64,000 bases of DNA, from assembly GCA_017623215.1 (NCBI GenBank), contig JAGAPO010000014.1, forward strand, positions 243 to 64,242. Reading direction: 5' to 3'. The translations under genes and the position numbers were made by a program. The notes below the pieces were generated by a model. It was not told where the DNA came from. It searched no databases and was given only the letters and a program-made list of their open reading frames with translations. Shown here in pieces: positions 1-64,000 of this stretch (positions are counted from its first letter, which is position 1; each line of letters starts with the position of its first letter). This stretch comes from Lachnospiraceae bacterium (GTDB lineage: Bacteria; Bacillota; Clostridia; Lachnospirales; Lachnospiraceae).

Positions 1-669
1 CAGAATAAATCTCGCATGATCGAACGCAATTCCGTTGTTATCCACAACACGAACCTTCCGTCCCTTAATATATCCACTGATATTCTCGCTGACCTCCACA
101 ACCGAGTTGACCGAAGCCGCTTTCTCCTCATTCGTCAGTGTAATACGGTATCTGGTATACCGCCTGCCGTTCTCCACGTTTTCCGAGACCGTCTCATATG
201 AGACGTCCATCCAGGCTGCGTCCGCCGCGTCATCCGAGGCCTGAACGCCCGACAGACCCGGCTCCACCAGCGCAAGGAATGCAATGGTTACAATCCGCCA
301 TCTCGGATCCCGGTCCGCCTCGCCCGCACAGCTTAACTGCTCCAGCGGGATTCCGGTCAGACAGGTCTCCTCCCAAAGCTCCCTTGCCGCCGCATCAAGC
401 GCGTCCTCCCGAATCTCCACGAAGCCTCCCGGAAGCGCCCACCAGTGAATGCAGGGGTGATTCTTTCTGCGAATCATCAAAAGCTCCAGATTTCCCGGCA
501 CCGGCTTGCCCTCCTGCTTCATACGAAAGATCAGATTATCGGCTGTCACCGCCGGAGTCTCATAATCCCCGTGATTATATTTTTCCAGGAACTCCTCCAG
601 ATTATCCCCTCTTGGGTTCCTTCCGTTATCTCCATAAAATGCTGAAATATCTTTTAAAAATGACGGCAT
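1..669 (-). CDS. NUDIX hydrolase (NrtR / ADP-ribose pyrophosphatase-like); C-terminal end runs off the window
   Basis: Absent from the supplied ORF track because no stop lies inside the window. The minus-strand frame opens at ATG 669-667 (MPSFLKDISAFYGDNG...) and stays open for 223 codons to base 1. It contains a Nudix box, GGFVEIREDALDAAARELWEETCL (GX5EX7REUXEEXGU). The listed + ORF 198..671 is its proline-rich antisense shadow. Confidence 0.8.
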   Translation of the reverse strand, partial: MPSFLKDISAFYGDNGRNPRGDNLEEFLEKYNHGDYETPAVTADNLIFRMKQEGKPVPGNLELLMIRRKNHPCIHWWALPGGFVEIREDALDAAARELWEETCLTGIPLEQLSCAGEADRDPRWRIVTIAFLALVEPGLSGVQASDDAADAAWMDVSYETVSENVENGRRYTRYRITLTNEEKAASVNSVVEVSENISGYIKGRKVRVVDNNGIAFDHARFIL

Positions 670-761
670 AGCTGATTTCTCCTTTCATACATCTGAGTTG
701 ATCCCTTCAAGCTGCACGGCTGACCTCCGATGATCCGACCGTATCTTTCTCCGTCAAGCAT

Positions 762-1703
762 TCATCCGAACAGGCCGAGCGAACTTAACACGAATATCCA
801 GAAAAATAACGTAACAAGGCAGGCTGCGGAGGATACCACCACAAGCTGCGCGGCAAGCTTTTCGTCTCCGCCCATCTGCTGCGCCATGGCAAATGAGGAC
901 ACCGAAACAGGCGAACCAAACACCACCATAAGGCACGCCAGCGCCTCCCCGGAAAATCCAAGCAGGACGGCCGCAGTCAGCATGATAAACGGAACAAGAA
1001 GCAGTCTTACCGATACCACAATCAATATCTCCCGCACATACCCCTTCATGCTTGAAAATGTGAAGCTCGCACCGAGAATGATAATGGCAAGCGGAGTTGC
1101 GATTTTTGAGATATCGCTTACTGCCTTTTCCACAAACACAGGAAGGGTAATGCGCAGTCCAAAACATAGGATTCCTGCCAGACATCCGATTATAAGCGGA
1201 TTGGTGACAATCCCCTTAATAAGCTTTTTTATGTCGATATTCCCCTCCCGGAACCGCTCCAGGCTGATAACCGCTAAAACGTTGAACATCGGAACAACGA
1301 CCGCCACCATAAGTGATGTCAGCCCGCCTGCGCCGTCACCGCATATGTAGCTCACAAGCGGCACTCCAAGAATCGAGTAATTAGACCGGAAGAAGCCCTG
1401 GAGCATTACGCCCCTTTTCGCATTGTCCTTCGTCAAAGCAAGCACCGCAAATGACCCAAGCAGGAATACGCACAGCACGCCCGCGACTGCAAATGCTATC
1501 AGCTTTCCGTCAAATACCTGCGCGGCTTCCGTCTTGTAGATATTATAAAATAACAATATCGGCAGAAATACTTTAAATACCAGCCGATTCATCGTGTCAA
1601 AGCTCTTCTTGTCGGCAAGCTTGATGCTTTTCAGCACATACCCCAAAAGCATCATCAAAAAGATCGGAGCAATTGACTCGAAAGACAGTTGTAAGCTTCC
1701 CAT
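762..1703 (-). CDS. AEC (auxin efflux carrier) family permease
   Basis: ORF 762..1751. Polytopic hydrophobic protein with an AEC-like N-terminus (MGSLQLSFESIAPIFLMMLLGYVLK). Start set to ATG 1703, which has GGAG 6 nt upstream; the upstream in-frame ATGs lack an RBS. Confidence 0.8.
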   Translation of the reverse strand: MGSLQLSFESIAPIFLMMLLGYVLKSIKLADKKSFDTMNRLVFKVFLPILLFYNIYKTEAAQVFDGKLIAFAVAGVLCVFLLGSFAVLALTKDNAKRGVMLQGFFRSNYSILGVPLVSYICGDGAGGLTSLMVAVVVPMFNVLAVISLERFREGNIDIKKLIKGIVTNPLIIGCLAGILCFGLRITLPVFVEKAVSDISKIATPLAIIILGASFTFSSMKGYVREILIVVSVRLLLVPFIMLTAAVLLGFSGEALACLMVVFGSPVSVSSFAMAQQMGGDEKLAAQLVVVSSAACLVTLFFWIFVLSSLGLFG

Positions 1704-1743
1704 ACTAATCTCCATTCCGAGAACGTTTTTTGTTCGAGGAATC
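1701..1743 (-). repeat. 43-nt leader/initiation-region element, copy A (42/43 identical to 46264..46306)
   Basis: The + strand reads catactaatctccattcCgagaacgttttttgttcgaggaatc. Copy B differs only at the capitalised base. On the mRNA strand it holds a hairpin (UUCCUCGAAC-AAAAAAC-GUUCUCGGAA), then GGAG, then AUUAGU-AUG. Confidence 0.75.
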
Positions 1744-2032
1744 GCGCCCATGAAAGTCGCGAATGCAATTTCTCACACGATGCATCCTCCTGTTCCTTTA
1801 TGCTTCGATTATACTCCTTTCGGGTAGGCATTGCAAGCCGATGATCGGAAAATCAAGTCCCAAATCGGCTCCGTGCATGACACACTCACCCAGAATCCTC
1901 CGCATGCCTGCTCTGAGGATCCTTTTTTCAAACATTTTTCATAATGTATTTGAAATTTTCCGGTATACTGTGTTATACTAAAATGTGAACAATTTGGATG
2001 TGGATTTCCCCGTCCGGAAAGAGGTGAACGAC

Positions 2033-3019
2033 ATGAGTGAAGAAGTTAAGAATGAGGCAGTTGCTGCAGCAGAAACTGCAGCGGAGGCCCCGGCTGAAGA
2101 GGTGAAGGAGGTTGTTCCGTCCATGGATGAGTTCAAGGATGAGCTGAACAGCTCTTTCAAGAAGCTCAAAGAGGGCGACCTAATTAAGGGTAACGTTGTT
2201 GGCGTATCGGATACTGAGGTTACGATTGATCTCGGTTCTTATGCGGAAGGCGTTATCAAGGCAGATGAGCTCAGCAATGATCCCAAGTTCTCGATCAAGG
2301 CGGATGTTACGGTCGGCGAGACTCTGGATGTTCTGGTTCTCGGTGAGGACAAGAACGGCAATATCCTGCTTTCCAAGAAGAAGGCGGATGATATTCTTGC
2401 ATGGAGCAAGTTAAAGGAGATGCTTGAGGCTAAGACAGTTGTATCCGTTACGGTATCCCAGGCAGTAAAGGCCGGCGTTGTTGCGTTCGTGGACGGTATC
2501 CGCGGATTCATTCCGGCTTCGCAGATCGGCCTGAGCTACATCGAGGATCTGGAGACTGTAGTCGGACAGACCATCGACGTTGTTGTAATCACGGTTGATG
2601 AGGAGAAGAAGCGTCTGGTTCTTTCCGGTAAGGAGGTTGCAAAGGATCGCGCTGCTGCGGAGAAGGCAAACCGTATCGCAAGCGTTCAGAAGGGCGCCGT
2701 TCTTGCCGGTAAGGTTGAGAAGATTATGACATTCGGCGCATTTATCGACCTTGGCGAGGGCTTATCCGGTCTGGTACACATTTCCCAGATCAGCAATAAG
2801 AGAGTCAAGACCGTCGGCGAAGTTCTGAAGGAAGGCGACGAGGTTAAGGTTAAGGTTCTGGACGTGAAGGACGGTAAGATCAGCCTCAGCATTAAGGCGG
2901 CTGACGAGAAGGCTCCCGCAGAGGAGATTCCGGCTGACGAAGGTCCCAGAGAATACCGCGCAGACGGCGAGGCCACAACCGGTCTTGCGGCTCTGCTGAA
3001 GAATATTAAGCTGAACTAA
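2033..3019 (+). CDS. S1 RNA-binding domain protein (ribosomal protein S1-like, four S1 repeats)
   Basis: ORF 1985..3019. Repeated S1 motifs: [65 protein letters not shown]. Start taken at ATG 2033 with AAAGAGGTG 8 nt upstream. Confidence 0.85.
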
Positions 3020-3121
3020 CTGCATATGCATCGTTCCTCTTAACCAACGTGTCTTTGCGCTCCGCGCGAAGGCACGTGCAAGCGAAATCGCGCCGATGCG
3101 CCGATTTCTCACCCTAACGTT

Positions 3122-3160
3122 AAAAGCGCGTTCTCATCATATGGTGAGAGCGCGCTTTTT
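3122..3160. terminator. Bidirectional intrinsic terminator between the convergent S1 and alarmone-synthetase genes
   Basis: 12-bp stem agcgcgttctca / tgagagcgcgct (one G-U pair), flanked by AAAA upstream and TTTTT downstream. Confidence 0.7.
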
Positions 3161-3242
3161 GTCTTTCTGTCTGTCGGTATGCTTGTCTTTCTGATTCCCC
3201 GGTTTTTCTCTTCTCCTCTTTTCCTTCGTTGGTTCTCTTCGG

Positions 3243-4151
3243 CTATGTTGCCCCGGCTTCTTTTTTCTTCTTCTTTTTTCCTCCCGGGAACATCTCACTG
3301 AGGAACGGAACCTTGTCCGTGTAGCTGTCCGCACTGTTCCCTGTCTTTTTATCACCGTGCTGCTTCTCGTCCTGCATTCCTTCTAATTCTTCATATAGAA
3401 TCTCTACCGTTGGAAGCTCCGCCGGAATCCGTTTTGCAAGCTTTACGGACTCGACCGTCACCACCTCCGTTTCCGAATTCGCGGCTTCCTCGCTCATCTC
3501 CTGATATTCTCGAAGCTCCTGTGCCATTGCGTATTCCTTAATCTCCTCATTAATCGAGAGCATCTTTCGATCCAGGAACGTGACCAGCTCGGCACATTCT
3601 TTCAGCTCACGGCGAATATGATCCGGCGCTTTTCCTTCGAACTTATAATAAATCTTATGCTCCAGACTTGCCCAGAAATCCATCGCAATCGTACGAATCT
3701 GAATCTCAACCTTCGTCTCGACCATACGGTCACTTAAAAATACCGGAACCGCAACAATCATATGATAGCTCATATAACCGTTCGGCTTTGGATTCTGTAT
3801 GTAATCCTTGACCCGCAGCACCCGGATATCGGACTGACGCTTTAAAAGCTCCGCAAGCCGGTAAATATCCGATGTGAACGAGCAGATAATTCGAATCCCT
3901 GCAACATCGTTCACATATCGAACGATATTCTCAACCGTAAGCTCCAAATTTAGCTTGCGTATCTTCTTCGCAATGCTCTGCGTGGACTTGATTCTGGACG
4001 TTACATGTTCAATCGGATTATATTGATGCGCGAGCTTAAAATCATTATTCATGATCTCAATTCTCGTATTAATCTCTTTCAGTGCGGAATCGTACAGCAG
4101 TAGCGTTCTGCTCCACTCATCCGACTGACTGTAAAACATAGGCAGTTCCAT
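3243..4151 (-). CDS. Small alarmone synthetase (RelA/SpoT-domain GTP pyrophosphokinase, RelQ/RelP-like) with a long charged C-terminal tail
   Basis: Synthetase-domain motifs: NPIEHVTSRIKSTQSIAKK, VNDVAGIRIICSF, GYMSYHMIV, EIQIRTIAMDFWASLEHKIYYK. About 90 extra residues end in GGKKKKKKEAGAT. Confidence 0.85.
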   Translation of the reverse strand: MELPMFYSQSDEWSRTLLLYDSALKEINTRIEIMNNDFKLAHQYNPIEHVTSRIKSTQSIAKKIRKLNLELTVENIVRYVNDVAGIRIICSFTSDIYRLAELLKRQSDIRVLRVKDYIQNPKPNGYMSYHMIVAVPVFLSDRMVETKVEIQIRTIAMDFWASLEHKIYYKFEGKAPDHIRRELKECAELVTFLDRKMLSINEEIKEYAMAQELREYQEMSEEAANSETEVVTVESVKLAKRIPAELPTVEILYEELEGMQDEKQHGDKKTGNSADSYTDKVPFLSEMFPGGKKKKKKEAGAT

Positions 4152-4337
4152 AATACCTCACATTCCGCCGTGCCTGACGGCCTGACATACTCCTCTCCGG
4201 ACGGCGTTCCTCTCCCTGCAGAATCCGCCCTGTATAATCAGTATACCATCTAAATATGAACAAAGATTGAAGTTTGTATTATTTTATGAAATCTTAATCT
4301 TTTGACCGGCATTTTTCACATTTTTTTCATTTTCCGG

Positions 4338-4366
4338 TTGACATTTTTTAGCACACGTACTATAAT
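4338..4366 (+). promoter_or_regulatory. Consensus sigma-A type promoter for the leader peptide / ABC exporter transcript
   Basis: TTGACA (4338-4343), exactly 17 nt spacer, TATAAT (4361-4366). Confidence 0.7.
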
Positions 4367-4424
4367 GAATAACGGTTGCAGCAATATTAATCTGGCAAAT
4401 AAAAAAAGAAAGGGAGGTAAAATC

Positions 4425-4514
4425 ATGAGCTTTAGATTTTCATTACTTGCATCGGAATCCAATCATAATAATTCTATCGTTTCATGTAAGGTTACCTCTG
4501 GAGTTTGTCATTAG
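4425..4514 (+). CDS. 29-codon leader ORF (MSFRFSLLASESNHNNSIVSCKVTSGVCH) upstream of the ABC exporter pair
   Basis: AAGGGAGG lies 7 nt upstream of ATG 4425. This is the distal part of track ORF 4302..4514. It is followed by U-tailed hairpins before the first ABC gene. Coding status is inferred. Confidence 0.5.
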   Translation: MSFRFSLLASESNHNNSIVSCKVTSGVCH

Positions 4515-4565
4515 ACAAAAGGCTTTGGTTTATTCGTGTAAAGAAGCTTGATTTTGTCCTATGTG

Positions 4566-4594
4566 TCCGTGGTATCCTGCCACGGTATTTTTTT
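4566..4594 (+). terminator. Leader terminator-like hairpin 1 (putative attenuator)
   Basis: CCGTGG-tatcctg-CCACGG followed by TATTTTTTT, 52 nt after the leader ORF stop. Confidence 0.5.
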
Positions 4595-4718
4595 GTCTTA
4601 AAAGCCGTACCTTCCTGTGTGGTACGCGCTTTTCCAGATATTCCATCGTGTGCAGTATATCCGCCAAATTTCAGAGATGAGAACAAATGAAAAAGCAAGT
4701 GAAAAAAACGACCGGAAC

Positions 4719-4742
4719 GGCAGATGGTCTGCCTCTTTTTCC
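4719..4742 (+). terminator. Leader terminator-like hairpin 2
   Basis: GGCAGA-tgg-TCTGCC followed by TCTTTTT, about 65 nt upstream of ATG 4806. Confidence 0.4.
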
Positions 4743-4805
4743 GTCTAAAACGAATCGAATGCCTGACGGCCCAATCATCGGCTGTCGGCAGAATGGAGGT
4801 TATTT

Positions 4806-6566
4806 ATGAAAAAATTATCCGGCTACATACTGAAATACTGGTATTGCTATGTATTTGCCATTTTCTGTATGGTAGCTGCAATCTGTCTGGATATGCTTGC
4901 TCCGCAGGTGACGAAGCGGATTATCGACGATGTAATCGGGGAAGGGAAGCTTGATCTGCTGACCGGGCTTCTGGTTACGATATTCTGCATCGGCCTCGGG
5001 CGCTGCGTATTCGGGTATTTTAAGGAGCTGACATTTGATTATGTAAGTTCCAAGATATCGGTTGATATCAGACGCAATCTGTTCCGGCATATTCAGAAGC
5101 TTTCGATCAGTTATTTTGATAAGACCAATACGGGTGAATTAATGTCCCGTGTTAAGGATGATGTCGATCGCATCTGGAACGGAATCGGTTATGTCGGAAT
5201 GCTTGTCATCGAGGTTGTCATTCATACCGCGATTGTACTCTGGTGCATGTTCCGACTGAGCTCGAAGCTTTTTATCATCCCGATTATCGCGATGCCTCTG
5301 GTTGGGTTTTTCGCGGTGTTAATGGAGCGCAAGCTTGATAAGGTATATGAGGATATCAGTGAGGAGAACGCAGAGCTGAACACGGTCGCACAGGAGAATC
5401 TGGCCGGCGTCCGTACCGTAAAAGCATTTGCAAGAGAGAAGTTCGAGATTCAGAAGTTCCTCTCCCACAATAACCGTTATTATGATTTGAATATGAAGCA
5501 GTCGAAGATTCTGATCAAATATCAGCCGCTGTTTCAATTTATTACGAAGCTTCTTCCTGTGATTGCGATTATCTACGGCGGTTTTCTTGTTATCCGCGGC
5601 GAGATTACACTCGGAACGCTGGGTGCGTTCTCGGAATACTGCACGAATATCGTGTGGCCGATGGAGATGCTCGGATGGCTGAGCAATGAATTCGCGTCCG
5701 CAATCGCTTCGAACAAGAAGATTAAGCAGATTTATGAGGTGACGCCGGAACTCACCCAGAAGGAGAATCCGGTCGTTCTGGATAAGGTAGAAGGAAGCGT
5801 CGAATTCGATCAGGTATCGCTTACGATCGGCGACAAGGAAATCTTAAAGGATATTTCCTTTACGCTTCCGGCCGGCAAGACGCTTGGCATTATGGGAGCG
5901 ACCGGCTCGGGCAAGACTTCGATTCTCAATCTGCTGCAGCGTTTTTATGATCCGAGCGAGGGACGGATTCTGCTCGACGGAGCCGATATCCGCGATCTGA
6001 CCCTGAATCAGCTGCGCCGCAGCACAGCCCCGGTGATGCAGGATGTGTTCCTGTTCTCCGACACGATTAACGAGAATGTCAAGCTCGGAAACAAAGATCG
6101 AATTACGGACGAAGAGATCCGGGATGCGCTCTACAAGGCGCAGGCCAGTGATTTCATCGAACGGATGGAAAAGCAGTATGAGACGCTGATCGGCGAACGC
6201 GGCGTCGGCCTCTCCGGCGGTCAGAAGCAGAGAATCAGCATTGCCCGCGCATTTGCAAAGAAAGCGCCGATCCTGGTTCTGGACGATTCCACCTCGGCCC
6301 TCGATATGGAGACCGAGCACCAGATCCAGCAGTCCTTAAAGGAGATGACCGGCAACACCAAGATTATTATTGCACACCGAATCTCCGCTGTACGCTATGC
6401 CGACGAGATTATCATTCTAAAAAACGGCCAGATTGCGGAACGCGGTACCCATGAATCGCTGATGGCGAAGAAGGGGATGTACTATGAGACCTATCAGGCG
6501 CAGTATGGTGACTATCTCGGCTCGCTCGCCGAAAAGGCGTCCGAAGCAGCACCTGCTCACGCGTAA
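4806..6566 (+). CDS. ABC exporter half-transporter (TMD-NBD), heterodimer subunit 1 (BmrC/YheI-like class)
   Basis: Six-TM N-terminal domain. Walker A GATGSGKTS, signature LSGGQKQR. Walker B is ILVLDD, with Asp in place of the catalytic Glu. Confidence 0.9.
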   Translation: MKKLSGYILKYWYCYVFAIFCMVAAICLDMLAPQVTKRIIDDVIGEGKLDLLTGLLVTIFCIGLGRCVFGYFKELTFDYVSSKISVDIRRNLFRHIQKLSISYFDKTNTGELMSRVKDDVDRIWNGIGYVGMLVIEVVIHTAIVLWCMFRLSSKLFIIPIIAMPLVGFFAVLMERKLDKVYEDISEENAELNTVAQENLAGVRTVKAFAREKFEIQKFLSHNNRYYDLNMKQSKILIKYQPLFQFITKLLPVIAIIYGGFLVIRGEITLGTLGAFSEYCTNIVWPMEMLGWLSNEFASAIASNKKIKQIYEVTPELTQKENPVVLDKVEGSVEFDQVSLTIGDKEILKDISFTLPAGKTLGIMGATGSGKTSILNLLQRFYDPSEGRILLDGADIRDLTLNQLRRSTAPVMQDVFLFSDTINENVKLGNKDRITDEEIRDALYKAQASDFIERMEKQYETLIGERGVGLSGGQKQRISIARAFAKKAPILVLDDSTSALDMETEHQIQQSLKEMTGNTKIIIAHRISAVRYADEIIILKNGQIAERGTHESLMAKKGMYYETYQAQYGDYLGSLAEKASEAAPAHA

Positions 6567-6659
6567 TAACAGGGCGGAGTTCGTCCCTTTAGCCGGCTTC
6601 GCCTTCGCCGCAGGGACAGCGCATGCCCCGAACGTTACCTTAAAGGAGGTTGAGTATTT

Positions 6660-8438
6660 ATGGCTGTTAACGCAGTCCGCGATGACGAAACGCTTGCCAG
6701 TGTCAGTAAAAAGACGACACTGCTCCGGTTATTTCGTTATTTGCTTGATTATAAAAAGCAGATCGCTGTCGTATTATTGATCATGCTTTGTACGGTTGTG
6801 ATCACTTTGTTGAATCCGCTGATCATAAGTCGGGCAATTGATGTTCATATTAAGAACGGAGATATGAAAAGCCTGCTGCAGCTCGGACTCTTCGCCGCGA
6901 TTCTTAACATTCTCCTGGTTATTCTGATTCAGGTAAGAATGTATATGATGGCAAAGATGTCGAACCAGGTTCTGCTCACGATCCGTCAGGAGCTGTACAC
7001 GCACATCCAGACCTTAAGCTTTCAGTTCTTCGACTCCCGGCCGACCGGCAAGATTCTGGCCCGAATCATCGGAGACGTGAACTCGCTTAAGAACGTGCTT
7101 TCCAACAGCGTCACAACGCTGATACCGGATTTCATCACCATCTGCGCGGTTGTCGTGATTATGGTGATTCTCGACTGGCACCTTGCTCTCGCGGCAATGG
7201 CGAGCCTGCCCCTCATGATCGTGGGCGTCACCCTGATTCAGAGGCTGTCGCATATCCGCTGGCAGATTCACAGGAAGAAGGGTTCTAATCTGAATGCCTT
7301 CATCCATGAGGATATGTCCGGAATCCGCATTATTCAGAGCTTTACCGCCGAGGAAGAGACCGCAAAGACCTTCGATGTGCTCCTCGAGGAGCACCGCAAA
7401 TCCTTTGTGAACGCAGTGGTTCTCGCGGACGGATTCGGACCGGTCGTAGATTTCTGCTGGGGGCTTGGCACACTTGCTCTGTATTTTGCAGGGGTGCGCT
7501 TAAGCGGCGCAGATATTGTTCCGATCGGAACTTTGCTTGCATTCGGTTCCTATATCTCCATGTTCTGGCGTCCGGTTATGAACTTAAGTAATTTCTACAA
7601 TCAGCTCGTAACCAATATCGCCGGAGCGGAACGAATCTTTGAAATACTGGATACCAAACCGGATATCACCGATGCGGACGAAGTACACGCCCTGCCTGAA
7701 GTTCAGGGTGCGGTACGCTTCGACCATGTATCCTTCGCTTACGACGAGGATACTCCGGTGCTTCGTGACGTCAGCTTCCAGGTTAAGCCCGGCGAAACGA
7801 TTGCCCTGGTCGGTCCCACCGGTGCCGGCAAGACGACGATCGTGAATCTGATCAGCCGTTTTTACGATATCCAGGAGGGCAATATCTACATTGACGAGCA
7901 CAATCTGCGCGATATTTCGATTGAAAGCCTGCGCGAGCAGATGGGTGTTATGACGCAGGATAATTTCCTGTTCTCCGGCACCGTAAAGGATAATATTCGC
8001 TACGGCAAGCTGAACGCGACGGATGAGGAGATTATCGAAGCCGCGAAGGCCGTCAACGCGCATGATTTTATCATGAAGCTTGAGAACGGGTATGACACGG
8101 TGTTAAAGGAACGCGGCGCAGGGCTGTCCATCGGCCAGCGCCAGCTGCTCGCCTTTGCCAGAACCATGGTCTCGATGCCGAAGATTCTGATCCTGGATGA
8201 GGCAACCTCGAGCATTGATACCCACACCGAGATTTTAGTTCAGCAGGGGATCGAGGCTCTGTTAAAGGGCCGTACCTCGTTCGTGATCGCGCATCGCCTC
8301 TCCACGATTCAGAAGGCCGACCGCATCTTTGTCATCGACAACGGCGGAATTATGGAGCAGGGAAGCGCTGCGGAGCTCCTGGCGAAGAAGGGGCTGTACT
8401 ACGAGCTTTACATGTCACAGTTTAAGAATATTGAATAA
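6660..8438 (+). CDS. ABC exporter half-transporter (TMD-NBD), heterodimer subunit 2 (BmrD/YheH-like class)
   Basis: Walker A GPTGAGKTT. Walker B ILILDEATS with the canonical Glu. Signature degenerate (LSIGQRQ). Confidence 0.9.
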   Translation: MAVNAVRDDETLASVSKKTTLLRLFRYLLDYKKQIAVVLLIMLCTVVITLLNPLIISRAIDVHIKNGDMKSLLQLGLFAAILNILLVILIQVRMYMMAKMSNQVLLTIRQELYTHIQTLSFQFFDSRPTGKILARIIGDVNSLKNVLSNSVTTLIPDFITICAVVVIMVILDWHLALAAMASLPLMIVGVTLIQRLSHIRWQIHRKKGSNLNAFIHEDMSGIRIIQSFTAEEETAKTFDVLLEEHRKSFVNAVVLADGFGPVVDFCWGLGTLALYFAGVRLSGADIVPIGTLLAFGSYISMFWRPVMNLSNFYNQLVTNIAGAERIFEILDTKPDITDADEVHALPEVQGAVRFDHVSFAYDEDTPVLRDVSFQVKPGETIALVGPTGAGKTTIVNLISRFYDIQEGNIYIDEHNLRDISIESLREQMGVMTQDNFLFSGTVKDNIRYGKLNATDEEIIEAAKAVNAHDFIMKLENGYDTVLKERGAGLSIGQRQLLAFARTMVSMPKILILDEATSSIDTHTEILVQQGIEALLKGRTSFVIAHRLSTIQKADRIFVIDNGGIMEQGSAAELLAKKGLYYELYMSQFKNIE

Positions 8439-8539
8439 ATGTAACAGTCGAACGGTTCCCGGAATGCGTTCGGGCTGTCTGAACTGTTACAAATAAACTT
8501 CCCCGGCCGCAGGCCGGGGCAGAAAGGCAGGCATCTTAT

Positions 8540-9043
8540 ATGGCGGCAAATATAACAGTAATCAAATTAGATCATTGGGATACGGATTATTCCAGGCCGT
8601 TCTATGAGATGCTCTGCGCCTATCTGATGGAGGATTTTGGGCTTCGGCCGGGGAAGGAGCATCTGGAGCAGCTCTATGAGAATATCCGGACCGAGCTGGA
8701 CCTCTCGCATATCTTCGTTCATCTGCTGTTGGCCTGGCAGCTGCCTGTCGGATTTTGCATTTCTTTGCTCGATACCGAAGACCGCCCCCTTTGCATCCGC
8801 CCCGGCTATGGATTCATCCGCGATTATTACATACGGCCTTCCTTCCGCCGCCAGGCGCTTGGAACCGCCTTCTTTCATCAGCTGTGCGAGTATTATCGCA
8901 GTCTTCACGCGAAAGGTATCTACCTGCTCTCCTCCCCGGACGCATTCCCGTTCTGGACCAGTCTTGGCTTTTGTTGTACAGACGCGCTGCATGGCGGCGA
9001 GAACGAGTGCTGCGTATCCCTTGATTTTAATCCATCTCTGTGA
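8540..9043 (+). CDS. GNAT family N-acetyltransferase
   Basis: 167 aa. Acetyl-CoA motif A-like segment: YIRPSFRRQALGTAFFHQLCEYY. Confidence 0.65.
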   Translation: MAANITVIKLDHWDTDYSRPFYEMLCAYLMEDFGLRPGKEHLEQLYENIRTELDLSHIFVHLLLAWQLPVGFCISLLDTEDRPLCIRPGYGFIRDYYIRPSFRRQALGTAFFHQLCEYYRSLHAKGIYLLSSPDAFPFWTSLGFCCTDALHGGENECCVSLDFNPSL

Positions 9044-9100
9044 TTTTCTTATTTTTTTGAAAATTTTGTTAAAACAGGGCGAATTCTGTCCTTTAATTGA

Positions 9101-9129
9101 TTGACAAGTTTTTCCGGGCGTGCTATATT
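9101..9129 (+). promoter_or_regulatory. Putative sigma-A promoter of pgsA
   Basis: TTGACA (9101-9106), 17 nt spacer, TATATT (9124-9129). Confidence 0.5.
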
Positions 9130-9185
9130 GAATGGAAGATCGATGAAATGCCGTATTTTCGGCATAAGAGAAAGGCTGGCACTTT

Positions 9186-9776
9186 ATGAAATTTATTGAA
9201 ATTAAGAAAAAAGATTTGCTGACAATTCCCAATATTCTATGTTATTTCCGGCTGATTCTGATTCCGGTGTTTGTTGTGCTGTATCTAAGAGCGGACTCTC
9301 CTGCAGATTATTATCTGGCCGCCGCGGCGGCGCTGATTGCATCGCTGACTGACCTGTTCGACGGCAAGATCGCCCGCAAGTACAATCAGATCACGGAGTT
9401 CGGCAAATTCATCGACCCCCTGGCGGATAAGCTGATGCAGGGTGCAATGCTTCTGGTTCTCCTGATTCGGGTCAAGTGGATGTGGCTTCTTGTCACGTTC
9501 TTTGTTGTGAAGGAAGGCTTCATGGGCATTGCCGGATTTCTGATGCTTCAGAAAGGGAAGAAGCTGGATGGCGCCAAGTATATCGGAAAGGTCTGCACGA
9601 CGGTTCTTTACTCGGTTATGTTCATTCTGATATGCTTCCCGAGCCTGATTACGAATTATACGGCTGTTGTGAATGGTATGTTGCTGTTATGCGCAATCTT
9701 CATGATGCTGTCATTCGTATCCTATGTTATGACATATATTCACATGTATAAGGAATTCAAAGAAGAACACAAATAG
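9186..9776 (+). CDS. pgsA: CDP-diacylglycerol--glycerol-3-phosphate 3-phosphatidyltransferase
   Basis: CDP-alcohol phosphatidyltransferase motif DLFDGKIARKYNQITEFGKFIDPLADK (DX2DGX2ARX8GX3DX3D). Membrane protein of about 196 aa. Confidence 0.85.
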   Translation: MKFIEIKKKDLLTIPNILCYFRLILIPVFVVLYLRADSPADYYLAAAAALIASLTDLFDGKIARKYNQITEFGKFIDPLADKLMQGAMLLVLLIRVKWMWLLVTFFVVKEGFMGIAGFLMLQKGKKLDGAKYIGKVCTTVLYSVMFILICFPSLITNYTAVVNGMLLLCAIFMMLSFVSYVMTYIHMYKEFKEEHK

Positions 9777-9943
9777 AGATACCACGGAGGGCTGCTGTGA
9801 CTTGCATGGCGTCCTCTTTCTTTTCCAAAGAATCTTTATGAAAGAATCGGAACAAAACGGCTCTTTGGGGCGGTACATATTTCCTGTAAGGCTCGCGCCT
9901 ATCTTACGTTCGATTCCCTTTTGCTGACAGAATGGAGGTTATT

Positions 9944-11299
9944 ATGGCTCAGAATATCAACCGGCGAGGTCCCGGCAGGTTCCTCGCCCTCTTCTTTCTC
10001 GTATTATCATTTGTTATTGTAATCGGAATCCCCGTGATTTTACTGACCGGAAAACTGCGCGGACAGCGGACGGACGAGGCGGCCGGGCAGACGGAATTCG
10101 CGGATGCTTCGACGTCCTTGCCCTCCGGAGAGAGCTCCGGGACTTCGACAGAACCCTCCGGCGATTCCGACGCGGATTCTGCAGCACCAGCCTCCGGCAA
10201 TTCCACGGAACCCGTCCCGGACAGTCCCACAGAACCAATTTCCAATCCCCAGCCGTCTCCGACGCCGGAACCGTCCGAATCCGACACTGCGCTTGCCCGT
10301 GCCGCGGCAATTCTTGAGACAATGACTCCGGAAGAAAAAGTGGCTCAGATGTTCTTCGTGCGCTGTCCTTCCGAGGATGCCGCCAATCTGGCCGCCGAAT
10401 ACCAGCCCGGCGGATATATTCTGTTCGGAAATGATTTTAAAGACGGGACACCGGAATCCGTAACCGCGGTGATTCAAAGCTATCAGGACGCGGTGAAGAT
10501 TCCGCTGTTAATCGGAGTCGATGAAGAGGGCGGTACCGTGAATCGCGTAAGCCGCTATTCTGCCTTTCGCAAATCCCCTTTTCTGTCCCCGAGAGCTCTG
10601 TATTCCGAGGGTGGCTTTGACCTGATTAAAAGCGATACGATCGAAAAATGTACGCTGTTAAAGAGCCTCGGAATTAATGTAAACCTCGCTCCTGTGTGCG
10701 ACTTAAGTGGGGATTCGGAGGATTTCATGTATCAGCGCGCGTTCAGCGGCGATCCGGATGAGGTATCCGAATATGTAACGCTTGTGGTTTCCACGATGAA
10801 CGAGCAGGGAATGGGCTGCACGCTCAAGCATTTCCCCGGATACGGCAATAACGTGGATACGCACACTGGAATTGCGCTTGATGAACGGCCGCTTTCCCAG
10901 TTCTATGAGGAGGATCTGGTTCCGTTCCTCGCAGGAATTCAGGCGGGGGCCGGAAGTATTCTGGTCTCACATAATATCGTAACCTGTCTCGACGATTCCC
11001 GCCCCGCCTCGCTTTCACCGGCGGTTCATGAGCTTTTGCGCGAAAAGCTTGGATACACCGGCGTTATTATGACGGATGACCTGATTATGGACGCGATCAC
11101 ACAGTACACCGACGGCAGCGCCGCTGCGGTTCTCGCGGTTCAGGCCGGCAATGATCTGTTGATCTGCAGTGACCTGACCACGCAGCTGCCCGCGGTGATT
11201 GAGGCCGTTCGCGAGGGAATCCTCTCCATAGAACGGATCGAAGAGTCGGTGATTCGCATCCTGCTGTGGAAGATGGAGCTTGGGCTGCTGCCGCGTTAG
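9944..11299 (+). CDS. Membrane-anchored GH3 beta-N-acetylhexosaminidase (NagZ/YbbD-like)
   Basis: N-terminal TM helix (FLALFFLVLSFVIVIGIPVILL), then a Ser/Pro/Thr/Glu-rich linker of about 90 aa. GH3 motifs GVDEEGGTVNRV and KHFPGYGN. Start set at ATG 9944; the upstream ATG lies inside the GGAGG RBS. Confidence 0.85.
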   Translation: MAQNINRRGPGRFLALFFLVLSFVIVIGIPVILLTGKLRGQRTDEAAGQTEFADASTSLPSGESSGTSTEPSGDSDADSAAPASGNSTEPVPDSPTEPISNPQPSPTPEPSESDTALARAAAILETMTPEEKVAQMFFVRCPSEDAANLAAEYQPGGYILFGNDFKDGTPESVTAVIQSYQDAVKIPLLIGVDEEGGTVNRVSRYSAFRKSPFLSPRALYSEGGFDLIKSDTIEKCTLLKSLGINVNLAPVCDLSGDSEDFMYQRAFSGDPDEVSEYVTLVVSTMNEQGMGCTLKHFPGYGNNVDTHTGIALDERPLSQFYEEDLVPFLAGIQAGAGSILVSHNIVTCLDDSRPASLSPAVHELLREKLGYTGVIMTDDLIMDAITQYTDGSAAAVLAVQAGNDLLICSDLTTQLPAVIEAVREGILSIERIEESVIRILLWKMELGLLPR

Positions 11300-11364
11300 A
11301 CGGGCGCATACAAAGAATCCCCCTCAATGACCCTATCGAAAAAGTCATTGCCATCAGTCCGAAT

Positions 11365-13368
11365 CTATCTTTTCGTTGGCCTGCCGCCTTCGGGGAACGG
11401 CGGCCTTCTCCTCGGAGCACCGGCTCCCTCCCGCTCCTCTTCTCTTTCTTCCATGTCTCCATTGGGAGCTTCTTTCTTCGACTGATATCTTGCCGCCTGC
11501 GTCGAGAACAGCTTATAATACTTCCCGCGCAGTTCCATCAGCTCTTCGTGCGTTCCCATTTCCGCAACACAGCCGTTCTCCAGAACGACCACGGTATTCG
11601 CGATCGTCGCGCTGGAAAGCCGGTGCGATACAAAGACGCTGGTCTTCCCCTCGCGAAGCCTGTCGAACTGCATATATATCTCCTGCTCGGCTATCGCATC
11701 CAGAGAAGCGGTCGGCTCATCCAGAATCAGGATATCCGTGTCGGAATAAAATGCTCTTGCAACGGACAGCTTCTGCCACTGTCCCACCGACAGCTCGGTT
11801 CCGTCCTTTTCAAAATATCTTGTAAGCGGCGTATCATATCTCTGCGGCATCTTCTCGATGAATTGATCGGCTCCCGCATTCTTCGCCGCCTCTTCCACGT
11901 CGCCCTGCTGCTTTTCTCTGGATATGCAGCCAAAGGCAATATTATCTCCCGCGCTTTCCGCGTATTTTCCGAAATCCTGGAATATAATTCCGTACAGCTT
12001 ATAAAGCGCCTTCGTATCGTATTCCCGAATATCCCTTCCGTCGAACAGGATTACGCCGTCCGTCGGATCGTAAAGTCTTGTAATCAGCTTAATCAGAGTC
12101 GTCTTACCCGCCCCGTTCAATCCGACAAGCGCCACGGTGCTGCCCGCACGGATGGTAAGGTTCATATTATGTATGACATCGCGATCCGCTCCGGGATACC
12201 GGAAGGATACATTTCGAAGCTCGATCGTATGCCCGCAGTGCGTCTGCGGAAGGGCCGGAGGTTCCAGAATCGGCTTGATGTGCTGCTTTTCGTTCATAAA
12301 CAGAATCATATTATCAATAAAGAGCGAGCCTTCATATATGCTTGCCGTAACGCTGATAATCGCCGCCAGCGCAGAGGATATCGAGTTCAGCGCTCCGGTA
12401 TAGACCGAATAATCGGAGATTTGAGTGACATTGGTTGCAATCAGGTAGAACAGAACGCCGTTCATGACTGCCGTTGCGAGAGAGAGCAGAAGATTCCAGG
12501 CACCTTCCTGCCAGATCAGCGTCTTAATTCCCTTGAAATACCCGCGGAACACGTCGTTGTATTTTCCAATCAGAAGATCGGACAGGTCAAACAGCCGAAT
12601 CTCCTTTACCATATCCTTATTCACGAGCAGGTCACTGTAATAGTTCATCTTCCGGCGTTCTTTGGAACGGCGGAACATATAATTGAAGTTCTTCCTGCGG
12701 AAATGGAAGGACACCGCCGCGCTTGCAATCGTAAGTCCGAGGAACGCAAGGAAGAATACGATGCTGGATGCCGGCAGCGTGCGCAGGATGACCATGAGCA
12801 CCGCGATGTAGCTTATCATGGAGATTACCTTGGATACCAGTTCAAAGGAAGAACGCAGAATATTGACCGGCCGCATTCCCGCCTCGCGGTTCGCATTCTC
12901 CAGGCGCTCGTAAAAATCCGGCATATCAAAGGACGCCAGATCCACGGTCTTGGCCTTATTCATAATCTTTACTTTTACATGGTTGGTGACTGCCTCGCCG
13001 GTAATCTGGGTTACCATATTGGAAAGGCTGGTCGTCAGCGTGTTCAGGAACAGATAGCCGAACTGAAAGACTAACGGCATTACAAGATTGACCTCTTCCG
13101 TGAAGCTTTTCACAACGCACTCCAGAAGATGTGCGGTAATCAGCGTTCCCACAAGCGGCATAATACCGTTGTAGATCGTCATGAACAGCATGAACAGCAG
13201 CAGGAACGGCTGTGTCTCCCATACAAGCTTAAAGATGTAGAGCAGGCGATAACAGGTGCCTCCTACCGTTTTTTTGAGGTACTGCGGCACCTCACGGAGA
13301 TTCTTTGGTTTCGGTACTTTTAAGCGTTCATTTGCCTCTGAGGGCGGCGGTCCATATCTGGTTCCCAT
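11365..13368 (-). CDS. ABC exporter, fused permease/ATPase
   Basis: Walker A GLNGAGKTT, signature LSVGQWQK, Walker B ILILDEPTASLD. GGAGGA RBS upstream of ATG 13368. Confidence 0.9.
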   Translation of the reverse strand: MGTRYGPPPSEANERLKVPKPKNLREVPQYLKKTVGGTCYRLLYIFKLVWETQPFLLLFMLFMTIYNGIMPLVGTLITAHLLECVVKSFTEEVNLVMPLVFQFGYLFLNTLTTSLSNMVTQITGEAVTNHVKVKIMNKAKTVDLASFDMPDFYERLENANREAGMRPVNILRSSFELVSKVISMISYIAVLMVILRTLPASSIVFFLAFLGLTIASAAVSFHFRRKNFNYMFRRSKERRKMNYYSDLLVNKDMVKEIRLFDLSDLLIGKYNDVFRGYFKGIKTLIWQEGAWNLLLSLATAVMNGVLFYLIATNVTQISDYSVYTGALNSISSALAAIISVTASIYEGSLFIDNMILFMNEKQHIKPILEPPALPQTHCGHTIELRNVSFRYPGADRDVIHNMNLTIRAGSTVALVGLNGAGKTTLIKLITRLYDPTDGVILFDGRDIREYDTKALYKLYGIIFQDFGKYAESAGDNIAFGCISREKQQGDVEEAAKNAGADQFIEKMPQRYDTPLTRYFEKDGTELSVGQWQKLSVARAFYSDTDILILDEPTASLDAIAEQEIYMQFDRLREGKTSVFVSHRLSSATIANTVVVLENGCVAEMGTHEELMELRGKYYKLFSTQAARYQSKKEAPNGDMEEREEEREGAGAPRRRPPFPEGGRPTKR

Positions 13369-13394
13369 AATTAAATTCCTCCTGTTCTTCTTCG

Positions 13395-14843
13395 TTATCT
13401 TCTTCCATAGAATCGTCTTACATCCGGAATCGTAATCGTGAACTCCGTTCCCTTCGTATACTGCGACCGCACCTTAATTCTTCCGGTGTGTCCCAGGATA
13501 ATCAGCTTCGCAATCGACAGACCAAGTCCATGCCCGCTGATATTCCGATCTCTGACCTCATCCGAGCGGTAAAAACGATTAAATATATTGTCAACATCCT
13601 TCCTCGTCATTCCGATTCCGGTGTCTACAACCTTTACAACACAGTCGCCGTCATCATTGGCGCAGGAGATACGAATCGTATCTCCGTCCTGCGTGTATTT
13701 GCACGCGTTGTCAATAAAGACGCGGACCGCCTGCTTTAACGACTGCTTATCCCCGTATACGATCACATCCTCCAGGCAGGGACATTCAATATTGCGGTTT
13801 GCTGCAACCAGCCTGGTCTCTTTCACTATCTCTTCCACAACCGGGCGCATATTGAAGCGTTTCTTCTCCAGCTTCAGCGTCTTTTTATCATGCCTTGATA
13901 AGAACAGCAGCTTCTCCACCAGTTCCTGCATGGACGCTGCCTCATTCCGGAGCGCTTCGATGGACTCCTGCAGGATCTCCGGGTCTTTTGCTCCCCATCG
14001 CGCCAGCATATTCGTATAGCCCTGAATCACGGCAATCGGGGTTCGAAGCTCATGCGAAGCGTCGGATACGAACTGCTTCTGGCTCTCATACGAGAGTTCA
14101 AGGCGATCCAACATCTGGTTAATGACCCCTGCCAGATCCTTCAGCTCGTTGTTCGTTCCCTCCACGTTAATCCGCTCGCTTCCGAGACTGTTCACTGTCA
14201 GCCGATTCGCCATATCGGTCATATCTTTAATCGGCTCCAGCAGCTTCTCGTTATCGACCTTTCCCTCATACAGAATGAAAAATGCCAGCGCCGCGTAGGC
14301 CAGTGCCATGATAAGAATAACATCGAACATCTTACTGCAGTTGCGCGTCATATTGAACTGAAAGTCCGCAGTCAGCTCCTCGCCCTTCCGCTCAAAAAGG
14401 ATGGACTTTGTTACCGTCATCCGATGCAGGTCTTCCCCGTGTTCGTAATAGATCGACTGCAGGACTCCTTTCTTCCCGGACAGATCCCAGTCCAGATCAT
14501 TATATACCTCTTCTCCGGAAGCCGTATTCCAGATCCGCACGGTCACTCCCTCATCTGAGAACGGATTGTCCGACGCTTCCAGCGTCCCCTCCTTTTTCTG
14601 CATGATCTTAATGACATCCTCTGCAAATCGTTCATAATCATGATACTCCGCGTTCAGATACAATCCCGCAAATAATACGAAAAATACAATTCCATTTACA
14701 AAAAGCAATTTCATATAATTCAGAGAGATTCGATAGTTCATGGACAATCGGATCTTACTTTTGATTTCTTCTCGCTTTCTCCGAAATGGTACCACCGTCT
14801 TTTGCAGAATTCTTCGGAGACAGTCCAGCATTCTATCCTTCAT
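13395..14843 (-). CDS. Sensor histidine kinase (HisKA/HATPase_c, two TM segments)
   Basis: H-box SHELRTPIAVIQGY, N-box DNACKYT, G-boxes VVDTGIGM and GHGLGLSIAK. Start chosen at ATG 14843 (MKDRML), which overlaps the regulator stop by 11 nt. Confidence 0.85.
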   Translation of the reverse strand: MKDRMLDCLRRILQKTVVPFRRKREEIKSKIRLSMNYRISLNYMKLLFVNGIVFFVLFAGLYLNAEYHDYERFAEDVIKIMQKKEGTLEASDNPFSDEGVTVRIWNTASGEEVYNDLDWDLSGKKGVLQSIYYEHGEDLHRMTVTKSILFERKGEELTADFQFNMTRNCSKMFDVILIMALAYAALAFFILYEGKVDNEKLLEPIKDMTDMANRLTVNSLGSERINVEGTNNELKDLAGVINQMLDRLELSYESQKQFVSDASHELRTPIAVIQGYTNMLARWGAKDPEILQESIEALRNEAASMQELVEKLLFLSRHDKKTLKLEKKRFNMRPVVEEIVKETRLVAANRNIECPCLEDVIVYGDKQSLKQAVRVFIDNACKYTQDGDTIRISCANDDGDCVVKVVDTGIGMTRKDVDNIFNRFYRSDEVRDRNISGHGLGLSIAKLIILGHTGRIKVRSQYTKGTEFTITIPDVRRFYGRR

Positions 14844-15522
14844 CCTTGATAATATACCCCACTCCGCGCACGGTGCTGATAATATGAACACCGAACCGGT
14901 CATCAATCTTCTGCCTCAGGTATCGAATATATACATCTACCACATTGGTGTCTCCAAAATAATTGTAATCCCACACATTATTCAGCAGCTGCTCTCTCGT
15001 CAGCGCAATATTCTTATTGCGAAGCAGATATTCCAGCAGCTCATATTCCTTTTTCGTCAGCGTCAGCTCGGTTCCGCCGTAGTGTACGCTGTGACTGGCA
15101 ACATTCAGCTCCAGTTCTCCATGCTTTAAGATATTATCTCGTCCTGCTCCGGGCTTCATCTTTGCATGACGGTTCAGCGCAACACGGATTCTGGCAAGCA
15201 GTTCCTCGATCGCAAACGGCTTCGTCATATAGTCGTCCGCCCCCATATCAAGTCCTGCGACCTTATCCGTTACGTCATCCTTGGCCGTCAGCATAATAAT
15301 CGGCACCTGCGACTCCTGGCGCACCCTGCGGCATACCTCGATACCGGACAGCCCCGGCAGCATAATGTCTAAAAGCACCAGATCCACATCCTTCTTCAGC
15401 GCCATCTCAAGACCCTTGCGCCCGTCGTGCGCGATCTCAACCTCGTAGCCCTCGTACTTTAATTCCAGCTCTACAAATCTTGCAATCTTTGCTTCGTCTT
15501 CTACAATCAGTATCTTTGCCAT
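14833..15522 (-). CDS. OmpR-family response regulator
   Basis: Receiver domain (MAKILIVEDE, DLVLLDIMLPGLSG) plus a winged-helix C-terminus (LTKKEYELLEYLL, VDVYIRYLRQKID). Confidence 0.9.
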   Translation of the reverse strand: MAKILIVEDEAKIARFVELELKYEGYEVEIAHDGRKGLEMALKKDVDLVLLDIMLPGLSGIEVCRRVRQESQVPIIMLTAKDDVTDKVAGLDMGADDYMTKPFAIEELLARIRVALNRHAKMKPGAGRDNILKHGELELNVASHSVHYGGTELTLTKKEYELLEYLLRNKNIALTREQLLNNVWDYNYFGDTNVVDVYIRYLRQKIDDRFGVHIISTVRGVGYIIKDEG

Positions 15523-15665
15523 GTTCCAGTCCTCTCACTTCCTTTGTCCGAGCCGCCGCTCCGCTCATCCCCTCCGCGGCTGCCGGATATGCCTGTGTCG
15601 TCCTTTTCTATTTTAGCTGTTTGCCGCGCATTTTTCAATATGAAGAGTGTTATAATCTCATTAAA

Positions 15666-15725
15666 AAGGATGTCTTTATTGCAGGCGGGAGCATGGAAGC
15701 TCCCGCCTGCAATAAAGACATCCTT
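15666..15725 (-). terminator. Intrinsic terminator of the LacI gene (27-bp perfect stem)
   Basis: aaggatgtctttattgcaggcgggagc / gctcccgcctgcaataaagacatcctt with a 6-nt loop. On the minus strand it is followed by TTTTTAATG. Confidence 0.75.
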
Positions 15726-15778
15726 ATGATTTCATATTCCGTTCTTCTTACGATAGAATTCGATTCGAATTGTATCAC

Positions 15779-16807
15779 TCAGTCATTCGAATACCGATTG
15801 ATATTCTTCACACTTTGTCGGTTGATCAACGATACCGCAAGCTCCATCTTCACACATTCCGTCTCGCCCTTGCGAATCAGGGCAATCAGACGTTCCACCG
15901 CCATTGCTCCCAGCTTCTGCTTCGGTACATTCATCGTCGTAAGCGGCGGATCCAAAACCTCACAGAACGGCATGTCATCAAAGCCGATCATCGAAATATC
16001 TTCCGGTATCTTATATCCTGCTTCCTTCAGTGCCCGGAGCGCTCCTGCCGAGATCAGATCATTATCCGCAAAATACGCGGTCGGGAGCGTCGGATTCCCT
16101 GCAAGATACTGCTTCATATCCTCGTACGCGCCATCCGCCGTCGGCCTTAGGTAGACAACATACGGGTGCCCTGTCGGAATCTCCTCACTCCGCAGTGCCT
16201 TATAATATCCATCCGCGCGCTCTCCGAAATTACCAATCTTCGTTGCGGACCGCAGATACCCGATTCGCCTGTGCCCGTTCTCAATTAAATAGCGCACTGC
16301 AAGATAGGCTCCCTGCACGTTGTTAATCATAACCGTGTTGCAGGAAATATCCTCAAAATAGCTGTCAAGCACCACATACGGTACCGGGAGATCCTGAAAG
16401 CTCCGGCAGTCCTTTGCTTCCATCTCCGTACCAAGCAGGATCACGCCGATGCAGTCGCCGGATTCGATCTCTTTTCTCTGCGCTGCGGTATCCGCACCCT
16501 CATAAAAATATGTAACCTGAAGATTTAACTGATTCTGCCTGCACATCGTCTGGATTCCTTCCGTCACCTGCGCAAAAAACGGAGTGTCAGATGCAACGTG
16601 TCCATGCTTCTTATAAATCACAAATTTAACCGTCCCCGCATGCTCTGCTTCCTGCTTCCTGGTGAAATCATACCCCAGCTCCCTCGCTGTTTCAAACACC
16701 CGCTGTCTGGTCATCTCACTGATTCCGGGTTTATTGTTCAATGCCATCGAAACTGCCGCTGCTGAAATATTCAAATGTTTTGCAATCTCTTTCGCCGAAA
16801 CCGCCAT
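15779..16807 (-). CDS. LacI family transcriptional regulator
   Basis: N-terminal HTH AKEIAKHLNISAAAVSMALNNKPGIS plus a periplasmic-binding-protein-like sugar-binding core. Confidence 0.9.
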   Translation of the reverse strand: MAVSAKEIAKHLNISAAAVSMALNNKPGISEMTRQRVFETARELGYDFTRKQEAEHAGTVKFVIYKKHGHVASDTPFFAQVTEGIQTMCRQNQLNLQVTYFYEGADTAAQRKEIESGDCIGVILLGTEMEAKDCRSFQDLPVPYVVLDSYFEDISCNTVMINNVQGAYLAVRYLIENGHRRIGYLRSATKIGNFGERADGYYKALRSEEIPTGHPYVVYLRPTADGAYEDMKQYLAGNPTLPTAYFADNDLISAGALRALKEAGYKIPEDISMIGFDDMPFCEVLDPPLTTMNVPKQKLGAMAVERLIALIRKGETECVKMELAVSLINRQSVKNINRYSND

Positions 16808-16910
16808 ATAGTCACCTCTTTTTAAGTTAAGTAAATTCTAAATTCTGTTTTGTACCGGCACACACATGTCTTTGTATCTGTACCCCTGATTTCCAAAAAA
16901 ACTATTACAT

Positions 16911-16922
16911 TGTAAGCTTACA
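16911..16922. promoter_or_regulatory. Candidate LacI-type operator (perfect palindrome TGTAAGCTTACA)
   Basis: 12-bp perfect palindrome in the divergent LacI / isomerase intergenic region. The half-sites resemble LacI/CcpA-type TGTAAxxxxTTACA operators. Confidence 0.45.
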
Positions 16923-17082
16923 CGAAAAATCGCATTTCGTCAATTAAATCTTTACTGAAAATCGCACAAAATAATTCGAAAATTCTTATTGACTTTATTG
17001 AACCATTAAGTTATTATTAAGTTAAGTTCAGTTTTATTAAAATACGAAATTTATATTCAATACATGAAAGGATGGGGTACCT

Positions 17083-18480
17083 ATGGGAAACATTAAGATT
17101 GGCTTTGCACCGACCAGAAGAAGTATTTTCTCCGCACCGGACGCGGTTAAATTCGCGAATTTAACGAGAGACCGGCTGAAGGAACTCGGCGTGGATTTTG
17201 CCGACATCACGGAGTTCAACGAAGAAGGGCTCCTTTATAATGATAATGATGTCGAAATGATTGCCGCGAAGTTCAAAGCGGAGGGCGTTAAAGGTCTGTT
17301 TCTCGCCCACTGTAACTTCGGAACGGAGTATGTATGCTGCCGTCTTGCAAAGCTTCTGAACGTCCCCGTCCTTCTCTGGGGGCCCAGGGACGAACGGCCT
17401 GATGAGAATGGAATTCGTCTGCGTGACAGCCAGTGCGGCCTGTTCGCAACCGGCAAGATTTTAAGACGTATGCGCGTACCATTTACTTATATGACCAACT
17501 GCAGACTCGGCGATCCGGAATTCGAGCGCGGTATCCGCCTGTTCGAAGCTGTCTGCAGCGTGGTAGACACGTTCCGCCACATCCGAATTCTTCAGATTGC
17601 ACCGAGACCGTATGACTTTATGACTACGATGTGCAATGAAGGGGAACTGCTGGAACGATTCCATATCTCTCTCGCTCCGATTCCCATGACCGAGCTGACG
17701 GAGGCTGTAAAGGCGGCCAAAGGCTCCGAGGAAGCCCTTGCAACGATCGCTTACTGCAGGGAGAACATGAATGTCTGCGTGAAGGAAAATGAGCTTGAGA
17801 AGATTGCGCAGTTAAAGACCGCGATGAAATCTCTTGCAAAGAAATACCGCTGCAATGCGATTGCGATTCAGTGCTGGAACGCGCTGCAGAGCGAGCTCGG
17901 CATTATGCCCTGCGCGGCGAACTCCCTGCTGAATGACGAGGGAATTCCGGTTGTCTGCGAGACCGATATTCACGGCGCAATTACCGCTCTTTTGGTGGAA
18001 GCTGCGGCACTCGACGGAACCAGAAGCTTCTTCGCCGACTGGACGGTTCGCCATCCTGACAACGAGAACGGAGAGCTTTTACAGCACTGCGGTCCCTGGC
18101 CGGCATCCGTTGCAAGAGAGAAGGTCTCCATCGGATATCCTCTTGCTTTCTCGCATCCGGGCGCTATGGAGGCGGAGGCAAAGCACGGTGATATTACGCT
18201 CTGCCGCTTCGACGGAGACAACGGCGAATACTCCCTCCTGCTCGGCAGCGCCAAGGGGATTGACGGACCTTATACCAAGGGCACTTATCTGTGGGTAGAG
18301 GTTGCGAACCTGAAGAGACTGGAAGAAAAGGTGGTATGCGGGCCTTACATTCACCACTGCGTCGGTATTCACAAGAACGTTGTTCCGGTGTTATATGAGG
18401 CTTGTAAGTACATAGGAATTACTCCGGACCTTTATGATCCGATTGAAGAAGAGGTAAAAGCCTACATCAGAGGAGAATAA
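17083..18480 (+). CDS. L-fucose/L-arabinose isomerase family protein (substrate unknown)
   Basis: 465 aa. By eye it resembles fucose-isomerase-like proteins commonly found next to split transketolases (MGNIKIGFAPTRRSIFS..., HHCVGIH). Family call only. Confidence 0.6.
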   Translation: MGNIKIGFAPTRRSIFSAPDAVKFANLTRDRLKELGVDFADITEFNEEGLLYNDNDVEMIAAKFKAEGVKGLFLAHCNFGTEYVCCRLAKLLNVPVLLWGPRDERPDENGIRLRDSQCGLFATGKILRRMRVPFTYMTNCRLGDPEFERGIRLFEAVCSVVDTFRHIRILQIAPRPYDFMTTMCNEGELLERFHISLAPIPMTELTEAVKAAKGSEEALATIAYCRENMNVCVKENELEKIAQLKTAMKSLAKKYRCNAIAIQCWNALQSELGIMPCAANSLLNDEGIPVVCETDIHGAITALLVEAAALDGTRSFFADWTVRHPDNENGELLQHCGPWPASVAREKVSIGYPLAFSHPGAMEAEAKHGDITLCRFDGDNGEYSLLLGSAKGIDGPYTKGTYLWVEVANLKRLEEKVVCGPYIHHCVGIHKNVVPVLYEACKYIGITPDLYDPIEEEVKAYIRGE

Positions 18481-18498
18481 AAGCAGGGAGGGTTATGA

Positions 18499-19317
18499 AT
18501 GAATCTTAAGGCTAAGACTTTTGAGCTGAGAAAGGATGTTCTGACGCTGATTCACCGGGCAAGGACCGGGCATATCGGCGGGGATTTCAGCGTAATAGAC
18601 ATTCTGACTGTGCTTTATTATAAGCAAATGAATATCTCCCCGGAGAAGATGGATCACCCGGACAGAGATCGATTTGTCTTGAGCAAGGGACACTCCGTGG
18701 AAGCTTTGTATGCGATCCTTTCGGATCTCGGATTCTTTCCGAAGTCCGAACTTGACAACTATTCGCAGTATGGCTCCAAATACATCGGGCACCCCAACAA
18801 TAAGATCAACGGCATTGAGATGAACTCCGGTTCCCTCGGCCACGGACTTCCGGTCAGCATCGGTATGGCGCTTGCCGGAAAGCTGGATCAGAAAGACTAT
18901 CGCGTATACACCGTAATGGGCGACGGCGAGCTCGCGGAGGGCTCCGTGTGGGAGGGTGCGATGGCAGCCGGTCATTATAGGCTCGATAATCTGTGCGCGG
19001 TTGTTGACCGCAACCGCCTTCAGATCTCCGGAGGAACCGAAACGGTTATGGCGCATGACCCGCTTGAACTGCGATTTGCTTCGTTCGGCTGGAATGTGCT
19101 GTCGATCCCGGGCAATGATGTGGACGCGTTAAATGACGCGTTCGACCTTGCCAGACGAGCCAAGGGCAAGCCAACCGTAATTATCGCAAATACGACAAAA
19201 GGCTGCGGTGTCTCCTTTATGGAGAACCAGGCCGGGTGGCATCACAGGGTTCCGACGGACGAGGAATATCAGAAAGGAATGGAAGAATTAGAACAAAGGA
19301 GGCTTGCGGCGTTATGA
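18499..19317 (+). CDS. Transketolase, N-terminal (thiamine-diphosphate binding) subunit
   Basis: GHIGGDFSVIDIL, KGHSVEALYA, GSLGHGLPVSIGMA, GDGELAEGSVWE. Confidence 0.9.
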   Translation: MNLKAKTFELRKDVLTLIHRARTGHIGGDFSVIDILTVLYYKQMNISPEKMDHPDRDRFVLSKGHSVEALYAILSDLGFFPKSELDNYSQYGSKYIGHPNNKINGIEMNSGSLGHGLPVSIGMALAGKLDQKDYRVYTVMGDGELAEGSVWEGAMAAGHYRLDNLCAVVDRNRLQISGGTETVMAHDPLELRFASFGWNVLSIPGNDVDALNDAFDLARRAKGKPTVIIANTTKGCGVSFMENQAGWHHRVPTDEEYQKGMEELEQRRLAAL

Positions 19318-20255
19318 ATAAGATCCCGAACAGACAGGCAATCTGTGAAGTATTAATGGAACACGCGGCCGCCGATAAGGATATTATTGTAATGTGCAGC
19401 GATTCAAGAGGCTCCGCTTCTCTGGCTCCTTACGCCGCCGCATTTCCGGAGCAGTTCGTTGAAACAGGTATCGCGGAGCAGAACCTTGTCTCCATCGCCG
19501 CCGGCCTTGCAAGCTGCGGCAAGAAGGTATTTGCTGCATCCCCCGCCTGCTTTCTGGCCTCCCGAAGCTTGGAGCAGTCAAAGGTTGACGTCGCGTACTC
19601 GCATACCAATGTCACCTTAATCGGTATCAGCGGCGGCGTCAGCTACGGCGCGCTCGGTATGACGCATCATTCCGCACAGGATATTGCGGCAATGGCCTCC
19701 ATCCCGAACATGCGCGTATACCTTCCAAGCGACAGGCATCAGACCAGAAAACTGATCGAAACGCTTCTTTTGGACACCGATCCCGCTTATATCCGGGTAG
19801 GGCGCAATCCCGTAGAGGATATTTATATGGAAGATAACGTTCCGTTCGCATTCAACAAAGCCACTGTTCTGTCCGAGGGCGAAGATCTCACCATCATCGC
19901 CTGCGGAGAAATGGTGCGCCCGGCCCTCGAGGCGTCGAATCTTCTCGCCGGCGAGGGAATTACCTGCAGCGTCCTGGATATGTACTGCGTAAAACCCTTC
20001 GATACCGAGACCGCGCTTGCCGCTATCCGAAAGAGCAAAGCAGTCATTACCGTAGAAGAGCACACCACAATCGGCGGCCTCGGCGCAATGGTAAGTCAGC
20101 TTGCCGCTTCGAGGTGTCCCAAATTCGTCCGGAATCTCGGACTTCCGGACGAACCGGTGGTGACCGGCACCTCCGCACAGGTATTTGCCCACTACGGCCT
20201 GATCGGCGAGGGAATCGCGGCATCCGCAAGGGACTTACTGAAGAAAATCAGTTGA
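19314..20255 (+). CDS. Transketolase, C-terminal (pyrimidine-binding) subunit
   Basis: MNKIPNRQAICEVL...FVETGIAEQNLVSIAAGLA. ATG 19314 overlaps the upstream stop (ATGA). The track start at 19236 lies inside the preceding gene. Confidence 0.9.
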   Translation: MNKIPNRQAICEVLMEHAAADKDIIVMCSDSRGSASLAPYAAAFPEQFVETGIAEQNLVSIAAGLASCGKKVFAASPACFLASRSLEQSKVDVAYSHTNVTLIGISGGVSYGALGMTHHSAQDIAAMASIPNMRVYLPSDRHQTRKLIETLLLDTDPAYIRVGRNPVEDIYMEDNVPFAFNKATVLSEGEDLTIIACGEMVRPALEASNLLAGEGITCSVLDMYCVKPFDTETALAAIRKSKAVITVEEHTTIGGLGAMVSQLAASRCPKFVRNLGLPDEPVVTGTSAQVFAHYGLIGEGIAASARDLLKKIS

Positions 20256-20260
20256 CTTTA

Positions 20261-20292
20261 GCTTCATTTCAGGAAAGCTTCATTTCAGGAAA
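20261..20292 (+). repeat. Perfect tandem duplication of a 16-nt unit (gcttcatttcaggaaa x2)
   Basis: Read directly: 20261-20276 equals 20277-20292. Lies in the 144-nt gap between transketolase-C and the FGGY kinase. Confidence 0.8.
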
Positions 20293-20399
20293 TATTCATT
20301 CTATTACTCGGACTGCCGGGCTTCGGCTCGGCAGTTCCGATTTACAAGCCGCGCTTTCAAATACACACGCCGCCTCCGGCGGCAGATTGGGGGATACCT

Positions 20400-21881
20400 A
20401 TGTCTGACGCTTATATGCTGTCCATTGATCAGAGCACGCAGGGCACCAAGGCACTGCTGTTCGACGGCAACGGCCACTTGATCCGCCGTGCCGACATTTC
20501 TCACCGTCAGCTTATCAACGAGGCTGGCTGGGTAGGTCACGATTTAACGGAAATTTATCAGAATACCGTCGCGGCTGCGGCAAAAGTAATTGCCGACGCC
20601 GGGATCGACGCGGGCAGGATTGCCGGACTCGGAATCACCAATCAGCGTGAAACTGCCGCTGCCTGGCTGCGCTCCACCGGTGAGCCGGTCTGTGAAGCCG
20701 TCGTATGGCAGTGCGCAAGAGCCGCCGCGATCTGTGATGAAATCGAGAAAGCCGGTTATGCGGATGAAGTCAAGGCCATCACCGGAATCCCCCTTTCCCC
20801 TTATTTCTCCGCCGGGAAGATGGCGTGGATTCTGCGCAATGTTCCGGCTGCGAAGGACGCGGCCCGGACCGGGAACCTCTGCATGGGTCCCATTGACAGC
20901 TATGTGATCTACCGCCTGACAAAGGGCGCTGCCTTCGCGACGGACTACTCGAACGCCTCCCGAACACAGGTATTTGATATTCAGAAGCTCGAATTCTCCG
21001 ATCGAATCTGTGAAATTTTTGATATTCCGAAAAACTGCCTGCCCGCGGTGTATGATTCGAACGCGCTCTACGGCATGACCGACTTAGACGGCGTTCTGCC
21101 CCATCCGGTCCCGATTCACGCTTCCATGGGTGACTCCCACGGCGCGCTGTTCGGCCAGGGCTGCGTGCTGCCCGGCATGGCAAAGGCAACCCACGGAACC
21201 GGTTCCTCGGTTATGATGAACGTCGGCGAGACTCCGGTTATCAGCCGGCTTGGGCTTGCTTCCTCCATCGCATTCTGCATGGACGGCAAAGTGAATTACT
21301 GTCTGGAAGGCAATATCAACTACACCGGCGCGGTTATCACCTGGCTCTGCAAGGATCTCGGCCTTCTTGCGAACGCAGGCGAGAGCGAAGTCCTTGCGCG
21401 TGCTGCCAATCCAAACGATACGACCTACCTCGTTCCGGCCTTTACCGGCCTTGGCGCTCCTTACTGGAACAGCGAAGCAAAAGGGATTCTCTGCGGCCTG
21501 ACGCGAACCAGCGGCAAAGCGGAGATTGTGCGCGCGGGTCTTGACTGTATCGCGTACCAGATTGGCGACATCGTAGAAGCCATGCGCATCGAGACCGGCC
21601 TGTCCGACATCGAGCTTCGTGCGGACGGCGGCCCGACCAGGAACGCCTATCTGATGCAGTTCGAGAGCAATGTTCTGAACGCCCCCGTGCTGGTTCCCGA
21701 GAACGACGAGCTCTCCGGCATCGGCGCTGCTTACGCGGCAGGGATTGCGCTTGGTCTGTATGATCAGGACGCGCTGTTCGCACAGGTTCAGTATAAGAAA
21801 TATACTCCGAATGCGGATGAGGAATGGCGTTCGAAGAAGGTGGACGGCTGGAAAAATGCGGTCGGGATGCTTCATAAGTAG
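20400..21881 (+). CDS. FGGY family carbohydrate kinase (glycerol/xylulose-kinase-like)
   Basis: N-terminus SIDQSTQGTKALLFD, ITNQRETAAAW, C-terminal GGPTRNAYLMQF. Confidence 0.85.
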   Translation: MSDAYMLSIDQSTQGTKALLFDGNGHLIRRADISHRQLINEAGWVGHDLTEIYQNTVAAAAKVIADAGIDAGRIAGLGITNQRETAAAWLRSTGEPVCEAVVWQCARAAAICDEIEKAGYADEVKAITGIPLSPYFSAGKMAWILRNVPAAKDAARTGNLCMGPIDSYVIYRLTKGAAFATDYSNASRTQVFDIQKLEFSDRICEIFDIPKNCLPAVYDSNALYGMTDLDGVLPHPVPIHASMGDSHGALFGQGCVLPGMAKATHGTGSSVMMNVGETPVISRLGLASSIAFCMDGKVNYCLEGNINYTGAVITWLCKDLGLLANAGESEVLARAANPNDTTYLVPAFTGLGAPYWNSEAKGILCGLTRTSGKAEIVRAGLDCIAYQIGDIVEAMRIETGLSDIELRADGGPTRNAYLMQFESNVLNAPVLVPENDELSGIGAAYAAGIALGLYDQDALFAQVQYKKYTPNADEEWRSKKVDGWKNAVGMLHK

Positions 21882-21912
21882 ATTGCCTTGTTCCTGTCAG
21901 AAATGCGCGCGT

Positions 21913-22938
21913 TTAGACCGGATACTTCTTTAACTCCGCCAACAGCTCATTTAGCTTACAGCGCGCAATCGCCGTCACCTTATCCGCGCCGCCATACGAT
22001 ATGTACAGCATCCCCTCATGCACATACGCACCCACCGGAAATACAACATTTCCGACGTCGCCATATAACTCGTACGACATCTCCGGGCGCAGAATCGGCT
22101 CCGGAAGGCGGGCAATCACCTTCTCCGGATTCTCTGCGTCCAGAAGAGCGGCACCGGCACAATAACGGAACTCGAACTCATGGCCCTCCGGCATCATTTC
22201 CACTCCATGGTAGAGGAAGAGCCAGCCGTCCTTCGTCTTAATGGGCGGAGCACTGCCGCCGATCTTACCGCCTTCCCACGGATACTCCCCCTTCATCACG
22301 GTTGATTTGCGGCTGATATTCTCATAGTCCTTCCAGCCCTCCCAGGCAATCAGTTCCTCAAAGGTATCAAAATAATCAAACTGAATATCCGGTACCACCC
22401 GATGAACCAGGCAGATCTTTCCGCCGATCCTCTCCGGGAAAATATAATGATCCTTATCAAACGAATAATGATCCACGATTCCGATCGGCTCAAAATTCCG
22501 GAAATCACGGGTTCTCGCAAATGCCATGCGCGGCTTATCGCACCCCACCGGCACCTGATTAATATCCCATGCACAGTACGTAACGATGTACCAGCCCTCA
22601 AACCATACGATACGGGGGTCCTGACAGCCGGATAATTCCCGTTCCAGCTGCGGCCGGTATACAATACCGTAATCCTTTATCAGCTTACCGTCCGTTGTTA
22701 ATTGGGCGTACCCGAGGCAGTCCGTCGCATACGGCGACATGCCCTCCTCCGGGTGGAATTCCTCCGCCGGAAGATTCTGCCCGCAGCGATACAACATATG
22801 TACCTTATCCCCGGTCCGGGCATCCAGCACCATACCGGCGTTATATTTTGCATATTCTCCTTTTCTGCCGTGACAATACGCTCTGTCCTGTCCCATGTCC
22901 GGCTGCAGTACAACCCCAAGTCTTTCTAATTGAAACAT
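21913..22938 (-). CDS. GH130 family beta-mannoside phosphorylase/hydrolase
   Basis: GH130-like blocks: DPRIVWFEGWYIVTYCAW, IFPERIGGKICLVHR, KIGGSAPPIKTKDGWLFLYHGV, YCAGAALLD, YGDVGNVVFP, YGGADKVTAIA. Start at ATG 22938 with AAAGGAGA upstream. Confidence 0.8.
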   Translation of the reverse strand: MFQLERLGVVLQPDMGQDRAYCHGRKGEYAKYNAGMVLDARTGDKVHMLYRCGQNLPAEEFHPEEGMSPYATDCLGYAQLTTDGKLIKDYGIVYRPQLERELSGCQDPRIVWFEGWYIVTYCAWDINQVPVGCDKPRMAFARTRDFRNFEPIGIVDHYSFDKDHYIFPERIGGKICLVHRVVPDIQFDYFDTFEELIAWEGWKDYENISRKSTVMKGEYPWEGGKIGGSAPPIKTKDGWLFLYHGVEMMPEGHEFEFRYCAGAALLDAENPEKVIARLPEPILRPEMSYELYGDVGNVVFPVGAYVHEGMLYISYGGADKVTAIARCKLNELLAELKKYPV

Positions 22939-22957
22939 GTGAATCTCCTTTCTCACC

Positions 22958-25129
22958 CTATTTACTCTCCGTATCCGGCGCAGGCGGCGCATCAAAGTGC
23001 TCGGTCTGCTCGACCTTGATACTGTTCACAAAATTACTTGCCACCGCGTCAATGAATACCGGCGCGGTCACCGAATAGCTGACGATATTCCCTTCACAGC
23101 CGCGGTCAGGAAGCATTTCCCCGTACAGGCGGATATAATCCTGCGCGTATTTACGTGACTGCGCAAGAATCGCGTGAATCGCGTCCGCCTGTTCCTTCGT
23201 AAGCTCCGAAGGGTTATCATAATCGTAGTATTTATGAATATCCTGCAGCGTAAGCATCGCCTTAATATGCAGTGCGCTCGTTGTGCAGCGATTCATCATC
23301 AGCCGGATAAGCGCAATCGCTTCCTTTGTGGCAGCGGAATTTAGAAGCTCCTCGTATTCGCATGTAATTGCCTCGTATTCGCCGATCGCATGGCTCTGCG
23401 CCTCAAATGAGTAATCTCTTGGGCGGACCACACTGCCCTTGCGGAACCAGCAGTTGACATAGCAGAAGCCGATATTGAACAGGTTGTCGCGGCAATAGGC
23501 ATCGAGCGCTGCAAGCCGGTCACAGACCGCCGCGAACCGCTCCGCCGCTGTAATTCCAAGTCTGCTCGCGTAATTCCGGTAGAATTCGCCGGTGGTCACC
23601 GGAGTAATCGCGGTCTCAGAGGCATACGCGATTGTGATCCGGTTCTCCGCGGTACGCCAGTGATTGATGCAGAAGCCGTAGATGCTTTCCGCATCCGCCA
23701 TATAGGCAAGCTTTTCAAGGCCATCTGTGGACAGCTGCTGAATGTACATATTCCCGTCGAATTCCGCCCAGCTGTAGTACATGGTGTTCTGCCAGTCGAA
23801 ATCATTCGTACCGATTGCCGCAATCCCATTGGCAACGGCTAACGAACCATGCGCCGGAAGCAGGCTTTTAGACACATCGGCGGGCAGGAGATCGCGCATA
23901 ATCGGCCAAAGAACCTTAAGGGTCTCCTGGCAGGTAATATACAGACCGGCCCGCAGCTTCGGAACCCTGGTAAGTCCGTCAAGCCAGCGCTCCTTTGCCG
24001 CTATCGCGGTCAGCATGCGTTTCAGCGAAACCGCCGCGCCGCCAAGCTGCTTCGGCAATTCTTCCCCAAGCCCCTCCAGTTCACCGTCCGGATTCAGAAT
24101 CTGTCTGCCGAACATACCCGCCAAAATCTCGCTGACATTCTCACGGGTCAGATTCTCAATCCGACCGCCGCCCCCGCTCTCATACGATATCAGCTCCAGC
24201 ACATCGATCTGCGGATAGGTGCGGCACACCTCATGCAGCATAATACCAAGCCTCTCCTCATCCTCGAACGGAAGCTCCACCGACAATGTGATCGTCATAT
24301 ACGCTTCCTTTGCGGCGTTCATCACTTCGTTCAGCCAGTATTTCGCATATTCATCACGGGCGGATGAATCTTCATAGAACGCTTCCGCCTCAGGAATGCA
24401 ATAGGTCCTGCGATTATTGATCCGACTGGCAGTCAGCGGATCACCGACAGGAACCGGATGATACTGCCCATAGAAGAAATGCCCGGCCTGCTTATTCGGA
24501 TCGCCGGGTACAACCGAATGCCACTGTCCGCCGTAACTGTGGAAGGTAATCGCGTTAAAACGCATGCGGGCAATCGACCGGATGTATTCCTTTGCCTCCT
24601 TTAACGAATACGAAGAGATGTCCATCGGGAAATTGATATGCTGGCGAATGCCGCGAAGCCTGCACTTGGGGCTGACCTCCTTGTTCCCGCTTAAGAATGC
24701 TCCCATATCAAACGGACAGGGAAGCGAGTATCCGACCGCCTCAAAGCATACGCCCGCAATCCCAAGTGCCTCGTAGACGCCGCAGAGAACGGAGGAGGCA
24801 CTGCCGCCGGTAATTCTTAAAGTTGTTCCATCGCCCTTAAGCGCGTAACAGTGGGGCTTCCGCGACGTGTCAAGACATAACTCGACGGATGCGGCACCGG
24901 CATGTTTTGGCTGAGACTCGATCGCACTCCTGGACGCGCTCTCGCCGCTGCCCCTGATTGTGCTCTCGTTCCCGCTCCAAGCCGTGTCTCTGACAAGCTT
25001 GACTGTGGTATACTCCTGCAGAAAATGTCTGAGCTCACGCACGGCGTAATCCAGCCCGGCATAATCCGGTGCCCCGCAGGGACTGCCGTTGTAATAGGTA
25101 CGGAGACGGATGGCTGTAACATGATTCAT
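22958..25129 (-). CDS. Uncharacterised 723-aa protein, possibly a glycoside-hydrolase-like enzyme (family not recognised)
   Basis: Long ORF with normal codon usage, 19 nt upstream of the GH130 gene in the same operon. No signal peptide. The segment INFPMDISSYSLKEAKEYIRSIARMRFNAITFHSYGGQWH is reminiscent of TIM-barrel GH starts. Function not supported beyond context. Confidence 0.5.
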   Translation of the reverse strand: MNHVTAIRLRTYYNGSPCGAPDYAGLDYAVRELRHFLQEYTTVKLVRDTAWSGNESTIRGSGESASRSAIESQPKHAGAASVELCLDTSRKPHCYALKGDGTTLRITGGSASSVLCGVYEALGIAGVCFEAVGYSLPCPFDMGAFLSGNKEVSPKCRLRGIRQHINFPMDISSYSLKEAKEYIRSIARMRFNAITFHSYGGQWHSVVPGDPNKQAGHFFYGQYHPVPVGDPLTASRINNRRTYCIPEAEAFYEDSSARDEYAKYWLNEVMNAAKEAYMTITLSVELPFEDEERLGIMLHEVCRTYPQIDVLELISYESGGGGRIENLTRENVSEILAGMFGRQILNPDGELEGLGEELPKQLGGAAVSLKRMLTAIAAKERWLDGLTRVPKLRAGLYITCQETLKVLWPIMRDLLPADVSKSLLPAHGSLAVANGIAAIGTNDFDWQNTMYYSWAEFDGNMYIQQLSTDGLEKLAYMADAESIYGFCINHWRTAENRITIAYASETAITPVTTGEFYRNYASRLGITAAERFAAVCDRLAALDAYCRDNLFNIGFCYVNCWFRKGSVVRPRDYSFEAQSHAIGEYEAITCEYEELLNSAATKEAIALIRLMMNRCTTSALHIKAMLTLQDIHKYYDYDNPSELTKEQADAIHAILAQSRKYAQDYIRLYGEMLPDRGCEGNIVSYSVTAPVFIDAVASNFVNSIKVEQTEHFDAPPAPDTESK

Positions 25130-25250
25130 GAAATTACCTCCTTTCCGAATTCACGGAAAATTTGTCCTTTTCCGTTTTGTTACTTTACTAACATGTTTGT
25201 TACTTTATTTTTATTGTACAATTGTATGCTCGCGCTGTCAATCTTCTTTT

Positions 25251-25292
25251 GAGAAAAAAACAAAAAAATAAGGCATAGCCAAAACTATGCCT
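25251..25292 (-). terminator. Intrinsic terminator of the second LacI gene
   Basis: AGGCATAG-ttttgg-CTATGCCT on the minus strand, followed by TTATTTTTTTGTTTTTTT. Confidence 0.7.
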
Positions 25293-25320
25293 CTACCCCT
25301 ATGGTGCAGAAAATCTATTC

Positions 25321-26328
25321 TTATCTTCCCCGAACGTCTCCTACCGACTCCCTCTCAATCAGACTTCCGCTGATAAAGATTCTCTTTTCCTCCGTACGCG
25401 CTTCTTTACACTGGTCGAGCATACAACGATATGCCCGCTCGGCAAACTCCTTCCGATCAATGTGATACGTCGTCAGCGGCGGAACCGTCCGCTCGCTAAG
25501 ATGTGTATTATCAAAACAGATCAGGGACACCTCATCCGGTACCCTCAGTCCCCTGCTTCGCAGCGTCTGGATCATATATTGTCCCGCCATATCACAGTGA
25601 CAGACGAACGCCGTCGGAAGCTCCCTTGGCAGCGCAACATCCACCCGGTAGACCCCAAGCTCATCATTATTCACCAGATGCCAGTCCGTTCTCGGCTGAA
25701 TCCCCGCGAGCATCAGCGCCTTCACATACCCGAGATATCGATCCATAATGGAATTCGTCTGGTATACATCTCCCACGAACCCAATCCTGGTATGCCCCTT
25801 ATCCAGCAAATACTGCGCCGCGCTGTATCCAAGATAATAATTATCGGTCAGCACATAATCCGACCTCAGCCCCTTCCTGTAGAAATCGATCGCAACCATA
25901 TTCAGGCTGTGCGCCGCAAGCATCCGCAGATAATCCTCATGTAGCTCTCCCATCAGGAATACTCCGTCAAACAGCGTCTCTCTCAGCTTGTCCGGCAATA
26001 CAAGCTCCGATTCTTCCTTCGCATTCAGCACAATCGAATACAGCTGATGCCCATCCTGCATACAGAACCGGTTCAAATAATAAAAGAGCTCCGTATAGAA
26101 CCCGTCCGTCTCCAGAAAAAATCGTTTCGGCACAATCATGGCAAAATTCTTAGCCTGCGTCTTTTTTGCTTCATGCTGCTTTATCTGATATCCCATCTCG
26201 ATTGCGGTCTCAATAATCCGCGCCCTCGTCTCCGCGCTGATGTCCGGCTGCCCGTTGAGTGCCTTGGATACCGACACCTTCGTTAAGCCAAGCCGATCCG
26301 CGATGTCCTGCATTGTAACTTTCTTCAT
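25321..26328 (-). CDS. LacI family transcriptional regulator
   Basis: HTH MQDIADRLGLTKVSVSKALNGQPDIS plus a sugar-binding core. Confidence 0.9.
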   Translation of the reverse strand: MKKVTMQDIADRLGLTKVSVSKALNGQPDISAETRARIIETAIEMGYQIKQHEAKKTQAKNFAMIVPKRFFLETDGFYTELFYYLNRFCMQDGHQLYSIVLNAKEESELVLPDKLRETLFDGVFLMGELHEDYLRMLAAHSLNMVAIDFYRKGLRSDYVLTDNYYLGYSAAQYLLDKGHTRIGFVGDVYQTNSIMDRYLGYVKALMLAGIQPRTDWHLVNNDELGVYRVDVALPRELPTAFVCHCDMAGQYMIQTLRSRGLRVPDEVSLICFDNTHLSERTVPPLTTYHIDRKEFAERAYRCMLDQCKEARTEEKRIFISGSLIERESVGDVRGR

Positions 26329-26685
26329 ACCAAACTCTCCATTCCTGTCCCATTGAATCCTCTCTGCCTGTTCGAATTAATCTGCAGGTCCGGCCCGCCA
26401 GGCACAGATTTGTTCCGTTTCTCTTATTATAATAAAAATTCTGTAAAGTTACAATGCTTATTTACGGCCCGACACAGCAGCTTGTCTGTGATGTGACGCG
26501 ATGGTGTACACCATCTGTCTGACTGATTTCTTAAGCGGTTCCTCACACCACAGATGAGCCGCGGGATTTCTTAGAATGTATATCCAGTTCGTATTTCTCA
26601 ACGCCATTTTCTGAATTCTTTTGGTATTCCGGAAATCATGGTTGTCACCCGTTCATTTTTCGCTTATAATTAAGGAGTAAGATCT

Positions 26686-27154
26686 ATGTCACGACAAGAT
26701 ACGATTACAAAAAGTTACTTATCGAACGCGCACATATTTGCAGATGTGTTCAACTATTTTCTCTATGAGGGGCAGAGCGTTATTGACCCGATCGCTGCTG
26801 AACACCAACCGACGCTTTCAAAGCCTGGATCGTGAAGCGGCCGTTGTCATCAGAGCCATGACCGGTTCCGGAGTTAAGATATCAAAAAAGAAAGAGGTGC
26901 AGGATATGTGTAAGGCAGAGTTAGAAATGATGCAGGATGCAAGGGAGGAAGGCCGTGAGATGGGAATGCGCGAGGGCCGTGAGACCGGATTACGCGAGGG
27001 CCGCACTGGTGCTATTCGTGAAATGATCAAAAATATGCAAAAGCAGCACCTTTCCCCAGAGCAGATTTCGCTCTACACCGGTACTTCTCTGGAGATCGTG
27101 CTGGAGATTTGCAATAGCAATAAAGAAAAACAGCCGAGCACGCGCTGCCGATGA
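26686..27154 (+). pseudogene. Decayed Rpn-family (PD-(D/E)XK recombination-promoting nuclease / putative transposase) gene
   Basis: A family-typical N-terminus (MSRQDTITKSYLSNAHIFADVFNYFLYEGQSVIDP) stops after 49 codons. A second frame then carries the family-typical tail (VQDMCKAELEMMQDAREEGREMGMREGRETGLREG...). The nuclease core between them is missing. Confidence 0.55.
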
Positions 27155-27261
27155 CAGCACGTAATCTCCGCTTAATGTTCTCGGTAATATCTTCCTCTGC
27201 CGCTTCCGAAAGAACCTGACAAAGCGGCAGAGGCGAAACGATCGGCTCTCAAGCCTCCAAT

Positions 27262-29166
27262 CTATTCAAATACTACCACACGATCCAGCACCACATAAGT
27301 CCCTTTTGATAATTCCTGCTTCTCTCCGGTGACCACAATCTCTAACCTGTGTTCCCCTTCTCCAAGGTAAGGGCTGATGTACTGAAGGGTATCCCCGGTC
27401 GACACACGAGCACCATGGAATTCATATTGGTTCTCCCAGCGCTTTATATTCGAATAAAAATCAACCTGACACATCTCTGCTCCGTCAATCGTGACACGGG
27501 TGATTCCGTTGTCCTCATACGCACCGCCATACAACATAAGTCTGCTTCCGATGAAGGTAAGCTTGGCAGATGCGCCCGGAATATTTGAGATATGAATATC
27601 TCCTTCGTGACTTCCATATTGCTCCGTCTTATATTCCCAGCCGTCACTATATGTAAAATCCGTATCATTCAGCCAGGTCTGTCTTCCTTCCAGACCAGTC
27701 TCTCCGGTCTTAATAATGAATCTTCGATATGATTTTAACGGGTACTCCTCATGCTGATCTGCGACCTCCAAAATAACGTGAATCTCCTCCCGGTATGCAT
27801 CCTTCGGAACCCGGATAATTGGCGCACTCGTATCCGCCCCTTCGATGATCACCTCACCGCAGTACGTTCCCTCCTCCGGATACACATACCAGCGATACGA
27901 CAGCGCATCCCCATCCGGATCATACGTTCCGCTCACATCCGGCCGAACCACATCCCCGCACGCCGCGTTCCGGATAACCGCATCCTTTGACCAGTCTCCA
28001 TTCAGGCAAACCACCGGATTGTGGTTGCACTCTGCATACGTGTCGTGTACCGACCACTGCATCCTTGCCGCCATGTCCGCCTGATAATCATCTCTCCAGC
28101 GTGCAACCGGGGCCAGAATATTCTTATGCATCCGCCGCCCGTTATACGAATCATACCAGGTATCCACATCATCCCGATACATATAAAAGGGCTTCTCCTC
28201 ATACAGATAGGTTCCTGTGAAATGTACCGCCGGAGGATTCTGCGAAGCCACAAGCGTATGTCTTCCTCCCCAGCCGCCGTAATGATGATGCTCATAATCA
28301 TTCAGACCATTCTGCACCAGCCGCAGAAAAGAGGGAGAATCCGTCTCCAGACCGTATTTAGCAGAAGGATACCATTTGCCCAGCTCGCCGACCCCCTGGA
28401 TATTCTTCTTTACCCACTCGGGTGATACCATATCAAGATTGCCGACAAAACACTCCTCGCCGAACTGCGCTGTACTCTTCATCGGCGTCTCGGAAAATCC
28501 CCAGAAGCTGATATCCGACCGCATCCATTCTCCTATTTTGAAATTATGGCATATCCAGCCGCCGCAGTCATCCTGCCCGTCGATATCGTAGACCCGCAGT
28601 TTCCGGCAATACTGTTCCATCTGTTCTTCGGAATAATCCTGACTCATATCATAGAGCGCCTGTGCAAGTGTTCCGCACCCGCCCCACAGCGCAATCCATA
28701 ACGGTCTTTCATCGTCCTTCTCTATCGCTTCCCGGATTAACCTGGCGCCCTCGTTCGAACAGCCGTCTCCAATATTCGCAGGAAAGTCATTCTCTCCCTT
28801 CAGACATTCAATCGTCGCAAGCTTCTCTTCCCGGCTTGCGGACCACAGCACCAAAGGATTCCTCTTCCGATCCACATGTGTGGTTCCCTGCTTTACTACC
28901 GACATCAGATACTCCTCCGTCGGATATCCGTCCGCGTGTACCAGCAGATTCTCCCGCACATTTCCGTATGCCCGAACCACATCCTGAATTCTCGCCACAA
29001 ATCCCTCGTCACTGGTATCCGGATTGCACCATGACGCATTCGGAATGATTCCCTCGATATCGTATTCATTTGCATATAGCATCAATCTGACCAGCGACTG
29101 CGCATCATCCGGCTCTCCATCCCATGGTCCGATATCGGTCAGAACAATGAAACGTGCTTTTTTCAT
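27262..29166 (-). CDS. DUF1593 (Sde182-type nucleoside-hydrolase-like) protein with a C-terminal beta-sandwich/CBM-like domain
   Basis: MKKARFIVLTDIGPWDGEPDDAQSLVRLMLYANEYDIEGII is the DUF1593 signature. The middle region has DPDGDALSYRWYVYPEEG. Start set at ATG 29166. No signal peptide. Confidence 0.7.
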   Translation of the reverse strand: MKKARFIVLTDIGPWDGEPDDAQSLVRLMLYANEYDIEGIIPNASWCNPDTSDEGFVARIQDVVRAYGNVRENLLVHADGYPTEEYLMSVVKQGTTHVDRKRNPLVLWSASREEKLATIECLKGENDFPANIGDGCSNEGARLIREAIEKDDERPLWIALWGGCGTLAQALYDMSQDYSEEQMEQYCRKLRVYDIDGQDDCGGWICHNFKIGEWMRSDISFWGFSETPMKSTAQFGEECFVGNLDMVSPEWVKKNIQGVGELGKWYPSAKYGLETDSPSFLRLVQNGLNDYEHHHYGGWGGRHTLVASQNPPAVHFTGTYLYEEKPFYMYRDDVDTWYDSYNGRRMHKNILAPVARWRDDYQADMAARMQWSVHDTYAECNHNPVVCLNGDWSKDAVIRNAACGDVVRPDVSGTYDPDGDALSYRWYVYPEEGTYCGEVIIEGADTSAPIIRVPKDAYREEIHVILEVADQHEEYPLKSYRRFIIKTGETGLEGRQTWLNDTDFTYSDGWEYKTEQYGSHEGDIHISNIPGASAKLTFIGSRLMLYGGAYEDNGITRVTIDGAEMCQVDFYSNIKRWENQYEFHGARVSTGDTLQYISPYLGEGEHRLEIVVTGEKQELSKGTYVVLDRVVVFE

Positions 29167-29416
29167 TCTCTTTCCGCCTTTCCCCGCAGCCGGAACAGCG
29201 GCCGCGGCTATCATAATTTTTATCATCGTACCACAGATATGCGTCCTTTTTCCATAAAATTCAGGTTGTATTATTTTTGTACGAAAGTTGCTTGTATTCC
29301 CTTGTCATCTCATCGGATTTCGCTTATAATAGTTCCAGACTCAAAGAGGGGCATCATCGCGGCTCTCACCCTTTTATCGCTCTCTGCTTCAAACCCATTC
29401 CAAAGGAGGCATACTT

Positions 29417-30112
29417 ATGTTTAACGGAAAGAGCAAAGCGCTGACATTCAGCTATGATGACGGCGTAACACAGGACAAACGCCTTATAAAATTATTTAAC
29501 AAATACGGTCTGAAGGCTACCTTCAACATTAATTCCGAGCTTTTAGGGAAGCCGGGATATCTGCGCCGGGAAAATATGTGGATTGGTCATAATAAAGTTG
29601 AACCCGAAGAGGTTGCGGCACTTTATCAGAATCACGAAGTCGCCGTACATACGCTCACGCATCCTTCACTTCCCCAGCAGGACGAGGCCGAGATTATCCG
29701 CCAGGTCGAAGAGGACCGTAAGAATCTGGAGCGCCTGACCGGAAAAGAGGTCGTTGGAATGGCCTATCCGGGCGGCGGTGTCAACAATGACGAACGGGTG
29801 GCCGGAGTGCTTCGCAATCATACCAGGATGCAGTATGCCAGAACCATCACCTGCTGCCATCATTTTGATTTGCAGGAGAATCTGCTGCAGTTCCAGCCTA
29901 CGGTGTATCATCTGGACTTTGATAAGCTGTTCGAACTCGGGGAGGAATTCTTAAAGCTGACTCCGGACAAACCGCAGATATACTATATCTGGGGACACAG
30001 CTATGAATTCGATTATTATGATACCTGGGATCGATTTGAAGAATTCTGCCGTATGATGAGCGGACGGGAGGATATCTTTTACGGCACGAACCGAGAGGTT
30101 CTGCTGAGATAA
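29417..30112 (+). CDS. Polysaccharide deacetylase (CE4 / NodB homology domain)
   Basis: ALTFSYDDG (motif 1) and HTLTHPSL (His-His motif 2). Confidence 0.8.
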   Translation: MFNGKSKALTFSYDDGVTQDKRLIKLFNKYGLKATFNINSELLGKPGYLRRENMWIGHNKVEPEEVAALYQNHEVAVHTLTHPSLPQQDEAEIIRQVEEDRKNLERLTGKEVVGMAYPGGGVNNDERVAGVLRNHTRMQYARTITCCHHFDLQENLLQFQPTVYHLDFDKLFELGEEFLKLTPDKPQIYYIWGHSYEFDYYDTWDRFEEFCRMMSGREDIFYGTNREVLLR

Positions 30113-30131
30113 GCGCATATATAATCAACAT

Positions 30132-30185
30132 GCCGGGTTGGACGTCCCGTGAGGGGACGTTCCGCCCGGCGCATTATTTATATAT
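30132..30185 (+). terminator. Putative terminator after the deacetylase gene
   Basis: GC-rich hairpin gccgggttggacgtccc-gtga-ggggacgttccgcccggc, followed by an A/T-rich tract. The U-run is weak. Confidence 0.4.
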
Positions 30186-30311
30186 CCTTTTCCTCTTTGC
30201 TCTTATCTGTATACAGATTGCATATAAGCATAACCGCCGCGAACAGAACACCGGCAACCGGCGGTTGCGTTGTCTTGTTTGGGCCTATTATATCAGCTCT
30301 TTGCACAATCT

Positions 30312-31706
30312 TCAGTCCGCGGCTCCAAACCAGAAGGAGAGCAGTGCCGGCAGCTTCGTAAGCAGCTTCTCCGGATTCCGACTGCAGGAAATTAGCATGA
30401 CCCTGCTTCCGCTCTGCACACATACGGTTCCATTATCCCAGTACCATGCCTGAATGGTCCCCTGTTCTTCCGTAAACCCTTCCCTCAGAACGGTCTCCAG
30501 CGGAACCGCTTTTTCCATCGCCTCCCGATATCCCCTTCCGGTCAGCGCTCTTACCACATTCTGAACCTGTTCTCCCCAGCTGTCGGACGCATTCTGCTCC
30601 ACGTAAGCTGCCATATTCTCCATGATCTTTCGCGCCAGCCTCTCTGACCTCGCTTCCAGATAGGTAATTCGTATCTGAAAGAAGACATCGTCGTACTCAG
30701 TATATTCGTAATACTCCGGTATCAGAAGGGATGAGCTTCGCTCCTCATCAATCCGAAAGATATCTCCGCCGAATTCTGTACCGTTCATCACCAGATACTC
30801 CGTAAACTCCTGTTCCTTCTGCACCACGTCCTCACTGCCTTTGTACAGCGAATATACTGCGTTTACTCCAAATGTAACAACCACTGCCAGAAAGATCCCC
30901 GCAATCACCCCAAATTCCTTTGTCTCCTTTGGCTCCCTGGAACGATTCACACACGTCTGCACAACTGAACCGACAACCAGTCCGAGGAAGTACGGCGCCA
31001 TTTTGACCAGCCAAAGGGACTTCTCCTCATAACGAACGTAATCATAGGCACAGATCAGCAGACAGCCTATTATAAGAAGGGAGCCGCCGAACCTTTCCAA
31101 ATATTTGATTAGCAGCAATTTGTTCAAAGTCCATGGCTTTCGCTCTTTACCGCGCGCATTCTGAATCACGTCCTTCAGCGCCGCAATCGCATGAACCAGT
31201 TCCCAGACTGTCACAACTGCCAATACTCCGCCAACGAACAGATAATAGTTACTCACCCAGGTCTTATAGGTGGCCATGCACAGCACGATCCAGAAGAGCA
31301 GGTATATAACCCACCCGATCGCGGAACTCCAGACCTCCTTCCACAGACATTTGCGCAGGATGCGCGAGTGAATCACCTCGTCGGTCTGCAGCGGCAGCAC
31401 CTCCTTGTCAGCTTCCGTATAAAAGACCTGCATATACCGAAATCCATCCACATACGTCCAGCCCGCCTCCTCGCAGCACGCCCGGTAGGATTCCGCAGCA
31501 TCCGTCCGCACTCGGTCCGCGCCCTGCGTATCCGTAAACAGATCCACTGCAAACCGATACGCAGCGGGCTCAATGCTGCAAAAGGTCAGGAACGCTCCGT
31601 TCATCTTCTCAAGCATCCACCCCTTGGCCGCCATCTGCTCCAGGTATCGCTCCATCTCCCGGCCTTCCTGGGGTTTAAATAAAATCGGTACTCGCCTCTT
31701 CTTCAT
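30312..31706 (-). CDS. DUF2812 domain membrane protein (PadR-associated)
   Basis: N-terminus MKKRRVPILFKPQEGREMERYLEQMAAKGWMLEK is typical of DUF2812. Several TM helices. Lies directly downstream of a PadR gene. Confidence 0.7.
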   Translation of the reverse strand: MKKRRVPILFKPQEGREMERYLEQMAAKGWMLEKMNGAFLTFCSIEPAAYRFAVDLFTDTQGADRVRTDAAESYRACCEEAGWTYVDGFRYMQVFYTEADKEVLPLQTDEVIHSRILRKCLWKEVWSSAIGWVIYLLFWIVLCMATYKTWVSNYYLFVGGVLAVVTVWELVHAIAALKDVIQNARGKERKPWTLNKLLLIKYLERFGGSLLIIGCLLICAYDYVRYEEKSLWLVKMAPYFLGLVVGSVVQTCVNRSREPKETKEFGVIAGIFLAVVVTFGVNAVYSLYKGSEDVVQKEQEFTEYLVMNGTEFGGDIFRIDEERSSSLLIPEYYEYTEYDDVFFQIRITYLEARSERLARKIMENMAAYVEQNASDSWGEQVQNVVRALTGRGYREAMEKAVPLETVLREGFTEEQGTIQAWYWDNGTVCVQSGSRVMLISCSRNPEKLLTKLPALLSFWFGAAD

Positions 31707-31780
31707 GTGACTCTCCCTTCCTGCCGACACCCCATGAATCCGGGCTGTCAGACACACATTTCCCGTGTAAAAAGAGCCGC

Positions 31781-32104
31781 TCACCTCTCCGAACGATACT
31801 CCATATACGGCCTTCCACACTCCACCAGCATCTTCAAACGCTCATACTCCGCACGCAAAAGTTCCTGCCCTTCTTCCGTAATCACATAGATTTTCTTTCG
31901 ACCATCCGTGCCGTCCTGACAGATAAAGCCCCCCTTCTCAAACCGTGCAAGCAGCGCGTAAAGAGTTCCCGCTCCGACTCTCACCGCGCCCTTGCTCACC
32001 GTCTCGGTCAGCTGCATAATTTCGTACCCATGATGCGGAGTCTGCAGCACCAGCAAGATATAATACATCTGCTCGGTCAGCGTCTGAAATTCTTTTCGCG
32101 CCAT
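31781..32104 (-). CDS. PadR family transcriptional regulator
   Basis: YYILLVLQTPHHGYEIMQLTE...GTLYALLARFEKGGFI winged-helix signature. Confidence 0.85.
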   Translation of the reverse strand: MARKEFQTLTEQMYYILLVLQTPHHGYEIMQLTETVSKGAVRVGAGTLYALLARFEKGGFICQDGTDGRKKIYVITEEGQELLRAEYERLKMLVECGRPYMEYRSER

Positions 32105-32450
32105 CCGGCATCCCTCCTATATCGTTTTATTTTACGATAATCGTTATAACGATATTCGATATATTCAACTCTATATTAACACTATCGTTCCCGGATGTCA
32201 ACCGTCTGCGGCATAATAATGCTTGCTTCAGCGGCGTTTCTAATTCTTTCTTTCCTTTTAGCAGCGTGCGCCGCCAAGCGCACACAAAAAAGGAAGGGAT
32301 TCCGAATTCTGAAGTACCCCCAAAAATCTAACTTTTTTGTAGGGCACTTCCCTTCTCTCGATAATCCCTTCCCTTTTTCATTCTGTCTGTCCGAAGTCTG
32401 AACGATTCTTCCGGTCCGGTATCGGGTTCTAAGCCGAAAAACCGAAACAG

Positions 32451-33566
32451 CTACTCCTGATCGGATGCATTTCCCGAGACTTCCGGAGAGCTTTCATTCT
32501 CTGCCGTATCAACCGCATCGACCGCCGTATCCATCGAATCCGCCGCCACATCTGCTGTATTCGCCACTGTATCTTCCGCATCAGCCGACTGCGCTGCCTC
32601 CGCCTGTTCATACGCATCGCTGTAGTCCACTTTACTCAGATTCTTCTGGCTCAGATTGCGCATCTCGCTCCACGCTCTCTTATCCTGCGCCTGCTTCTCC
32701 AGCTCCTTCTTCGAAGGACCTGCCATATGTTCTTCGGGGAACAGCTTCCTTGTCACCATGACATATATGGTCATGATACAGAAGAATGCGACAATTACGA
32801 TATAAATAATGTTCAAAACCATCTCTGTCGTAACGCTTACCGCACCGCCCATGTAATCATCCGAAAGATAGCCAATTACCATTCTTACGAATTCGAATAT
32901 CCATCTGATAACGCCGGTAAACACAACGCCAAAGGCAGTTCTTCCTTCCAGGATAAATCTCGTGAGCATCATAGCGAGCGTAACCTCAATCAGCACGATC
33001 AATACGCGATCCATCGCCTGTACATAGTAAATAAGAGAAGGCTGCGAGGTAAGCTGCGCGACATACGCCTCCGCCTCTGCTACCGTAAGCGCCGACTCTC
33101 CGGTCGTTACCATCTCTATAAAGTTGCCTGCGTTAATAATCTGGGCCTGAACGAACATCTCGATATAGTCTGTCGCGTTCATCATAACAAATCCCGCGCC
33201 GAGACCGATACCGGCTGTCATCGCCCGGTACAATCCAACCTTACCGCCCGTGCTCTTAAATGCATAGTTAATCGTAAGATAACGAACCAGTACCTCCAAA
33301 AGAGCCAGTGCAGCGGAACAAATCAACAGGTACAGGATAAAATTAACGACCTTTCCGGACACGGCCAGCTCATACATCGGCTTTATCGCTCCTACCAGGG
33401 TGGCTATATTATTCGCAGCCCCCATCGCTATCAGTCCAATAATAGCGATAAACAAAAGATTACTCTTTTTGACCTTTTTCATACAGATCAGCAGCCAGGT
33501 AATCGGTACCATAATAGACACCATAAAAATGATCATGATCCCGGCCATTGCAACACCTGAAAACAT
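32451..33566 (-). CDS. Polytopic membrane protein (possibly YhfC/DUF2324-like) with an acidic disordered C-terminal tail
   Basis: About 8 hydrophobic helices. Start set at ATG 33566 with AAAGGAGAA 6 nt upstream. The tail is rich in D/A/E/T. Family assignment is tentative. Confidence 0.5.
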   Translation of the reverse strand: MFSGVAMAGIMIIFMVSIMVPITWLLICMKKVKKSNLLFIAIIGLIAMGAANNIATLVGAIKPMYELAVSGKVVNFILYLLICSAALALLEVLVRYLTINYAFKSTGGKVGLYRAMTAGIGLGAGFVMMNATDYIEMFVQAQIINAGNFIEMVTTGESALTVAEAEAYVAQLTSQPSLIYYVQAMDRVLIVLIEVTLAMMLTRFILEGRTAFGVVFTGVIRWIFEFVRMVIGYLSDDYMGGAVSVTTEMVLNIIYIVIVAFFCIMTIYVMVTRKLFPEEHMAGPSKKELEKQAQDKRAWSEMRNLSQKNLSKVDYSDAYEQAEAAQSADAEDTVANTADVAADSMDTAVDAVDTAENESSPEVSGNASDQE

Positions 33567-33888
33567 TATAATTCTCCTTTCATCAGTCCAATATACTGAT
33601 TGTACCATAAAATAGCAGTCAGTACAATTACTTCACGATTTTTTAATTCTTTTTTCAGGTTTCCCTGCGTCCATTCGCCTTTTTTATCAGAACTGTTTTC
33701 GGTATTTTCATATAATTTCCAAAAAAATTACGGAAAGCTGCAAAAATTATCCTCATACCTTTTCCCTGTTCTGGGATATACTTAATACAGTACATGGTCA
33801 GATGCGGCAGCATGTACCTGCCTGCCGCGATTCCGGAATCCTCTGCGGGATTCCCTTCCTACAACGCATCATATCAAGGAGGCCAATC

Positions 33889-36153
33889 ATGCGTAACGTA
33901 ATCAATTTAAATCAGAACTGGAAATTCATTCAGCAGGATGCCGGACTTCCGTCCGTATTACCGACGGACTGGCAGACGATTAACCTGCCTCATACTTGGA
34001 ACGCAATAGACGGTCAGGACGGCAACGGAAGCTACGACAGAGGCAATTACTGGTATGCGAAGAGCTTTGAGACCCCGAAGCAGCCCCTTCCGGGCGGCAA
34101 GGTATTTGTAGAGATTCTGGCCGCCGGCCAGCAGGCGACGGTATATGTAAATGGCACAGAAGTAATCTGCCACGAGGGCGGCTATTCCGCCTTCCGTGCA
34201 GATATCACGGAACTGTGCAAAGAGGACGGCGAGAATCTTCTGGTCGTTGCATGCAGCAATGAGGCAAAGGACAGCGTCTATCCGCAGTCCGCGGATTTCA
34301 CCTTCTACGGCGGTCTGTACCGGGGCGTGAATCTCATCAGCGTACCGGACGCCCATTTTGATCTGGAATATTACGGAGGCCCCGGAATTCAGGTGACTCC
34401 GAAGCCCTGTGCGTGCGGCGGCGCAGCATTTGAGATTGTATCTTATGTTAAGAATATTGACGAGAACTTCACGGTTCTTTATTCCATTACGGACGCGGAC
34501 GGCAAAGAAGCGGCAGCAGGAAGCCGCCCGGCAGATTCCACTGCTGTTACCCTGTATGTTCCGGATGCAAAGACGTGGGATTTTGACAATCCTTACCTTT
34601 ATACCGTAACGGCAATGCTGCAGCGCCGCAATGAGACCTATGACGAAGTAACCGTACGCGCCGGTGTCAGAAGCTTTACCTGTACTCCGAACGAAGGTTT
34701 TTCCATTAACGGTGTTCCGACCCCTCTGCGCGGTGTCAGCCGTCATCAGGACAAGCTCTACAAGGGCAACGCTCTGACCAGGGAAGATCATTATGAGGAC
34801 GCGAAGATAATCAAGGAGCTCGGCGCAAATACCATCCGCCTTGCTCACTATCAGCACTCCCAGGATTTCTACGATGCGTGCGATGAGCTTGGATTCGCAA
34901 TCTGGGCAGAGATTCCGTTCATCAGTATCATGAATAAGGCTCCGGAAGCACACCAGAACTGCATCAGCCAGATGAAGGAGCTGATTATTCAAAATTACAA
35001 TCATCCGTCTATCTTTTTCTGGGGTATCTCGAATGAGATCCTCATCGGAGGCATTTCCGAGCAGCTCGTCGCCAATCATAAGGAGCTGAACGCTCTTGCC
35101 AAGGAGTTGGATCCGACCCGTCTGACCACGATCGCGCATGTGTCACCGACTCCGATCGAGAGTCCGATGCACTGCATTACCGATTTGGAGAGCTACAACC
35201 ACTATTTTGGCTGGTACGGCGGCAAGATGGAGGATAATGGCCCGTGGCTGGATCATTTCCACGAAATCCACCCGAATATCTGCCTTGGCGTATCCGAGTA
35301 CGGCTGCGAGGGCATTATCACCTACCAGGGACCGAATCCGGCATGCAAGGACTACAGCGAGGCTTATCAGGCTCTGTATCATGAGCACATGGCAAAGGTA
35401 TTGGACGAGCGTCCGTGGATCTGGTCCAGCCATGTATGGAACATGTTCGATTTCGGCTGCGCCGCAAGAAATGAGGGCGGTGTGGCAGGCCGCAACAACA
35501 AGGGTCTGGTAACCATGGACCGTAAGGTGAAAAAGGACAGCTATTATATCTACAAGGCATACTGGAACAGGGAGCCCATGGTTCACCTCTGCGGCAAGCG
35601 TTACGCACAGCGCGCAGGCGGGACTGCCGAGATTCGCGTATACTCCAATCTGCCGACGGTTGCTCTGTATCTGAACGGCGAGAAGGTGGCCGAGCAGAGC
35701 GCCGAGAAGGTATTCGTATTCGAGGTGGCGCTTGCGGACGGCTTTAACGTAATCGTCGCGGCTGCAGGTGAGTGTAAGGATACGATGACCGTTGAGAAGG
35801 TGGACAAGGAGCCCGCAATCTACGTGCTGCCCGAGGTGAATGAGCGCGCCGAAGGCGTTGCGAACTGGTTCCGGATGGCCGGCGACCTCGATCTGAAGGC
35901 TCCGATGGAGTTCCCGGAGGGTATGTACAGCATTAAGGATTCGTTCGCAGAGCTTGCAAAGAACGAGGAAGCATTTGCTATCGCGGCTAAGGTGCTTAAG
36001 CTTTCGATGAATATGGAACTCGTTCCCGGTAAGGGTATGTGGGATATGATCAGCGGAATGGCGATTGAGTCGACGGTTGCCATGGCTGGCTCGATGCTGC
36101 CGGAGGGCTTTGCAGAAAGCCTGAATGCGCAGTTAATCAAGATTAAGAAGTAA
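33889..36153 (+). CDS. GH2 family glycoside hydrolase (beta-galactosidase/glucuronidase-like)
   Basis: LPHTWNAIDGQDG, RLAHYQHSQDFYDACDELGFAIWAEIPF, WGISNEI (acid/base Glu), GVSEYGCEG (nucleophile Glu). AAGGAGG upstream of ATG 33889. Confidence 0.85.
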   Translation: MRNVINLNQNWKFIQQDAGLPSVLPTDWQTINLPHTWNAIDGQDGNGSYDRGNYWYAKSFETPKQPLPGGKVFVEILAAGQQATVYVNGTEVICHEGGYSAFRADITELCKEDGENLLVVACSNEAKDSVYPQSADFTFYGGLYRGVNLISVPDAHFDLEYYGGPGIQVTPKPCACGGAAFEIVSYVKNIDENFTVLYSITDADGKEAAAGSRPADSTAVTLYVPDAKTWDFDNPYLYTVTAMLQRRNETYDEVTVRAGVRSFTCTPNEGFSINGVPTPLRGVSRHQDKLYKGNALTREDHYEDAKIIKELGANTIRLAHYQHSQDFYDACDELGFAIWAEIPFISIMNKAPEAHQNCISQMKELIIQNYNHPSIFFWGISNEILIGGISEQLVANHKELNALAKELDPTRLTTIAHVSPTPIESPMHCITDLESYNHYFGWYGGKMEDNGPWLDHFHEIHPNICLGVSEYGCEGIITYQGPNPACKDYSEAYQALYHEHMAKVLDERPWIWSSHVWNMFDFGCAARNEGGVAGRNNKGLVTMDRKVKKDSYYIYKAYWNREPMVHLCGKRYAQRAGGTAEIRVYSNLPTVALYLNGEKVAEQSAEKVFVFEVALADGFNVIVAAAGECKDTMTVEKVDKEPAIYVLPEVNERAEGVANWFRMAGDLDLKAPMEFPEGMYSIKDSFAELAKNEEAFAIAAKVLKLSMNMELVPGKGMWDMISGMAIESTVAMAGSMLPEGFAESLNAQLIKIKK

Positions 36154-36167
36154 AAGGGATTGCTTTT

Positions 36168-36213
36168 AAAATAGCCTTGATTCCAAGAAAACGCTTGGAA
36201 CCAAGGCTATTTT
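36168..36213. terminator. Bidirectional terminator between the convergent GH2 and GH28 genes
   Basis: aaaatagccttgattccaag / cttggaaccaaggctatttt, about 19 bp of stem with one bulged base, flanked by an A-run and a T-run. Confidence 0.7.
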
Positions 36214-37492
36214 AGCTCGTAATAGAAATATTGTCTCCATCAATCTCTGCCCCTCTCACATTCCGAATCCGCACATTCCGGAACACAGCCTCCTGCGCAT
36301 TCCGCACAAAGAATCCAGCGCCGGACATCGGTTTTAGCTGGCTCATCATCGCAGGAAGCCCGGGCTTCCCGTCCGGATCCATCGTAATGCTGACATCGGT
36401 AAGCGTGACATTTCGCACCGGCTGTTCCTTTAAGCCGTAGAGGAATCCCGCGGCTGCCGTCGCGCCGGTCACGGTGACATTGCTGATATGAACCTCGCGG
36501 ATTGCGGGTGTTCCCTCGTCAACGGGGTATGCCTCCTTATCCCAGACATACTTCTCCTGCCCGTCCGCGCCGCAGTTATAATACATATTAAATACGAACG
36601 GACACATCACTCTGTCCATAATAAGATTGCTCAAATGCAGATTCTCCACGATTCCCCCGCGCCTTCTGCGCGTCTTCACGCGAATCCCGCGGTCCGTATT
36701 CTGAAAGACGCAGTTGCTCACCGTTACATTGCGGATGCCTCCGCTCATCTCGCTGCCGATTACAATCCCGCCGTGTCCGTGAATCATCGTGCAGTTCGCA
36801 ATTGTAATATTCTCACACGGGCGGAGCCTTGGCGTCTTCTCGGTACCGGATTTGAGCGTAATACAGTCATCGCCCACATCGATCTGGCAGTTCAGAATTC
36901 TTACATTGCTGCAGCCGTCCGGGTTGATTCCGTCGGTATTCGGCGAATCGTACGGATTCTTAATCGAGACTCCAATCACCTCAACATCCCTGCAATACAA
37001 CGGATGCACCGTCCACGCCGGTGCATTTAACAGGGTCACCCCTTCTATTCTCACATGCTCACAATACTGAAATCCAATCAGATAGGGTCTTGGAAGCGCA
37101 AGCGTCCCGGTTCTGACCGCATTCCACCACGCCAAACCATTGCCGTTAATTATTCCGTCACCCTTTACCGCCACATGATGCGCGCAATCCGCGAATATAC
37201 ATGGCATATAGACATCCGAAGCAATCCCCTCGAATTCCCCTTGAACGATCTCATAATTCTCCTTATCATCCAGATAATACAGCTCTGCCCCTGCGTTCAG
37301 ATACAGCGTCGTATTGCTGTAAAGCTGAATGGAACGCGTCGGATAGCGCCCTGCCGGTACATAGAGCATACCGCCGCCTGCGGCGTCCGCGTCCTTTGCC
37401 GCGCGGCGGAACGCATCCGTCCAATCGCGTCCCTCTCGGCACGGTACTGTATCTTCCCGGTACTCTTTGATGTTATAAATCCCCTCCATCAT
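36212..37492 (-). CDS. GH28 polygalacturonase-family hydrolase
   Basis: The four GH28 blocks are present: NTDGINPDG, GDDCITLKSG, GHGGIVIGSE, RGIRVKT. Start at ATG 37492 with GGAG upstream. Confidence 0.85.
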   Translation of the reverse strand: MMEGIYNIKEYREDTVPCREGRDWTDAFRRAAKDADAAGGGMLYVPAGRYPTRSIQLYSNTTLYLNAGAELYYLDDKENYEIVQGEFEGIASDVYMPCIFADCAHHVAVKGDGIINGNGLAWWNAVRTGTLALPRPYLIGFQYCEHVRIEGVTLLNAPAWTVHPLYCRDVEVIGVSIKNPYDSPNTDGINPDGCSNVRILNCQIDVGDDCITLKSGTEKTPRLRPCENITIANCTMIHGHGGIVIGSEMSGGIRNVTVSNCVFQNTDRGIRVKTRRRRGGIVENLHLSNLIMDRVMCPFVFNMYYNCGADGQEKYVWDKEAYPVDEGTPAIREVHISNVTVTGATAAAGFLYGLKEQPVRNVTLTDVSITMDPDGKPGLPAMMSQLKPMSGAGFFVRNAQEAVFRNVRIRNVRGAEIDGDNISITS

Positions 37493-37531
37493 AACTCCTC
37501 TCCCGCTCGCGGCTTCCCAAGCCCGAAGCAC

Positions 37532-38680
37532 CTATACGTGTGTCAGGCTCTTTTTCCTGCTTTTCTCGTCATACATTGCCCTGTCGGCACGGATAAATGC
37601 ATTCTCCATTGCATTATTCTGTTCCAGATTCACCACGGCATATCCGGAGGAGAATGTACAGCCAATTTCCGAATTATTATCCGAGCTGTTCATAAAATCA
37701 ATCTTTTGCTCCAGTATCTCTTTTGGCACATTTAATGCGATGACGGCAAATTCATCTCCGCCGATTCTGAAAATTTCGTAATCGTCCCCGCAGAAAATAT
37801 TTTTAAGAAAATCCGCCGCTTTTTTCAGGGTTATATCCCCGACATGGTGTCCCAAGGTGTCATTGATTTTCTTAAAATTATCGAGGTCAATAACCATAGC
37901 ATACACCGTGTTCTCTTTATCCAGAGCTCTTTCCAATTCATTGATTTTCTCAAGGTATGCTGTACGGTTTTTCATCCCTGTCAGCGTATCCTGATACGCA
38001 ATTTTATGCCATTTTTTCTCATTTTGAAGCTGAATGTTTAAATCGTATAATCTTTTTTTCTGAAACAGAGTAACGATAAATACAACATAAAAGGAAATAA
38101 CGGTGAGCGAAATCAAGACATACACCGGGACATATTCCATTCTTTCGACCAATGGTTTCGGATAAGCTGACGCAAATACCATCAAGGCATAAATCAAAAT
38201 GGTGGAAATCATAAGAACACCCCAACCGTCCTGCACGCTTTCCAAAAGAACGCGGTATCGCGAAAAATACGGTCTGCATTTAAGATAGATGATAAGGAAC
38301 AGCAGGAACGCGAAAATACAGCTGATAATACCGCCAAGCGGGCCCGCAAAAACACCTGCCGCTCTTGCGAAAAAGGCAATCACAAGAGTTACGGTATCCA
38401 CAAAGCAAAAGGTCACAAAGAACCTGGCATCTTTATAGGCGGACAGAATCCAAAACAGAGTAAAGCTTGGAACCGTGATACATACAAAAGATGCCACAGA
38501 AGCGGCCAGATGAAAGACCTGTGTTCCCAAAATGTAGAACACAAAAAGGCTGACACAGCCTATATGCATAATGGTTCTGTAAACAAGGTTGTCTTTTTTT
38601 AATTTCGTTAGTTTTGCGTATATGACCAAATCAAATACTAATACAATAATATCACTTAATAAAGCAATCTTGTCCTCCAC
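37532..38680 (-). CDS. Membrane-anchored diguanylate cyclase (GGDEF domain)
   Basis: About 6 TM helices, then the GGDEF domain (RIGGDEFAV). GTG start as given in the track; the RBS is weak. Confidence 0.8.
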   Translation of the reverse strand: MEDKIALLSDIIVLVFDLVIYAKLTKLKKDNLVYRTIMHIGCVSLFVFYILGTQVFHLAASVASFVCITVPSFTLFWILSAYKDARFFVTFCFVDTVTLVIAFFARAAGVFAGPLGGIISCIFAFLLFLIIYLKCRPYFSRYRVLLESVQDGWGVLMISTILIYALMVFASAYPKPLVERMEYVPVYVLISLTVISFYVVFIVTLFQKKRLYDLNIQLQNEKKWHKIAYQDTLTGMKNRTAYLEKINELERALDKENTVYAMVIDLDNFKKINDTLGHHVGDITLKKAADFLKNIFCGDDYEIFRIGGDEFAVIALNVPKEILEQKIDFMNSSDNNSEIGCTFSSGYAVVNLEQNNAMENAFIRADRAMYDEKSRKKSLTHV

Positions 38681-38837
38681 AATATTCTATTGCCCCTTTC
38701 TTTTGTTAAATTCATCCCACATTCCTTTTCAGCGGGCCATGTTGCCCGCCTCATCGTCTTATTGGTCAAGTGTTGTATAGATACTGAGAGTTCTCCATTT
38801 GCTGTTATTTTTTTAAATATAGGTCTAATTATAAATT

Positions 38838-38865
38838 ATTATATCATGTACCCTGTTTTTGTCAA
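38838..38865 (-). promoter_or_regulatory. Putative promoter of the GGDEF gene
   Basis: Minus strand: TTGACA, 16 nt spacer, TGaTATAAT (extended -10). Confidence 0.5.
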
Positions 38866-39066
38866 GGGATTGGTCCTATTCCTCGGCGAGCACAATCGCC
38901 CCTCCCTGTACTGCTTCAGGAAAGACGCGGCCAATTGCGCTGCCTTTTTGTCCCTCATATCGGGAACTCTCGCCTCTGCCCGGCATCCACCCCTGTCGGG
39001 CAGGAATTCTTTGTAGCTTTCTCCTTATTATGAGGGATTTTTGCGTCATTGGCAATGACGGAGTTT

Positions 39067-41361
39067 TCACATTTTTGCCCGTTCTTCCCATTTTCGGCAC
39101 TGCGGTTCATATGTCATTCCAAAGTTCATCTCATAATAGTGTCCCGCCGCGTCTCTGTACGCATAGGCTTTTCCGTTCTCATCCTTCCGCTCGTCCGGCA
39201 TATATTGATCCTTATCATACCCCGGGACATCATTCGGGCTGATGCAGACGCCGTTCGCGTCAACCTTCAGAACCTCATCGTCCTTCGGAAGCGTAATCGG
39301 AAGTCTGCCGGACGGAACGAACTGCCCGAACATTACATCCAGCGTCGCGGATGGATACGTGTCGTAGCCTGCTGTCAGCGCATCCACGTAAGGCTCCACG
39401 CTGCCAAGCTGCCATGCGAGCGTGAAATTCACATTTGCAATTACTTTTCCGCCGTTACCGTGAACCGCCTGTGCGATCTGTGCGATGCGGCCAGCTCCGG
39501 TCAGCGTAGTCTCAAGATGCGTCTGCTCCGTTGGACGGCCTTCCTCGTCCACATTACATACCTCTTTGTCCTCGCAGATATCCAATTCCAGATATCCGGG
39601 CGTCGCATTGAAATATTCTCCCGACGACGGCGAAAGCATCAGGATTGCATAATCCGCCCCCGCCGGCTCCTCAACCAGTTCCCTATCTTTCAGCAGTTCT
39701 TTTAACTGCTTTGTCATCCGCTCCGCCATCTCCGGCCTCTTATGAAATGCTTCCGCATATACTCTCTTCCCCGCCAGCTTCTCCGCAGTAAGCGGCAGCG
39801 TGCCATCGTTCTTTAACAGTGTCACACTCTTACGGTGTGCATCCATCGCCTGCTCCCAGTATCGCTTCGTCACGGCGGTCTCTGCTGCCTTCACGGGATC
39901 ACGGTACGGATTCTCGAACATTCCAAGCTCGAACATCTCCGTTAAGGTTCTTGCAACCGCGCGGTTAAGCGCCTCATCGGTCAGTACCAATTCTTCCTTT
40001 GAGAATCCTTCCGGAACCGGATGCGTATCATAATAATCGTTCTTGCCCCTGCGGTAGGCCTCCATGCCGTATTCGTTGTCGAACAGACCGCTGATCACGT
40101 CCACACCGGCGTTATTTACGGCGAATCCGATGCGCTCCGGCTCTTCCAACATCTCGACGCCCCAATTCATGTTGTGGACAATTCCGGTATCCGAGTTAAT
40201 ATAACCCTCAAAGCCCATCTGCTTTCGAAGCAGTTCATCGAGGAACGGTCGGTTATAGGCAAAGCCGTATGGCTTCATCTCTATCGGATTCCCGTTCTTA
40301 TCAAGCTGTACCGCACTCTTTTCCTTCGCAGGCTTTGCATAATACGGCATGATGGAGGCCGCCTTACAGTCAACCGCTGTCTGGAAGCCGGGAAGGTGGT
40401 ATTTTTGCAGGCTTCCCTCGGTCTGATATACGTTCCACTGCCCCATCTTGTAATGCGGATCGAACCCGTTCTCTCTTGCTCCGCCTCCCGGGAAATGCTT
40501 CACGGTCATGGCTACGCCGTCCGCTGTCACCCCGTCCTCACTTCCCTGGATTCTCGGAATGATATGCCGGAGGATCTCACAGATCAATTCCGGATCCTCT
40601 CCAAAGGTACCGTAGGTCCGCTGCCAGCGCGGATCGGACATGACATCCGCCATATACATATACCCCTTGCGCAGCCCGGCCGAGTTCCAGGTGTCGCGCA
40701 CACAATCCGCGAACTCATCTGCAATCGCAATCCTATCCCCCTTAATTGCCGCCGCGATCCCCAACGTTCCCGGCCACGCCGGAAATACGCCGACCGCGTC
40801 ATTCATTCCGAATACCGCTTCTCCGTGCTCATTTCTGGAGTTCGAAGCCACGATCACCGGGACAAAATGTCTGCACTCCTCCGCAACCGCCTGAAGCTGA
40901 TTCAGATAATCCGTCATATCGTTCGGAGTCGGATTCGCCCGCAGAATCAGATGGCGTGCAAACCATTCTTTCAGCAGCACCGAGGTTCCCGGCAAATACT
41001 GGTCACCGAAGATCGTCTTGCCGCGAAACTCTCCCTCGTCCAATATACCGGATTCATCCAATTTGATATCCTTTGGATCAATCGGATTCATCGGGCCTTT
41101 GGGCGCCGGGTATTTTCCCATACGCCAATCGGAGATGAAAAGCTGCCCTATCTTCTCCTCGGTTGTTAACGTCTCCACATAGGCCTGCGCACGCTCCTTC
41201 GCGGGAATCCTCCAGTCATTGACCGCGCTTACCTCTCCGGTTCCGTCAATGTCCTTAAAGAACAGGCCGTCCTTCTCGATTATTTTGCGGGTCACCGTGC
41301 TGATTACAGGTCCGCCCTCGTTTGCATAATATTTCAGATGATCACTTGCTTTTACCGCCAT
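39067..41361 (-). CDS. GH3 family beta-glucosidase/xylosidase-type hydrolase
   Basis: KHFPGGGARENGFDPH and GYINSDTG (nucleophile region). Start set at ATG 41361 (MAVKASD) with GGAGAAGG upstream. Confidence 0.85.
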   Translation of the reverse strand: MAVKASDHLKYYANEGGPVISTVTRKIIEKDGLFFKDIDGTGEVSAVNDWRIPAKERAQAYVETLTTEEKIGQLFISDWRMGKYPAPKGPMNPIDPKDIKLDESGILDEGEFRGKTIFGDQYLPGTSVLLKEWFARHLILRANPTPNDMTDYLNQLQAVAEECRHFVPVIVASNSRNEHGEAVFGMNDAVGVFPAWPGTLGIAAAIKGDRIAIADEFADCVRDTWNSAGLRKGYMYMADVMSDPRWQRTYGTFGEDPELICEILRHIIPRIQGSEDGVTADGVAMTVKHFPGGGARENGFDPHYKMGQWNVYQTEGSLQKYHLPGFQTAVDCKAASIMPYYAKPAKEKSAVQLDKNGNPIEMKPYGFAYNRPFLDELLRKQMGFEGYINSDTGIVHNMNWGVEMLEEPERIGFAVNNAGVDVISGLFDNEYGMEAYRRGKNDYYDTHPVPEGFSKEELVLTDEALNRAVARTLTEMFELGMFENPYRDPVKAAETAVTKRYWEQAMDAHRKSVTLLKNDGTLPLTAEKLAGKRVYAEAFHKRPEMAERMTKQLKELLKDRELVEEPAGADYAILMLSPSSGEYFNATPGYLELDICEDKEVCNVDEEGRPTEQTHLETTLTGAGRIAQIAQAVHGNGGKVIANVNFTLAWQLGSVEPYVDALTAGYDTYPSATLDVMFGQFVPSGRLPITLPKDDEVLKVDANGVCISPNDVPGYDKDQYMPDERKDENGKAYAYRDAAGHYYEMNFGMTYEPQCRKWEERAKM

Positions 41362-41499
41362 ACCTTCTCCGTTCCGCCGTGTTCCCCCGCTACCGGCTGC
41401 ATTTGATTGGGGGATGCTGCAAACCGTACAGAAACTCCTAAGTTTTATCAGCATCCCCCTTATTCATTTTCTTATTAATCTGCTTCTTATCTTACCGGT

Positions 41500-43752
41500 T
41501 TACTTCTTAATCTGATTCAGCGCCGCGTTAAATCCAAGCATCTGCTCCTTGGTCAGCGGCTCCGAGCCCATCGTTCCCATCATGGACATCAGGCGCTTAA
41601 TCGTAAAGCCCGCCATGAAGCCCATCATCGCCTCATTCTCCATCATGGAGGAAGCGTCTATCATCCCTTCCTTACCGGCCATCGCAGATTTGAGAACATT
41701 CATAATCATCTCTCTGCCTGCCGGATTTGCCAACAGATCGCCCATCTTGTCGTTGATGGAGAAATATCCGTCCGGAGCGGTGATTTCAAACCAGTTTAAG
41801 ACATCGCCGGTCTCAACCATGCGATACGCGTCGTTGAACTTCTCTACCTTCACAATCCTGCTGGTATCCTCACACGCACCGGCCTTTGCAGCCAGTTCCG
41901 TGGTTCCCGCGTTCGGCACATCAAAATAGAAGAAATGCACATCGCTCGCCTGCTTTCCAAGGCTTACGCCGTTTGCGAACAGCTCAACCTCCGGAAGATT
42001 CGAGTATACCGTTACCTTCGTTACCTCCTCCACACGATCAACATAACGCTTGCCGCAGATGTGTACGAACGGCTCATCCGATAACCATGCCTTGTAGGCG
42101 TAGAACGCATCCTTTTTATATTTCCGGTCAAAGGTTACAAGACCCTTGTGGTTCATGCCGTCCTCGCCGCCCTCGGAACGCGCGTCTGCTGCGAAGTCGA
42201 ACATATTCCATACATGGGTTGCCCAGATATAAGGTCTGGTAAATAACTGCTTGATTAGCTCCTCATGGTAGTATGCCTGGTACTCCTCGGTGTAGTCGCC
42301 CTGCTCCGGATTGGAGGTGTGCCAGTTGAGCGCTTCACAGCCATACTCGCTCATACCGACCGGAAGATTCGGATGCGTCGCATGGAACTTATCTAACCAG
42401 GGACCGTTCATCGAGGTATCTCCTCCGTACCAGCCGAAATAGTGGTTCCACGATACGGTGTCCGGAATATTCACATACTCGCTGTCCATCGGACACATGG
42501 ATACAACCGCCATTGTGGTCTTTCTGGTCTTGTCCATCTCGTGGCACAGATCGTTCAAGATTCTGTGGTTCTCAAGCAGATCCGGGTCATCCGCGCCCTT
42601 CATGCTGATCTCATTGGAGAGCCCCCATACGAAGATGGATGCGTGATTATAGTTCTGCGTAATCAGCTCCTTCATCTGGGAAATGGTATTCTCCCGTCCG
42701 TTCGGCATATGATTCGAAATATACGGAATCTCTGCCCAGAGCACAAAGCCCATCTCATCGCACAGATCGTAGAAATACTGATTGTGCTGATAGTGAGCCA
42801 GACGAATTGTGGTCGCGCCCACCTCGCAGATCAACTCAAGGTCTTCCCTATGATGCTCCGGAAGCAGGGCGTTGCCGATCTCCGGTCTGTCCTGATGTCT
42901 GGATACGCCGCGAAGCGGGTACTCTTCGCCGTTCAGGATAAAGCCTCTGTCCGGATCAATCTCAAAGAAACGGCAGCCAAAACGAACGCATCTTGCGTCA
43001 AGCTCAGTCTCGCCATCCTTGAGAACCGCTTCCAGGGTATACAGGAACGGATCCTTACGTCCGTTCCAAAGGTGTACATTCTCGATCATCAAATCCGCTT
43101 TTCCTTCCGCCGCAGCCACCGTCTTTTTGGCAGCAACGGTCTCGCCGTCCTTAATAGTAAATGTAACCTCCTCCGTGCCGCTCAGCCCGGTGAAATACGC
43201 AGTTACATTCACCTCCGCATCCGCGCCCTGAACAATCGGGGTAACGGTAACGCCGGGGCCTCCGAAATAATCCAGATCAAAGCGGGTCTTCGGAACGCAG
43301 AGGATATTCACGTTCCGGTAAATACCGCCGTAGAAGGTAAAATCCGCCATCTGCGGATAAACTCTGTCATTGGGCGCATTATCCACTGCAACGACGATAT
43401 CATTCTCCTCCTCAAGAAGCTCCGTGATGTTGGCGCGGAAGGTCGAATAACCGCCGTCATGATGCACCGCAAGGGTTCCGTTCACAAAGACATCCGCGGA
43501 GGAGTTCGCTCCCTCGAACTCAAGATATACTTCCTGCGCATCTGCAAGAAGCGCTTTGTTCAGCTTCTTTGTATAGTAACAGGTTCCGCGGTAGTAGTCA
43601 CTTCCGCCGTCCTGTCCGTCTTTTCCGTTCCAGGTATGCGGCAAATCAACCGTTTCCCATGCATCCGCATTCAGCACGGTACGATTGTCTTTGACAAGCG
43701 CCGCGTCCTTTGTAAATAACCAAGATTCATTCCAGCTAAATTTTCTGCTCAT
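41500..43752 (-). CDS. GH2 family glycoside hydrolase, paralogue of 33889..36153
   Basis: LPHTWNGKDGQDG, RLAHYQHNQYFYDLCDEMGFVLWAEIPY, WGLSNEI, GMSEYGCEA. GGAGG lies 7 nt upstream of ATG 43752. Confidence 0.85.
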   Translation of the reverse strand: MSRKFSWNESWLFTKDAALVKDNRTVLNADAWETVDLPHTWNGKDGQDGGSDYYRGTCYYTKKLNKALLADAQEVYLEFEGANSSADVFVNGTLAVHHDGGYSTFRANITELLEEENDIVVAVDNAPNDRVYPQMADFTFYGGIYRNVNILCVPKTRFDLDYFGGPGVTVTPIVQGADAEVNVTAYFTGLSGTEEVTFTIKDGETVAAKKTVAAAEGKADLMIENVHLWNGRKDPFLYTLEAVLKDGETELDARCVRFGCRFFEIDPDRGFILNGEEYPLRGVSRHQDRPEIGNALLPEHHREDLELICEVGATTIRLAHYQHNQYFYDLCDEMGFVLWAEIPYISNHMPNGRENTISQMKELITQNYNHASIFVWGLSNEISMKGADDPDLLENHRILNDLCHEMDKTRKTTMAVVSMCPMDSEYVNIPDTVSWNHYFGWYGGDTSMNGPWLDKFHATHPNLPVGMSEYGCEALNWHTSNPEQGDYTEEYQAYYHEELIKQLFTRPYIWATHVWNMFDFAADARSEGGEDGMNHKGLVTFDRKYKKDAFYAYKAWLSDEPFVHICGKRYVDRVEEVTKVTVYSNLPEVELFANGVSLGKQASDVHFFYFDVPNAGTTELAAKAGACEDTSRIVKVEKFNDAYRMVETGDVLNWFEITAPDGYFSINDKMGDLLANPAGREMIMNVLKSAMAGKEGMIDASSMMENEAMMGFMAGFTIKRLMSMMGTMGSEPLTKEQMLGFNAALNQIKK

Positions 43753-43983
43753 TGCAACCTCCATTCCCTGCGCCCTGCGAATCAGGATCTCTGACCGATA
43801 TTAACCCGTGGAACCAACGGCAATCGTTCCACCTTTATCCTGTGTACCATTCTACAGGATTCTTCTTCCGATTATATCAAACCCCTGCTATTTGCACTTG
43901 AATAATTTTTTCATAAGTTGTATGATTTTTGTGTAAACGTTCAAGTTACTGTAAAATATTAACAATACGGAGCAAGCCAGACG

Positions 43984-45201
43984 ATGAATACGAATACACC
44001 CGCCAATACCTGTTTTCAGCTTTTGAATAAAGTCCTGATGGATGCCTTTCAGACGGAGTCCCTGCTGTTCACCCCGCCCTACGGCGATCTGTCCCGAATC
44101 GACCACGGAATCCGCAGTATGATGTGGTCGGATTTTCTGAACGCGAACGAACGCGCGTCCTCCACCATTCCGGATGGGAACCGCAGGCTGTTCATCGTTC
44201 GGAGCAATCTGGGCTTTTACAATATTATTGCCTATCTGAATCTGAATAAGCAGCCGGATTTTATTTCCATCGGTCCGTTTCGGGCGAAGGAATTCTCTTC
44301 CGATTCTTTTTCGCAGCTCGTAACGAGCCTTCCCCTGTCCGCCGATACCCTTTTGCTCCTGAAATATTTTTACGAAGGGCTTCCGTACGCTCCGCTGTCC
44401 CCCCTCGTCAGCACGGCCAGACATATTTTGGCAGCATATTACCCGGAATTCGAGACGATAGAGCCTGTCTCTATCGAATTCTCTGATCAAAAGCGAGAGA
44501 TTCAGATTAACATGGATCTATTACAGGATTATTCCGCAGATCTTGCCGAGATATACCAGACATCACTGCTTCGGTTTCTGGGCGCGTTAAAAAAAGGGGA
44601 GTCCGATGCGGCGCAGAAGGAATTGAAGCATTTTCTGCAGGTCACCAACCTTGTCTCCGCCCAGAATATAACAGAGTGCAAGAAGGGCTTAAATATTCTG
44701 AACGATTACTGCCATGCGGCACTTTTGGAGACTGCTGTTCACCCGCAGCATATCCTGAAGCTTTGCTCTGCACTGCGATTAAAAATCGGCAGCGCGAACC
44801 ATCTTGATGCCTTGTTATCCCTGCCGAATGACATTTGCCACAAGTATTGCCTGTTAGTTAAGAATTATGCGTATCCGGAGTATTCCAAGACGGTGCGCTC
44901 TGTTATCAATTATATTAATCTGCATCTGGAAGAAAATCTGACACTGTCGCATTTAGCGGAGCAGTTAGGAAAAAATCCCACCTCTCTGTCGTATGCCTTC
45001 AGCAGAGAAGTGGGAATGAGTATTACAAGCTTTATTCATCAGGTCCGAATCAATGAGGCGATTCGGTATTTTAACACGACAGCACTGTCGGTATCGGAAG
45101 TCGCAATTATCGTTGGGTTCCAGGACTTCGCATATTTTTCTCGGCTGTTCCGCAAGCAGGTTGGGTGCAGTCCGCGGGAGTATTGCAGACGGATTCGGTA
45201 G
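43984..45201 (+). CDS. AraC family transcriptional regulator
   Basis: C-terminal double HTH: LSHLAEQLGKNPTSLSYAFSREVG ... VSEVAIIVGFQDFAYFSRLFRKQVGCSPREY. Confidence 0.85.
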   Translation: MNTNTPANTCFQLLNKVLMDAFQTESLLFTPPYGDLSRIDHGIRSMMWSDFLNANERASSTIPDGNRRLFIVRSNLGFYNIIAYLNLNKQPDFISIGPFRAKEFSSDSFSQLVTSLPLSADTLLLLKYFYEGLPYAPLSPLVSTARHILAAYYPEFETIEPVSIEFSDQKREIQINMDLLQDYSADLAEIYQTSLLRFLGALKKGESDAAQKELKHFLQVTNLVSAQNITECKKGLNILNDYCHAALLETAVHPQHILKLCSALRLKIGSANHLDALLSLPNDICHKYCLLVKNYAYPEYSKTVRSVINYINLHLEENLTLSHLAEQLGKNPTSLSYAFSREVGMSITSFIHQVRINEAIRYFNTTALSVSEVAIIVGFQDFAYFSRLFRKQVGCSPREYCRRIR

Positions 45202-45216
45202 CGGTATCCTGCCTCT

Positions 45217-46266
45217 TTAGCCTTCATCCTCGAGATAAGCCGCAATCAGCTTCAGCGTGTTCTCAACACCGTCTCTGTGGCTTCTCTCATACCCGTGCGA
45301 AGCATATACCCCCGGACCAATCAGTCCATGGCGCACATCCGCGCCCGCACGAAGTGTTGCTTCCACATCCGTACCATAATGCGGATAGATATCAACCGCG
45401 TACGAGATTCCGTGCTTCTCGGCAATCTCTGCCATGCGGCTTACCACATCATAATTGTACGGTCCGCCGCTGTCCTTTGCGCAAATCGAAACCTGTCGCT
45501 CCGTACACTGCAGGCCGTCGCCCACGCAGCCCATATCAACCGACCACGCTTCCGTTACCCCTTCCGGACAGGGTGCGCTTCCGCCGTGTCCAACCTCCTC
45601 ATAAATCGTGAAATGCGCATAGATCGCGCGCTTCGGCGTGATTGCCTCGTCTTTTAAATATTTCGCATAGCCTAACAGAATTGCGGAGGAAAGCTTATCA
45701 TCCAGGAACCGGCTCTTGATATAACCGCTCTTTGTAATCCGGGTCCGCGGCTCAAAGCATACATAATCTCCCGGCATAATTCCAAGCGCCTGCACATCCT
45801 TCTTCGACTCTACCGGCTCGTCGATCACAATCTCCACAGTATCCCAGGTACGCTTCGGCCCCGCATAATCATCATTCACATGGACCGAAGCGTTGACCAA
45901 CTGACAGGTTCCCTCATAGCACTTTCCGGAACGGGTCCGAATCCGGCAGTTCTCCGCCTCCGCGTTGCTCGCCTGCATCCCGCCGATATTCGTTACCTTC
46001 AGACGGCCGTTGCCCTTGATCTCATGCACCATCGCTCCCAGCGTATCGCAGTGCGCCTCAAGCAAAAGAGCGTCTTTCTTATTCTCTCCGCCGAATTCCG
46101 CAATCACGCCTCCCTTGACGGTTCGGTATGCTTTCACTCCGAGTGCTGCAAGCTCTGTGAGCAGATATTCTGTTACTTCTCTTCCGTAGCCGGACGGACT
46201 GTCAATCGCAAGCAGGGCTTTTGCCTGCTCCATGGCATAGTCGGTATATATGGTGAAATCCTTCAT
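45217..46266 (-). CDS. M42 family metallopeptidase (aminopeptidase/FrvX-YsdC-like)
   Basis: LLLEAHCDTLGAMV, IYEEVGHGGS, VDIYPHYGTD. Start at ATG 46266, inside repeat copy B. Confidence 0.8.
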   Translation of the reverse strand: MKDFTIYTDYAMEQAKALLAIDSPSGYGREVTEYLLTELAALGVKAYRTVKGGVIAEFGGENKKDALLLEAHCDTLGAMVHEIKGNGRLKVTNIGGMQASNAEAENCRIRTRSGKCYEGTCQLVNASVHVNDDYAGPKRTWDTVEIVIDEPVESKKDVQALGIMPGDYVCFEPRTRITKSGYIKSRFLDDKLSSAILLGYAKYLKDEAITPKRAIYAHFTIYEEVGHGGSAPCPEGVTEAWSVDMGCVGDGLQCTERQVSICAKDSGGPYNYDVVSRMAEIAEKHGISYAVDIYPHYGTDVEATLRAGADVRHGLIGPGVYASHGYERSHRDGVENTLKLIAAYLEDEG

Positions 46267-46306
46267 ACTAATCTCCATTCTGAGAACGTTTTTTGTTCGA
46301 GGAATC
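46264..46306 (-). repeat. 43-nt leader/initiation-region element, copy B
   Basis: The + strand reads catactaatctccattcTgagaacgttttttgttcgaggaatc, 42/43 identical to 1701..1743. Confidence 0.75.
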
Positions 46307-46348
46307 CTTGTGTAATCTGGCTGTGATGCCCCGATATTTTATAGGATT

Positions 46349-46377
46349 AGTATATTTTATTCCACCGCAAATGTCAA
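46349..46377 (-). promoter_or_regulatory. Putative promoter of the M42 peptidase gene
   Basis: Minus strand: TTGACA, 17 nt spacer, TATACT, about 45 nt upstream of repeat copy B. Confidence 0.5.
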
Positions 46378-46415
46378 CCGGACATTGCCGCATCCGCCCG
46401 TATCCGAACTTTTTC

Positions 46416-47351
46416 TTAGTTGTTGAACAAAGGAGTTGACAGGTATCTATCACCGGAATCCGGAAGCAGAACCACGATGGTCTTTCCCTTATTCTCCGGT
46501 CTCTCCGCCAGAATCTTTGCCGCCTTTAAAGCCGCGCCGGACGAGATACCTACAAGAATTCCTTCGCTCACCGCAAATGCTTTGCCTTCTGCAAATGCGT
46601 CTTCATTCTCAATGGTAATTACCTCATCATATATTGCCGTATTCAGTACATCCGGTACAAATCCGGCTCCGATTCCCTGGATCTTGTGTGCACCCGGTGT
46701 ACCCTTTGATAATACCGGGCTGGAAGCCGGCTCCACTGCCACAATCTTCACGCTCGGATTCTTTTCTTTTAAATATTCTCCAACACCGGTAATGGTTCCG
46801 CCCGTGCCTACGCCTGCAACGAAGATATCTACCTTTCCATCCGTCTGCTCCCAGATCTCCGGACCGGTTGTCGCCTTATGTACAGCCGGATTCGCCGGGT
46901 TCACGAACTGTCCAAGGATAACCGAACTCGGGATGGATTCTTTTAATTCCTCGGCTTTCGCGATAGCTCCCTTCATCCCCTTAGCGCCCTCGGTAAGAAC
47001 CAATTCCGCACCATATGCCTTTAAAAGATTTCTTCTTTCCACGCTCATCGTATCAGGCAGGGTCAGAACTGCTTTATATCCTTTTGCTGCAGCAACAGCG
47101 GCAAGACCAATTCCCGTATTACCGCTTGTCGGTTCAATAATCGTTGCCCCTTCCTTCAAAAGTCCCTTCTTCTCCGCATCTTCAATCATCGCAAGGGCAA
47201 TTCTGTCCTTAACGGAACCGGCAGGATTCAGGTATTCCAGCTTCGCAAGGATTGTAGCATCCTTCACCCCGGCCTTCTTTGTATACCCATTCAACTTTAA
47301 TATCGGGGTCTTTCCAATTAACTCTAACGCGCTTTCTTTAATCTGACTCAT
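46416..47351 (-). CDS. cysK: Cysteine synthase A (O-acetylserine sulfhydrylase)
   Basis: PLP-lysine motif [29 protein letters not shown]. 311 aa. GGAGG lies 7 nt upstream of the ATG. Confidence 0.9.
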
Positions 47352-47395
47352 AATCTTACCTCCATAATTTGATTTTGGGCATCCGCCCTGGACTT

Positions 47396-47430
47396 AAAAA
47401 AATAGCAGCTGTCATATGCATGACACCTGC
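47396..47430 (-). terminator. Intrinsic terminator inside the cysK leader (attenuator)
   Basis: Minus strand: GCAGGTGTCAT-gcat-ATGACAGCTGC (11-bp stem, one mismatch) followed by TATTTTTTT. It lies 45 nt upstream of the cysK ATG and downstream of the leader ORF. Confidence 0.65.
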
Positions 47431-47447
47431 TCATCCGTAACATGAAT

Positions 47448-47552
47448 TCAGGTACACAATGCATATGAAAAATAAACCGTATTCATGCATACAGTCTGGC
47501 AGCAACAACACATGATGTCGTATTCCTGATTCGCGGCATTCCTTTTCTTCAT
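47448..47552 (-). CDS. Cys-rich leader peptide MKKRNAANQEYDIMCCCCQTVCMNTVYFSYALCT (34 codons)
   Basis: AAAGGAGA lies about 9 nt upstream of ATG 47552. Codons 15-18 are TGT TGT TGC TGC, with further Cys at codons 22 and 33. The stop TGA is at 47450-47448. Below the 60-aa cutoff of the supplied track. Confidence 0.6.
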   Translation of the reverse strand: MKKRNAANQEYDIMCCCCQTVCMNTVYFSYALCT

Positions 47553-47611
47553 TGCATTGTCTCCTTTCTTCAAAGCCTATCTAATACATAGGTTTTATAT
47601 ATTATATATAG

Positions 47612-47640
47612 ATATTACATCATTATTCCGGTTTTGTCAA
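47612..47640 (-). promoter_or_regulatory. Putative promoter of the cysK leader transcript
   Basis: Minus strand: TTGACA (47640-47635), 17 nt spacer, TAATAT (47617-47612). Confidence 0.55.
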
Positions 47641-47766
47641 CCCTTTTTTTCCCTTTTCATACATCAGGAGAAGCACCCTCAACCGATTCCCTTGAGTGGC
47701 GCTTCTCCTGATGTTAGAACCCTTTTTTCTGCTTTTTATGTCTTTTCGTTTTTACTTTCCTGCTTT

Positions 47767-50406
47767 TTATTTCCCTGCTTTCTTTCCCTTCCTGCTCTCA
47801 TGCTGAATCAATCCAACCGCCTTGGAGACTTCCATCACCACCAGCGGTACCAGGCTTAATCCCAGTCCGGCCAGATACAGCCGGCCCGGAAGCACAATCA
47901 TTCCGAATGCGATTCTCACCGGCGTAAATACAACCAGCGCTACGAGTACAACGGACAGCAGGCAGGCTCCGTTCAGCTTTTTGTTGGTGAACGGGCCAAT
48001 CTTAAATAACGAATGATCGGAACGCATATTGTACGCCTGCACTACCTGCGATAAAGCAAGCACTATGAATGCAAGGGTCTGGCCTCCCGCGGCCTCACCG
48101 GCTATATTTGCACCAAGACGGTAGGCAATCAGAGAAAGCAGACCGAACATGCAGCCCTGCAGCACGACTCGGATGCCAAGACCGTTTGCAAAGATTCCTT
48201 CCTCCTTTGGCTTCGGCTTCTGATCCATGATATCCTTCTCAACCGCCTCCATACCGAGTGCAACCGCCGGAAGGCTGTCCGTCACCAGGTTGATCCATAA
48301 AAGCTGCATGGATAACAGCGGCGTCTCTCTCCACAGAATCATTGCGAAAAATACCGTAAGTACCTCGCCGATATTCGTTCCGAGCAGAAACCCGACTACC
48401 TTTTTGATATTTGCATAGATACCGCGGCCCTCGCGGACTGCGTCAACGATCGTCGCAAAATTATCATCCGTCAGCGTCATATCCGCGGCGCCCTTCGCAA
48501 CGTCAGTTCCGGTAATTCCCATTGCGCAGCCGATATCTGCCGCTTTCAGAGCGGGCGCGTCGTTAACACCGTCACCGGTCATCGAGACAACCTCACCCTT
48601 CTTCTGCCAGGCTTTTACGATTCGGATCTTATTCTCCGGCGATACCCGCGCATATACGGATATCTCTTTTACCTGCTTTTCGAGCTCTCCGTCACTCATG
48701 GCATCCAGCTCGGCTCCCGTAATCGCACGGTCGCCCTCCTGCATGATTCCAAGCTGCTTTGCAATCGCAGATGCGGTTACCACGTGATCGCCCGTTATCA
48801 TAACCGGACGAATTCCGGCCTTGCGGCAGACCTTAACGGCTTCTGCAGCCTCCGGACGAGGCGGGTCAATCATGCCCACAAGTCCGAGGAAGGTAAGTCC
48901 GTTCTCCAATTCCTCGGATGTCGGATTCTCAGGAACCGCAGGAATCTCTTTATAACCAATCGCGAGCACGCGCAGCGCGTTCGAGCTCATCTGATCATTT
49001 AATTCACGCGCTCTGTCCAGATTGCCGGATACGCAGCGGCTCATCATCATATCAAATGCACCCTTAACGATAACAACGTACCGGCCGTCCATCAGATTGA
49101 CCGTGGACATCAATTTGCGATCCGAATCGAATGGAATCTCCGCAAGACGGGGATGCTCTTTGTTCAAAGAATCCTTCGGCATTCCGTTCCGATGCGCGGC
49201 AAAGACAATCGCCGTCTCGGTCGGGTCTCCGATATGCTGCTCCGTATCCCCGTTAAATACAACCGAGCCATCACAGCACAGGGTTCCGTAGGTCAAAAGC
49301 TTCTTAATCTCCGCCGAATTATCCACTCCAATCTTCTCGGTTCCCGTCATCCCGTCCACATAGCCCTCTACCAGGGTCATGCGGTTCTGGGTCAGAGTAC
49401 CGGTCTTATCCGAGCAGATAACCGACGCACTGCCCAATGTCTCAACTGCCGGAAGTCTGCGGATAATGGCGTTCTTCTTAACCATGCGCTGAACGCCGAT
49501 GGACAGCACAATCGTTACGATCGCCGGAAGTCCCTCCGGAATCGCGGATACCGCAAGCGATACTGCTGTCATGAAAATCTCCATCACATGCATTCCGCTC
49601 ATAATTCCGACCACGAAGATAACCGCACAGGCAGCAAGCGCTACGAAGCCGAGGTATTTGCCAAGGCTGGCAAGCTTCTTCTGCAGAGGCGTCTGAGTAT
49701 CCGTCTCTCCCTCAAGGAGATTTGCGATCTTACCCATCTCTGTGTTCATTCCCGTCGCAGTAACAACTGCTGCCGCAGTTCCATAGGTAATACTGCAGCC
49801 CGAGAATACCATATTGGTTCGGTCACCGACTCCCGCATCCTCTTTTACCTCGGTCTCCGCATCCTTCTCGGACGGAACCGATTCTCCGGTCAGCGCGGAT
49901 TCTTCCGACTTCAGGCTGGCCGAACGAAGGAGTCTTGCGTCCGCCGGGATGAAATCACCGGCTTCCAGTCTGATAATATCGCCCGGAACCAACAGCGCGG
50001 CATCAATCACCTGCTCCTTACCGTCACGAATAACTCTTGCGTGCGGAGCCGATAGGCTTTTGAGCGCGTCAAGCGCTTTTTCCGCCTTGCTCTCCTGCAT
50101 CACGCCCATAATTGCATTCATGACGACAATCAGCAGAATCAATACCGGTTCAAAGAACTCTTTCGGTTCTCCTTCGTAGCAGGCTACCACGAACGAGACA
50201 ATCGCCGCGGCAATCAGGATCATAATCATGACATCCTTGAATTGCTCCAGGAACCTTTGCAGGTTCGTCTTCTTTTTCTTCTCTTTCAGCTTGTTCTCTC
50301 CGTATTCCGCAAGCCGCTTCTTTGCATCCGCTTCGGAAAGTCCGGTGCCCAGGCTGGTCTCAAGCGCCGTAAGCACTTCCGCTTTTTTTGCACTGTGGTA
50401 TAACAA
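47767..50406 (-). CDS. Calcium-translocating P-type ATPase (PMCA/SERCA-like, P2 type)
   Basis: [13 protein letters not shown] phosphorylation motif, [26 protein letters not shown]. 879 aa with about 10 TM helices. TTG start at 50406 with AGGAGG 10 nt upstream. Confidence 0.9.
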
Positions 50407-50701
50407 TCTGACATATCCTCCTTTTTATAATGTGGTTTCTCTTTGAGATGCTCTATAATATATCCTCGAAAGGTTATTTTCTCAAAGGGCAATTTTAAAA
50501 TCTGTCCATTTTTTGCTCATAAATGAATTATGTTACTTTTCCGGACAAATCGCTTCGTTTGTCCGGAACATATATTTTGATTGATTCATCAGAATCCTTC
50601 CTGTATAATAAGATATCATAACTGCACGCGGTTTATTCGAACCGTCCCGTGTTCCCGCCACATATCAGGGCGGTCCGTCATAGAACGAAAGGAGCGTCTC
50701 C

Positions 50702-50863
50702 ATGCCGGATTCCAATATCACGAAAAATACGCTGTCCAGAGCCGGGACTATACGTACCGCCGGACACGGACATCCGGCTTTCTCTTCTCCTAAAACGCCC
50801 CGGACGGCTCCGCAGGACGTCCCCCGCACAGATTCTCTTTCTTCCATCATACACGATAGATAA
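50702..50863 (+). CDS. Hypothetical 53-aa hydrophilic protein (speculative)
   Basis: AAGGAG lies 7 nt upstream of ATG 50702. Preceded by TTGATT-17 nt-TATAAT (50581-50609) and followed by a hairpin at 50870-50905. No recognisable family; the composition (P/T/S/R rich) is not strongly protein-like. Confidence 0.3.
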   Translation: MPDSNITKNTLSRAGTIRTAGHGHPAFSSPKTPRTAPQDVPRTDSLSSIIHDR

Positions 50864-50869
50864 CAGAAA

Positions 50870-50905
50870 GGGAAGGGGATAAAAATTCTTTTTTGTCCCC
50901 TTCCC
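50870..50905. terminator. Hairpin terminator downstream of the HAD gene (also closes the small + ORF)
   Basis: gggaaggggataaaaa / tttttgtccccttccc (16-bp stem, one mismatch). On the minus strand it is followed by TTTCTGTT. Confidence 0.6.
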
Positions 50906-50937
50906 GCTCTTAACAGGCTTATATCGCATTCCTTCGC

Positions 50938-51738
50938 TTACCGAATCAGCCCGAACTTCCGAAGGGCCTTTCCAATTCCGTCATCATCCCAGTTTACCGT
51001 CACATAATCCGCAAGCTTCAGGATTCGCTCGCTGCTGTTGCCCATCGCAATCTTAAGTGCTGCGGTCCGGAACATGGATAGATCATTGTTGCTGTCTCCA
51101 AAACATACCGTATCCTCCATCGGAACTGAAAGCTCCTCACACATCATGGCAATTCCGGACGCTTTCGAATACCCTAACGGCAGGAGCTCGATCGTCTTAC
51201 TCCCCATTCCGCTATCATGCCGAATCGGCTCCAGATACGGTGCCAGCTCCTCTAATGCCTTCTCCGGATCGCTCCCCGGCATCACTTTCGCGCTGATCTT
51301 ATTAATGTGCATCGAGTGCTCGTATCCGGTAATTGACCGGTATCGCTCTCCCAATATCTTCTTCGTCAGGCTGCAGAACCAATCTACCTCATCCGTGTAC
51401 TCGTCCTCATCGAAATACATATAATTCGTGCCTTCCATAACCGGAATCAGTCCATACTTTCGCAGAATGCACGCCGCCGTCCAGGCAAGCTCACAGTCCA
51501 GCTCCTTATCATGCAGCACCTTTCCTCCGTAAGACAAATACGTTCCCGCTCCCGCGACAATCCCCGTAAATCCAATCGACCGAATCTCCTCCGGAACAAA
51601 TGACCAGCTGCGCCCTGTACATAAGAATGCAAGGTGCCCATTCGCCATCAGATCCCGGATTGCCTTTCTTGTGTTATCCGGAACGCCCTTTTTTATATCT
51701 GCAATCGTTCCATCCGCGTCAAAAAATACTGCTTTCAT
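50938..51738 (-). CDS. Cof-type HAD-IIB family hydrolase
   Basis: MKAVFFDADGTI (motif I) and FGDSNNDLSMF (motif IV). Confidence 0.85.
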   Translation of the reverse strand: MKAVFFDADGTIADIKKGVPDNTRKAIRDLMANGHLAFLCTGRSWSFVPEEIRSIGFTGIVAGAGTYLSYGGKVLHDKELDCELAWTAACILRKYGLIPVMEGTNYMYFDEDEYTDEVDWFCSLTKKILGERYRSITGYEHSMHINKISAKVMPGSDPEKALEELAPYLEPIRHDSGMGSKTIELLPLGYSKASGIAMMCEELSVPMEDTVCFGDSNNDLSMFRTAALKIAMGNSSERILKLADYVTVNWDDDGIGKALRKFGLIR

Positions 51739-52167
51739 CCCAGTCTCCCTTCTGTCGCCGCTTCTTTATTCATTATAAGATTCGTGCAGCCTGTCTCATC
51801 TTTTAGTCATACGCATTATGCCATGATACTGCCAGAATGTCAAGAACCTTACTTTTCCGTTTTCTCCGTCACCGCCTTAGGCTTTGGACAGCGAGCATTT
51901 GGCTGCATCCGCTCCCCTTTCCTATCATTCAATCTGTCAAAAATTTCTTCGAAAAATGATTCACTTTTCACAAAAATAATTGCCGCCGAGTAAAAGGGAT
52001 TTCTTCGAAATGCTGTCATTTTTTTAGATATTCTATCCTCTCTGCTCCTGTTTCTAATCAGCCCCAACGCTGCGTTTCTACGCGGTATATGGGACCTAAC
52101 TTTGTTCAGAAATCGGGTTCCTTCCTCTTGTCACATCAGATGGTTTGATTTATAATAAAAGGAGAAG

Positions 52168-52759
52168 ATGCCTATGAAGCACAAAGACGACCCAATTACG
52201 GCTACCATGACGTATGAGCAGTTAAAGTGGATTGTTCCGGAATCAACCAGGAGACCGTTCGAAGTCACCCGGAATTCCTGCATCGGGATCTGCATGTGAC
52301 TAACACTGGCCTCCTTCTTCCCTCGCTTGTTGATATCGTCTATCTTGAGTTAGACAAGTGTCTTTCTCAATGGGCGGCTGGTGTCTGCCCGGAGGAATAT
52401 GCGGAACTTGCGCTTTGGCTGTGTGCAATCGCGGATGTTAACCATCCAGTCTGAAATCGGTCTTTGACCAGACCGCTGTCATGGAGTCTATCAGGTCTGA
52501 GCTCGCCTTAATGGCGATGGACAGAGAGGAGATGGCACAAATTATGTTTGAAAAATACGAAAAGGATGTTCGCTATAGCGAGATTCAGTGTGCGGAGCGG
52601 AAAGGGAAAGTCACTGGTAAAGCCGAGGGCAAAATCGAGGAACAGAACCGCTTCCGAATTTTAATCGAAAAGATGGTTCAGGATGCTATGTCGGATCAAC
52701 TCACGCAACTTTCAGACCCCTGCTTTCTGGAACAGATGTATAAAAAATATAAGCTGTGA
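52168..52759 (+). pseudogene. Fragmented PD-(D/E)XK transposase-like (Rpn/TIGR01784-type) gene remnant
   Basis: Three consecutive short frames: 52168-52299, 52227-52454 and 52481-52759. The last carries a family-like tail (ERKGKVTGKAEGKIEEQNRF), and VYLELDKC is seen in the middle frame. Weaker match than the remnant at 26686. Confidence 0.4.
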
Positions 52760-53081
52760 TGATATCTTGGTATCGGAAGGAATCACACCATCTCCCGGAG
52801 TTTAGGGATACCCACCAAAAGCTCTCACATATTTTTGATTCAATTAATTCCGGATATGCATTGGAACATATATTTCTTTGTATATCCGGGATATTTTCTG
52901 CTCTCCATCTTGTTTTTTGTTTTAATTTGAATTAGTTTCTTATATATCTTATATTTTATTTTTATATTAATAAGGAAGTATATTTTATTTTAAAATCAAA
53001 ACACCTCGTCTCCAAACTGATGATATCCTATACTCACAAACAACGAACACCAATCATATTTCATCATGAAAGGAGATTCCT

Positions 53082-54707
53082 ATGAATATGCACAAGAACA
53101 CCTCAACAAATCAGAAGTCGAACCAGACTTTCAGCCTTCCGCTCTCCACCAAGCGTTCACGCCGCGGAAGAAGAGCTTCCAAGCTTACCTCCCACATTCT
53201 TTCTCTGCTGCTTGCAATTCTGTTAACTTGCCCGATCCCATCCGGTGAAGGCGGGCTGCCGCTCAGTATGACCGCAAGCGCCGCAGGACAGGTCATTGCC
53301 GACGGCACTTACGCGATTTTACTTCACGACGATCAGAGCAAATGTCTCAACGACCTTTTCGCTTCGACCGCAGAAGACAAAGCACAGCTTGGGGTCGATC
53401 CCTTCAATCATGAATCCAACGAGATCTGGATTATCGTCAACCGCGGAGACGGCTATGTAACCATTTCTCCGAGCCACGCTCCGAACCTTTGCATCAATGC
53501 GCTGCTTGCAAATAAGACACCCGGCGATTATCTGACACTCCATGGCTGGACAGAAGGGGACGCCGCAAGTCTCTGGCTTCCCATCCGCAACTCTGACGGC
53601 AGCTATACCTTCCGCAACAAGGCGACAAATCTTGTTATTGACTGTAAGGACGGTTCCTATACAACGGGCAATAAGTTCTTAAGCTGGACGAAGAACGGCT
53701 ACGCCAGAGCACAGTCCTTCTATCTGAAGCAGCTTTCCGGCGGCTCAGATTCGGCTTCTTCTTCCCTGAAGAGCGGCACTTACGCGATTCTGCTCCATGA
53801 CGACCAGAGTAAATGCCTCAACGACCTTTTTGCTTCGACCGTGGAAGACAAGGCTCAGCTCGGTGTCGATCCCTTCAATCATGAGGCGAACGAGATCTGG
53901 ATCATTACCGTGCGCGACAACAATTATGTAACCATTTCTCCGAGCCACGCTCCGAACCTTTGTATCAATGCGCTGCTCGCGAACAAGACCCCCGGTGATT
54001 ATCTGACACTTCATGGCTGGACGGAAGGGGACGCTGCAAGTCTCTGGCTTCCCATTCTGAACGCTGACGGCAGCTATACCTTCCGCAACAAAGCGACAAA
54101 TCTTGTTATTGACTGCAAGGATGGTTCCTATACAACGGGCAATAAGTTCTTAAGCTGGACAAAGAACGGCTACGCCAGAGCACAATCCTTCTATTTGAAG
54201 GAAGTCACTGTCGACACCTGGGTATACCCGATGACCAATACCTATGTCTGCGGAAATGACTGGTCCGAGTATTACTCCCCCCGCGCAAAGGCAGGCCGTC
54301 CCGATCACGTCGGTATTGACATTGCCTCTTCCTCTGGCAGTACCGCAATATGCGCTGCAGCGGACGGATATGTAGAAAGTGTCGGCACGAACTCAAGCAA
54401 CGGCAAATACGTGATTATCCGCCATACCCTGAACGGCAAAACCGTGTACTCCTTCTACGCGCATTTATCCAAGATTACCGTATCGGCAAGGACTACCGTG
54501 TCGAAAGGCACACAGGTCGGCGTCCTTGGCGGAAGCGGTTCTTCCTCTGACGGCACTCACCTGCATTTTGCAGTCACGGATACTCTGTGGAGCAACGGCG
54601 GTTACTATGGTTATGTGTCCAGCTTCAGTGGAAATAAGGTGACGTACGGCGGCGTAACTTTTTATAATCCGCATTATGTAGTAGAGCATAACGCGCTGCC
54701 GAACTAA
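53082..54707 (+). CDS. Secreted protein: two ricin-type beta-trefoil lectin-like modules plus a C-terminal M23 metallopeptidase
   Basis: Signal-peptide-like N-terminus (KLTSHILSLLLAILLTCPIP). Two modules of about 142 aa with near-identical sequence. M23 motifs PDHVGIDI and GTHLHFAV. AAAGGAGA upstream of ATG 53082. Confidence 0.8.
   Translation: MNMHKNTSTNQKSNQTFSLPLSTKRSRRGRRASKLTSHILSLLLAILLTCPIPSGEGGLPLSMTASAAGQVIADGTYAILLHDDQSKCLNDLFASTAEDKAQLGVDPFNHESNEIWIIVNRGDGYVTISPSHAPNLCINALLANKTPGDYLTLHGWTEGDAASLWLPIRNSDGSYTFRNKATNLVIDCKDGSYTTGNKFLSWTKNGYARAQSFYLKQLSGGSDSASSSLKSGTYAILLHDDQSKCLNDLFASTVEDKAQLGVDPFNHEANEIWIITVRDNNYVTISPSHAPNLCINALLANKTPGDYLTLHGWTEGDAASLWLPILNADGSYTFRNKATNLVIDCKDGSYTTGNKFLSWTKNGYARAQSFYLKEVTVDTWVYPMTNTYVCGNDWSEYYSPRAKAGRPDHVGIDIASSSGSTAICAAADGYVESVGTNSSNGKYVIIRHTLNGKTVYSFYAHLSKITVSARTTVSKGTQVGVLGGSGSSSDGTHLHFAVTDTLWSNGGYYGYVSSFSGNKVTYGGVTFYNPHYVVEHNALPN
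53304..54201 (+). repeat. In-frame tandem duplication (period 471 nt) encoding the two lectin-like modules
   Basis: 53304-53730 aligns base for base with 53775-54201. Scattered substitutions are mostly synonymous transitions. Confidence 0.85.
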
Positions 54708-54776
54708 GCATTTTGAACGCACCAAATTTCATACCATGTTTTTTCCTAATTATATAGATTCCTCCTCTTGAAGAGA

Positions 54777-54824
54777 AAGAGCTCCAAAGGTTGATGTGAC
54801 TGACCCTTGGAGCTCTTTCCTTTC
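54777..54824. terminator. Bidirectional terminator between the lectin-M23 gene and the kinase-NACHT gene
   Basis: aaagagctccaa / ttggagctcttt 12-bp perfect stem, followed by CCTTTCC. Confidence 0.6.
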
Positions 54825-54918
54825 CGACTTCTTCTGCGGCTCTTCGGATGTCCATTCTCTCTCCGTATGTCCCTCCCGTCTTCTTCTGCTCCGGCCCCAC
54901 CGCAGCCTCCCGTACCGC

Positions 54919-57900
54919 TCATTTCGGCTTTTTTCTATTCCTGTGAAGGTTGAACATCACAACCCTTATTAGGGTGGACCAGTTATGGAACCAGAGCTCA
55001 TCCATCTCCATCAGTCTTCTTATCATAGAGTGGCTGCAGAACTCTGCGTATTCCGGCTCCGGCTTTTTCCACACCTCTCCGTCTTCTTCATACTCGGTCT
55101 CTTCCTCCGGCAGATCCAGTGCTGTTCTCATTCCTCTTGCCTGCCGAAGCCACCGCATCGCTGTCTCATGATCTTTTTCCACCGCAAATCCCAGTTCATA
55201 ACACATCCCGATCAGCTTCTGCATTTCCACGTTTCCGAATTCAGCGCACAGTTCCATCCAGCCCGTTTCCTCCTGAAAATATTCTGACCGAACCGTAAGA
55301 AGAATATTACCGGGCAGCCAAAAGGCCTGGCCCGCACAAATATCCCTGTGCCTGTTCAGGAACTCCCGCAGTTCCCTGCTTAACTCGTCTGGCTGCCAGA
55401 TACGAACAAATCTGTCATTATCCATGGTATGCTCCATCAGTCCGCGCCATATTTCGGCAATTCTTGGAGGCCAGGCGTGATTCATACGCACAAGCGGTCT
55501 GGGATCGTCTTCTTCCAGCGCACTCTGCAGGCCCTCTGCAATCCACATTCCTGCGAAATAGTCCATGTAACAGTCGTGTACGAACCGGTAGTTCTCGTCT
55601 CCGTCATAATCCAGAATCGCAAGTCGGCGCACACATACATCCAGAATCTCGGCGAATTTCCACAGCAGAAGACGGCGGTTCCCGCAGGCTTCCCTTACCC
55701 AGCTTTCCAGCTCCTGCTCCGTATGTACCGCCTGATCCGATATCAGATAGTGATATCCGATAACCGGGAGATATTTTTCCAGAATCTGATGAATGTTCCT
55801 GCCCGTATCCCCGTATTCGTATTCTGCGAAATAGATGCTTAAAAGCTCCGCTGCGCTATTGGGTATTTCGTCGTAGTCGTCATAGTCTTCCTCATAATCG
55901 TCCTCTTCGCCGACTTCCTTTCCGACCTCGTCCTCTTCGCTGGCTTCCTCTTCGTCTTTCTCCCAATCGCCGCCGCAATCCTCTGATTTTTTCGCATAAT
56001 ACCGATCCGAGCCCGCCAGAATCTCCAGATAGCGCATCAGGAACAGAGGGAGCTTCAGCGTGTCATACTGCTGCCCAAGCCGTGCAAGCTCACGCCAATC
56101 CAGCCTTCGGTTCAGCGTCTGCTCCACTGCGCTTTGAATCTGCTCTTTGGTAAGCGGTACAATCCGAATTCGACATTCCGGCCGCAGCATTCTGACATAG
56201 GGCAGCGGCTCGTTACAGGACAGCGGCCGCAGCTGCTCCATGCCGAACTCCATGCTCCCCAATCTCTGTGGATCCTCCTCGCGGCCCGAGACAAGAATCC
56301 AGGTCCCTTTGTAGGTACGATCGGCGTGGTCGAGCGCGGCAAGTGCCTTCGCGTATATTTTTTCGGATACCTTATGCAGATTATCGAGCGCCAGAAAGAA
56401 ACGCGTCTCCCTGGCTTCTTTTACCTCCGTTCCTTCCGATAATAGACTCTCGATTTCTTCGCATATCTTCTCGTCCGCCGTATCCAGATATTGTACGGCA
56501 AGCATCCTCGCAATCGCCCGCTCCGGTGAGCCGGCCTCTTTTAGAAGCTTCTCCGTGAAGCCCAGCATATCCAGATAAAGCGGAATGCGTTTCCCGCTCT
56601 CCAGATACTCGCAGAATAACTCGGAGACCGCAAAGCTTTTGCCGCCTCCGCCGGGCGCCTGCAAATACCGGTTCGCGTTTGCCGGTTCTTCTCCCCACGT
56701 TTCGTCCAGTTCCAAACCTTCCAGCCCTCCCCATTCCTCTTCCTTAGGGGCCGCCTGCGCGTTCTCCGGAGCAAGTCTGCGCAGCAATTCTCCTACCGGA
56801 ATCGCCTCGCCCTCTTCCTGCTCCGCATCCTCTTCCTGCTCCGCATAAATCGTCAGCCGTCTCACCGCCAGCTCTTTTGTCAGTCCCGGCTGATGCTCCG
56901 TCGCGAACAGCTGGCGATTCTTCTTATAATAACGGATGGATGCTTCCCACAGATGCTCCGCCGTCACTCCCTTCGATAGTTTGAGCTTCCTTACCCGGTC
57001 AAATGTGCGAAGTGCCTCTCTCATCTCCCCGGCGTCCGCGTAACGCTCCTTCGGATCGTTGGCAAGCGCCTTTTTCAGAATCCGGTTCAGCATCCATTTT
57101 TCCGCAGAATCACAGCCAAGCCGTTCCGCCTGCCGTTCTGACAAGAGCTTTTCCTTCGGATGCAGCATCAGGAATTCCGTCATCTCCTCTTCTCCGAGTT
57201 CGATAAGCTCATCTTCTTTCCCTGTCAGCAGATTCAGAAGCAAAAATCCAAGCGACCACACATCGCATGCCGGCGACATTCGAAAATCCGCTCCCCGCTC
57301 CAAAAGCTCCGGTGCCCGATAGCCGTCCGTTGAGAAGATTTCATCTGTGATAATCTCTGTGTATCTTCCGTCCGTCAGTCTCCTTGCCGAACCGAAATCA
57401 ATAATATGAGCGGTTCCGGAGAACACCCCCGCCTCTCCCGCGCGGTTTCCCAACAGAAAGATATTATCGGCCTGGCAGTCCCCGTGAATATATCCGTCCT
57501 CGTGAAGCGCCGCGTAGGCGTCAAGGACCGTATGCATGATTAACACTGCAGTATCCAGGGGCAGACCTTCTCCCTGCGCCGTTTTCCCTTCTCTGCGATA
57601 CCGTCCCGCCGTGATTCCCTTCTCCGTCAGACTCTCCATCCGGGCATAGCTGTTCGTTACCGCCGGGTACACGGTTCCGTCCGGCAGGCAGATATTCGCC
57701 TGCTCATAGACCGGAGACTGAATTGGAATCACCTGATAATTCTTCCGGCTCGCCATCTGACCGAACGCTGCCTCCTGTGTGCATAGCTGCTCCTTTCGCT
57801 TTCCAAGTGCCGAGGCACGCACCCGGCAAAGCGCTTCCGAACCATCCGGAACGATTTCCCCGTTCACACGCTGGTACCCTTCTGCCGGATATATCTCCTT

Positions 57901-58044
57901 AATCGCCGCGTACAGCTCGGAATCCAACTCCTTTGCCTCATACAAAAGCGCGCTTCCCCCGCCTCCAATCAGGCCGAGGATCTTATACCTGCGTCCGTCC
58001 GGGAATTCCAGAACGCTTCCGTTCATTAATTCAGTTCTGCTCAT
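54919..58044 (-). CDS. Ser/Thr protein kinase fused to a NACHT-like STAND NTPase and a C-terminal helical/Sel1-like region (1041 aa)
   Basis: Kinase motifs: G-loop LIGGGGSALLYEA, AAIKE (K49), HGDCQADN (D189/N194), DFG (216-218), YRAPE. NTPase motifs: Walker A APGGGGKS (463-470; nt 56635-56658), Walker B FFLALDNLH, ILVSGRE (NACHT TSR-like), LPLFLMRYLEIL. Sel1-like segment: EMQKLIGMCYELGFAVEKDHETAMRWLRQA. AGGGAGGA lies 6 nt upstream of ATG 58044. Confidence 0.8.
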   Translation of the reverse strand: MSRTELMNGSVLEFPDGRRYKILGLIGGGGSALLYEAKELDSELYAAIKEIYPAEGYQRVNGEIVPDGSEALCRVRASALGKRKEQLCTQEAAFGQMASRKNYQVIPIQSPVYEQANICLPDGTVYPAVTNSYARMESLTEKGITAGRYRREGKTAQGEGLPLDTAVLIMHTVLDAYAALHEDGYIHGDCQADNIFLLGNRAGEAGVFSGTAHIIDFGSARRLTDGRYTEIITDEIFSTDGYRAPELLERGADFRMSPACDVWSLGFLLLNLLTGKEDELIELGEEEMTEFLMLHPKEKLLSERQAERLGCDSAEKWMLNRILKKALANDPKERYADAGEMREALRTFDRVRKLKLSKGVTAEHLWEASIRYYKKNRQLFATEHQPGLTKELAVRRLTIYAEQEEDAEQEEGEAIPVGELLRRLAPENAQAAPKEEEWGGLEGLELDETWGEEPANANRYLQAPGGGGKSFAVSELFCEYLESGKRIPLYLDMLGFTEKLLKEAGSPERAIARMLAVQYLDTADEKICEEIESLLSEGTEVKEARETRFFLALDNLHKVSEKIYAKALAALDHADRTYKGTWILVSGREEDPQRLGSMEFGMEQLRPLSCNEPLPYVRMLRPECRIRIVPLTKEQIQSAVEQTLNRRLDWRELARLGQQYDTLKLPLFLMRYLEILAGSDRYYAKKSEDCGGDWEKDEEEASEEDEVGKEVGEEDDYEEDYDDYDEIPNSAAELLSIYFAEYEYGDTGRNIHQILEKYLPVIGYHYLISDQAVHTEQELESWVREACGNRRLLLWKFAEILDVCVRRLAILDYDGDENYRFVHDCYMDYFAGMWIAEGLQSALEEDDPRPLVRMNHAWPPRIAEIWRGLMEHTMDNDRFVRIWQPDELSRELREFLNRHRDICAGQAFWLPGNILLTVRSEYFQEETGWMELCAEFGNVEMQKLIGMCYELGFAVEKDHETAMRWLRQARGMRTALDLPEEETEYEEDGEVWKKPEPEYAEFCSHSMIRRLMEMDELWFHNWSTLIRVVMFNLHRNRKKPK

Positions 58045-58093
58045 AAGTTATCCTCCCTTGCCGCCGCTATCCTATCGCGGGCATCCCCGTTCT

Positions 58094-59554
58094 CTACCGG
58101 CCCTTTCGCGGCGCTGCCCGCATAATTTCCGGTACAAATGCCAGCGGATCTTTGCTGCACACAGCCGTCAGAATCATATGCTCAAACGGATTCGCCGCAT
58201 ATATCTGCGGCAATCCGGCCTTTAACAGCAGCCGGTCCGTCGAAGAATGAAAGCTCTGCAGCAGCTCATAATGCTCCTTTGGCGTCAATGCGGAAAAGTC
58301 CACCGACATCCCCAGTTTGTATAATCGAAGCATCAGAAAATCCTTCTTCGTAATCGTCTCCCGCGGGGTCTTTCTGCTCTTCTCCGTCTCCGCATCCTCC
58401 TCGAATAAGACACTTCTCAAATGCGCTCCGTCCAGAAGATTGGCGGTAATTCTCCGATCCAGATCGATTTCGCTGATTCGGAATGGCTGTTGCTCGTCTT
58501 CCCAGTCCTCACCCTCGTCCTCATCCGGATCCAGTCCTACCCCTTCGATTAAGATCCGATAAATCTCATTTCCGATGGTATTGTTGCTCGTCAGCACATT
58601 CGTCCGGCGGTTCAGACTGTCCTCGCTCTCCTCGTAACGTCTTAGCTTCACACCGCTCACCAGGCTGCTTCGCACCACCGAATAGTCCAGATACAGCACC
58701 TTCTCCGATTCCAGCTCTTCGTTCAAAAGCTTCCTCGCTGTCCGGCTGTATTCAGTGAACTGCTCCGCATTCTCCGCCAGATACTCCACGAAGGCCTCCT
58801 TCATCGCCTCGTCATCCGAGAATTCCCCGTAGGTGATATCATCAATTCCGCGCCGAAGAAGGCGGGTCTGCAGCGCGGGCCGTTCGTCCGGCAGGCTCCT
58901 CTTTTTTAACGCCTCCCCGTATTCCCGCAGAATTCCCCGCACTGCCGTCATTGTATGGTACGCCTCGTTATTATGGCAAAAATAATAGATACACTCTAAT
59001 ACGTTCCGGAAATTGTACACCGGGCTTTCCCCCACCGCATTCATAAAGTCATCCATATCTGCCGAATCGAAGCCGAGCGCCATGGACATCACAAATAGCA
59101 GCTTCCTGGAGATCGCCTTATTCTCAAGGTAAGTCAGATATAATTTTTTGGAGATTGCTCCTGCCTTTGGGTTCACCACCCCTTCTTTATTCATTGAAAA
59201 GCATTCATTCTCTACGGTAATCCGATACAGCAGGTCCGCGTAGGCCTCCTTTTCCTGCCCGGTCAATTCCGCCGCCGGAGTCACCGCATGGAAGGAATAG
59301 GTCTTTCCGCCCGCCGACATGGTGAACGGAACCGGCTCTTCTTCCCTGCCGCGCCCGGTCCCGTGCTCATACAGATATCGCCTCAGACAGAAGCTCAGGC
59401 TGTTCCACTCGGCCTCATTCTGTAGCACCGCCGCATATTCTTTTATCGTCTCTGTCTCCGCAAGACGCGAATTCACCTGAGCAAGCTTCTTCCTCCACTT
59501 ATTCTCAAGCTCCGCCTGCGTCTTTCGGGTGATACTGCTGCCATATTGATTCAT
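58094..59554 (-). CDS. Uncharacterised 486-aa, predominantly helical protein (no family recognised)
   Basis: ATG 59554 overlaps the PP2C stop (ATGA), giving MNQYGSSITRKTQAELENKW.... The upstream part of track ORF 58094..59677 overlaps the PP2C gene and is discounted. Confidence 0.7.
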   Translation of the reverse strand: MNQYGSSITRKTQAELENKWRKKLAQVNSRLAETETIKEYAAVLQNEAEWNSLSFCLRRYLYEHGTGRGREEEPVPFTMSAGGKTYSFHAVTPAAELTGQEKEAYADLLYRITVENECFSMNKEGVVNPKAGAISKKLYLTYLENKAISRKLLFVMSMALGFDSADMDDFMNAVGESPVYNFRNVLECIYYFCHNNEAYHTMTAVRGILREYGEALKKRSLPDERPALQTRLLRRGIDDITYGEFSDDEAMKEAFVEYLAENAEQFTEYSRTARKLLNEELESEKVLYLDYSVVRSSLVSGVKLRRYEESEDSLNRRTNVLTSNNTIGNEIYRILIEGVGLDPDEDEGEDWEDEQQPFRISEIDLDRRITANLLDGAHLRSVLFEEDAETEKSRKTPRETITKKDFLMLRLYKLGMSVDFSALTPKEHYELLQSFHSSTDRLLLKAGLPQIYAANPFEHMILTAVCSKDPLAFVPEIMRAAPRKGR

Positions 59555-60384
59555 CGGCACGTCCTTCCTTTCTTTTCCGGAATTCCCTCCTGCACTGGCA
59601 GTACCGTCAGATCCAGATACGGCACGGATGTGCAGTGAATCGCAATCATGCTGTAATCGTCCGGAGGTCCCTCCCATTCTGCATTCTGAAGTCTGTCCGC
59701 GAATTCCTCTTCCCAGGCAGGCCCGGTGGAATTCGCCAGATCATAGCCGCAGACCGGATCGATCTCATATCCATTCCACAAATATCTTGTGCAACCGTCG
59801 GACATCAGGAAAAATGAGGTGTCCGTCACATATTTTCCCCGATAGACCCGCGTACGGCGAATGCAGTGCTTCGACGAGGTCAGAACCGTGAACTGCCTGG
59901 TAATCCCGCTCTCCGGCGCGGAAAGCAGCCGCATTCGCTTCCCGGCCAAATCCTTCGAGGCACAGGCCGCAAGTCCGTCCCCAAGATGAAGACACAGGAA
60001 TCTCCCATCCCGGGTATCCACGACCAGAACCAGCAGGGTAGAGCCCAGCTCCTCCAGGCATTCCCTCAGGCCTAAGATTGCGGAATGCTCCCGAAGCTCC
60101 GCAAGAACCTTCCCCATAACCTCCTCTTTTACCGTTCCGATGCTCTCCCTCTCATAATAGCGTTCAAACGAATTCATCACATCCGTACACGCGCTCCGGC
60201 ACGCGACCTCTGCTCCAAGCCCTCCGTATCTCGCGCTTCCTGCACCATCCGCAAGCGCAATTCCATACAGACTCCCCGCTATTTTACTATAGATCCGATC
60301 CTGATTCGGCTCTCCGTTCTGACTATGGATGGCCCCCACCCTTGAAAACGATCGGATCGTTCGAACAACTCTCCGCATTCCCAC
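59551..60384 (-). CDS. PP2C-family (PP2C_2-type) Ser/Thr protein phosphatase
   Basis: SQNGEPNQDRIY...YGIALADGAGSARYGGLGAE and LLVLVVDT...LHLGDG...FFLMSDG are typical of bacterial PP2C_2 proteins. GTG 60384 lies 7 nt after AAAGGAGAA. Confidence 0.75.
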   Translation of the reverse strand: MGMRRVVRTIRSFSRVGAIHSQNGEPNQDRIYSKIAGSLYGIALADGAGSARYGGLGAEVACRSACTDVMNSFERYYERESIGTVKEEVMGKVLAELREHSAILGLRECLEELGSTLLVLVVDTRDGRFLCLHLGDGLAACASKDLAGKRMRLLSAPESGITRQFTVLTSSKHCIRRTRVYRGKYVTDTSFFLMSDGCTRYLWNGYEIDPVCGYDLANSTGPAWEEEFADRLQNAEWEGPPDDYSMIAIHCTSVPYLDLTVLPVQEGIPEKKGRTCR

Positions 60385-60520
60385 TGTAGTTCTCCTTTCT
60401 GGTCTTATTTTGATATCTACAGTCTAACACAGAGAGTCTGTCGCCCTGTTTCCATATTCAAATACAACTGCCGCGGCTTCAGACCCGATCGGTTCCGAAT
60501 CCGCGGCAGCCTCTTCCCTG

Positions 60521-61642
60521 CTATCGCTTATAAAAACAATGATTCCCCAATATGTAATACTCCGAATAGGACGAAAGATTCGCCCGATCCTTCATAATAA
60601 AGTTCATAAAATCGCCAATATTATTATTACCGGCCAACGCTTCCACTGCCGCACGCTTGCAGCTCTCCGTGACCTTGGCAGAGAACTTCTCGATTCTTCC
60701 GGAATTCGCCCCCGAGAACTGATTCGGCGCATATACGACATCGGACAGCGTATCGCCCCAGATTCCGCTCAGCAGCCGGTTAATCAGCACATTCGCAACC
60801 GCAAGCTGCCCTTCGTAGCTCTCGCTTCCCGCCTCCATCGTAATCACAATCGCCATCAAGAAAATGTCCTCATCACTCATCGTAATTGCTTCCCGATTGG
60901 TGTCCGCAACTTCCACATGCTTCGCAGCCTCCAGCGCCTTCGCAAGCTCCTCCGCCTTCTTCTTCGCTTCTATCTCCTCCATGGACACCGCAGTCTCCAG
61001 TTCAAAGCTGCACTCCGTGAACTGCGCGGACAGATAGGCTGTCGTTCCATCCTCTAACTGAACCGCCGTCCACTCATCCGTCGTAGCCTCCGGCAGCTGC
61101 ACAAAGGTATCTCCCTTATGTGCCTCCGTCAGAACCGTTCCGCTTAAGCTCGGCGCTGTTCTGACATTCACGGTTCCGGCTGTCACCGTCGCCCGAAATG
61201 CTCCAAGCTCCTGCGCCTTCGCGATCGCTTTCTCGTCAAAATGCAGGTACTGATTGCTTGCGTATCCGATCACGTCTCCGGATTGAATCTTCGTCCACTC
61301 CGTGCCGCGCTCCAGAATCACCGCGTAGGAATCCCTGTACAGCTTCCCTACAATCTCCGCTGAAGTCGACGCCTCCGCACGCACATTCAGCGACTCCTGT
61401 ACATTCGCAATCACCTTGTCAAATACAATCTCCTCTGCGGCTGCGTTGAGCGCCGGTTCCTGCGCCGCAAGGCCCATATCTGCCTTGCCCGACACTTCTA
61501 TGTGGACCGTCGATCTCGCACTCCCCGCCATCCAGGCCGCCTTTGCAGGAACCGGCTTGACTCCCACCGCCAGAAGCAATCCGCACAGCAGGCCCGCCGT
61601 CAGCCAACCTATTCTATTCTTCTTTTCTCTTTTGCTCTTCAT
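60521..61642 (-). CDS. Secreted cell-wall hydrolase (SleB/CwlJ Hydrolase_2 domain) with SH3b-like repeats
   Basis: Signal peptide (GWLTAGLLCGLLLAVGVKPVPAKA). Two SH3-like modules (LNVRAEASTSAEIVGKL, VNVRTAPSLSGTVLT). C-terminal EAGSESYEGQLAVANVLINRL...VYAPNQFSG. Confidence 0.8.
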   Translation of the reverse strand: MKSKREKKNRIGWLTAGLLCGLLLAVGVKPVPAKAAWMAGSARSTVHIEVSGKADMGLAAQEPALNAAAEEIVFDKVIANVQESLNVRAEASTSAEIVGKLYRDSYAVILERGTEWTKIQSGDVIGYASNQYLHFDEKAIAKAQELGAFRATVTAGTVNVRTAPSLSGTVLTEAHKGDTFVQLPEATTDEWTAVQLEDGTTAYLSAQFTECSFELETAVSMEEIEAKKKAEELAKALEAAKHVEVADTNREAITMSDEDIFLMAIVITMEAGSESYEGQLAVANVLINRLLSGIWGDTLSDVVYAPNQFSGANSGRIEKFSAKVTESCKRAAVEALAGNNNIGDFMNFIMKDRANLSSYSEYYILGNHCFYKR

Positions 61643-61924
61643 CTTCCATCCTTTTCTCTCCGACCTCTAAAACTTATGACCGTCGGATACCATCTGCCAT
61701 TCGAACTTCTTTGCAGCACCATTCAAATATTACAAATTTGTTACAAATGGTATTGTAACAGAAAATGGAATTCCTGTCAACTCTGGATACCTCTGCGGCA
61801 GAGCTGCAGGCCAAACATGCCGATACTGCATCTGAAATTCCGCTGTCATGGCTGCAGTCAGGACAGCAAGAGAATTGTATATGCGGAATATCCTCCTCCT
61901 TTTTATGCACATGCATATAGACAA

Positions 61925-63112
61925 TTACTTGATTTCATTCCCGTCAGCATCATATTTCGTTTCTTTCACCAGTTTTTCTTCCTCATCATACTCGCAGACA
62001 ATCCTGCTGCCATCTTTGTTGTATTCGGTCGTCCTGGCCTTATAGCTCCAGCCTTCCTCATCGAGGGCATATTCCATCAGGGATGCGAGCCGGTCATCCT
62101 CATACACCTTGACACTGGACGGATTCCCGTCCTTATCATATTCGTATTGATAGCTCAGCACACGGTCGACTGTTCCATCGGCCCTGTAATAGGTCTCTGT
62201 GGCCACCTCGGTATTCTCTCCATATTCGGAGACCAGCTTCGTGCCATCTTCGTAATAGTCAATGACGGTCCCCGGACAACGCCAGGAACTGTACTCCTCC
62301 GAGCCGGATATGAACGATACGATCTCATGAACCAACACACTGTCTCTATAGGTCTTTTCCCAAAGCATCATACCATCGGCATCGTACTCCCGCTCGTAGC
62401 GTTCTTCAAACTCTTTCTTTTCGTCAGTACCGTACTTGATCCTGCTTGTAATGTCACCATATTCGTTATATTCGCATACATACTTCCCATCCTCAAACGT
62501 TTCCGTTGCCTTTGCTTCATAGGGCTCACCGTCCGCGTTGTATGCGTACTCATAGTATCCTTCAAATGTTACCGTTCCGCCGGCATCATAGGAAATCGCT
62601 TTTATTACGTTGCCATTGCCGTCATATTCATTCACAACCCAGGAACCATCCTCCTGATAGAATGTATTCTTTGTCACACAGCTCTCGCCATCCTCATTGA
62701 CAGCGTATTCGGTATCTCCGGCAAGGATATCATTATTATATTGTTTTTCCCTTAAAATGCTGCCGTCGGCGTCATATTCGTACTCATACCGCAGTTCACT
62801 CATCACATTGCCATCGGCATCGTAGGACGTCATTCTCGTTAAGTCGCCATATTCGCTGTAATTATAGACATCCATATAACCGTCGCCCAAATCCCAGATC
62901 TCGCTCCCGCAGACCGTGCACACCGCATCATCGCTCAGGCTATGAGCCGCAGCCTCCAGCTTTTCACCGCATTCGCACGTATGCCAGTGTTCCTTCGCAT
63001 CCCGGTCCCATTCCTCCGATGCGGAATGTGTATGCTTTTGGGAGCAGGCAGTCAACATTGCAAGGGGCAGTATGCCAGAAATCGTCATTATCAAAATTTT
63101 CTTAATCTTCAT
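61925..63112 (-). CDS. Lipoprotein with a Cys/His-rich N-terminal motif and YD/MORN-like repeats
   Basis: Lipobox LAMLTAC. HTHSASEEWDRDAKEHWHTCECGEKLEAAAHSLSDDAVCTVCG. At least 6 repeats of the type YEYEYDADGxxxxEKxY. Start set at ATG 63112. Confidence 0.65.
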   Translation of the reverse strand: MKIKKILIMTISGILPLAMLTACSQKHTHSASEEWDRDAKEHWHTCECGEKLEAAAHSLSDDAVCTVCGSEIWDLGDGYMDVYNYSEYGDLTRMTSYDADGNVMSELRYEYEYDADGSILREKQYNNDILAGDTEYAVNEDGESCVTKNTFYQEDGSWVVNEYDGNGNVIKAISYDAGGTVTFEGYYEYAYNADGEPYEAKATETFEDGKYVCEYNEYGDITSRIKYGTDEKKEFEERYEREYDADGMMLWEKTYRDSVLVHEIVSFISGSEEYSSWRCPGTVIDYYEDGTKLVSEYGENTEVATETYYRADGTVDRVLSYQYEYDKDGNPSSVKVYEDDRLASLMEYALDEEGWSYKARTTEYNKDGSRIVCEYDEEEKLVKETKYDADGNEIK

Positions 63113-63199
63113 CGTTCCATTCCTTTCTACTACAATATCGTTATGGTTCCTGTTCCTAACAGCAGTCAGGACTCTATCCATCGAAATGTATCCATACGT

Positions 63200-63925
63200 T
63201 TAGTCGTTATCCCCGATTTTTATCTTTATCCCGCCACCGTCTGACGAACCGGAAGACAGGAACGAAGCCAATGCCTGCGCAGTATTCGATACAGGCATTG
63301 ACTGTATGTAAACTTTGCCTGGACCTGTGATTACGGTATGAAACAGGCCTTCTCCTCCGAGGAATATATTTTTAACCCCTTTTACGGTCCGGATATCCAT
63401 GGAACAGGTCTCGCTCATTGCGGCAAGATAGCCCGTATCTACGATTATGCTTTCCCCTGCCGCAAGCTCATATTCTTTGCAGTAACCGTCTATCTCCACA
63501 AAGACCAGACCTCTTCCGGTCACCTTCTGCATGATAAACCCTTCTCCTCCGAAAACTCCGGCGCGAAACTTTTTCTGAAAATAAACAGACAGGTCCAATC
63601 CCTTTTCCATCGCGAGAAATCCAGACTTCTGAACAATAATTCCATTCCCGGGACTTACCTCAAACGGAATAATCGTCCCCGGAAAGCTCGACGCGAACGC
63701 AATCATCCCGCTGCCGCCCTTCGGGGTGTATTCGTTCAAAAATATGGATTCTCCCGAAAATATTCGTCCAAATGCTTTTTTGATTCCGCCTCCTGTATTG
63801 GTATCCATCTGCATATTCGGACTCATCCAACTCATAGAACCGCTCTCCGTACAAAGAGTCTGCCCCGCCTCCGGATAGCAAATAACAACAGGCAAATTAC
63901 CGCCTTCAATTTCATAATTCAGCAT
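63200..63925 (-). CDS. AIM24 / TIGR00266 (DUF124) family protein
   Basis: MLNYEIEGGNLPVVICYPEAGQTLCTESGSMSWMS...GEGLFHTVITGPGKVYIQSMP matches the family pattern by eye. Confidence 0.75.
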   Translation of the reverse strand: MLNYEIEGGNLPVVICYPEAGQTLCTESGSMSWMSPNMQMDTNTGGGIKKAFGRIFSGESIFLNEYTPKGGSGMIAFASSFPGTIIPFEVSPGNGIIVQKSGFLAMEKGLDLSVYFQKKFRAGVFGGEGFIMQKVTGRGLVFVEIDGYCKEYELAAGESIIVDTGYLAAMSETCSMDIRTVKGVKNIFLGGEGLFHTVITGPGKVYIQSMPVSNTAQALASFLSSGSSDGGGIKIKIGDND

Positions 63926-64000
63926 ATCGTTATCCTCCTTTGAAACTTATGTCAGTTTACATTATAATGCAGGCATTTCCGGAAAACAATTGTTCCTGCA

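Follow-up and report, generated by a model that had tools for sequence, protein, structure and literature searches.

A candidate cysteine-sensing leader-peptide attenuator upstream of cysK in Lachnospiraceae

The cysK locus and its leader

The window, by which we mean the whole 64-kb stretch of DNA that was analysed, encodes a cysteine synthase A (O-acetylserine sulfhydrylase) on its minus strand. The gene was assigned as cysK by the NCBIfam equivalog TIGR01139, at 454.7 bits against a cut-off of 350.95, and the best relatives of its product are from Lachnospiraceae, with 91–92% identity; no record with the exact CysK sequence was found. Between a sigma-A-type promoter and the cysK start codon lies a leader that combines a short open reading frame (ORF), a run of four tandem Cys codons and an intrinsic terminator (Table 1). 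An earlier note, made from the letters of the DNA, had placed the promoter, ribosome-binding site (RBS), ORF, Cys run and terminator on the minus strand, and all of these were found again at the positions it gave. Promoters sit at matching positions in related loci. The 5′ UTR of the leader comprises ~50 nt, and 44 nt separate the end of the terminator from the ATG of cysK. No separate promoter between terminator and cysK was detected in the window by a consensus scan, and cysK is most likely the gene regulated by the leader. Neither a second copy of the leader nor an Rrf2 gene was found in the 64-kb window.

Table 1. Positions of the leader elements and of cysK in the 64-kb window.
Feature	Position	Strand	Remarks
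Sigma-A-type promoter, TTGACA-17-TAATAT	47612..47640	minus	read from sequence; 10/12 matches in consensus scan; -10 box ends at 47612
Putative transcription start	near 47605	minus	predicted ~7 nt past the TAATAT box
Palindrome CCTAT-N7-ATAGG	47576..47592		just downstream of the -10 box
Leader RBS, AAAGGAG	47567-47561	minus	8 nt 5′ of the ATG at 47552
Region A	47541..47567	minus	leader Shine-Dalgarno sequence (SD) AAAGGAG, ATG and first codons; pairs with the 3′ end of the ORF
Leader ORF, MKKRNAANQEYDIMCCCCQTVCMNTVYFSYALCT	47448..47552	minus	34 codons plus stop TGA at 47450-47448; homologous peptides/ORFs 5′ of cysK
Cys run, TGTTGTTGCTGC (UGU UGU UGC UGC)	47499..47510	minus	four tandem Cys codons
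Hairpin B, AGACUGUAU-GCAUGA-AUACGGUUU, plus U-rich stretch	47474..47497	minus	directly after the Cys codons
Region C, UCAUAUGCAU...ACCUG	47449..47468	minus	antiterminator 5′ strand; overlaps the final codons and stop of the ORF
Intrinsic terminator	47396..47430	minus	hairpin GCAGGTGTCAT-GCAT-ATGACAGCTGC at 47430-47405, then U-tract TATTTTTTT at 47404-47396
cysK	46416..47351	minus	cysteine synthase A (O-acetylserine sulfhydrylase); NCBIfam TIGR01139; ATG at 47351

The Cys run of the leader ORF is the only stretch of four or more consecutive TGY codons in the 64-kb window. Initiation at an in-frame TTG at 47573 would instead yield a peptide of 41 aa, and an out-of-frame ORF of two codons (ATGCAATGA) overlaps the start of the leader ORF.

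The terminator hairpin has a predicted stability of -13.6 to -15.9 kcal/mol (RNAfold). Its stem includes one G.G mismatch, and a simple consensus scan did not flag it. An antiterminator formed by the end of the ORF and the terminator had been proposed in the earlier note, and the complementarity is exact: UCAUAUGCAU pairs with AUGCAUAUGA over 10 bp and ACCUG with CAGGU over another 5 bp, matching region C to 47421-47412 and 47429-47425, respectively. The 5′ arm and loop of the terminator (47429-47412) are thus the 3′ strand of the antiterminator, and the two structures are mutually exclusive. The antiterminator segment folds to -21.4 kcal/mol, as compared to -13.6 for the terminator hairpin alone. 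Because the leader ORF has its stop codon within region C, a ribosome terminating there would keep the antiterminator from forming by covering its 5′ strand; this is the masking logic put forward in the earlier note.

Two further elements had escaped that first reading. Region A, which contains the SD and start codon of the leader, can form a duplex of -20 to -25 kcal/mol with 47480-47449 and would thereby compete for region C. Hairpin B (-7.9 kcal/mol) follows the Cys codons and is a candidate pause hairpin for RNA polymerase; a ribosome stalled at the Cys run would enclose its 5′ arm.

Searches against Rfam returned no family match at E<=10 for 46000-48200 and no match at the gathering threshold for the whole window; likewise, the sequence 5′ of cysK in 20 related loci yielded no T-box, SAM (S-box) or other riboswitch. 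This agrees with the earlier note, which had seen no T-box or S-box motifs in the leader and had suggested this search as a check. The whole leader folds better than shuffled sequences (z = -3.7, 0/200 shuffles). The RNAalifold consensus has simple hairpins as its only strong elements and lacks a multi-helix junction or a conserved core that resembles a ligand pocket. The Cys run is unpaired with the cysK SD in the predicted folds, and the Cys codons of the window's subfamily lie outside any stem. Part of the cysK SD is held in a small helix in the minimum-free-energy fold of the window's leader.

Conservation in related loci and metagenomes

Is the arrangement preserved by selection, or does it merely happen to resemble an attenuator? 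In ~1 Mb of related loci, (TGY)3 has a background frequency of 0.12 per kb on each strand. The 300-nt stretches 5′ of cysK in 80 loci together contained ~10 such runs where ~3 are expected, and each of the ~10 sits within a short ORF that starts with ATG. The leader architecture precedes cysK in ~10 of 80 related genomes, while ~85% of the related cysK loci have no such leader. The order promoter, SD-preceded ORF with Cys run, terminator and cysK recurs in L003, L014, L012, L037, L034, L051 and L072, of which L051, L072 and L034 are unrelated in sequence and share just the logic of an ORF with a Cys run followed by a terminator. The ORF is present in L004 and L010 with a weak or missing terminator, and L004, L008 and L010 have Cys-rich leaders without a convincing one, so that some relatives may work differently. 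L002 seems to retain just a remnant of the terminator stem.

A pattern scan of metagenomes matched at least 120 contigs, ~12 of which were discarded as chance matches in coding or eukaryote-like sequence. At least about 105 leader copies were obtained in this way, 83 of those listed having cysK downstream; among the matches listed, many come from human-gut assemblies. A few copies precede a gene for an Rrf2 (CymR/IscR-like) regulator, and a few precede an operon of a GST-like gene and a cystine-binding-protein-like gene. The gene directly downstream of the unit is always cysteine-related and in the same orientation, and the distance between terminator and gene varies from 44 nt to >200 nt. The 45 unique sequences of the window's own family (family 1) are mostly micro-variants of one gut species, and 14 members were used for the alignment.

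Conservation of short ORFs with Cys runs upstream of cysK in related Clostridia was one of the checks suggested in the earlier note, and the SD, ATG, ORF, Cys run and terminator are indeed kept there. SD, ATG and reading frame are intact in all 14 aligned members; indels are always multiples of three, and frame and stop are maintained. All family members have a run of 3–6 Cys codons, the length of which differs even among close relatives. Nucleotide diversity of the Cys codons is 0.07/0.07/0.38 at positions 1/2/3, and the changes are exclusively T<->C. The N-terminal spacer is diverse at all codon positions (0.48–0.64), yet its length is kept at 14–17 codons. The part that follows the Cys run shows a diversity of 0.09/0.17/0.19 at the three codon positions and is thus conserved at each of them, which indicates a constraint at the level of RNA. 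The C-run and the C-terminal NTVYFSYALC recur in four homologous peptides, and several family members end directly after FSYA.

The terminator was recovered in the RNAalifold consensus, and it covaries: 99% of cells in the family alignment are paired, and 5 pairs are changed on both sides. A strong hairpin with a direct U-tract between leader and gene was present in 20/22 representatives. Across the family, 90% of cells in the 10-bp core of the antiterminator are paired, and L203 carries one compensatory change; 188/500 shuffles reach the pairing observed in family 1, for which the antiterminator is supported mostly by sequence conservation and less by covariation. Antiterminator energies differ weakly from those of dinucleotide shuffles, with z about -1 to -2, and values >0 in the L100/L116/L125/L143 group. 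In the Lacrimispora-type subfamily (subfamily 2), the antiterminator clearly covaries with the terminator loop.

The A:C-type duplex, which joins the SD/AUG region to the 3′ end of the ORF, has energies of -12 to -33 kcal/mol across leaders, convincing against dinucleotide shuffles. It is found in 14/14 family-1 members and also in the unrelated leaders L051 and L072. In the register of the window, 5 pairs are changed on both sides and 0/500 shuffles reach the covariation score. From this pattern we infer that region A acts as the anti-antiterminator in the window's subfamily. Subfamily 2 (L012, L037, L171) uses the Cys-codon region as the anti-antiterminator strand instead: its 1:2 helix (-14 to -24 kcal/mol) takes in the last Cys codons, its 2:3 inner helix has -17 to -22 kcal/mol, and the 3:4 helix is the terminator. 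Hairpin B is paired in 94% of cells with one-sided changes only; it was also predicted independently by RNAalifold and is present in subfamily 2.

The promoter-proximal palindrome, which had also escaped the earlier note, has a different distribution. Of 80 related loci, 43 have a 17-nt span of the type CCTAT-N7-ATAGG in the 350 nt that precede cysK, with or without the leader, and the fixed-spacing palindrome was hit 47 times 5′ of cysK against 2.8 expected; the single copy in the window is by itself not above chance. Its cells are paired in 95% of cases, with 2 pairs changed on both sides. Given its fixed span of 17 nt and its occurrence in leaderless cysK promoters too, it probably represents the operator of a cysteine-regulon repressor, adding promoter control beside attenuation; a 5′ RNA hairpin is the less likely alternative. 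The repressor is possibly of the Rrf2/CymR type, and the palindrome may resemble the CymR box reported by Even et al. 2006.

Proposed mechanism and competing explanations

The leader comprises an ORF with its own RBS, tandem Cys codons, an intrinsic terminator, a predicted antiterminator and a predicted anti-antiterminator, all of them sequence elements expected of a leader-peptide attenuator. We therefore consider it likely, with a probability of about 0.8, that it is a ribosome-mediated transcription attenuator, in which the sensed supply of Cys-tRNA(Cys) decides on read-through into cysK. The earlier note had arrived at the same reading, which the conservation of ORF, Cys codons, terminator and antiterminator now strengthens. 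These parts and their mutually exclusive pairings are seen in the window and in related loci; the order of events in which they would act is as follows.

Transcription would start ~7 nt past TAATAT, and a ribosome would load on the SD/AUG of the 34-codon leader. When Cys-tRNA is plentiful, this ribosome would reach the UGA and cover region C while the arms of the terminator are transcribed; the terminator hairpin could then form, and the transcript would end at the U-tract near 47396. When Cys-tRNA is scarce, the ribosome would stall on the CCCC run (codons 15–18) and leave region C free to pair with the emerging 5′ arm and loop of the terminator (-21 kcal/mol versus -14 to -16 for the terminator). 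With the antiterminator formed, RNA polymerase would read through into cysK. In an untranslated leader, region A would pair with region C (-20 to -25 kcal/mol) and the terminator would be free to form, which makes off the predicted default state. The same A:C pairing would also close the leader's RBS once the 3′ end of the ORF is made. Pausing at hairpin B and its U-rich tail may give the ribosome time to catch up with the polymerase.

One step of this scheme needs an additional assumption. The A:C helix could outcompete the antiterminator during a stall, and read-through would then need region A to be occupied. A second ribosome, queued behind the first at the distance set by the 14–17-codon spacer, might provide this.

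How far does RNA folding bear out such a switch? The earlier note had suggested folding the leader with and without its codons masked, and the outcome was mixed. Moving the ribosome footprint from the stop codon to the Cys run left the 5′ arm of the terminator more sequestered in 22/23 leaders (mean 0.69 versus 0.44). Equilibrium folding of the full leader with masked footprints, on the other hand, favoured the terminator in every, or nearly every, ribosome state, and folding of truncated transcripts separated the ribosome states modestly. The switch must therefore be kinetic, as in the trp leader, and because thermodynamic folding cannot decide a kinetic switch, we rely on the comparative evidence.

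Could the leader act mainly at the level of translation, as do the mycobacterial polycysteine ORFs and ermC? A stall on the Cys run would then expose the cysK RBS, and hairpin and U-tract would be of minor importance. Mycobacteria provide a documented case of translational attenuation by polycysteine ORFs (bioRxiv 10.1101/834739), L004, L008 and L010 lack a convincing terminator, and the fold of the window's leader places part of the cysK SD in a small helix. We nonetheless regard this explanation as improbable: the hairpin and U-tract are present in the window and in 20/22 representatives, and the hairpin covaries; the Cys run is unpaired with the cysK SD; and the variable distance between terminator and gene is at odds with a conserved SD-sequestering helix.

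A riboswitch that binds O-acetylserine, cysteine or an RNA-binding protein, with the ORF being incidental, would account for a conserved, structured RNA with alternative terminator and antiterminator pairings, and an undiscovered riboswitch would be expected to match no known family. It would leave unexplained why SD, ATG, frame and stop are maintained across indels of multiples of three, and why the Cys codons change between T and C at the wobble position only. Strong structure is limited to simple hairpins, and what L051, L072 and L034 share with the window leader is the ORF-with-terminator logic. We consider a riboswitch very unlikely.

Similarly slight is the chance that a repressor bound to the palindrome essentially controls cysK, the leader and terminator being a decaying or neutral remnant. 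The palindrome (43/80 loci) is indeed far more widespread than the leader (~10/80), and L002 may exemplify such decay. Cys codons, frame, terminator pairs and complementary segments are, however, under purifying selection in many lineages, and leader copies are abundant in metagenomes. Moreover, repressor control and attenuation are not mutually exclusive.

Hardly credible is a functional Cys-rich micropeptide (metal- or redox-active, or a RiPP precursor) with the hairpin as its own terminator and cysK transcribed separately: the C-terminal NTVYFSYALC is well conserved as a peptide and L201 has a radical-SAM gene as the second gene past cysK, but that neighbour occurs in one locus only, the N-terminal half is hypervariable, the conserved part is constrained as RNA rather than protein, the C-run varies between 3 and 6 codons among close relatives, several members stop after FSYA, the unit always directly precedes a cysteine-related gene on the same strand, and the window has no detectable promoter between terminator and cysK.

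Within the attenuator reading, we tentatively raise a more specific possibility, to which we give less than even odds. The window's subfamily may be a structurally distinct attenuator that uses its own RBS and start codon as the anti-antiterminator and whose switch reads ribosome queuing; the palindrome would make it a two-input circuit, and the copies in front of Rrf2 genes would feed back. If so, the lead ribosome on the Cys run would hold a second one on the start region and thereby keep the antiterminator strand free, and a transcript with an untranslated leader would shut both leader translation and cysK transcription. The two inputs would be a repressor signal and the charging of Cys-tRNA, and in species where the leader lies 5′ of an Rrf2 CymR/IscR-like gene, tRNA charging would feed back on the level of the repressor.

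Relation to known systems

In Firmicutes, textbook accounts assign the control of sulfur amino-acid genes to T-boxes, S-boxes and CymR, and leader peptides are, to our knowledge, rare. Cysteine is also the one common amino acid for which we know of no demonstrated case of classical, terminator-based leader-peptide attenuation. The study on mycobacteria notes that attenuation for cysteine mediated by an upstream ORF had not previously been described, and then reports a translational variant (bioRxiv 10.1101/834739). Our literature search found no earlier description of a Cys-sensing leader peptide in Firmicutes or Lachnospiraceae. Among bacteria of the human gut, of which Lachnospiraceae are a major group, the leader family described here would fill the cysteine-attenuation gap. 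Two cultured strains, [Clostridium] aerotolerans DSM 5434 and Lacrimispora algidixylanolytica SPL73, also have it, which makes it directly testable. Sister subfamilies with two anti-antiterminator solutions should be useful for studying how attenuators evolve; annotation would benefit as well, as such ORFs of 30–40 codons are sometimes called hypothetical proteins. The leader could further be adapted as a small genetic part that makes expression in anaerobes cysteine-responsive.

Among the controls established in Bacilli and Clostridium, T-box(Cys), S-box and CymR serve the same regulated function, cysK and cysteine uptake. A T-box likewise reads tRNA charging through a choice between terminator and antiterminator; it binds the tRNA directly, whereas the window leader would sense it through the translating ribosome. 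As to CymR, the palindrome after the -10 box of the window may be an operator of its type.

"Regular" leader peptides with terminators do exist in Firmicutes alongside T-boxes: a His leader peptide precedes hisS/hisZ paralogues in Bacilli (Naville and Gautheret 2010, PMC2965389), and a Leu-rich attenuator peptide precedes ilv in S. aureus (PMC5794164). These concern other amino acids, genes and lineages than the window leader.

Closest in the amino acid sensed are two other systems. The mycobacterial polycysteine ORFs, predicted earlier by Seliverstov et al. 2005 (PMC1262725), are leaderless and relieve the attenuation of cysteine-biosynthesis genes in response to cysteine (Canestrari et al. 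2020, bioRxiv 10.1101/834739). Like the window leader, they are upstream ORFs with consecutive Cys codons. They have no SD and no intrinsic terminator, however, and act by translational unmasking of a downstream SD, with which the polycysteine tract pairs; the window leader, with its ~50 nt 5′ UTR, strong SD and covarying terminator, falls outside this group. The second system, uORFC-8-2 upstream of cysS in Rhodobacterales, is a computational prediction of a ribosome-mediated attenuator (Brewer et al. 2021, PMC8632094). It has two tandem Cys codons, held in the first stem, and a terminator stem with a U-run (PMC8632094). Its Cys codons are at about peptide positions 14–15, similar to the 14-codon spacer of the window. 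Host and gene differ (Alphaproteobacteria and cysS, versus Lachnospiraceae relatives and cysK), as does the number of Cys codons (two, versus family runs of 3–6), and the Cys codons of the window do not lie in a stem, which sets it apart from uORFC-8-2 in a comparison with the consensus as text.

The trp, his, leu, thr, ilv and pheA attenuators of Proteobacteria have no sequence or Rfam relationship to the window leader. It likewise has a terminator before a biosynthetic gene, alternative antiterminator and anti-antiterminator pairings, and a stop codon placed to mask the antiterminator strand, and subfamily 2 also has the 1:2 helix with the regulatory codons. Unlike these classical systems, the window leader would sense cysteine, belongs to a Lachnospiraceae (Firmicutes) host and precedes a single regulated gene, cysK; and the anti-antiterminator of its subfamily would be the SD/AUG region rather than the region of the regulatory codons.

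Parts of the cysK leader

The promoter, the leader ORF with its CCCC run and the terminator upstream of cysK, all described in the earlier note, were found on the minus strand (table). The Cys run is the sole run of at least four TGY codons within the 64-kb window. The full leader is more stable than its own shuffles (z = -3.7). A simple terminator scan of the window did not flag the leader hairpin because of a G.G mismatch in its stem.

Features of the cysK leader and its neighbors in the window
Feature	Position	Strand	Remarks
P-type ATPase gene	50406-47767		product 879 aa
Inverted repeat CATCAGGAGAAGCGCC ... GGTGCTTCTCCTGATG	47661-47713	minus	~16 bp; directly after P-type ATPase gene; no clear U-tract
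Promoter TTGACA-17-TAATAT	47640-47612	minus	10/12 consensus matches
Palindrome CCTAT-N7-ATAGG	47592-47576		directly 3' of -10 box
Region A (leader SD/AUG region)	47541-47567		
SD AAAGGAG	47567-47561	minus	ATG 8 nt downstream
Mini-ORF AUG CAA UGA	47549-47557	minus	two codons, out of frame; overlaps leader start codon
Leader ORF MKKRNAANQEYDIMCCCCQTVCMNTVYFSYALCT, then TGA	47552-47448	minus	
Cys run	47510-47499		4 codons
Hairpin B	47497-47474	minus	right after Cys codons; U-rich stretch follows
Region C (antiterminator 5' strand)	47449-47468		overlaps ORF end and stop
Terminator hairpin GCAGGTGTCAT-GCAT-ATGACAGCTGC	47430-47405	minus	
U-tract TATTTTTTT	47404-47396	minus	cysK start 44 nt downstream
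cysK	47351-46416	minus	TIGR01139, 454.7 bits (cut-off 351)
Promoter TTGACA-17-TATACT	46349-46377	minus	11/12; in 137-nt gap 3' of cysK
Peptidase-like ORF	46278-45217		353 aa; downstream of TTGACA-17-TATACT promoter

The inverted repeat presumably terminates the P-type ATPase gene and shields the cysK promoter. Between cysK and the peptidase-like ORF, no terminator was detected; given the promoter in this gap, cysK is probably monocistronic. The mini-ORF arrangement at the leader start, AUGNNAUGA, recurs in the related loci L201, L003, L082, L133 and L014; L202 has GUGCUAUGA in its place. The arrangement may be a mere by-product of pairing with CAUUGU at the ORF end.

Constraints on codons and helices

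Is the leader ORF read for its codons, for its peptide, or not at all? Diversity at codon positions 1/2/3 was computed for three ORF segments in an alignment of 14 sequences (A1). The N-terminal spacer (0.48/0.59/0.64) is unconstrained in sequence, with a length of 14–17 codons. An untranslated riboswitch is argued against by the Cys codons (0.07/0.07/0.38), which change only between T and C at the third position, and by the length of the run, which varies from 3 to 6 by whole codons. Consistent with the earlier proposal of a leader devoid of T-box and S-box elements, Rfam 15 yielded zero matches in 46000-48200 at E<=10, and zero at gathering threshold across the whole 64-kb window. A functional micropeptide is likewise argued against: the post-Cys segment (0.09/0.17/0.19) is conserved at all three positions, indicating constraint on nucleotides rather than peptide, and run length differs between close relatives (6 in L171, 5 in L193, 3 in L172). 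These patterns argue for a translated sensor whose 3' half would also serve as regulatory RNA.

The terminator helix, present in the RNAalifold consensus, is paired in 99% of cells, with five pairs changed on both sides. Its loop ATGCATATGA is conserved while the stem covaries freely, as a requirement for loop pairing with region C would predict. Hairpin B is paired in 94% of cells, with one-sided changes only. The complementarity claimed for the antiterminator (UCAUAUGCAU/AUGCAUAUGA plus ACCUG/CAGGU) proved exact, and the segment folds to -21.4 kcal/mol, versus -13.6 for the terminator hairpin. Its 10-bp core is paired in 90% of cells. The core sequences are nearly invariant, with one compensatory change (A-U to G-C, in L203); shuffles equal the observed pairing in 188/500 cases, and duplex-energy z-scores are weak.

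Sequence evidence for an antiterminator is clearest in the sister subfamily (L012, L037, L171-L193), predicted to adopt the textbook 1:2, 2:3, 3:4 attenuator arrangement. The 1:2 helix (-14 to -24 kcal/mol) joins the final Cys codons, UGUUGUCAGGC, to GCCUGACAGC immediately 3' of the stop; in the 2:3 helix (-17 to -22 kcal/mol), GCCUGACAGC engages the 5' arm and loop of the terminator. Between members, the inner 2:3 helix and the terminator loop change together (UGCCAUUU/AAAGUGGCA in L012, UGCUUAUUAUG/CGUAAUAGGCA in L171).

To the earlier account we add a pairing of region A with the ORF 3' end (A:C); its energy in the window is -20 to -25 kcal/mol. All 14 members of the window's leader family (family 1) have this pairing, with differing sequences (ACAAUG/CAUUGU, GAUCAUG/CAUGAU, GCUAUG/CAUAGC), as do L051 and L072, two leaders unrelated in sequence, where it reaches -33 kcal/mol. 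In the window register, 73% of cells are paired and five pairs are changed on both sides, a covariation score reached by 0/500 shuffles.

Folding with leader codons masked, as the earlier note had suggested, separated the states only in part. Equilibrium folds of the full leader almost always kept the terminator, whether the ribosome footprint covered the Cys run, covered the stop or was left out; such folds say little about a switch that would be kinetic. On transcripts cut just before the terminator 3' arm, placing the ribosome at the Cys run instead of the stop raised sequestration of the 5' arm in 22/23 leaders (mean 0.69 vs 0.44, partly a length effect). The competing structure on these transcripts reached -12 to -33 kcal/mol, versus -2 to -7 in family 1. 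The modeled sequestration agrees with attenuation.

Distribution of the leader and of a candidate operator

We collected 80 loci by a CysK relative search (one genome per species, mostly Lachnospiraceae, identity <=92%). Similar leaders were sought in these relatives, as the earlier note had suggested: about 10 of the 80 have an ATG-started short ORF with at least three consecutive Cys codons 80–230 nt upstream of cysK (L003, L014, L012, L037, L004, L010, L034, L051 and L072, plus L008 with scattered Cys). By chance, the upstream regions should hold about three (TGY)3 runs in total, whether or not in an ORF. A hairpin and U-tract follow most of these ORFs. No convincing intrinsic terminator was found upstream of cysK in L004, L008 and L010, whose Cys-rich ORFs (MRHRKRMCCCSKGRC; MKRKLKTTSCMMQRCYCRTGCRKAVCFSMCCGAMQQ; MQNKKMTMRCCCRCCSTYE) may act translationally or via Rho. 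L002, whose CysK is 92% identical, retains the palindrome ~30–90 nt upstream of cysK, together with an inverted repeat, TGTCATA...TATGACAG, that resembles the inner stem of the window terminator; short ORF and U-tract are both absent there, and this locus may be a decayed attenuator. No T-box or riboswitch was found in 20 related leaderless cysK loci.

A peptide search retrieved four leader homologues, MKKIAAVYEKNFMMCCCCQTVCMNTVYFSYALCT and three others, and a DNA pattern scan of metagenomes matched at least 120 contigs. Among the matches listed, ~105 are true family members, 83 with cysK downstream. A variant, MGMCCCCCQTVWMNTVYFSYA, is present in ~20 copies; the gene it precedes is monocistronic, belongs to the Rrf2 family and scores equally as CymR and IscR, both below NCBIfam cut-offs. 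At L084, L099, L129, L137 and ~20 similar metagenome loci, the Cys leader and terminator lie ~230 nt upstream of this Rrf2-family gene. A CCTAT-like site overlaps what seems to be a promoter of the gene itself, and spoIIIA genes follow the gene; Cys-tRNA may therefore also control the regulator. Occurrence also extends beyond cysK at L203 (130-2377): the leader there is longer (43 aa, CCCC) and is followed by genes for a GST_C_2-domain protein and a substrate-binding protein. For the second of these, the best match, below threshold, is the cystine ABC transporter binding protein. Judged by the genes it precedes, the element would thus mark a small cysteine-related regulon.

Of the 80 loci, 43 have the palindrome CCTAY-N7-RTAGG, of constant 17-nt span just 3' of the -10 box, in the 350 nt preceding cysK (47 matches, 2.8 expected). 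At loci with a leader, the palindrome is upstream of that leader; elsewhere it is near cysK. Fixed spacing and occurrence in leaderless promoters favor a protein operator over an RNA hairpin. In the palindrome we see the probable operator of a cysteine-regulon repressor, with an apparent resemblance to the B. subtilis CymR box; it probably coexists with the attenuator. No Rrf2 protein is encoded within the 64-kb window.

Proposed mechanism and known Cys leaders

From these parts and pairings we infer the following order of steps. With ample Cys-tRNA, the ribosome would reach the UGA within region C and mask it; the terminator would form, and transcription would stop near 47396. With scarce Cys-tRNA, the ribosome would stall at codons 15–18, region C would base-pair with the 5' arm and loop of the terminator as they emerge, and polymerase would enter cysK. 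In an untranslated leader, A:C and the terminator would form and the leader ribosome-binding site would be closed. The stalled state would beat A:C only if region A were occupied. If one ribosome stalls 14 codons into the ORF, a second queued behind it would cover the start region, an idea that the conserved spacer length fits; that a second ribosome holds region A during the stall is a speculative detail we consider less likely than not. Hairpin B with its U-rich tail could, equally speculatively, be a pause site coupling transcription to translation.

The leader-peptide attenuation proposed earlier draws support from codon diversity, terminator covariation and the 2:3 covariation of the sister subfamily. 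We put the probability that the core mechanism is a ribosome-mediated Cys-tRNA attenuator at roughly 0.8.

How does this leader compare with known ones? For Actinobacteria, leader ORFs with Cys codons but no terminator were predicted (PMC1262725). In mycobacteria, leaderless Cys-codon ORFs were shown to act translationally, and uORF-mediated attenuation for cysteine was, according to the authors, undescribed until then (bioRxiv 10.1101/834739). A terminator-type Cys leader, uORFC-8-2, was predicted upstream of cysS in Rhodobacterales (PMC8632094), and Firmicutes have known leader peptides for His (PMC2965389) and Leu/BCAA (PMC5794164). Full-text literature outside subscription journals yielded no attenuator with a Cys leader peptide, whether from Firmicutes or from a cysK upstream region; an earlier report is possible. 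The window leader probably belongs to the ribosome-mediated transcription attenuators, as a previously uncatalogued family abundant in gut Lachnospiraceae. Its predicted use of its own initiation region as anti-antiterminator is unusual. The leader should be of note to specialists in bacterial gene regulation, and its occurrence in cultured strains makes it directly testable. The mechanism is classical; new are the amino acid sensed, the phylum and the architecture.

Follow-up and report, generated by a model that had tools for sequence, protein, structure and literature searches.

A rare operon in the genome of a gut Clostridia bacterium comprises three translationally coupled genes, which encode a PP2C phosphatase, a member of an undescribed protein family (here called X) and a Hanks kinase fused to a STAND NTPase. 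In relatives, X occurs fused to sigma-70, and hydrolases of the cell wall, which are secreted, are found repeatedly next to the module; together, these features suggest a route from signalling to transcription. The sigma-70 fusion suggests that this would be an uncharted signalling route, leading from an NLR-like sensor to gene expression. The reading that we favour, which is plausible but should be held tentatively, is that the operon encodes a STAND-gated kinase/PP2C phospho-switch that acts on X and has a transcriptional output. No paper describing a PP2C/X/kinase-STAND system was found in the literature, and among the models of PADLOC, Pfam, NCBIfam and PHROGs none describes it, generic kinase matches being the only ones returned.

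The window, meaning the whole stretch of 64,000 nucleotides that was analysed, had been the subject of an earlier note that placed three minus-strand genes at 60384-59551, 59554-58094 and 58044-54919. These coordinates are borne out, and the three open reading frames are unbroken over 1804 codons, with all catalytic motifs kept. The features that matter here are as follows.

59551-60384, minus strand: PP2C_2-family Ser/Thr phosphatase, 277 aa, the first gene of the operon
58094-59554, minus strand: protein X, 486 aa, undescribed family, its start overlapping the PP2C stop (ATGA)
54919-58044, minus strand: Hanks kinase, STAND NTPase, helical region and residual Sel1-like repeat, 1041 aa
56995-57987, minus strand: kinase domain, residues ~20-350 (Pkinase E 4.8e-20 over residues 161-336)
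55552-56682, minus strand: P-loop NTPase of the STAND type, residues ~455-831, including helical and winged-helix modules and NACHT-like motifs
55138-55215, minus strand: single Sel1-like repeat, residues 944-969 (Pfam Sel1 E 0.0012, sub-threshold)
59528-59530, minus strand: Thr9 codon of X, within a hydrophobic-Thr motif in the disordered N-terminal tail, marked by family conservation
60466-60511, minus strand: GC-rich hairpin 3' of the upstream SleB-like gene (MFE -33.4 kcal/mol, z -3.97)
54770-54824, no strand assigned: long inverted repeat in the spacer that separates the kinase gene from the convergent M23 gene, with 22-nt arms that are 86% complementary
53082-54707, plus strand: secreted peptidoglycan endopeptidase with two RicinB lectin domains and an M23 domain (Pfam)

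The PP2C gene starts with a GTG codon 7 nt after an AGGAG. The overlap of its stop with the X start, the 49-nt gap between X and the kinase gene, and the strong GGAGG ribosome binding site ahead of the kinase start had all been pointed out before and can be read directly in the sequence; all ribosome binding sites are intact. The 486-aa form of X is identical to database protein P0001 over its whole length (100% identity and coverage); a longer, 527-aa reading of the frame is not supported, and homologues align from the Met of the 486-aa form. Hairpins lie at both ends of the operon, as the earlier note had proposed, and fold well. The upstream one separates the SleB-like gene from the operon. 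The downstream inverted repeat folds on both strands into an 18-bp stem (stem range 18-22 bp) and is likely a bidirectional terminator. Neither was called by a simple terminator scan, because they lack a clean T-run.

The 1041-aa fusion has a database twin, P0020, named 'protein kinase [Lachnospiraceae bacterium]', and no transmembrane segment was found in it, which places it in the cytoplasm. Its kinase domain has a conserved insert of ~100 residues between the beta3 Lys49 and the C-lobe. Across an alignment of nine kinase homologues K49, HGD189, N194, DFG216-218 and APE244-246 are invariant, and PknB is the solved protein that the family profile matches best. The NTPase contains a Walker A motif (GGGGKS465-470), a Walker B motif (LALDN551-555) and GR587-588, together with LPLFLMRYLE665-674 and RFVHDCYxxYFA820-831. 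Among family members, Pfam matches are to AAA_16 in 5/7 (1.9e-6) and to NACHT in 2/7 (3.6e-4); the best Foldseek matches, obtained with a query model of pLDDT 58.6, are NLRC4 (7.8e-4), ORC/Cdc6, Apaf-1, NOD2 and MalT. The STAND assignment is solid and NACHT membership is weak. Of the architecture first proposed, kinase-NACHT-Sel1, the kinase and STAND parts hold, and Sel1 comes down to the one sub-threshold repeat.

Homologues have 4-5 further Sel1 repeats after this one in the alignment, and the family profile matches solved Sel1 proteins at 1e-37; the window copy is therefore C-terminally shortened. Alignment also reveals an acidic low-complexity insertion in it. Since most of the Sel1 repeats are missing, this copy may be deregulated or decaying. 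In the strong form of that idea, it would be a non-functional relic of a larger cassette, left behind when a rearrangement flipped the M23 gene and removed the Sel1 repeats along with the accessory genes. The lost repeats and the insertion fit this account, as does the absence from the window of any homologue of three products of relatives' loci, namely the small 2-TM proteins, the PHP protein and a 129-aa protein. Possible mobile-element debris and an AT-rich junction also adjoin the M23 gene; the junction, already noticed earlier, has a GC content of 0.37 at 52500-52999, whereas the Rpn-type gene fragment said to lie nearby has no Pfam match at E<=0.01. However, a relic is very unlikely given three intact frames with their motifs, coupling and ribosome binding sites, and given that shortened forms persist elsewhere, such as the X partner in L008, which is a kinase alone (335 aa).

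The phosphatase matches PP2C_2 (Pfam PF13672) with an E of 8e-30 and, to judge from its intact catalytic residues, appears active. Its metal-site motifs (NQD, ADGAGS, SDG, DDYS) are kept in five orthologues, including those from L011, L016, L019 and L028. Like the kinase it is cytoplasmic, no transmembrane segment having been found. PP2C is facultative, being present in 5/~16 loci, and phosphatases of other superfamilies recur near the module, mostly in loci without PP2C: Metallophos in L011 (where PP2C is present too) and L013, at 47% identity, and PHP in L001, L005, L014 and L017.

Protein X is a real but undescribed family. The earlier statement that it has no recognisable domain holds for Pfam, NCBIfam, PADLOC and PHROG, and its AF2 model (pLDDT 81, pTM 0.79), which consists mostly of helices plus a few short hairpins, gave no Foldseek match in PDB or BFVD. 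Close relatives amount to 19 clusters among 5.8 billion proteins, with one match among 185,579 species representatives, and a profile search collects 513 representatives at E<=1e-3. The patchy distribution that had been put forward for checking is what these counts give: the module is rare and is not a core locus. The linkage of kinase and PP2C genes to a third gene recalls the TerY-P triads, which have been described in conflict contexts and in which the third protein has a vWA domain, so that X might be a cryptic vWA protein. This is barely credible. The earlier note had already pointed to the lack of a DxSxS motif, which the alignment also lacks. The helical model is not the Rossmann-like vWA fold and has no Foldseek match to vWA structures, and Pfam finds vWA in 0/61 X members scanned.

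At position 9 of X, diverse family members have Thr in 58/61 and Ser in 2/61. A hydrophobic-Thr dipeptide occurs within the first 27 residues of 89% of members, compared with 38% in other windows, and residues 1-17 have a pLDDT below 50 in the AF2 model. We infer that Thr9 is a candidate phospho-acceptor.

Comparison of loci defines what is constant. X lies <=2.5 kb from a kinase fusion in 12/14 independent loci with enough flank, and the stop and start codons of the two genes often overlap. The module fused to the kinase is NACHT-like/Sel1 in the window clade, NB-ARC/TPR in L019 and L023, NB-ARC-like/Sel1 in L028, and TIR/WD40 in L026 and L027. The C-terminal module thus changes between loci while X stays, making kinase and X the constant pair. 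Consequently, the three-gene unit first proposed is real as an operon here, but what is conserved across loci is X together with the kinase fusion.

X is fused to sigma-70 in P0072, P0078 and P0084, which belong to three separate 50%-identity clusters. In L028, the one such locus inspected, gene order is PP2C-middle-kinase, as in the window, and the middle protein consists of X and a complete RpoD-like sigma-70 (regions 1.2-4). X itself has no similarity to sigma factors by hhalign (probability 0.03) or to any DNA- or RNAP-binding family, and the link to transcription therefore rests on one fusion type. Because of this fusion in a locus of the same order, and because of the recurrent hydrolases, the kinase is probably not itself the terminal effector, contrary to its proposed role as an NLR effector.

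The secreted lytic enzyme previously noted next to the operon is the RicinB-M23 protein (RicinB_lectin_2 8.4e-22, Peptidase_M23 5.8e-20), which has an N-terminal anchor at residues 32-50. Its gene runs convergent to the operon and is not co-transcribed with it. Homologous hydrolases adjoin X/kinase in L005, L008, L014, L015 and L017; elsewhere the module is accompanied by an SH3-M23 protein (L016), an Amidase_3 (L019) and what is probably an NlpC/P60-like enzyme (L011). These secreted lectin or SH3 hydrolases, whose catalytic domains are non-homologous, replace one another beside the module. From this recurrent linkage, the M23 hydrolase of the window is probably a functional partner of the module or its output. 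Within the close subfamily, the linkage could be partly inherited synteny, since the divergence of PHP parallels that of X and the flanks repeatedly contain DegV and Glt_symporter.

The same linkage could mean that the kinase/phosphatase pair is a housekeeping or developmental regulator of the envelope, which controls hydrolase export or activity by direct phosphorylation of hydrolases or membrane partners, with X as a scaffold and no role for transcription. M23, SleB-like Hydrolase_2, Amidase_3 or NlpC/P60-like enzymes surround the module in most loci, and in L005, L014, L015 and L017 the kinase gene is followed on its own strand, after short gaps, by the genes for the hydrolase and flanking 2-TM proteins. 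A precedent for a kinase that controls the export of a hydrolase is C. difficile PrkC, which acts on CwlA (PMC8262956). However, the hydrolases are of the Sec type, with extracellular mature parts, whereas the kinase is cytoplasmic; L023, L026 and L027 have no hydrolase; the X-sigma-70 fusion is left unexplained; and the module is far too rare for a general envelope role. Such a regulator is thus quite improbable.

Rather unlikely, too, is the idea of the earlier note that this is an abortive-infection system against phage or mobile elements. Here an invader protein would be sensed by the NLR-like module, and the kinase, as a toxic effector, would phosphorylate many host or phage proteins in the manner of Stk2, with PP2C as safety catch and X as co-sensor or adaptor. 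In its favour, members of the kinase clade carry immune-type modules (STAND plus repeats, or TIR plus WD40), the distribution of the module is rare and patchy, and kinases have already been named among bNACHT effectors. Some relatives have neighbours of mobile or conflict type: a T4SS coupling protein and a Tox-GHH/SUKH pair (L023), type III CRISPR-Cas and an integrase (L013), IS110 and an integrase (L001), and a DNA methylase (L021). The kinase domain matches the PADLOC models PD-T4-6, mad6, MkoA and Stk2, but only through the generic C-lobe, and there are no matches for X or PP2C. Searches for X in the phage, plasmid and IMG/VR collections, and in PHROGs, gave no match. The window copy lies outside any defence island, contrary to the setting first suggested: its neighbours, with neither defence genes nor PADLOC matches among them, are related to carbohydrate metabolism and include glycoside hydrolases, a GGDEF protein and a P-type ATPase. 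A kinase acting as toxin also leaves the X-sigma-70 fusion and the hydrolase linkage unexplained. Defence and a transcriptional switch differ mainly in effector and trigger, and the two could be combined.

In the phospho-switch that we favour, a ligand would bind the C-terminal helical/Sel1 region of the STAND (NLR-like) switch, leading to nucleotide exchange and oligomerisation, which would bring the N-terminal Hanks kinase domains together and activate them. The active kinase would then phosphorylate its dedicated partner X, possibly at Thr9 in the flexible tail, and X would act on the sigma-70/RNA polymerase machinery. PP2C would strip the phosphate and so hold or reset the system in the off state. 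The regulated target would probably be the neighbouring secreted lectin-peptidoglycan hydrolase, resulting in regulated lysis or bacteriolysin release, and the switch may be triggered by phage, by a signal from the cell wall or in another way. X as the substrate, its site, the polymerase effect, the target genes and the trigger are all putative.

Among known systems, bNACHT/Avs proteins share the order of N-terminal enzyme, central STAND NTPase and C-terminal repeats, and the fold matches to NLRC4, NOD2 and Apaf-1 agree with this. S/T/Y kinase is listed in the literature among the effector domains of bacterial NACHT proteins. However, those that have been characterised consist of one gene each, use nuclease, NADase or protease effectors and have neither an X partner nor PP2C, whereas the window system is weakly NACHT and lacks a defence-island context. 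Stk2/PD-T4-6 share the Hanks kinase domain, whose C-lobe their PADLOC models match, but this homology is generic and they have no STAND module, X or PP2C. TerY-P resembles the operon in its three linked genes with Hanks kinase and PP2C and differs in its third protein. In the RsbW/RsbV/RsbU-P and SpoIIAB/SpoIIAA/SpoIIE modules, a kinase, a PP2C and a phospho-protein decide sigma-factor activity. The logic is the same as proposed here, but those partner-switching kinases are of the GHKL type and their substrates are STAS-domain proteins, whereas here the kinase is of the Hanks type and X is not STAS.

Kinase plus MalT-like STAND architecture has been on record since 2005 as PknK (PMC1262709); thus the earlier claim of an undescribed system stands for the whole, for which there is no model or paper, but not for this architecture or for a kinase on NACHT. 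The PknK-type proteins of Actinobacteria likewise combine a cytoplasmic kinase, a STAND NTPase and helical repeats (TPR), and MalT is among the fold matches; they come from another phylum, and sequence similarity is confined to generic kinase and P-loop features. PknK-type kinases are not known to have an X partner, operonic PP2C or hydrolase linkage. Finally, Hanks kinases can phosphorylate sigma factors directly, as in ECF43 with PknS/EcfK and PknT/EcfP (PMC13147305). There, the genome pairs the Hanks kinase gene with that of its substrate, a transcription factor, and switching occurs at a conserved Thr (PMC13147305), which parallels the X/X-sigma-70 pairing and Thr9. The ECF43 substrate is a small ECF sigma factor and its kinase a membrane receptor, whereas the system described here has a STAND-gated kinase and, where a sigma factor is present, an RpoD-like one with an X module of ~500 residues ahead of it.

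The three long minus-strand open reading frames reported in the earlier note lie exactly where it placed them, and the operon architecture it described is correct; the feature is real. The genes and the structures flanking them are as follows.

60384-59551, minus strand: PP2C_2 phosphatase gene; GTG start 7 bases after AGGAG; Pfam PP2C_2, E 8e-30
59554, minus strand: ATG start of the gene for protein X, a 486-aa product; the start overlaps the phosphatase stop (ATGA)
58044-54919, minus strand: kinase-STAND gene, following the X gene after a 49-nt gap, with a GGAGG site
60466-60511, minus strand: GC-rich hairpin between the upstream SleB-like gene and the operon
54770-54824, no strand assigned: long inverted repeat separating the kinase gene from the M23 gene convergent with it

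The 486-aa reading of X is identical to a database protein, and its first residues align with those of all homologues. Both flanking structures fold far better than shuffled controls (minus strand); a simple terminator scan called neither hairpin, but RNA folding did find both. Since none of the three operon proteins contains a hydrophobic segment, all are taken to be cytoplasmic, and each of the two cell-wall enzymes encoded next to them has an N-terminal anchor. The source organism of the window is a Lachnospiraceae MAG.

The phosphatase is a PP2C (PPM) enzyme, having both the profile match (PF13672, E 8e-30) and the acidic metal-binding motifs, and these motifs (NQD, ADGAGS, SDG, DDYS) are kept in four to five orthologues from related loci. 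Hanks-type Ser/Thr kinases are defined by a Gly-rich loop, the VAIK Lys, an HxD catalytic loop with Asn, DFG, and APE. The large protein has all of these (Pkinase E 4.8e-20), and its GGGGSA, K49, HGD187-189, N194, DFG216-218 and APE244-246 are invariant among nine aligned homologues. A word-index search with the kinase N-terminal domain returned five matches, most of them truncated. STAND NTPases contain a Walker A (GxxxxGK[ST]), a Walker B (hhhhD[DN]) and an Arg after strand 4 (the TTR/GR motif), followed by a helical and then a winged-helix domain with a conserved His motif, a fold common to NLR, Apaf-1, and MalT. In the large protein GGGGKS465-470, LALDN551-555 and GR587-588 show little or no variation across the nine homologues, and the helical and winged-helix part is represented by LPLFLMRYLE and RFVHDCYxxYFA motifs in the alignment and by Foldseek matches to NLRC4 (7.8e-4), Apaf-1 (1.4e-3), NOD2 (1.7e-3) and MalT (1e-2), all with probability at least 0.95 and low TM-scores. 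ORC/Cdc6 is also among the best structural matches of this model, which is of low confidence (pLDDT 58.6).

The central region is thus accepted as a STAND NTPase. The earlier note had called it NACHT-like; the STAND part of that description stands, while the NACHT label is unproven and needs revision, since a NACHT match appears in only two of seven homologues (3.6e-4), ranking below AAA_16 (five of seven, best E 1.9e-6). The window protein alone has no significant Pfam match to an NTPase and none to NACHT (PF05729). In our reading of the alignment an FxHxxxQEYFAA-like motif resembles NACHT, and in three relatives (loci L019, L023 and L028) the NTPase is NB-ARC-like. A Sel1-repeat sensor is recognized by tandem Sel1 repeats above the Pfam threshold. 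Homologues have C-termini of four to five repeats (family profile against solved Sel1 proteins, 1e-37); in the window one repeat scores 19.8 bits against a cut-off of 30.7. The window copy could be a decaying remnant, with this single sub-threshold repeat left and its kinase and Walker motifs kept, a reading that we find quite improbable. It also carries an acidic low-complexity insertion (EDCGGDWEKDEEEASEEDEV...YDDYDE) in the STAND helical region (window 55900-56000, kinase residues ~688-727) that is absent from the other eight aligned homologues, some of which have a different insertion after the GR motif (residues ~595-625). The kinase-NTPase linker (residues 342-432, ~56749-57021) gives a faint, below-threshold match (E 0.022) to CTD10 of ABC-3C conflict systems.

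Protein X has no match in Pfam, NCBIfam, PADLOC or PHROGs. Its model, built from a 19-sequence alignment, is confident (pLDDT 81, pTM 0.79) and mainly helical with a few short hairpins. Foldseek finds no neighbour for this model in PDB or BFVD (best E 1.7 and 2.0); the X profile finds nothing below E 0.05 among PDB sequences, and a Pfam scan of 61 X-family members at E<=1 yields no family common to more than one of them. Three identities were considered and rejected. Against a vWA/TerY protein, the 61 members have no vWA Pfam match and the helical model has no Foldseek match; a cryptic sigma factor received a probability of 0.03 when X was compared by hhalign with the sigma parts of X-sigma-70 fusions; and a known HTH or other family has no Pfam, PDB-sequence or Foldseek support. 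By eye, residues 136-195 give the impression of an Xre-like helix pattern. Close relatives are very rare: those of X form 19 clusters among 5.8 billion proteins, and those of the non-kinase part of the large protein form eight. Screening 185,579 species representatives gave a single X locus, in a Lawsonibacter MAG, and a JGI metagenome scan gave three. A profile search without a word index reaches a wider X family of 513 representatives at E<=1e-3, of which 105 pass 1e-10; most are 400-500 aa long. One X-family protein (P0048, 746 aa) is fused to a Mutator-family transposase domain (PF00872, 5.4e-7).

A hydrophobic-Thr motif lies 5-25 residues from the N-terminus of X, in a segment that is disordered in the model. 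The motif residue is Thr in 58 and Ser in two of 61 diverse members, and the dipeptide is more than twice as frequent here as elsewhere in these proteins. The motif residue is a candidate phospho-acceptor.

Among 16 independent loci inspected, 14 had enough flanking sequence for the X-kinase distance to be determined. A Hanks-kinase fusion lies within 2.5 kb of X at 12 of these 14, often with overlapping stop and start codons. What is fused to the kinase varies.

Modules fused to the kinase, by locus
Window clade: NACHT-like NTPase and Sel1
L019 (Clostridium butyricum): NB-ARC and TPR
L023: NB-ARC and TPR; adjoins a T4SS coupling protein and a Tox-GHH/SUKH pair
L028: NB-ARC-like and Sel1
L026, L027: TIR and WD40/PQQ propeller
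L008: kinase only, nothing fused

Kinase plus X is therefore the constant unit. A PP2C gene joins it in the window, L011, L016, L019 and L028 but at no other inspected locus; the three-gene system proposed earlier is a real operon whose definition needs revision. A Metallophos protein is present at L011 and L013 (47% identical) and a PHP protein at L001, L005, L014 and L017 (39-55% identical). Metallophos and PHP are phosphoesterase superfamilies, and these proteins may be alternative phosphatases. The TIR-propeller kinases (L026 2494-6909 and L027 1505-3370) have no STAND domain, are close to the window kinase (HMM E 5e-62 and 4e-52) and have an X homologue as partner; in L026 the two genes are separated by those for a YARHG protein and a C39-like peptidase. 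Upstream of the L019 operon, positions 1-7000 encode an HSP70-like protein, NrdD, thymidylate kinase, an AAA_33 kinase and a dynamin-like GTPase with two unannotated partners, which may be another accessory or conflict cluster.

In three proteins from separate 50%-identity clusters (P0072, P0078, P0084), a complete X module precedes a full RpoD-like sigma-70 with regions 1.2, 2, 3, and 4. At the one fusion locus inspected, L028, the gene order is that of the window: PP2C_2, X-sigma-70 (7526-10126, 866 aa), then kinase-NB-ARC-like-Sel1. The kinase gene is followed by RNase_T and then by a secreted SH3/RicinB-lectin protein; the other strand encodes a T4 gp30.3-like protein (phrog_652) and a NUDIX protein. 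Fusion of a gene within an operon that is otherwise the same is classically taken to indicate functional coupling, and here it points to transcription as the output. The kinase that the earlier note had regarded as effector is present, but its role needs revision in this light.

In most loci the module adjoins a secreted wall enzyme with a carbohydrate- or wall-binding domain.

Domains of the adjoining enzyme, by locus
Window, L005, L008, L014, L015, L017: RicinB and M23
L016: SH3 and M23
L019: Amidase_3 and choline-binding repeats
L011: RicinB and a weakly NlpC/P60-like C-terminus (best PDB relative a cell-wall hydrolase, E 0.0098)
L028: SH3/RicinB and a C-terminus that has no family assignment

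The window and L011 additionally have SleB-like Hydrolase_2 genes close by; at L005 that position is taken by an SH3_3 protein. Because non-homologous catalytic domains are swapped at the same position, the pattern argues for a functional link rather than mere synteny. However, the linkage may be partly inherited in the closest subfamily, since PHP, DegV and Glt_symporter genes also recur there. The window M23 gene contains an internal 300-nt direct duplication (53303-53602 and 53774-54073, 86% identity, 471-nt spacing) that creates two near-identical RicinB-lectin modules; the targeting domain seems to have been tandemly duplicated fairly recently. A very AT-rich segment with promoter-like hexamers (52880-53000) lies upstream of the gene.

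The hydrolase gene is flanked, or the Metallophos gene followed, by genes for small proteins (130-190 aa) whose N-terminus is acidic and coiled-coil-like and whose C-terminal part contains two TM helices.

L005: 12702-13094 and 14653-15120
L014: 5494-6072 and 7788-8327
L017: 6908-7429 and 9260-9763
L011: 5882-6343
L013: 12185-12667

They have no family matches and could be holin-like, immunity or anchoring proteins; in the window, homologues of these proteins and of PHP were not found. In most loci the hydrolase gene is directly 3' of a small TM gene, and for this reason the idea of a shared promoter motif upstream of the hydrolase genes was abandoned. Direct post-translational control of hydrolase export, which would share the hydrolase linkage with a transcriptional reading and part from it at the sigma-70 fusion, seems improbable.

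We tentatively favour, a little short of calling it probable, a STAND-gated kinase/PP2C switch that acts on X and whose transcriptional output would most likely control the adjacent secreted hydrolase. The earlier note proposed abortive infection with the kinase as effector. Three points agree with it: modules such as STAND plus repeats or TIR plus propeller, here fused to the kinase, belong to immune proteins; the system occurs rarely and patchily; and several relatives lie near mobile or conflict genes. However, the window neighbourhood is metabolic (glycoside hydrolases, a GGDEF protein, a P-type ATPase and a HAD hydrolase) and has no meaningful PADLOC match; in PADLOC-DB v2.0.0 only generic kinase models match, on the kinase C-lobe, with none for X or PP2C and no described system complete. 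Furthermore, tblastn with the window X matches none of 50,697 phage and 72,556 plasmid records, X has no PHROG match, and its relatives are absent from IMG/VR, all of which speaks against a phage- or plasmid-borne system. Abortive infection is somewhat unlikely. It differs from the switch acting on X mainly in trigger and terminal effector, and the two could be merged.

Several further observations concern the surroundings. The Rpn-type fragments noted previously (52170-52760, two short ORFs) could not be substantiated, having no Pfam match at E<=0.01. The segment 33802-43764, with two GH2, GH3, GH28 and the GGDEF protein, is an ordinary carbohydrate-utilisation context. Two database proteins, P0047 and P0053, searched against plasmids only, have no tblastn match there. 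In L013 (8001-19351) a kinase-STAND homologue lacking X is followed by the Metallophos protein and the small 2-TM protein, and directly adjoins a type III CRISPR-Cas locus (Cas6, RAMPs, Csx19); an integrase is also near it.

As judged from comparative evidence, the feature appears to combine NLR-like STAND signalling with kinase/phosphatase control of transcription, around a family that has no known relative. In the fullest version of the switch acting on X, a cytoplasmic NLR-like receptor kinase would sense an intracellular cue, such as a phage protein or cell-wall fragment, through swappable sensor modules (NACHT-like/Sel1, NB-ARC/TPR, TIR/WD40). It would phosphorylate X, a dedicated adaptor of new fold; phosphorylated X would reprogramme sigma-70/RNA polymerase and thereby trigger release of a lectin-targeted peptidoglycan hydrolase, resulting in programmed lysis or attack on neighbours, with PP2C as the brake. 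That all these steps hold together as a previously unrecognised bacterial NLR-to-transcription pathway is doubtful. If true, it would assign a role to an unannotated, structurally isolated family of at least 500 sequence clusters. That secreted lectin-targeted hydrolases accompany the module again and again suggests that gut Clostridia carry a controllable lysis or bacteriolysin system, which would matter for microbiome ecology.

Parts of this arrangement have precedents. S/T/Y kinases are already listed among bacterial NACHT effector domains, a kinase joined to a MalT-like STAND has been reported in mycobacteria (PMC1262709), and Hanks kinases phosphorylate genomically paired ECF43 sigmas directly (PMC13147305). 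No account of the X family, of its occurrence beside kinase fusions or of X-sigma-70 fusion proteins turned up in the literature search, and the operon appears to be undescribed, as the earlier note had held. Kinase + PP2C + vWA triads are also in the literature. However, the third component of the TerY-P triad is a vWA (TerY) protein with a MIDAS motif, whereas X matches no vWA, and a TerY-P variant is highly improbable. Partner-switching regulation uses a STAS-domain phospho-substrate and a GHKL anti-sigma kinase; here there is neither, X having no STAS or other Pfam match and the kinase being of Hanks type. Where bacterial NLR-like proteins have been characterised, they kill the cell or arrest it directly, via a fused nuclease, NADase or protease. 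If true, the pathway outlined here would provide a parallel, the first from bacteria, to the receptor-kinase-transcription logic seen in eukaryotic innate immunity.

Follow-up and report, generated by a model that had tools for sequence, protein, structure and literature searches.

A single gene in the 64,000-nucleotide stretch of DNA analysed here (the window) encodes a protein that combines a Hanks-type kinase, an NLR-like (NACHT) nucleotide switch and the short stub of a Sel1 array, and that represents a rare, uncharacterised family in a gut Clostridia-type bacterium (Table 1). With moderate confidence, we read this protein as an NLR-like single-chain signalling switch with a phosphorylation output, encoded in an apparent operon with a PP2C-type phosphatase and an orphan partner and most likely acting in conflict/defence or in envelope surveillance. 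Most of the oddities flagged in a preliminary description of the gene are traits of the family or belong to a disordered, strain-specific insert.

Table 1. Features of the kinase-NACHT gene and its neighbours, in window coordinates
Feature	Position	Strand	Basis
Secreted Ricin-B lectin (two copies) and M23 peptidoglycan endopeptidase	53082..54707	+	Pfam RicinB_lectin_2, Peptidase_M23
Kinase-NACHT ORF, 1041 aa, ATG start	54919..58044	-	
Disordered C-terminal tail, aa 972-1041 and stop codon	54919..55131	-	pLDDT 31-40; unique
Remnant Sel1-like repeats (~1-2), aa 908-970	55135..55323	-	Pfam Sel1, 6ok3 match, tblastn
Second helical domain and beta-hairpin after winged-helix domain, aa 846-905	55330..55509	-	AlphaFold2, Foldseek span, family conservation
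NACHT-like STAND module (nucleotide-binding, first helical and winged-helix domains), aa 455-845	55510..56682	-	hhalign, Foldseek, motif conservation
Lineage-specific acidic low-complexity insert in a loop of the first helical domain, aa 682-727	55864..56001	-	Homologue alignment, pLDDT, repeats
Linker, aa 353-454 (helices and a short strand, followed by a disordered acidic stretch at 433-452)	56683..56988	-	AlphaFold2 pLDDT
Hanks-type protein kinase domain, aa 1-352	56989..58044	-	Pfam Pkinase, Foldseek, family alignment, AlphaFold2 secondary structure
Orphan partner, 486 aa, directly upstream of the kinase-NACHT gene	58094..59554	-	
PP2C-type Ser/Thr phosphatase	59551..60384	-	Pfam PP2C_2, E 8e-30

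The kinase-NACHT gene and its family

The ORF is confirmed as a real gene. Its ATG is preceded, 8 nt to the 5' side, by a GGGAGG ribosome-binding site, and a protein from a separate assembly matches it at 1038 of 1041 residues and has both the acidic insert and the tail, so that neither can be an assembly artefact. About 30 homologues with 35-50% identity further establish that the gene is real and conserved. When the motifs listed in the preliminary description were checked against the translated protein, each was found at its residue: in the kinase, the G-loop GLIGGGGSA (25-33), K49, HGDCQADN (187-194, with D189 and N194), DFG (216-218) and APE (244-246), and in the NTPase, APGGGGKS (463-470), LALDN (551-555) and ILVSGRE (583-589). 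Structural comparisons were made with an AlphaFold2 model of the protein (pLDDT 79, pTM 0.78).

The family is sparsely distributed, with a member in only one of 185,579 species-representative genomes, a Lawsonibacter metagenome-assembled genome, and none found in viral contigs. In relatives of the kinase domain the fused module is a TIR domain or an NB-ARC-like P-loop with TPR repeats, and the number of Sel1 repeats ranges across the family from about 1-2 to 16; these fusions, the variable repeat number and the sparse distribution lend the family the look of a conflict system.

The central module is a NACHT-like STAND NTPase

The central module is homologous to NACHT, and the reading of the protein as a kinase fused to a NACHT-type STAND NTPase, first made by inspection of the sequence, is borne out by structure comparison, profile search and profile-profile alignment. 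Foldseek returned NLRP7, NLRP14, NLRC4 and NOD2 as the top matches for the module (E 1e-8 to 1e-6; query-normalised TM-scores 0.42-0.47 over about 450-500 columns) and ranked NLR NACHT structures above ORC/Cdc6 and NB-ARC. A profile search of 1.84 billion proteins reached, beyond the family itself, proteins that pass the Pfam NACHT gathering score. [quoted passage not shown] The individual motifs are Walker A (GxxGxGK[ST]; APGGGGKS here), the Walker B Asp D554, present in at least 90% of members and followed by H557-K558, the invariant sensor-1 R588 of ILVSGRE, P666 of LPLFL, and the winged-helix FVHDCY, whose H823, within YRFVHDCYMDYFAG, is kept in at least 90%; in the hhalign alignment ILVSGRE and YRFVHDCYMDYFAG fall on IVTSRP and FxHRSFQEYFAA of NACHT proteins.

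That the module is instead a generic AAA or ParA/MinD-like P-loop is highly improbable. This reading could draw on the lack of any match to Pfam NACHT (PF05729) in the window protein at E up to 0.1, on scans of individual members that gave mostly weak AAA_22 and AAA_16 matches (at E up to 10, Pfam NACHT matched weakly in two of 11 members, best E 4.5e-4), and on a PDB-sequence profile search that yielded only insignificant MipZ and McrB P-loop matches; PADLOC likewise has no model that recognises the STAND module. Nonetheless, NLR NACHT structures rank first across the nucleotide-binding, helical and winged-helix domains jointly, the hhalign alignment extends through the winged-helix His motif, and the sensor-1 Arg and PLFL motif are conserved in the family. 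Profile searches, which could have placed the domain in a non-STAND AAA family, came out for NACHT, and the P-loop alternative is effectively refuted.

Walker A, the hhhhLD strand and ILVSGRE all stood as first described; what had been overlooked is that the residues after Walker B are His-Lys instead of Asp-Glu. NACHT domains are defined by a D[GAS]hDE signature (Kibby et al., bioRxiv 10.1101/2022.07.19.500537), and the columns that hhalign aligns with DGFDE of NACHT proteins read D554-N-L-H557-K558 in the window protein, with D[NDG]LHK as the form of the signature in the kinase-fused clade. His-Lys was found in 39 proteins (33 bearing a kinase and six others), versus 114 with DE (76) or NE (38), which are relatives without a detected kinase motif. 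Across the proteins aligned, the change is specific to the kinase-fused clade and occurs in none of the canonical NACHT relatives, and it suggests that nucleotide may be bound and hydrolysed slowly or never.

The kinase domain retains its catalytic residues

The Pfam Pkinase model (PF00069) scores 72.5 bits against a gathering cut-off of 31.7, aligning only with the C-lobe (aa 161-336), while in the homologue P0015 the match covers aa 20-328. A bilobal kinase fold was recovered by Foldseek with the full model, for which PknB (5u94; E 1e-10, target-normalised TM-score 0.70) ranked first, followed by ULK1 and IRAK4, also at about 0.7, and by Stk1. D189, N194 and D216 do not vary among 31 family members, at least 90% of which also keep K49, E91 and G218, and the catalytic constellation of Gly-rich loop, beta-3 Lys, helix-C Glu, catalytic Asp and Asn, DFG Asp and APE is complete, each element being invariant or present in at least 90%. 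We infer a salt bridge between K49 and E91.

The catalytic loop does, as had been pointed out, lack the Lys of HRDLKxxN: at 187-194 Gly replaces the Arg and Gln191 the Lys. HGDCQxxN runs throughout the close family (H187, G188, D189, C190 and N194 invariant, Q191 in at least 90%), and more distant clade members retain the Lys, for example in HGDIKPDN. The gap between the beta-3 Lys and the catalytic Asp, put at about 140 residues in the preliminary description, measures exactly 140 from K49 to D189; the additional N-lobe residues form, in the AlphaFold2 model, a beta-hairpin (57-66) after beta-3, a 32-residue helix (70-101) carrying the conserved Glu91, and two strands (109-119). The loop and the large N-lobe had been taken as peculiarities of this protein, but the family alignment places both as traits common to its relatives, and all relatives checked, TIR-fused ones included, have the large N-lobe. 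In these alignments the Lys-to-Gln change is subfamily-specific, while the HGD non-RD loop and the big N-lobe are clade-wide.

The sister kinase clade shares some of these features. Its members P0032-P0035, which carry TIR and beta-propeller modules, have the same enlarged N-lobe, a Lys-to-Asp spacing of 132-135 and a KE[CF][YF]P beta-3 motif, and P0038 and P0040 are fused to an NB-ARC-like P-loop and TPR repeats. All six have non-RD, Lys-less loops (HLD[LI]QxGN in P0032-P0035, HGDISxGN in P0038 and P0040); they differ from the window protein in their downstream modules (TIR, transmembrane segment and propeller, or NB-ARC-like), with a kinase identity of 29-33%.

Judged by its conserved residues, the kinase is catalytically intact and non-RD with Gln for the loop Lys, a substitution that could weaken or alter its activity. 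We consider it improbable that the protein is a pseudokinase scaffold with a non-hydrolysing NACHT adaptor, working by regulated assembly or recruitment instead of catalysis. The substitution of Gln for Lys across the subfamily and of His-Lys for Asp-Glu after Walker B would fit such a scaffold, as would the loss of the catalytic His or the DFG motif in some distant clade members. Disrupted catalytic residues are also reported for most kinase domains of one analysed set of conflict systems (Kaur et al. 2020, PMC7159879). However, the catalytic residues, whose loss in homologues had been named as the mark of a pseudokinase, are kept there, and the conservation of K49, E91, D189, N194, DFG and APE in the subfamily is unlike that of a decaying active site. 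The kinases Bud32, RIO and APH have HGD-type loops without this Lys and are nevertheless active. A PP2C gene is moreover translationally coupled into the window operon and present at a second locus (L042), and since a PP2C makes sense only if something is phosphorylated, this argues for catalysis.

Insert, Sel1 remnant and C-terminal tail

The acidic run in the helical arm is present as first described (DWEKDEEE...DYDE, 693-726; 22 Asp/Glu and three Tyr among the 36 residues 693-728), but it is no family feature: the insert is absent from all 30 homologues examined and confined to the window protein. Most of aa 682-725 has a pLDDT below 50 and the underlying DNA contains short internal repeats. 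The insert looks like a local repeat expansion and is predicted to be a disordered, strain-specific loop without a conserved role.

Residues 730-1041 had been regarded as a largely novel sensor, a view that the analysis does not uphold. Residues 730-905 comprise the conserved NACHT helical, winged-helix and second helical domains and align with NLRs; the second helical domain, with conserved W858, L869 and L892, lies inside the Foldseek alignments to NLRs. Of the remainder, 908-970 is a truncated Sel1 array and 972-1041 a tail predicted to be disordered, which in no reading frame resembles the C-termini of the homologues. The Sel1-like repeat lies where it had been placed (about 935-970, nt 55135-55242), and a match to the Sel1 repeat protein 6ok3 spans aa 924-971; the Pfam Sel1 match (PF08238, aa 944-969) scores 19.8 bits against a cut-off of 30.7, short of a tandem array, and tblastn with the homologues' Sel1 arrays stops at nt 55138. 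The homologues scanned have 2-16 repeats, and six of seven pass Pfam Sel1. With almost no repeat sensor left in the window protein, it is doubtful that Sel1 repeats sense a ligand in this case. The linker between kinase and NACHT module gave a single family match, a weak one to CTD10 (E 0.022).

Operon, neighbourhood and possible roles

The apparent operon runs PP2C, partner, kinase-NACHT gene, and the same order is found at L042. By the ORF coordinates, the PP2C stop codon and the partner start codon share the sequence ATGA, and between the partner and the kinase-NACHT gene lie 49 nt that contain a ribosome-binding site; the true start of the partner is probably Met42 of the listed ORF. Homologues of the partner (32-51% identity) adjoin the kinase-NACHT gene in eight of nine other loci, where the stop codon of one gene usually overlaps the start codon of the next. 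The partner has no match in Pfam, NCBIfam, PADLOC or PDB sequences, and a search of 5.8 billion proteins brought up only about 20 relatives. The lectin-hydrolase, which has an internal duplication in its lectin module, is encoded in the window by a gene that converges on the kinase-NACHT gene, and a homologue (M23 or NlpC/P60 hydrolases) again adjoins the kinase-NACHT gene in eight of nine other loci. The flanking genes in the window are of P-type ATPase, HAD, AIM24 and cell-wall hydrolase type. The gene immediately upstream, on the same strand, encodes an SH3/SleB-like cell-wall hydrolase and sits behind the best promoter-like site. At other loci the neighbours also include small membrane-anchored proteins and phosphoesterases. 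HipA toxin-antitoxin genes adjoin one homologue. The roles proposed for the partner and the lectin-hydrolase are drawn from gene neighbourhood alone.

A purely anti-phage role, as an abortive-infection-type NLR like bNACHT or Avs, is a possibility that we hold tentatively. The partner or the Sel1/C-terminal region would recognise a phage protein and the kinase would phosphorylate host or phage proteins, possibly with lysis through the lectin-M23 hydrolase. The Stk2 kinase halts infection by phosphorylating proteins. Those bacterial NACHT proteins that have been tested act against phage, and the catalogue of NACHT effectors includes kinases (Kibby et al., bioRxiv 10.1101/2022.07.19.500537). The PADLOC defence kinase models PD-T4-6, MAD6, MkoA and Stk2 match the kinase domain with E-values down to 1.8e-25, and the TIR-fused kinase relatives, the patchy distribution, the variable repeats and the toxin-antitoxin genes beside one homologue point in the same direction. 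The PADLOC matches, however, lie in the generic kinase C-lobe, with none for the STAND part, the partner or PP2C; the window neighbours are housekeeping and cell-wall genes instead of defence genes, and neither a mobile-element signature nor a viral copy is seen.

Rather unlikely, in our assessment, is a cell-envelope signalling module without an immune function. Here the cytosolic Sel1/NACHT part would sense, in a NOD-like manner, a peptidoglycan-derived or envelope-stress cue, and phosphorylation of the partner, as a possible regulator, would control the lectin-hydrolase and membrane proteins until PP2C resets the system. Firmicutes have such kinase-phosphatase pairs in PknB/Stp1. The recurrent lectin and M23 or NlpC/P60 hydrolase genes, the SH3/SleB-like hydrolase gene behind its promoter-like site, and the membrane-anchored proteins and phosphoesterases at other loci are consistent with such a module, and Sel1 repeats are listed with peptidoglycan-associating domains (Kaur et al. 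2020, PMC7159879). This case is drawn entirely from gene neighbourhood, though, and the Sel1 array is almost lost in the window protein; the lectin gene, being convergent, is not co-transcribed with the kinase-NACHT gene, no DNA-binding domain was detected in the partner, and the family is far too rare for a core envelope pathway.

Proposed mechanism

In the favoured reading, a signalling switch with phosphorylation output, the resting NACHT module would be closed and ADP-bound, as in STAND and NLR proteins. A ligand sensed by the Sel1 region, the partner or both would trigger nucleotide exchange and oligomerisation, which would juxtapose the kinase heads; the kinases would go on to phosphorylate one another, the partner and/or other targets. 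PP2C would undo the phosphorylation, a task for which Metallophos or PHP enzymes may substitute elsewhere. The most likely role is in conflict/defence or cell-envelope surveillance in gut Oscillospiraceae-like bacteria, linked to the secreted lectin-peptidoglycan hydrolase. Against the switch stand the missing loop Lys, the departure from D[GAS]hDE in a module to which neither Pfam NACHT nor PADLOC responds, the nearly lost repeat sensor, the lack of family members on viral contigs, and flanks that are not a recognisable defence island.

More speculatively, the locus may be the founding member of an undescribed multi-gene system of gut Clostridia in which a His-Lys NACHT receptor with phosphorylation output works with an obligate orphan partner of about 470 residues, phosphatases and a coupled lectin-hydrolase. 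If so, the His-Lys swap would suggest a non-hydrolysing or differently gated switch, and the protein would in effect be a bacterial equivalent, in one chain, of signalling by a NOD receptor and a kinase, connecting detection inside the cell with lysis or remodelling of the wall.

Comparison with known systems

To our knowledge, no kinase-bearing bNACHT has been characterised. The window family resembles bNACHT proteins in its homologous central module (one of the NACHT proteins compared carries a SNaCT13 domain) and in the tripartite order of N-terminal effector, NACHT and C-terminal repeats; it differs in D[NDG]LHK, in its dedicated orphan partner and phosphatase genes, and in a module that Pfam and PADLOC models miss. 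S/T/Y kinases are among the effector domains of bacterial NACHT proteins, which include a short C-terminal-domain clade typified by bNACHT01 (Kibby et al., bioRxiv 10.1101/2022.07.19.500537).

The anti-phage systems Stk2, PD-T4-6 and MADS MAD6 have models that match the window kinase C-lobe (PD-T4-6, E 1.8e-25; PADLOC mad6, 2e-24; NCBIfam MAD6, 1.9e-14), but the matches cover the generic core (aa ~157-357), all NCBIfam scores fall far under the family cut-offs, and these systems have no NACHT module and no such partner. PknK of Mycobacterium tuberculosis and other MalT/LAL-type kinase-STAND fusions also combine an N-terminal Hanks-type Ser/Thr kinase with a STAND NTPase and helical repeats; PknK differs in that its NTPase is of the MalT/LuxR-LAL type and its kinase is RD.

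The best structural matches, from the nucleotide-binding to the second helical domain, are the animal NLRs NOD2, NLRC4 and NLRP7/9/14 (PDB 5irn, 4kxf, 9lq2, 7wbu, 9ln6), which have the winged-helix His and the sensor-1 Arg in common with the window module. Identity is only 9-13%, and the window protein has Sel1 repeats instead of LRRs, a kinase that is fused instead of CARD-recruited, and His-Lys in place of Asp-Glu. In NOD2-RIPK2 a NACHT sensor feeds a kinase, a logic conceptually similar to that of the fusion described here.

The kinase-NACHT gene belongs to a rare family

The kinase-NACHT gene is real and its family is rare. An ATG start preceded by GGGAGG opens a reading frame for a Hanks-type kinase, a NACHT-like STAND module, and a Sel1 remnant, and every motif named in a preliminary description of the sequence was found at the position given there (see table). 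A second copy of the protein, from an independent assembly, is identical at 1038 of 1041 residues, acidic insert and C-terminal tail included. The three differences between the two strain copies (P0001 and P0096), V112I, N116D, and T224M, all lie within the kinase domain, the first two in the additional strands of the N-lobe and the third shortly after the DFG motif. Metagenomes yielded approximately 30 homologues with 35-50% identity, and of 185,579 species-representative genomes a single one, a Lawsonibacter sp. MAG, harboured the family. An origin in phages or mobile elements was considered and rejected, as no family member was found among the viral contigs of IMG/VR.

Features of the kinase-NACHT protein (residues) and of the neighbouring genes (window nucleotides)
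Feature	Position	Strand	Remark
G-loop	25-33
K49 (beta-3 Lys)	49
Catalytic loop HGDCQADN	187-194
DFG	216-218
APE	244-246
Walker A APGGGGKS	463-470
Walker B LALDN	551-555
ILVSGRE strand	583-589
Acidic run	693-727		693-728 (36 residues) holds 22 Asp/Glu and 3 Tyr
Remainder of first helical domain and winged-helix domain	730-845
Second helical domain with hairpin	846-905		Conserved
Sel1-like repeats, one or two	908-970		Pfam 19.8 bits, under cut-off
Sel1-like repeat	~935-970
Unique tail	972-1041		Predicted disordered
Lectin-M23 gene: secreted double Ricin-B lectin and M23 peptidoglycan endopeptidase	53082..54707	+	Convergent with kinase-NACHT gene
Kinase-NACHT gene, 1041 aa	54919..58044	-	49-nt gap after partner
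Orphan partner, 486 aa	59554..58094	-	Start overlaps PP2C stop as ATGA
PP2C phosphatase	60384..59551	-
SH3/SleB-like cell-wall hydrolase (two copies of SH3_3)	61642..60521	-	Directly upstream of PP2C

The kinase site is conserved and its unusual traits are shared by a clade

The Pfam Pkinase profile matched the protein well over threshold, but with an alignment confined to the C-lobe (aa 161-336). A full-length AlphaFold2 model (pLDDT 79, pTM 0.78) was matched by Foldseek to PknB, ULK1, IRAK4, and Stk1. In an alignment of 31 sequences H187, G188, D189, C190, N194, D216, and F217 are invariant, and K49, E91, Q191, and G218 are kept in at least 90%; given this retention of catalytic residues, the site looks to be under selection for catalysis. 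The kinase is of the non-RD type (HGD), with Gln in place of the catalytic-loop Lys. The enlargement of the N-lobe around helix C proposed from the sequence is borne out by a K49-to-D189 spacing of 140 residues (127-140 across the clade) and by the model, which places the extra residues, split approximately half before and half after the helix-C Glu, in a hairpin following beta-3 (57-66), a 32-residue helix carrying Glu91 (70-101), and two added strands (109-119).

The catalytic loop and the N-lobe had been described as unusual; both proved to be lineage traits. Relatives of the kinase domain beyond the family, in other bacteria, share them and carry other fused modules: P0032-P0035 combine a big N-lobe, a KE[CF][YF]P motif, and an HLD[LI]QxGN loop with a transmembrane segment and a beta-propeller (plus a TIR domain in P0033-P0035), and P0038/P0040 combine an HGDISxGN loop with an NB-ARC-like P-loop and TPR. 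More distant kinase-NACHT members retain the Lys (for example, in HGDCKPGN, HGDIKPDN, and HLDIKPDN). By this comparison of sequences, the large N-lobe and HGD/HLD loop are therefore features of the clade, and the subfamily containing the window protein has the Lys-to-Gln change as a derived trait. The range of fusions suggests that the kinase head has been shuffled among NLR-like and conflict-type architectures.

The central module belongs with NACHT and carries a His-Lys replacement

Direct assignment of the NTPase with Pfam, NCBIfam, and PADLOC gave no useful result for the window protein, which has no match to Pfam NACHT. Family members matched AAA_22, AAA_16, NACHT, and nSTAND (including nSTAND4) weakly in Pfam, and a family profile searched against PDB sequences returned nothing beyond MipZ/McrB P-loop noise. 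As the top 50 Foldseek matches of the full-length model were all kinases, masking any STAND matches, residues 452-905 were modelled alone (pLDDT 73.5). Foldseek then ranked NLRP7, NLRP14, NLRC4, NOD2, NLRP9, and NAIP5 first, with ORC/Cdc6, NB-ARC, and Dark behind; the NLR matches had E-values of 1e-8 to 1e-5 and query-normalised TM-scores of 0.42-0.47 over approximately 450-500 columns. When the family profile was searched against 1.84 billion representatives, approximately 25 family members ranked ahead of hundreds of further proteins, with E-values of 1e-12 to 1e-8, and sampled matches from outside the family reached the Pfam NACHT gathering score, among them a SMEK_N-NACHT-WD40 protein and another whose C-terminal domain is of the short NACHT-associated kind. 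Profile-profile alignment (hhalign) of the family with 16 of these NACHT proteins gave 99.7% probability (E 3.9e-27, 298 columns) and paired Walker A, Walker B, and sensor 1 (IVTSRP with ILVSGRE; R588 invariant), NPLLL with LPLFL (P666), and the winged-helix motif FxHRSFQEYFAA with FVHDCYMDYFAG (H823). Three independent lines, namely modelled structure, profile search, and profile-profile alignment, thus place the central module with NACHT, as had been proposed.

The same alignment uncovered a feature that the preliminary description had missed. At the position of D[GAS]hDE, the NACHT-defining criterion of Kibby et al. (bioRxiv 10.1101/2022.07.19.500537), the window protein reads D-N-L-H-K. 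In an alignment of 166 proteins to the profile, the HK pair occurs in 33 kinase-bearing and six other proteins; relatives without a detected kinase motif carry DE (76) or NE (38). As judged from these alignments, no other molecular feature sets the window protein apart as clearly as the His-Lys replacement. The acidic pair of NACHT proteins is generally taken to aid hydrolysis, and because it is replaced here we infer that NTP turnover by the module would be slow or absent.

The acidic insert is lineage-specific and the Sel1 array is nearly lost

The acidic insert is present as first described and is not conserved: none of 30 aligned homologues has anything equivalent to residues ~682-727. Within the first helical domain the insert occupies the loop that directly follows the LPLFLMRYLE helix; the model gives pLDDT <50 for most of residues 682-725, and the DNA of the insert contains short imperfect repeats such as GCGAAGAGGACGA. 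Alignment and model together point to a lineage-specific low-complexity expansion, predicted to be disordered, in a permissive loop. An assembly artefact was rejected, as the identical insert is present in the independent assembly. In a different loop, after sensor 1, other members have insertions of their own that are unrelated and partly acidic.

Residues 730-1041 had been put forward as a largely novel sensor, and the analysis found instead NACHT helical and winged-helix domains, a Sel1 remnant, and a disordered tail. The stretch from 730 to 905 is wholly conserved in the family and falls inside the NLR structural alignments. The PDB Sel1 protein 6ok3 matches residues 924-971, and six of seven homologues scanned have Sel1 repeats that pass Pfam, with 2-16 repeats each. 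A frameshifted or truncated array downstream was rejected, as tblastn with the C-termini of homologues detected no Sel1 similarity past nt 55138 in any frame. Given the conserved 730-905 region and a mere remnant of Sel1, the sequence comparisons identify the window protein as a family member that has nearly lost its repeat array.

The gene is coupled to a phosphatase and an orphan partner and linked to a lectin-hydrolase

In the window the kinase-NACHT gene follows a PP2C gene and an orphan partner. The mechanical ORF of the partner spans 58094-59677 (-) and 527 aa, and homologues align only from Met42 (nt 59554), which is probably its start. The ATGA overlap suggests that PP2C and the partner are translationally coupled. 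The best sigma-70-like promoter match of the region (61752-61780, TTGACA-17-TACAAT with an upstream TG) precedes the SH3/SleB-like hydrolase gene, with which the transcription unit may begin. In the lectin-M23 gene, a 300-nt direct repeat (53303-53602 and 53774-54073, 86% identity, 471-nt spacing) indicates that the Ricin-B (beta-trefoil) module was recently duplicated in tandem.

Further upstream are a 418-aa protein with MORN_2/DUF2963-type repeats (61925-63181, -) and an AIM24-family protein (63200-63925, -); a homologue of the latter (56% identity) lies at L041 2126-2803, the locus of the most divergent family member, P0031, which hints at conserved AIM24 synteny with kinase-NACHT loci. 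Across the window (1-64000), 26 of the 32 2-kb bins show negative GC skew, cumulative skew falls to -4.1, and long ORFs are mostly on the minus strand, consistent with a window that lies on one replichore and is read against the leading strand.

We compared nine further loci. The partner adjoins the kinase-NACHT gene in eight of them (32-51% identity), usually with overlapping stop and start codons, and a gene combining a lectin with M23 or NlpC/P60 adjoins it in eight of nine. Approximately 20 partner relatives were found among 5.8 billion proteins, all adjoining kinase-NACHT genes; the profile search of this set returned no relatives outside the family, and no domain was found in Pfam scans of all 19 members or with NCBIfam, PADLOC, or a PDB profile search. 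PP2C recurs in one locus (L042), Metallophos in three, and PHP in four. In six loci (L002, L003, L004, L007, L039, and L040) a conserved downstream set comprises a small acidic protein whose C-terminus carries transmembrane helices, the lectin-hydrolase, a second small protein of coiled-coil/transmembrane type, in some a Metallophos phosphoesterase, a PHP phosphoesterase resembling RNase RNM / pAp-phosphatase, and a ~130-aa protein. Small membrane-anchored proteins flank the lectin gene in other loci; in the window the membrane, Metallophos, PHP, and ~130-aa proteins are absent and, of this set, the lectin-hydrolase alone is present. Directly upstream of the partner/kinase-NACHT pair, L002 carries a split HipA_C toxin pair and an HTH_31 antitoxin-like gene (4701-6300). 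The gene order indicates operonic coupling of the kinase-NACHT gene to PP2C and a dedicated partner, with conserved linkage to a secreted lectin-hydrolase. This hydrolase neighbourhood favours a possible role in envelope signalling; a putative role in conflict or defence is likewise favoured, by the NACHT and TIR associations of the kinase clade, the sparse family, and the variable repeat number.

Discussion

Taken together, these comparisons identify a kinase that looks catalytically intact, fused to a homologue of NACHT. By STAND/NLR precedent, a ligand would trigger nucleotide exchange and oligomerisation of the NACHT module, proximity within the oligomer would activate the kinase heads, the phosphatase would reset the system, and the partner could serve as co-sensor or substrate.

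The points singled out in the preliminary description weigh less here, the catalytic loop and N-lobe being lineage traits and the insert a disordered strain-specific expansion. The clade-specific exchange of Asp-Glu for His-Lys amounts to a natural test of whether NLR switching requires NTP hydrolysis, and the apparently obligate orphan partner, together with the lectin-peptidoglycan hydrolase linked to these genes, points to a pathway still unexplored in the abundant, little-studied gut Oscillospiraceae.

Kinase-NACHT fusions have been catalogued among bacterial NACHT proteins (Kibby et al., bioRxiv 10.1101/2022.07.19.500537), and the architecture is thus known in kind. Our literature search turned up no experimental work on a bacterial NLR with a kinase effector and no description of the clade-wide His-Lys Walker-B variant, the orphan partner, or the phosphatase and lectin-hydrolase gene set; the main text of a 2026 Nature survey of STAND proteins contains no discussion of kinase effectors. 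Were the kinase active, the protein would provide a compact model for kinase switch-on by NACHT oligomerisation and would add phosphorylation to a list of prokaryotic NLR outputs that has nucleases, NADases, proteases, and pore-formers.
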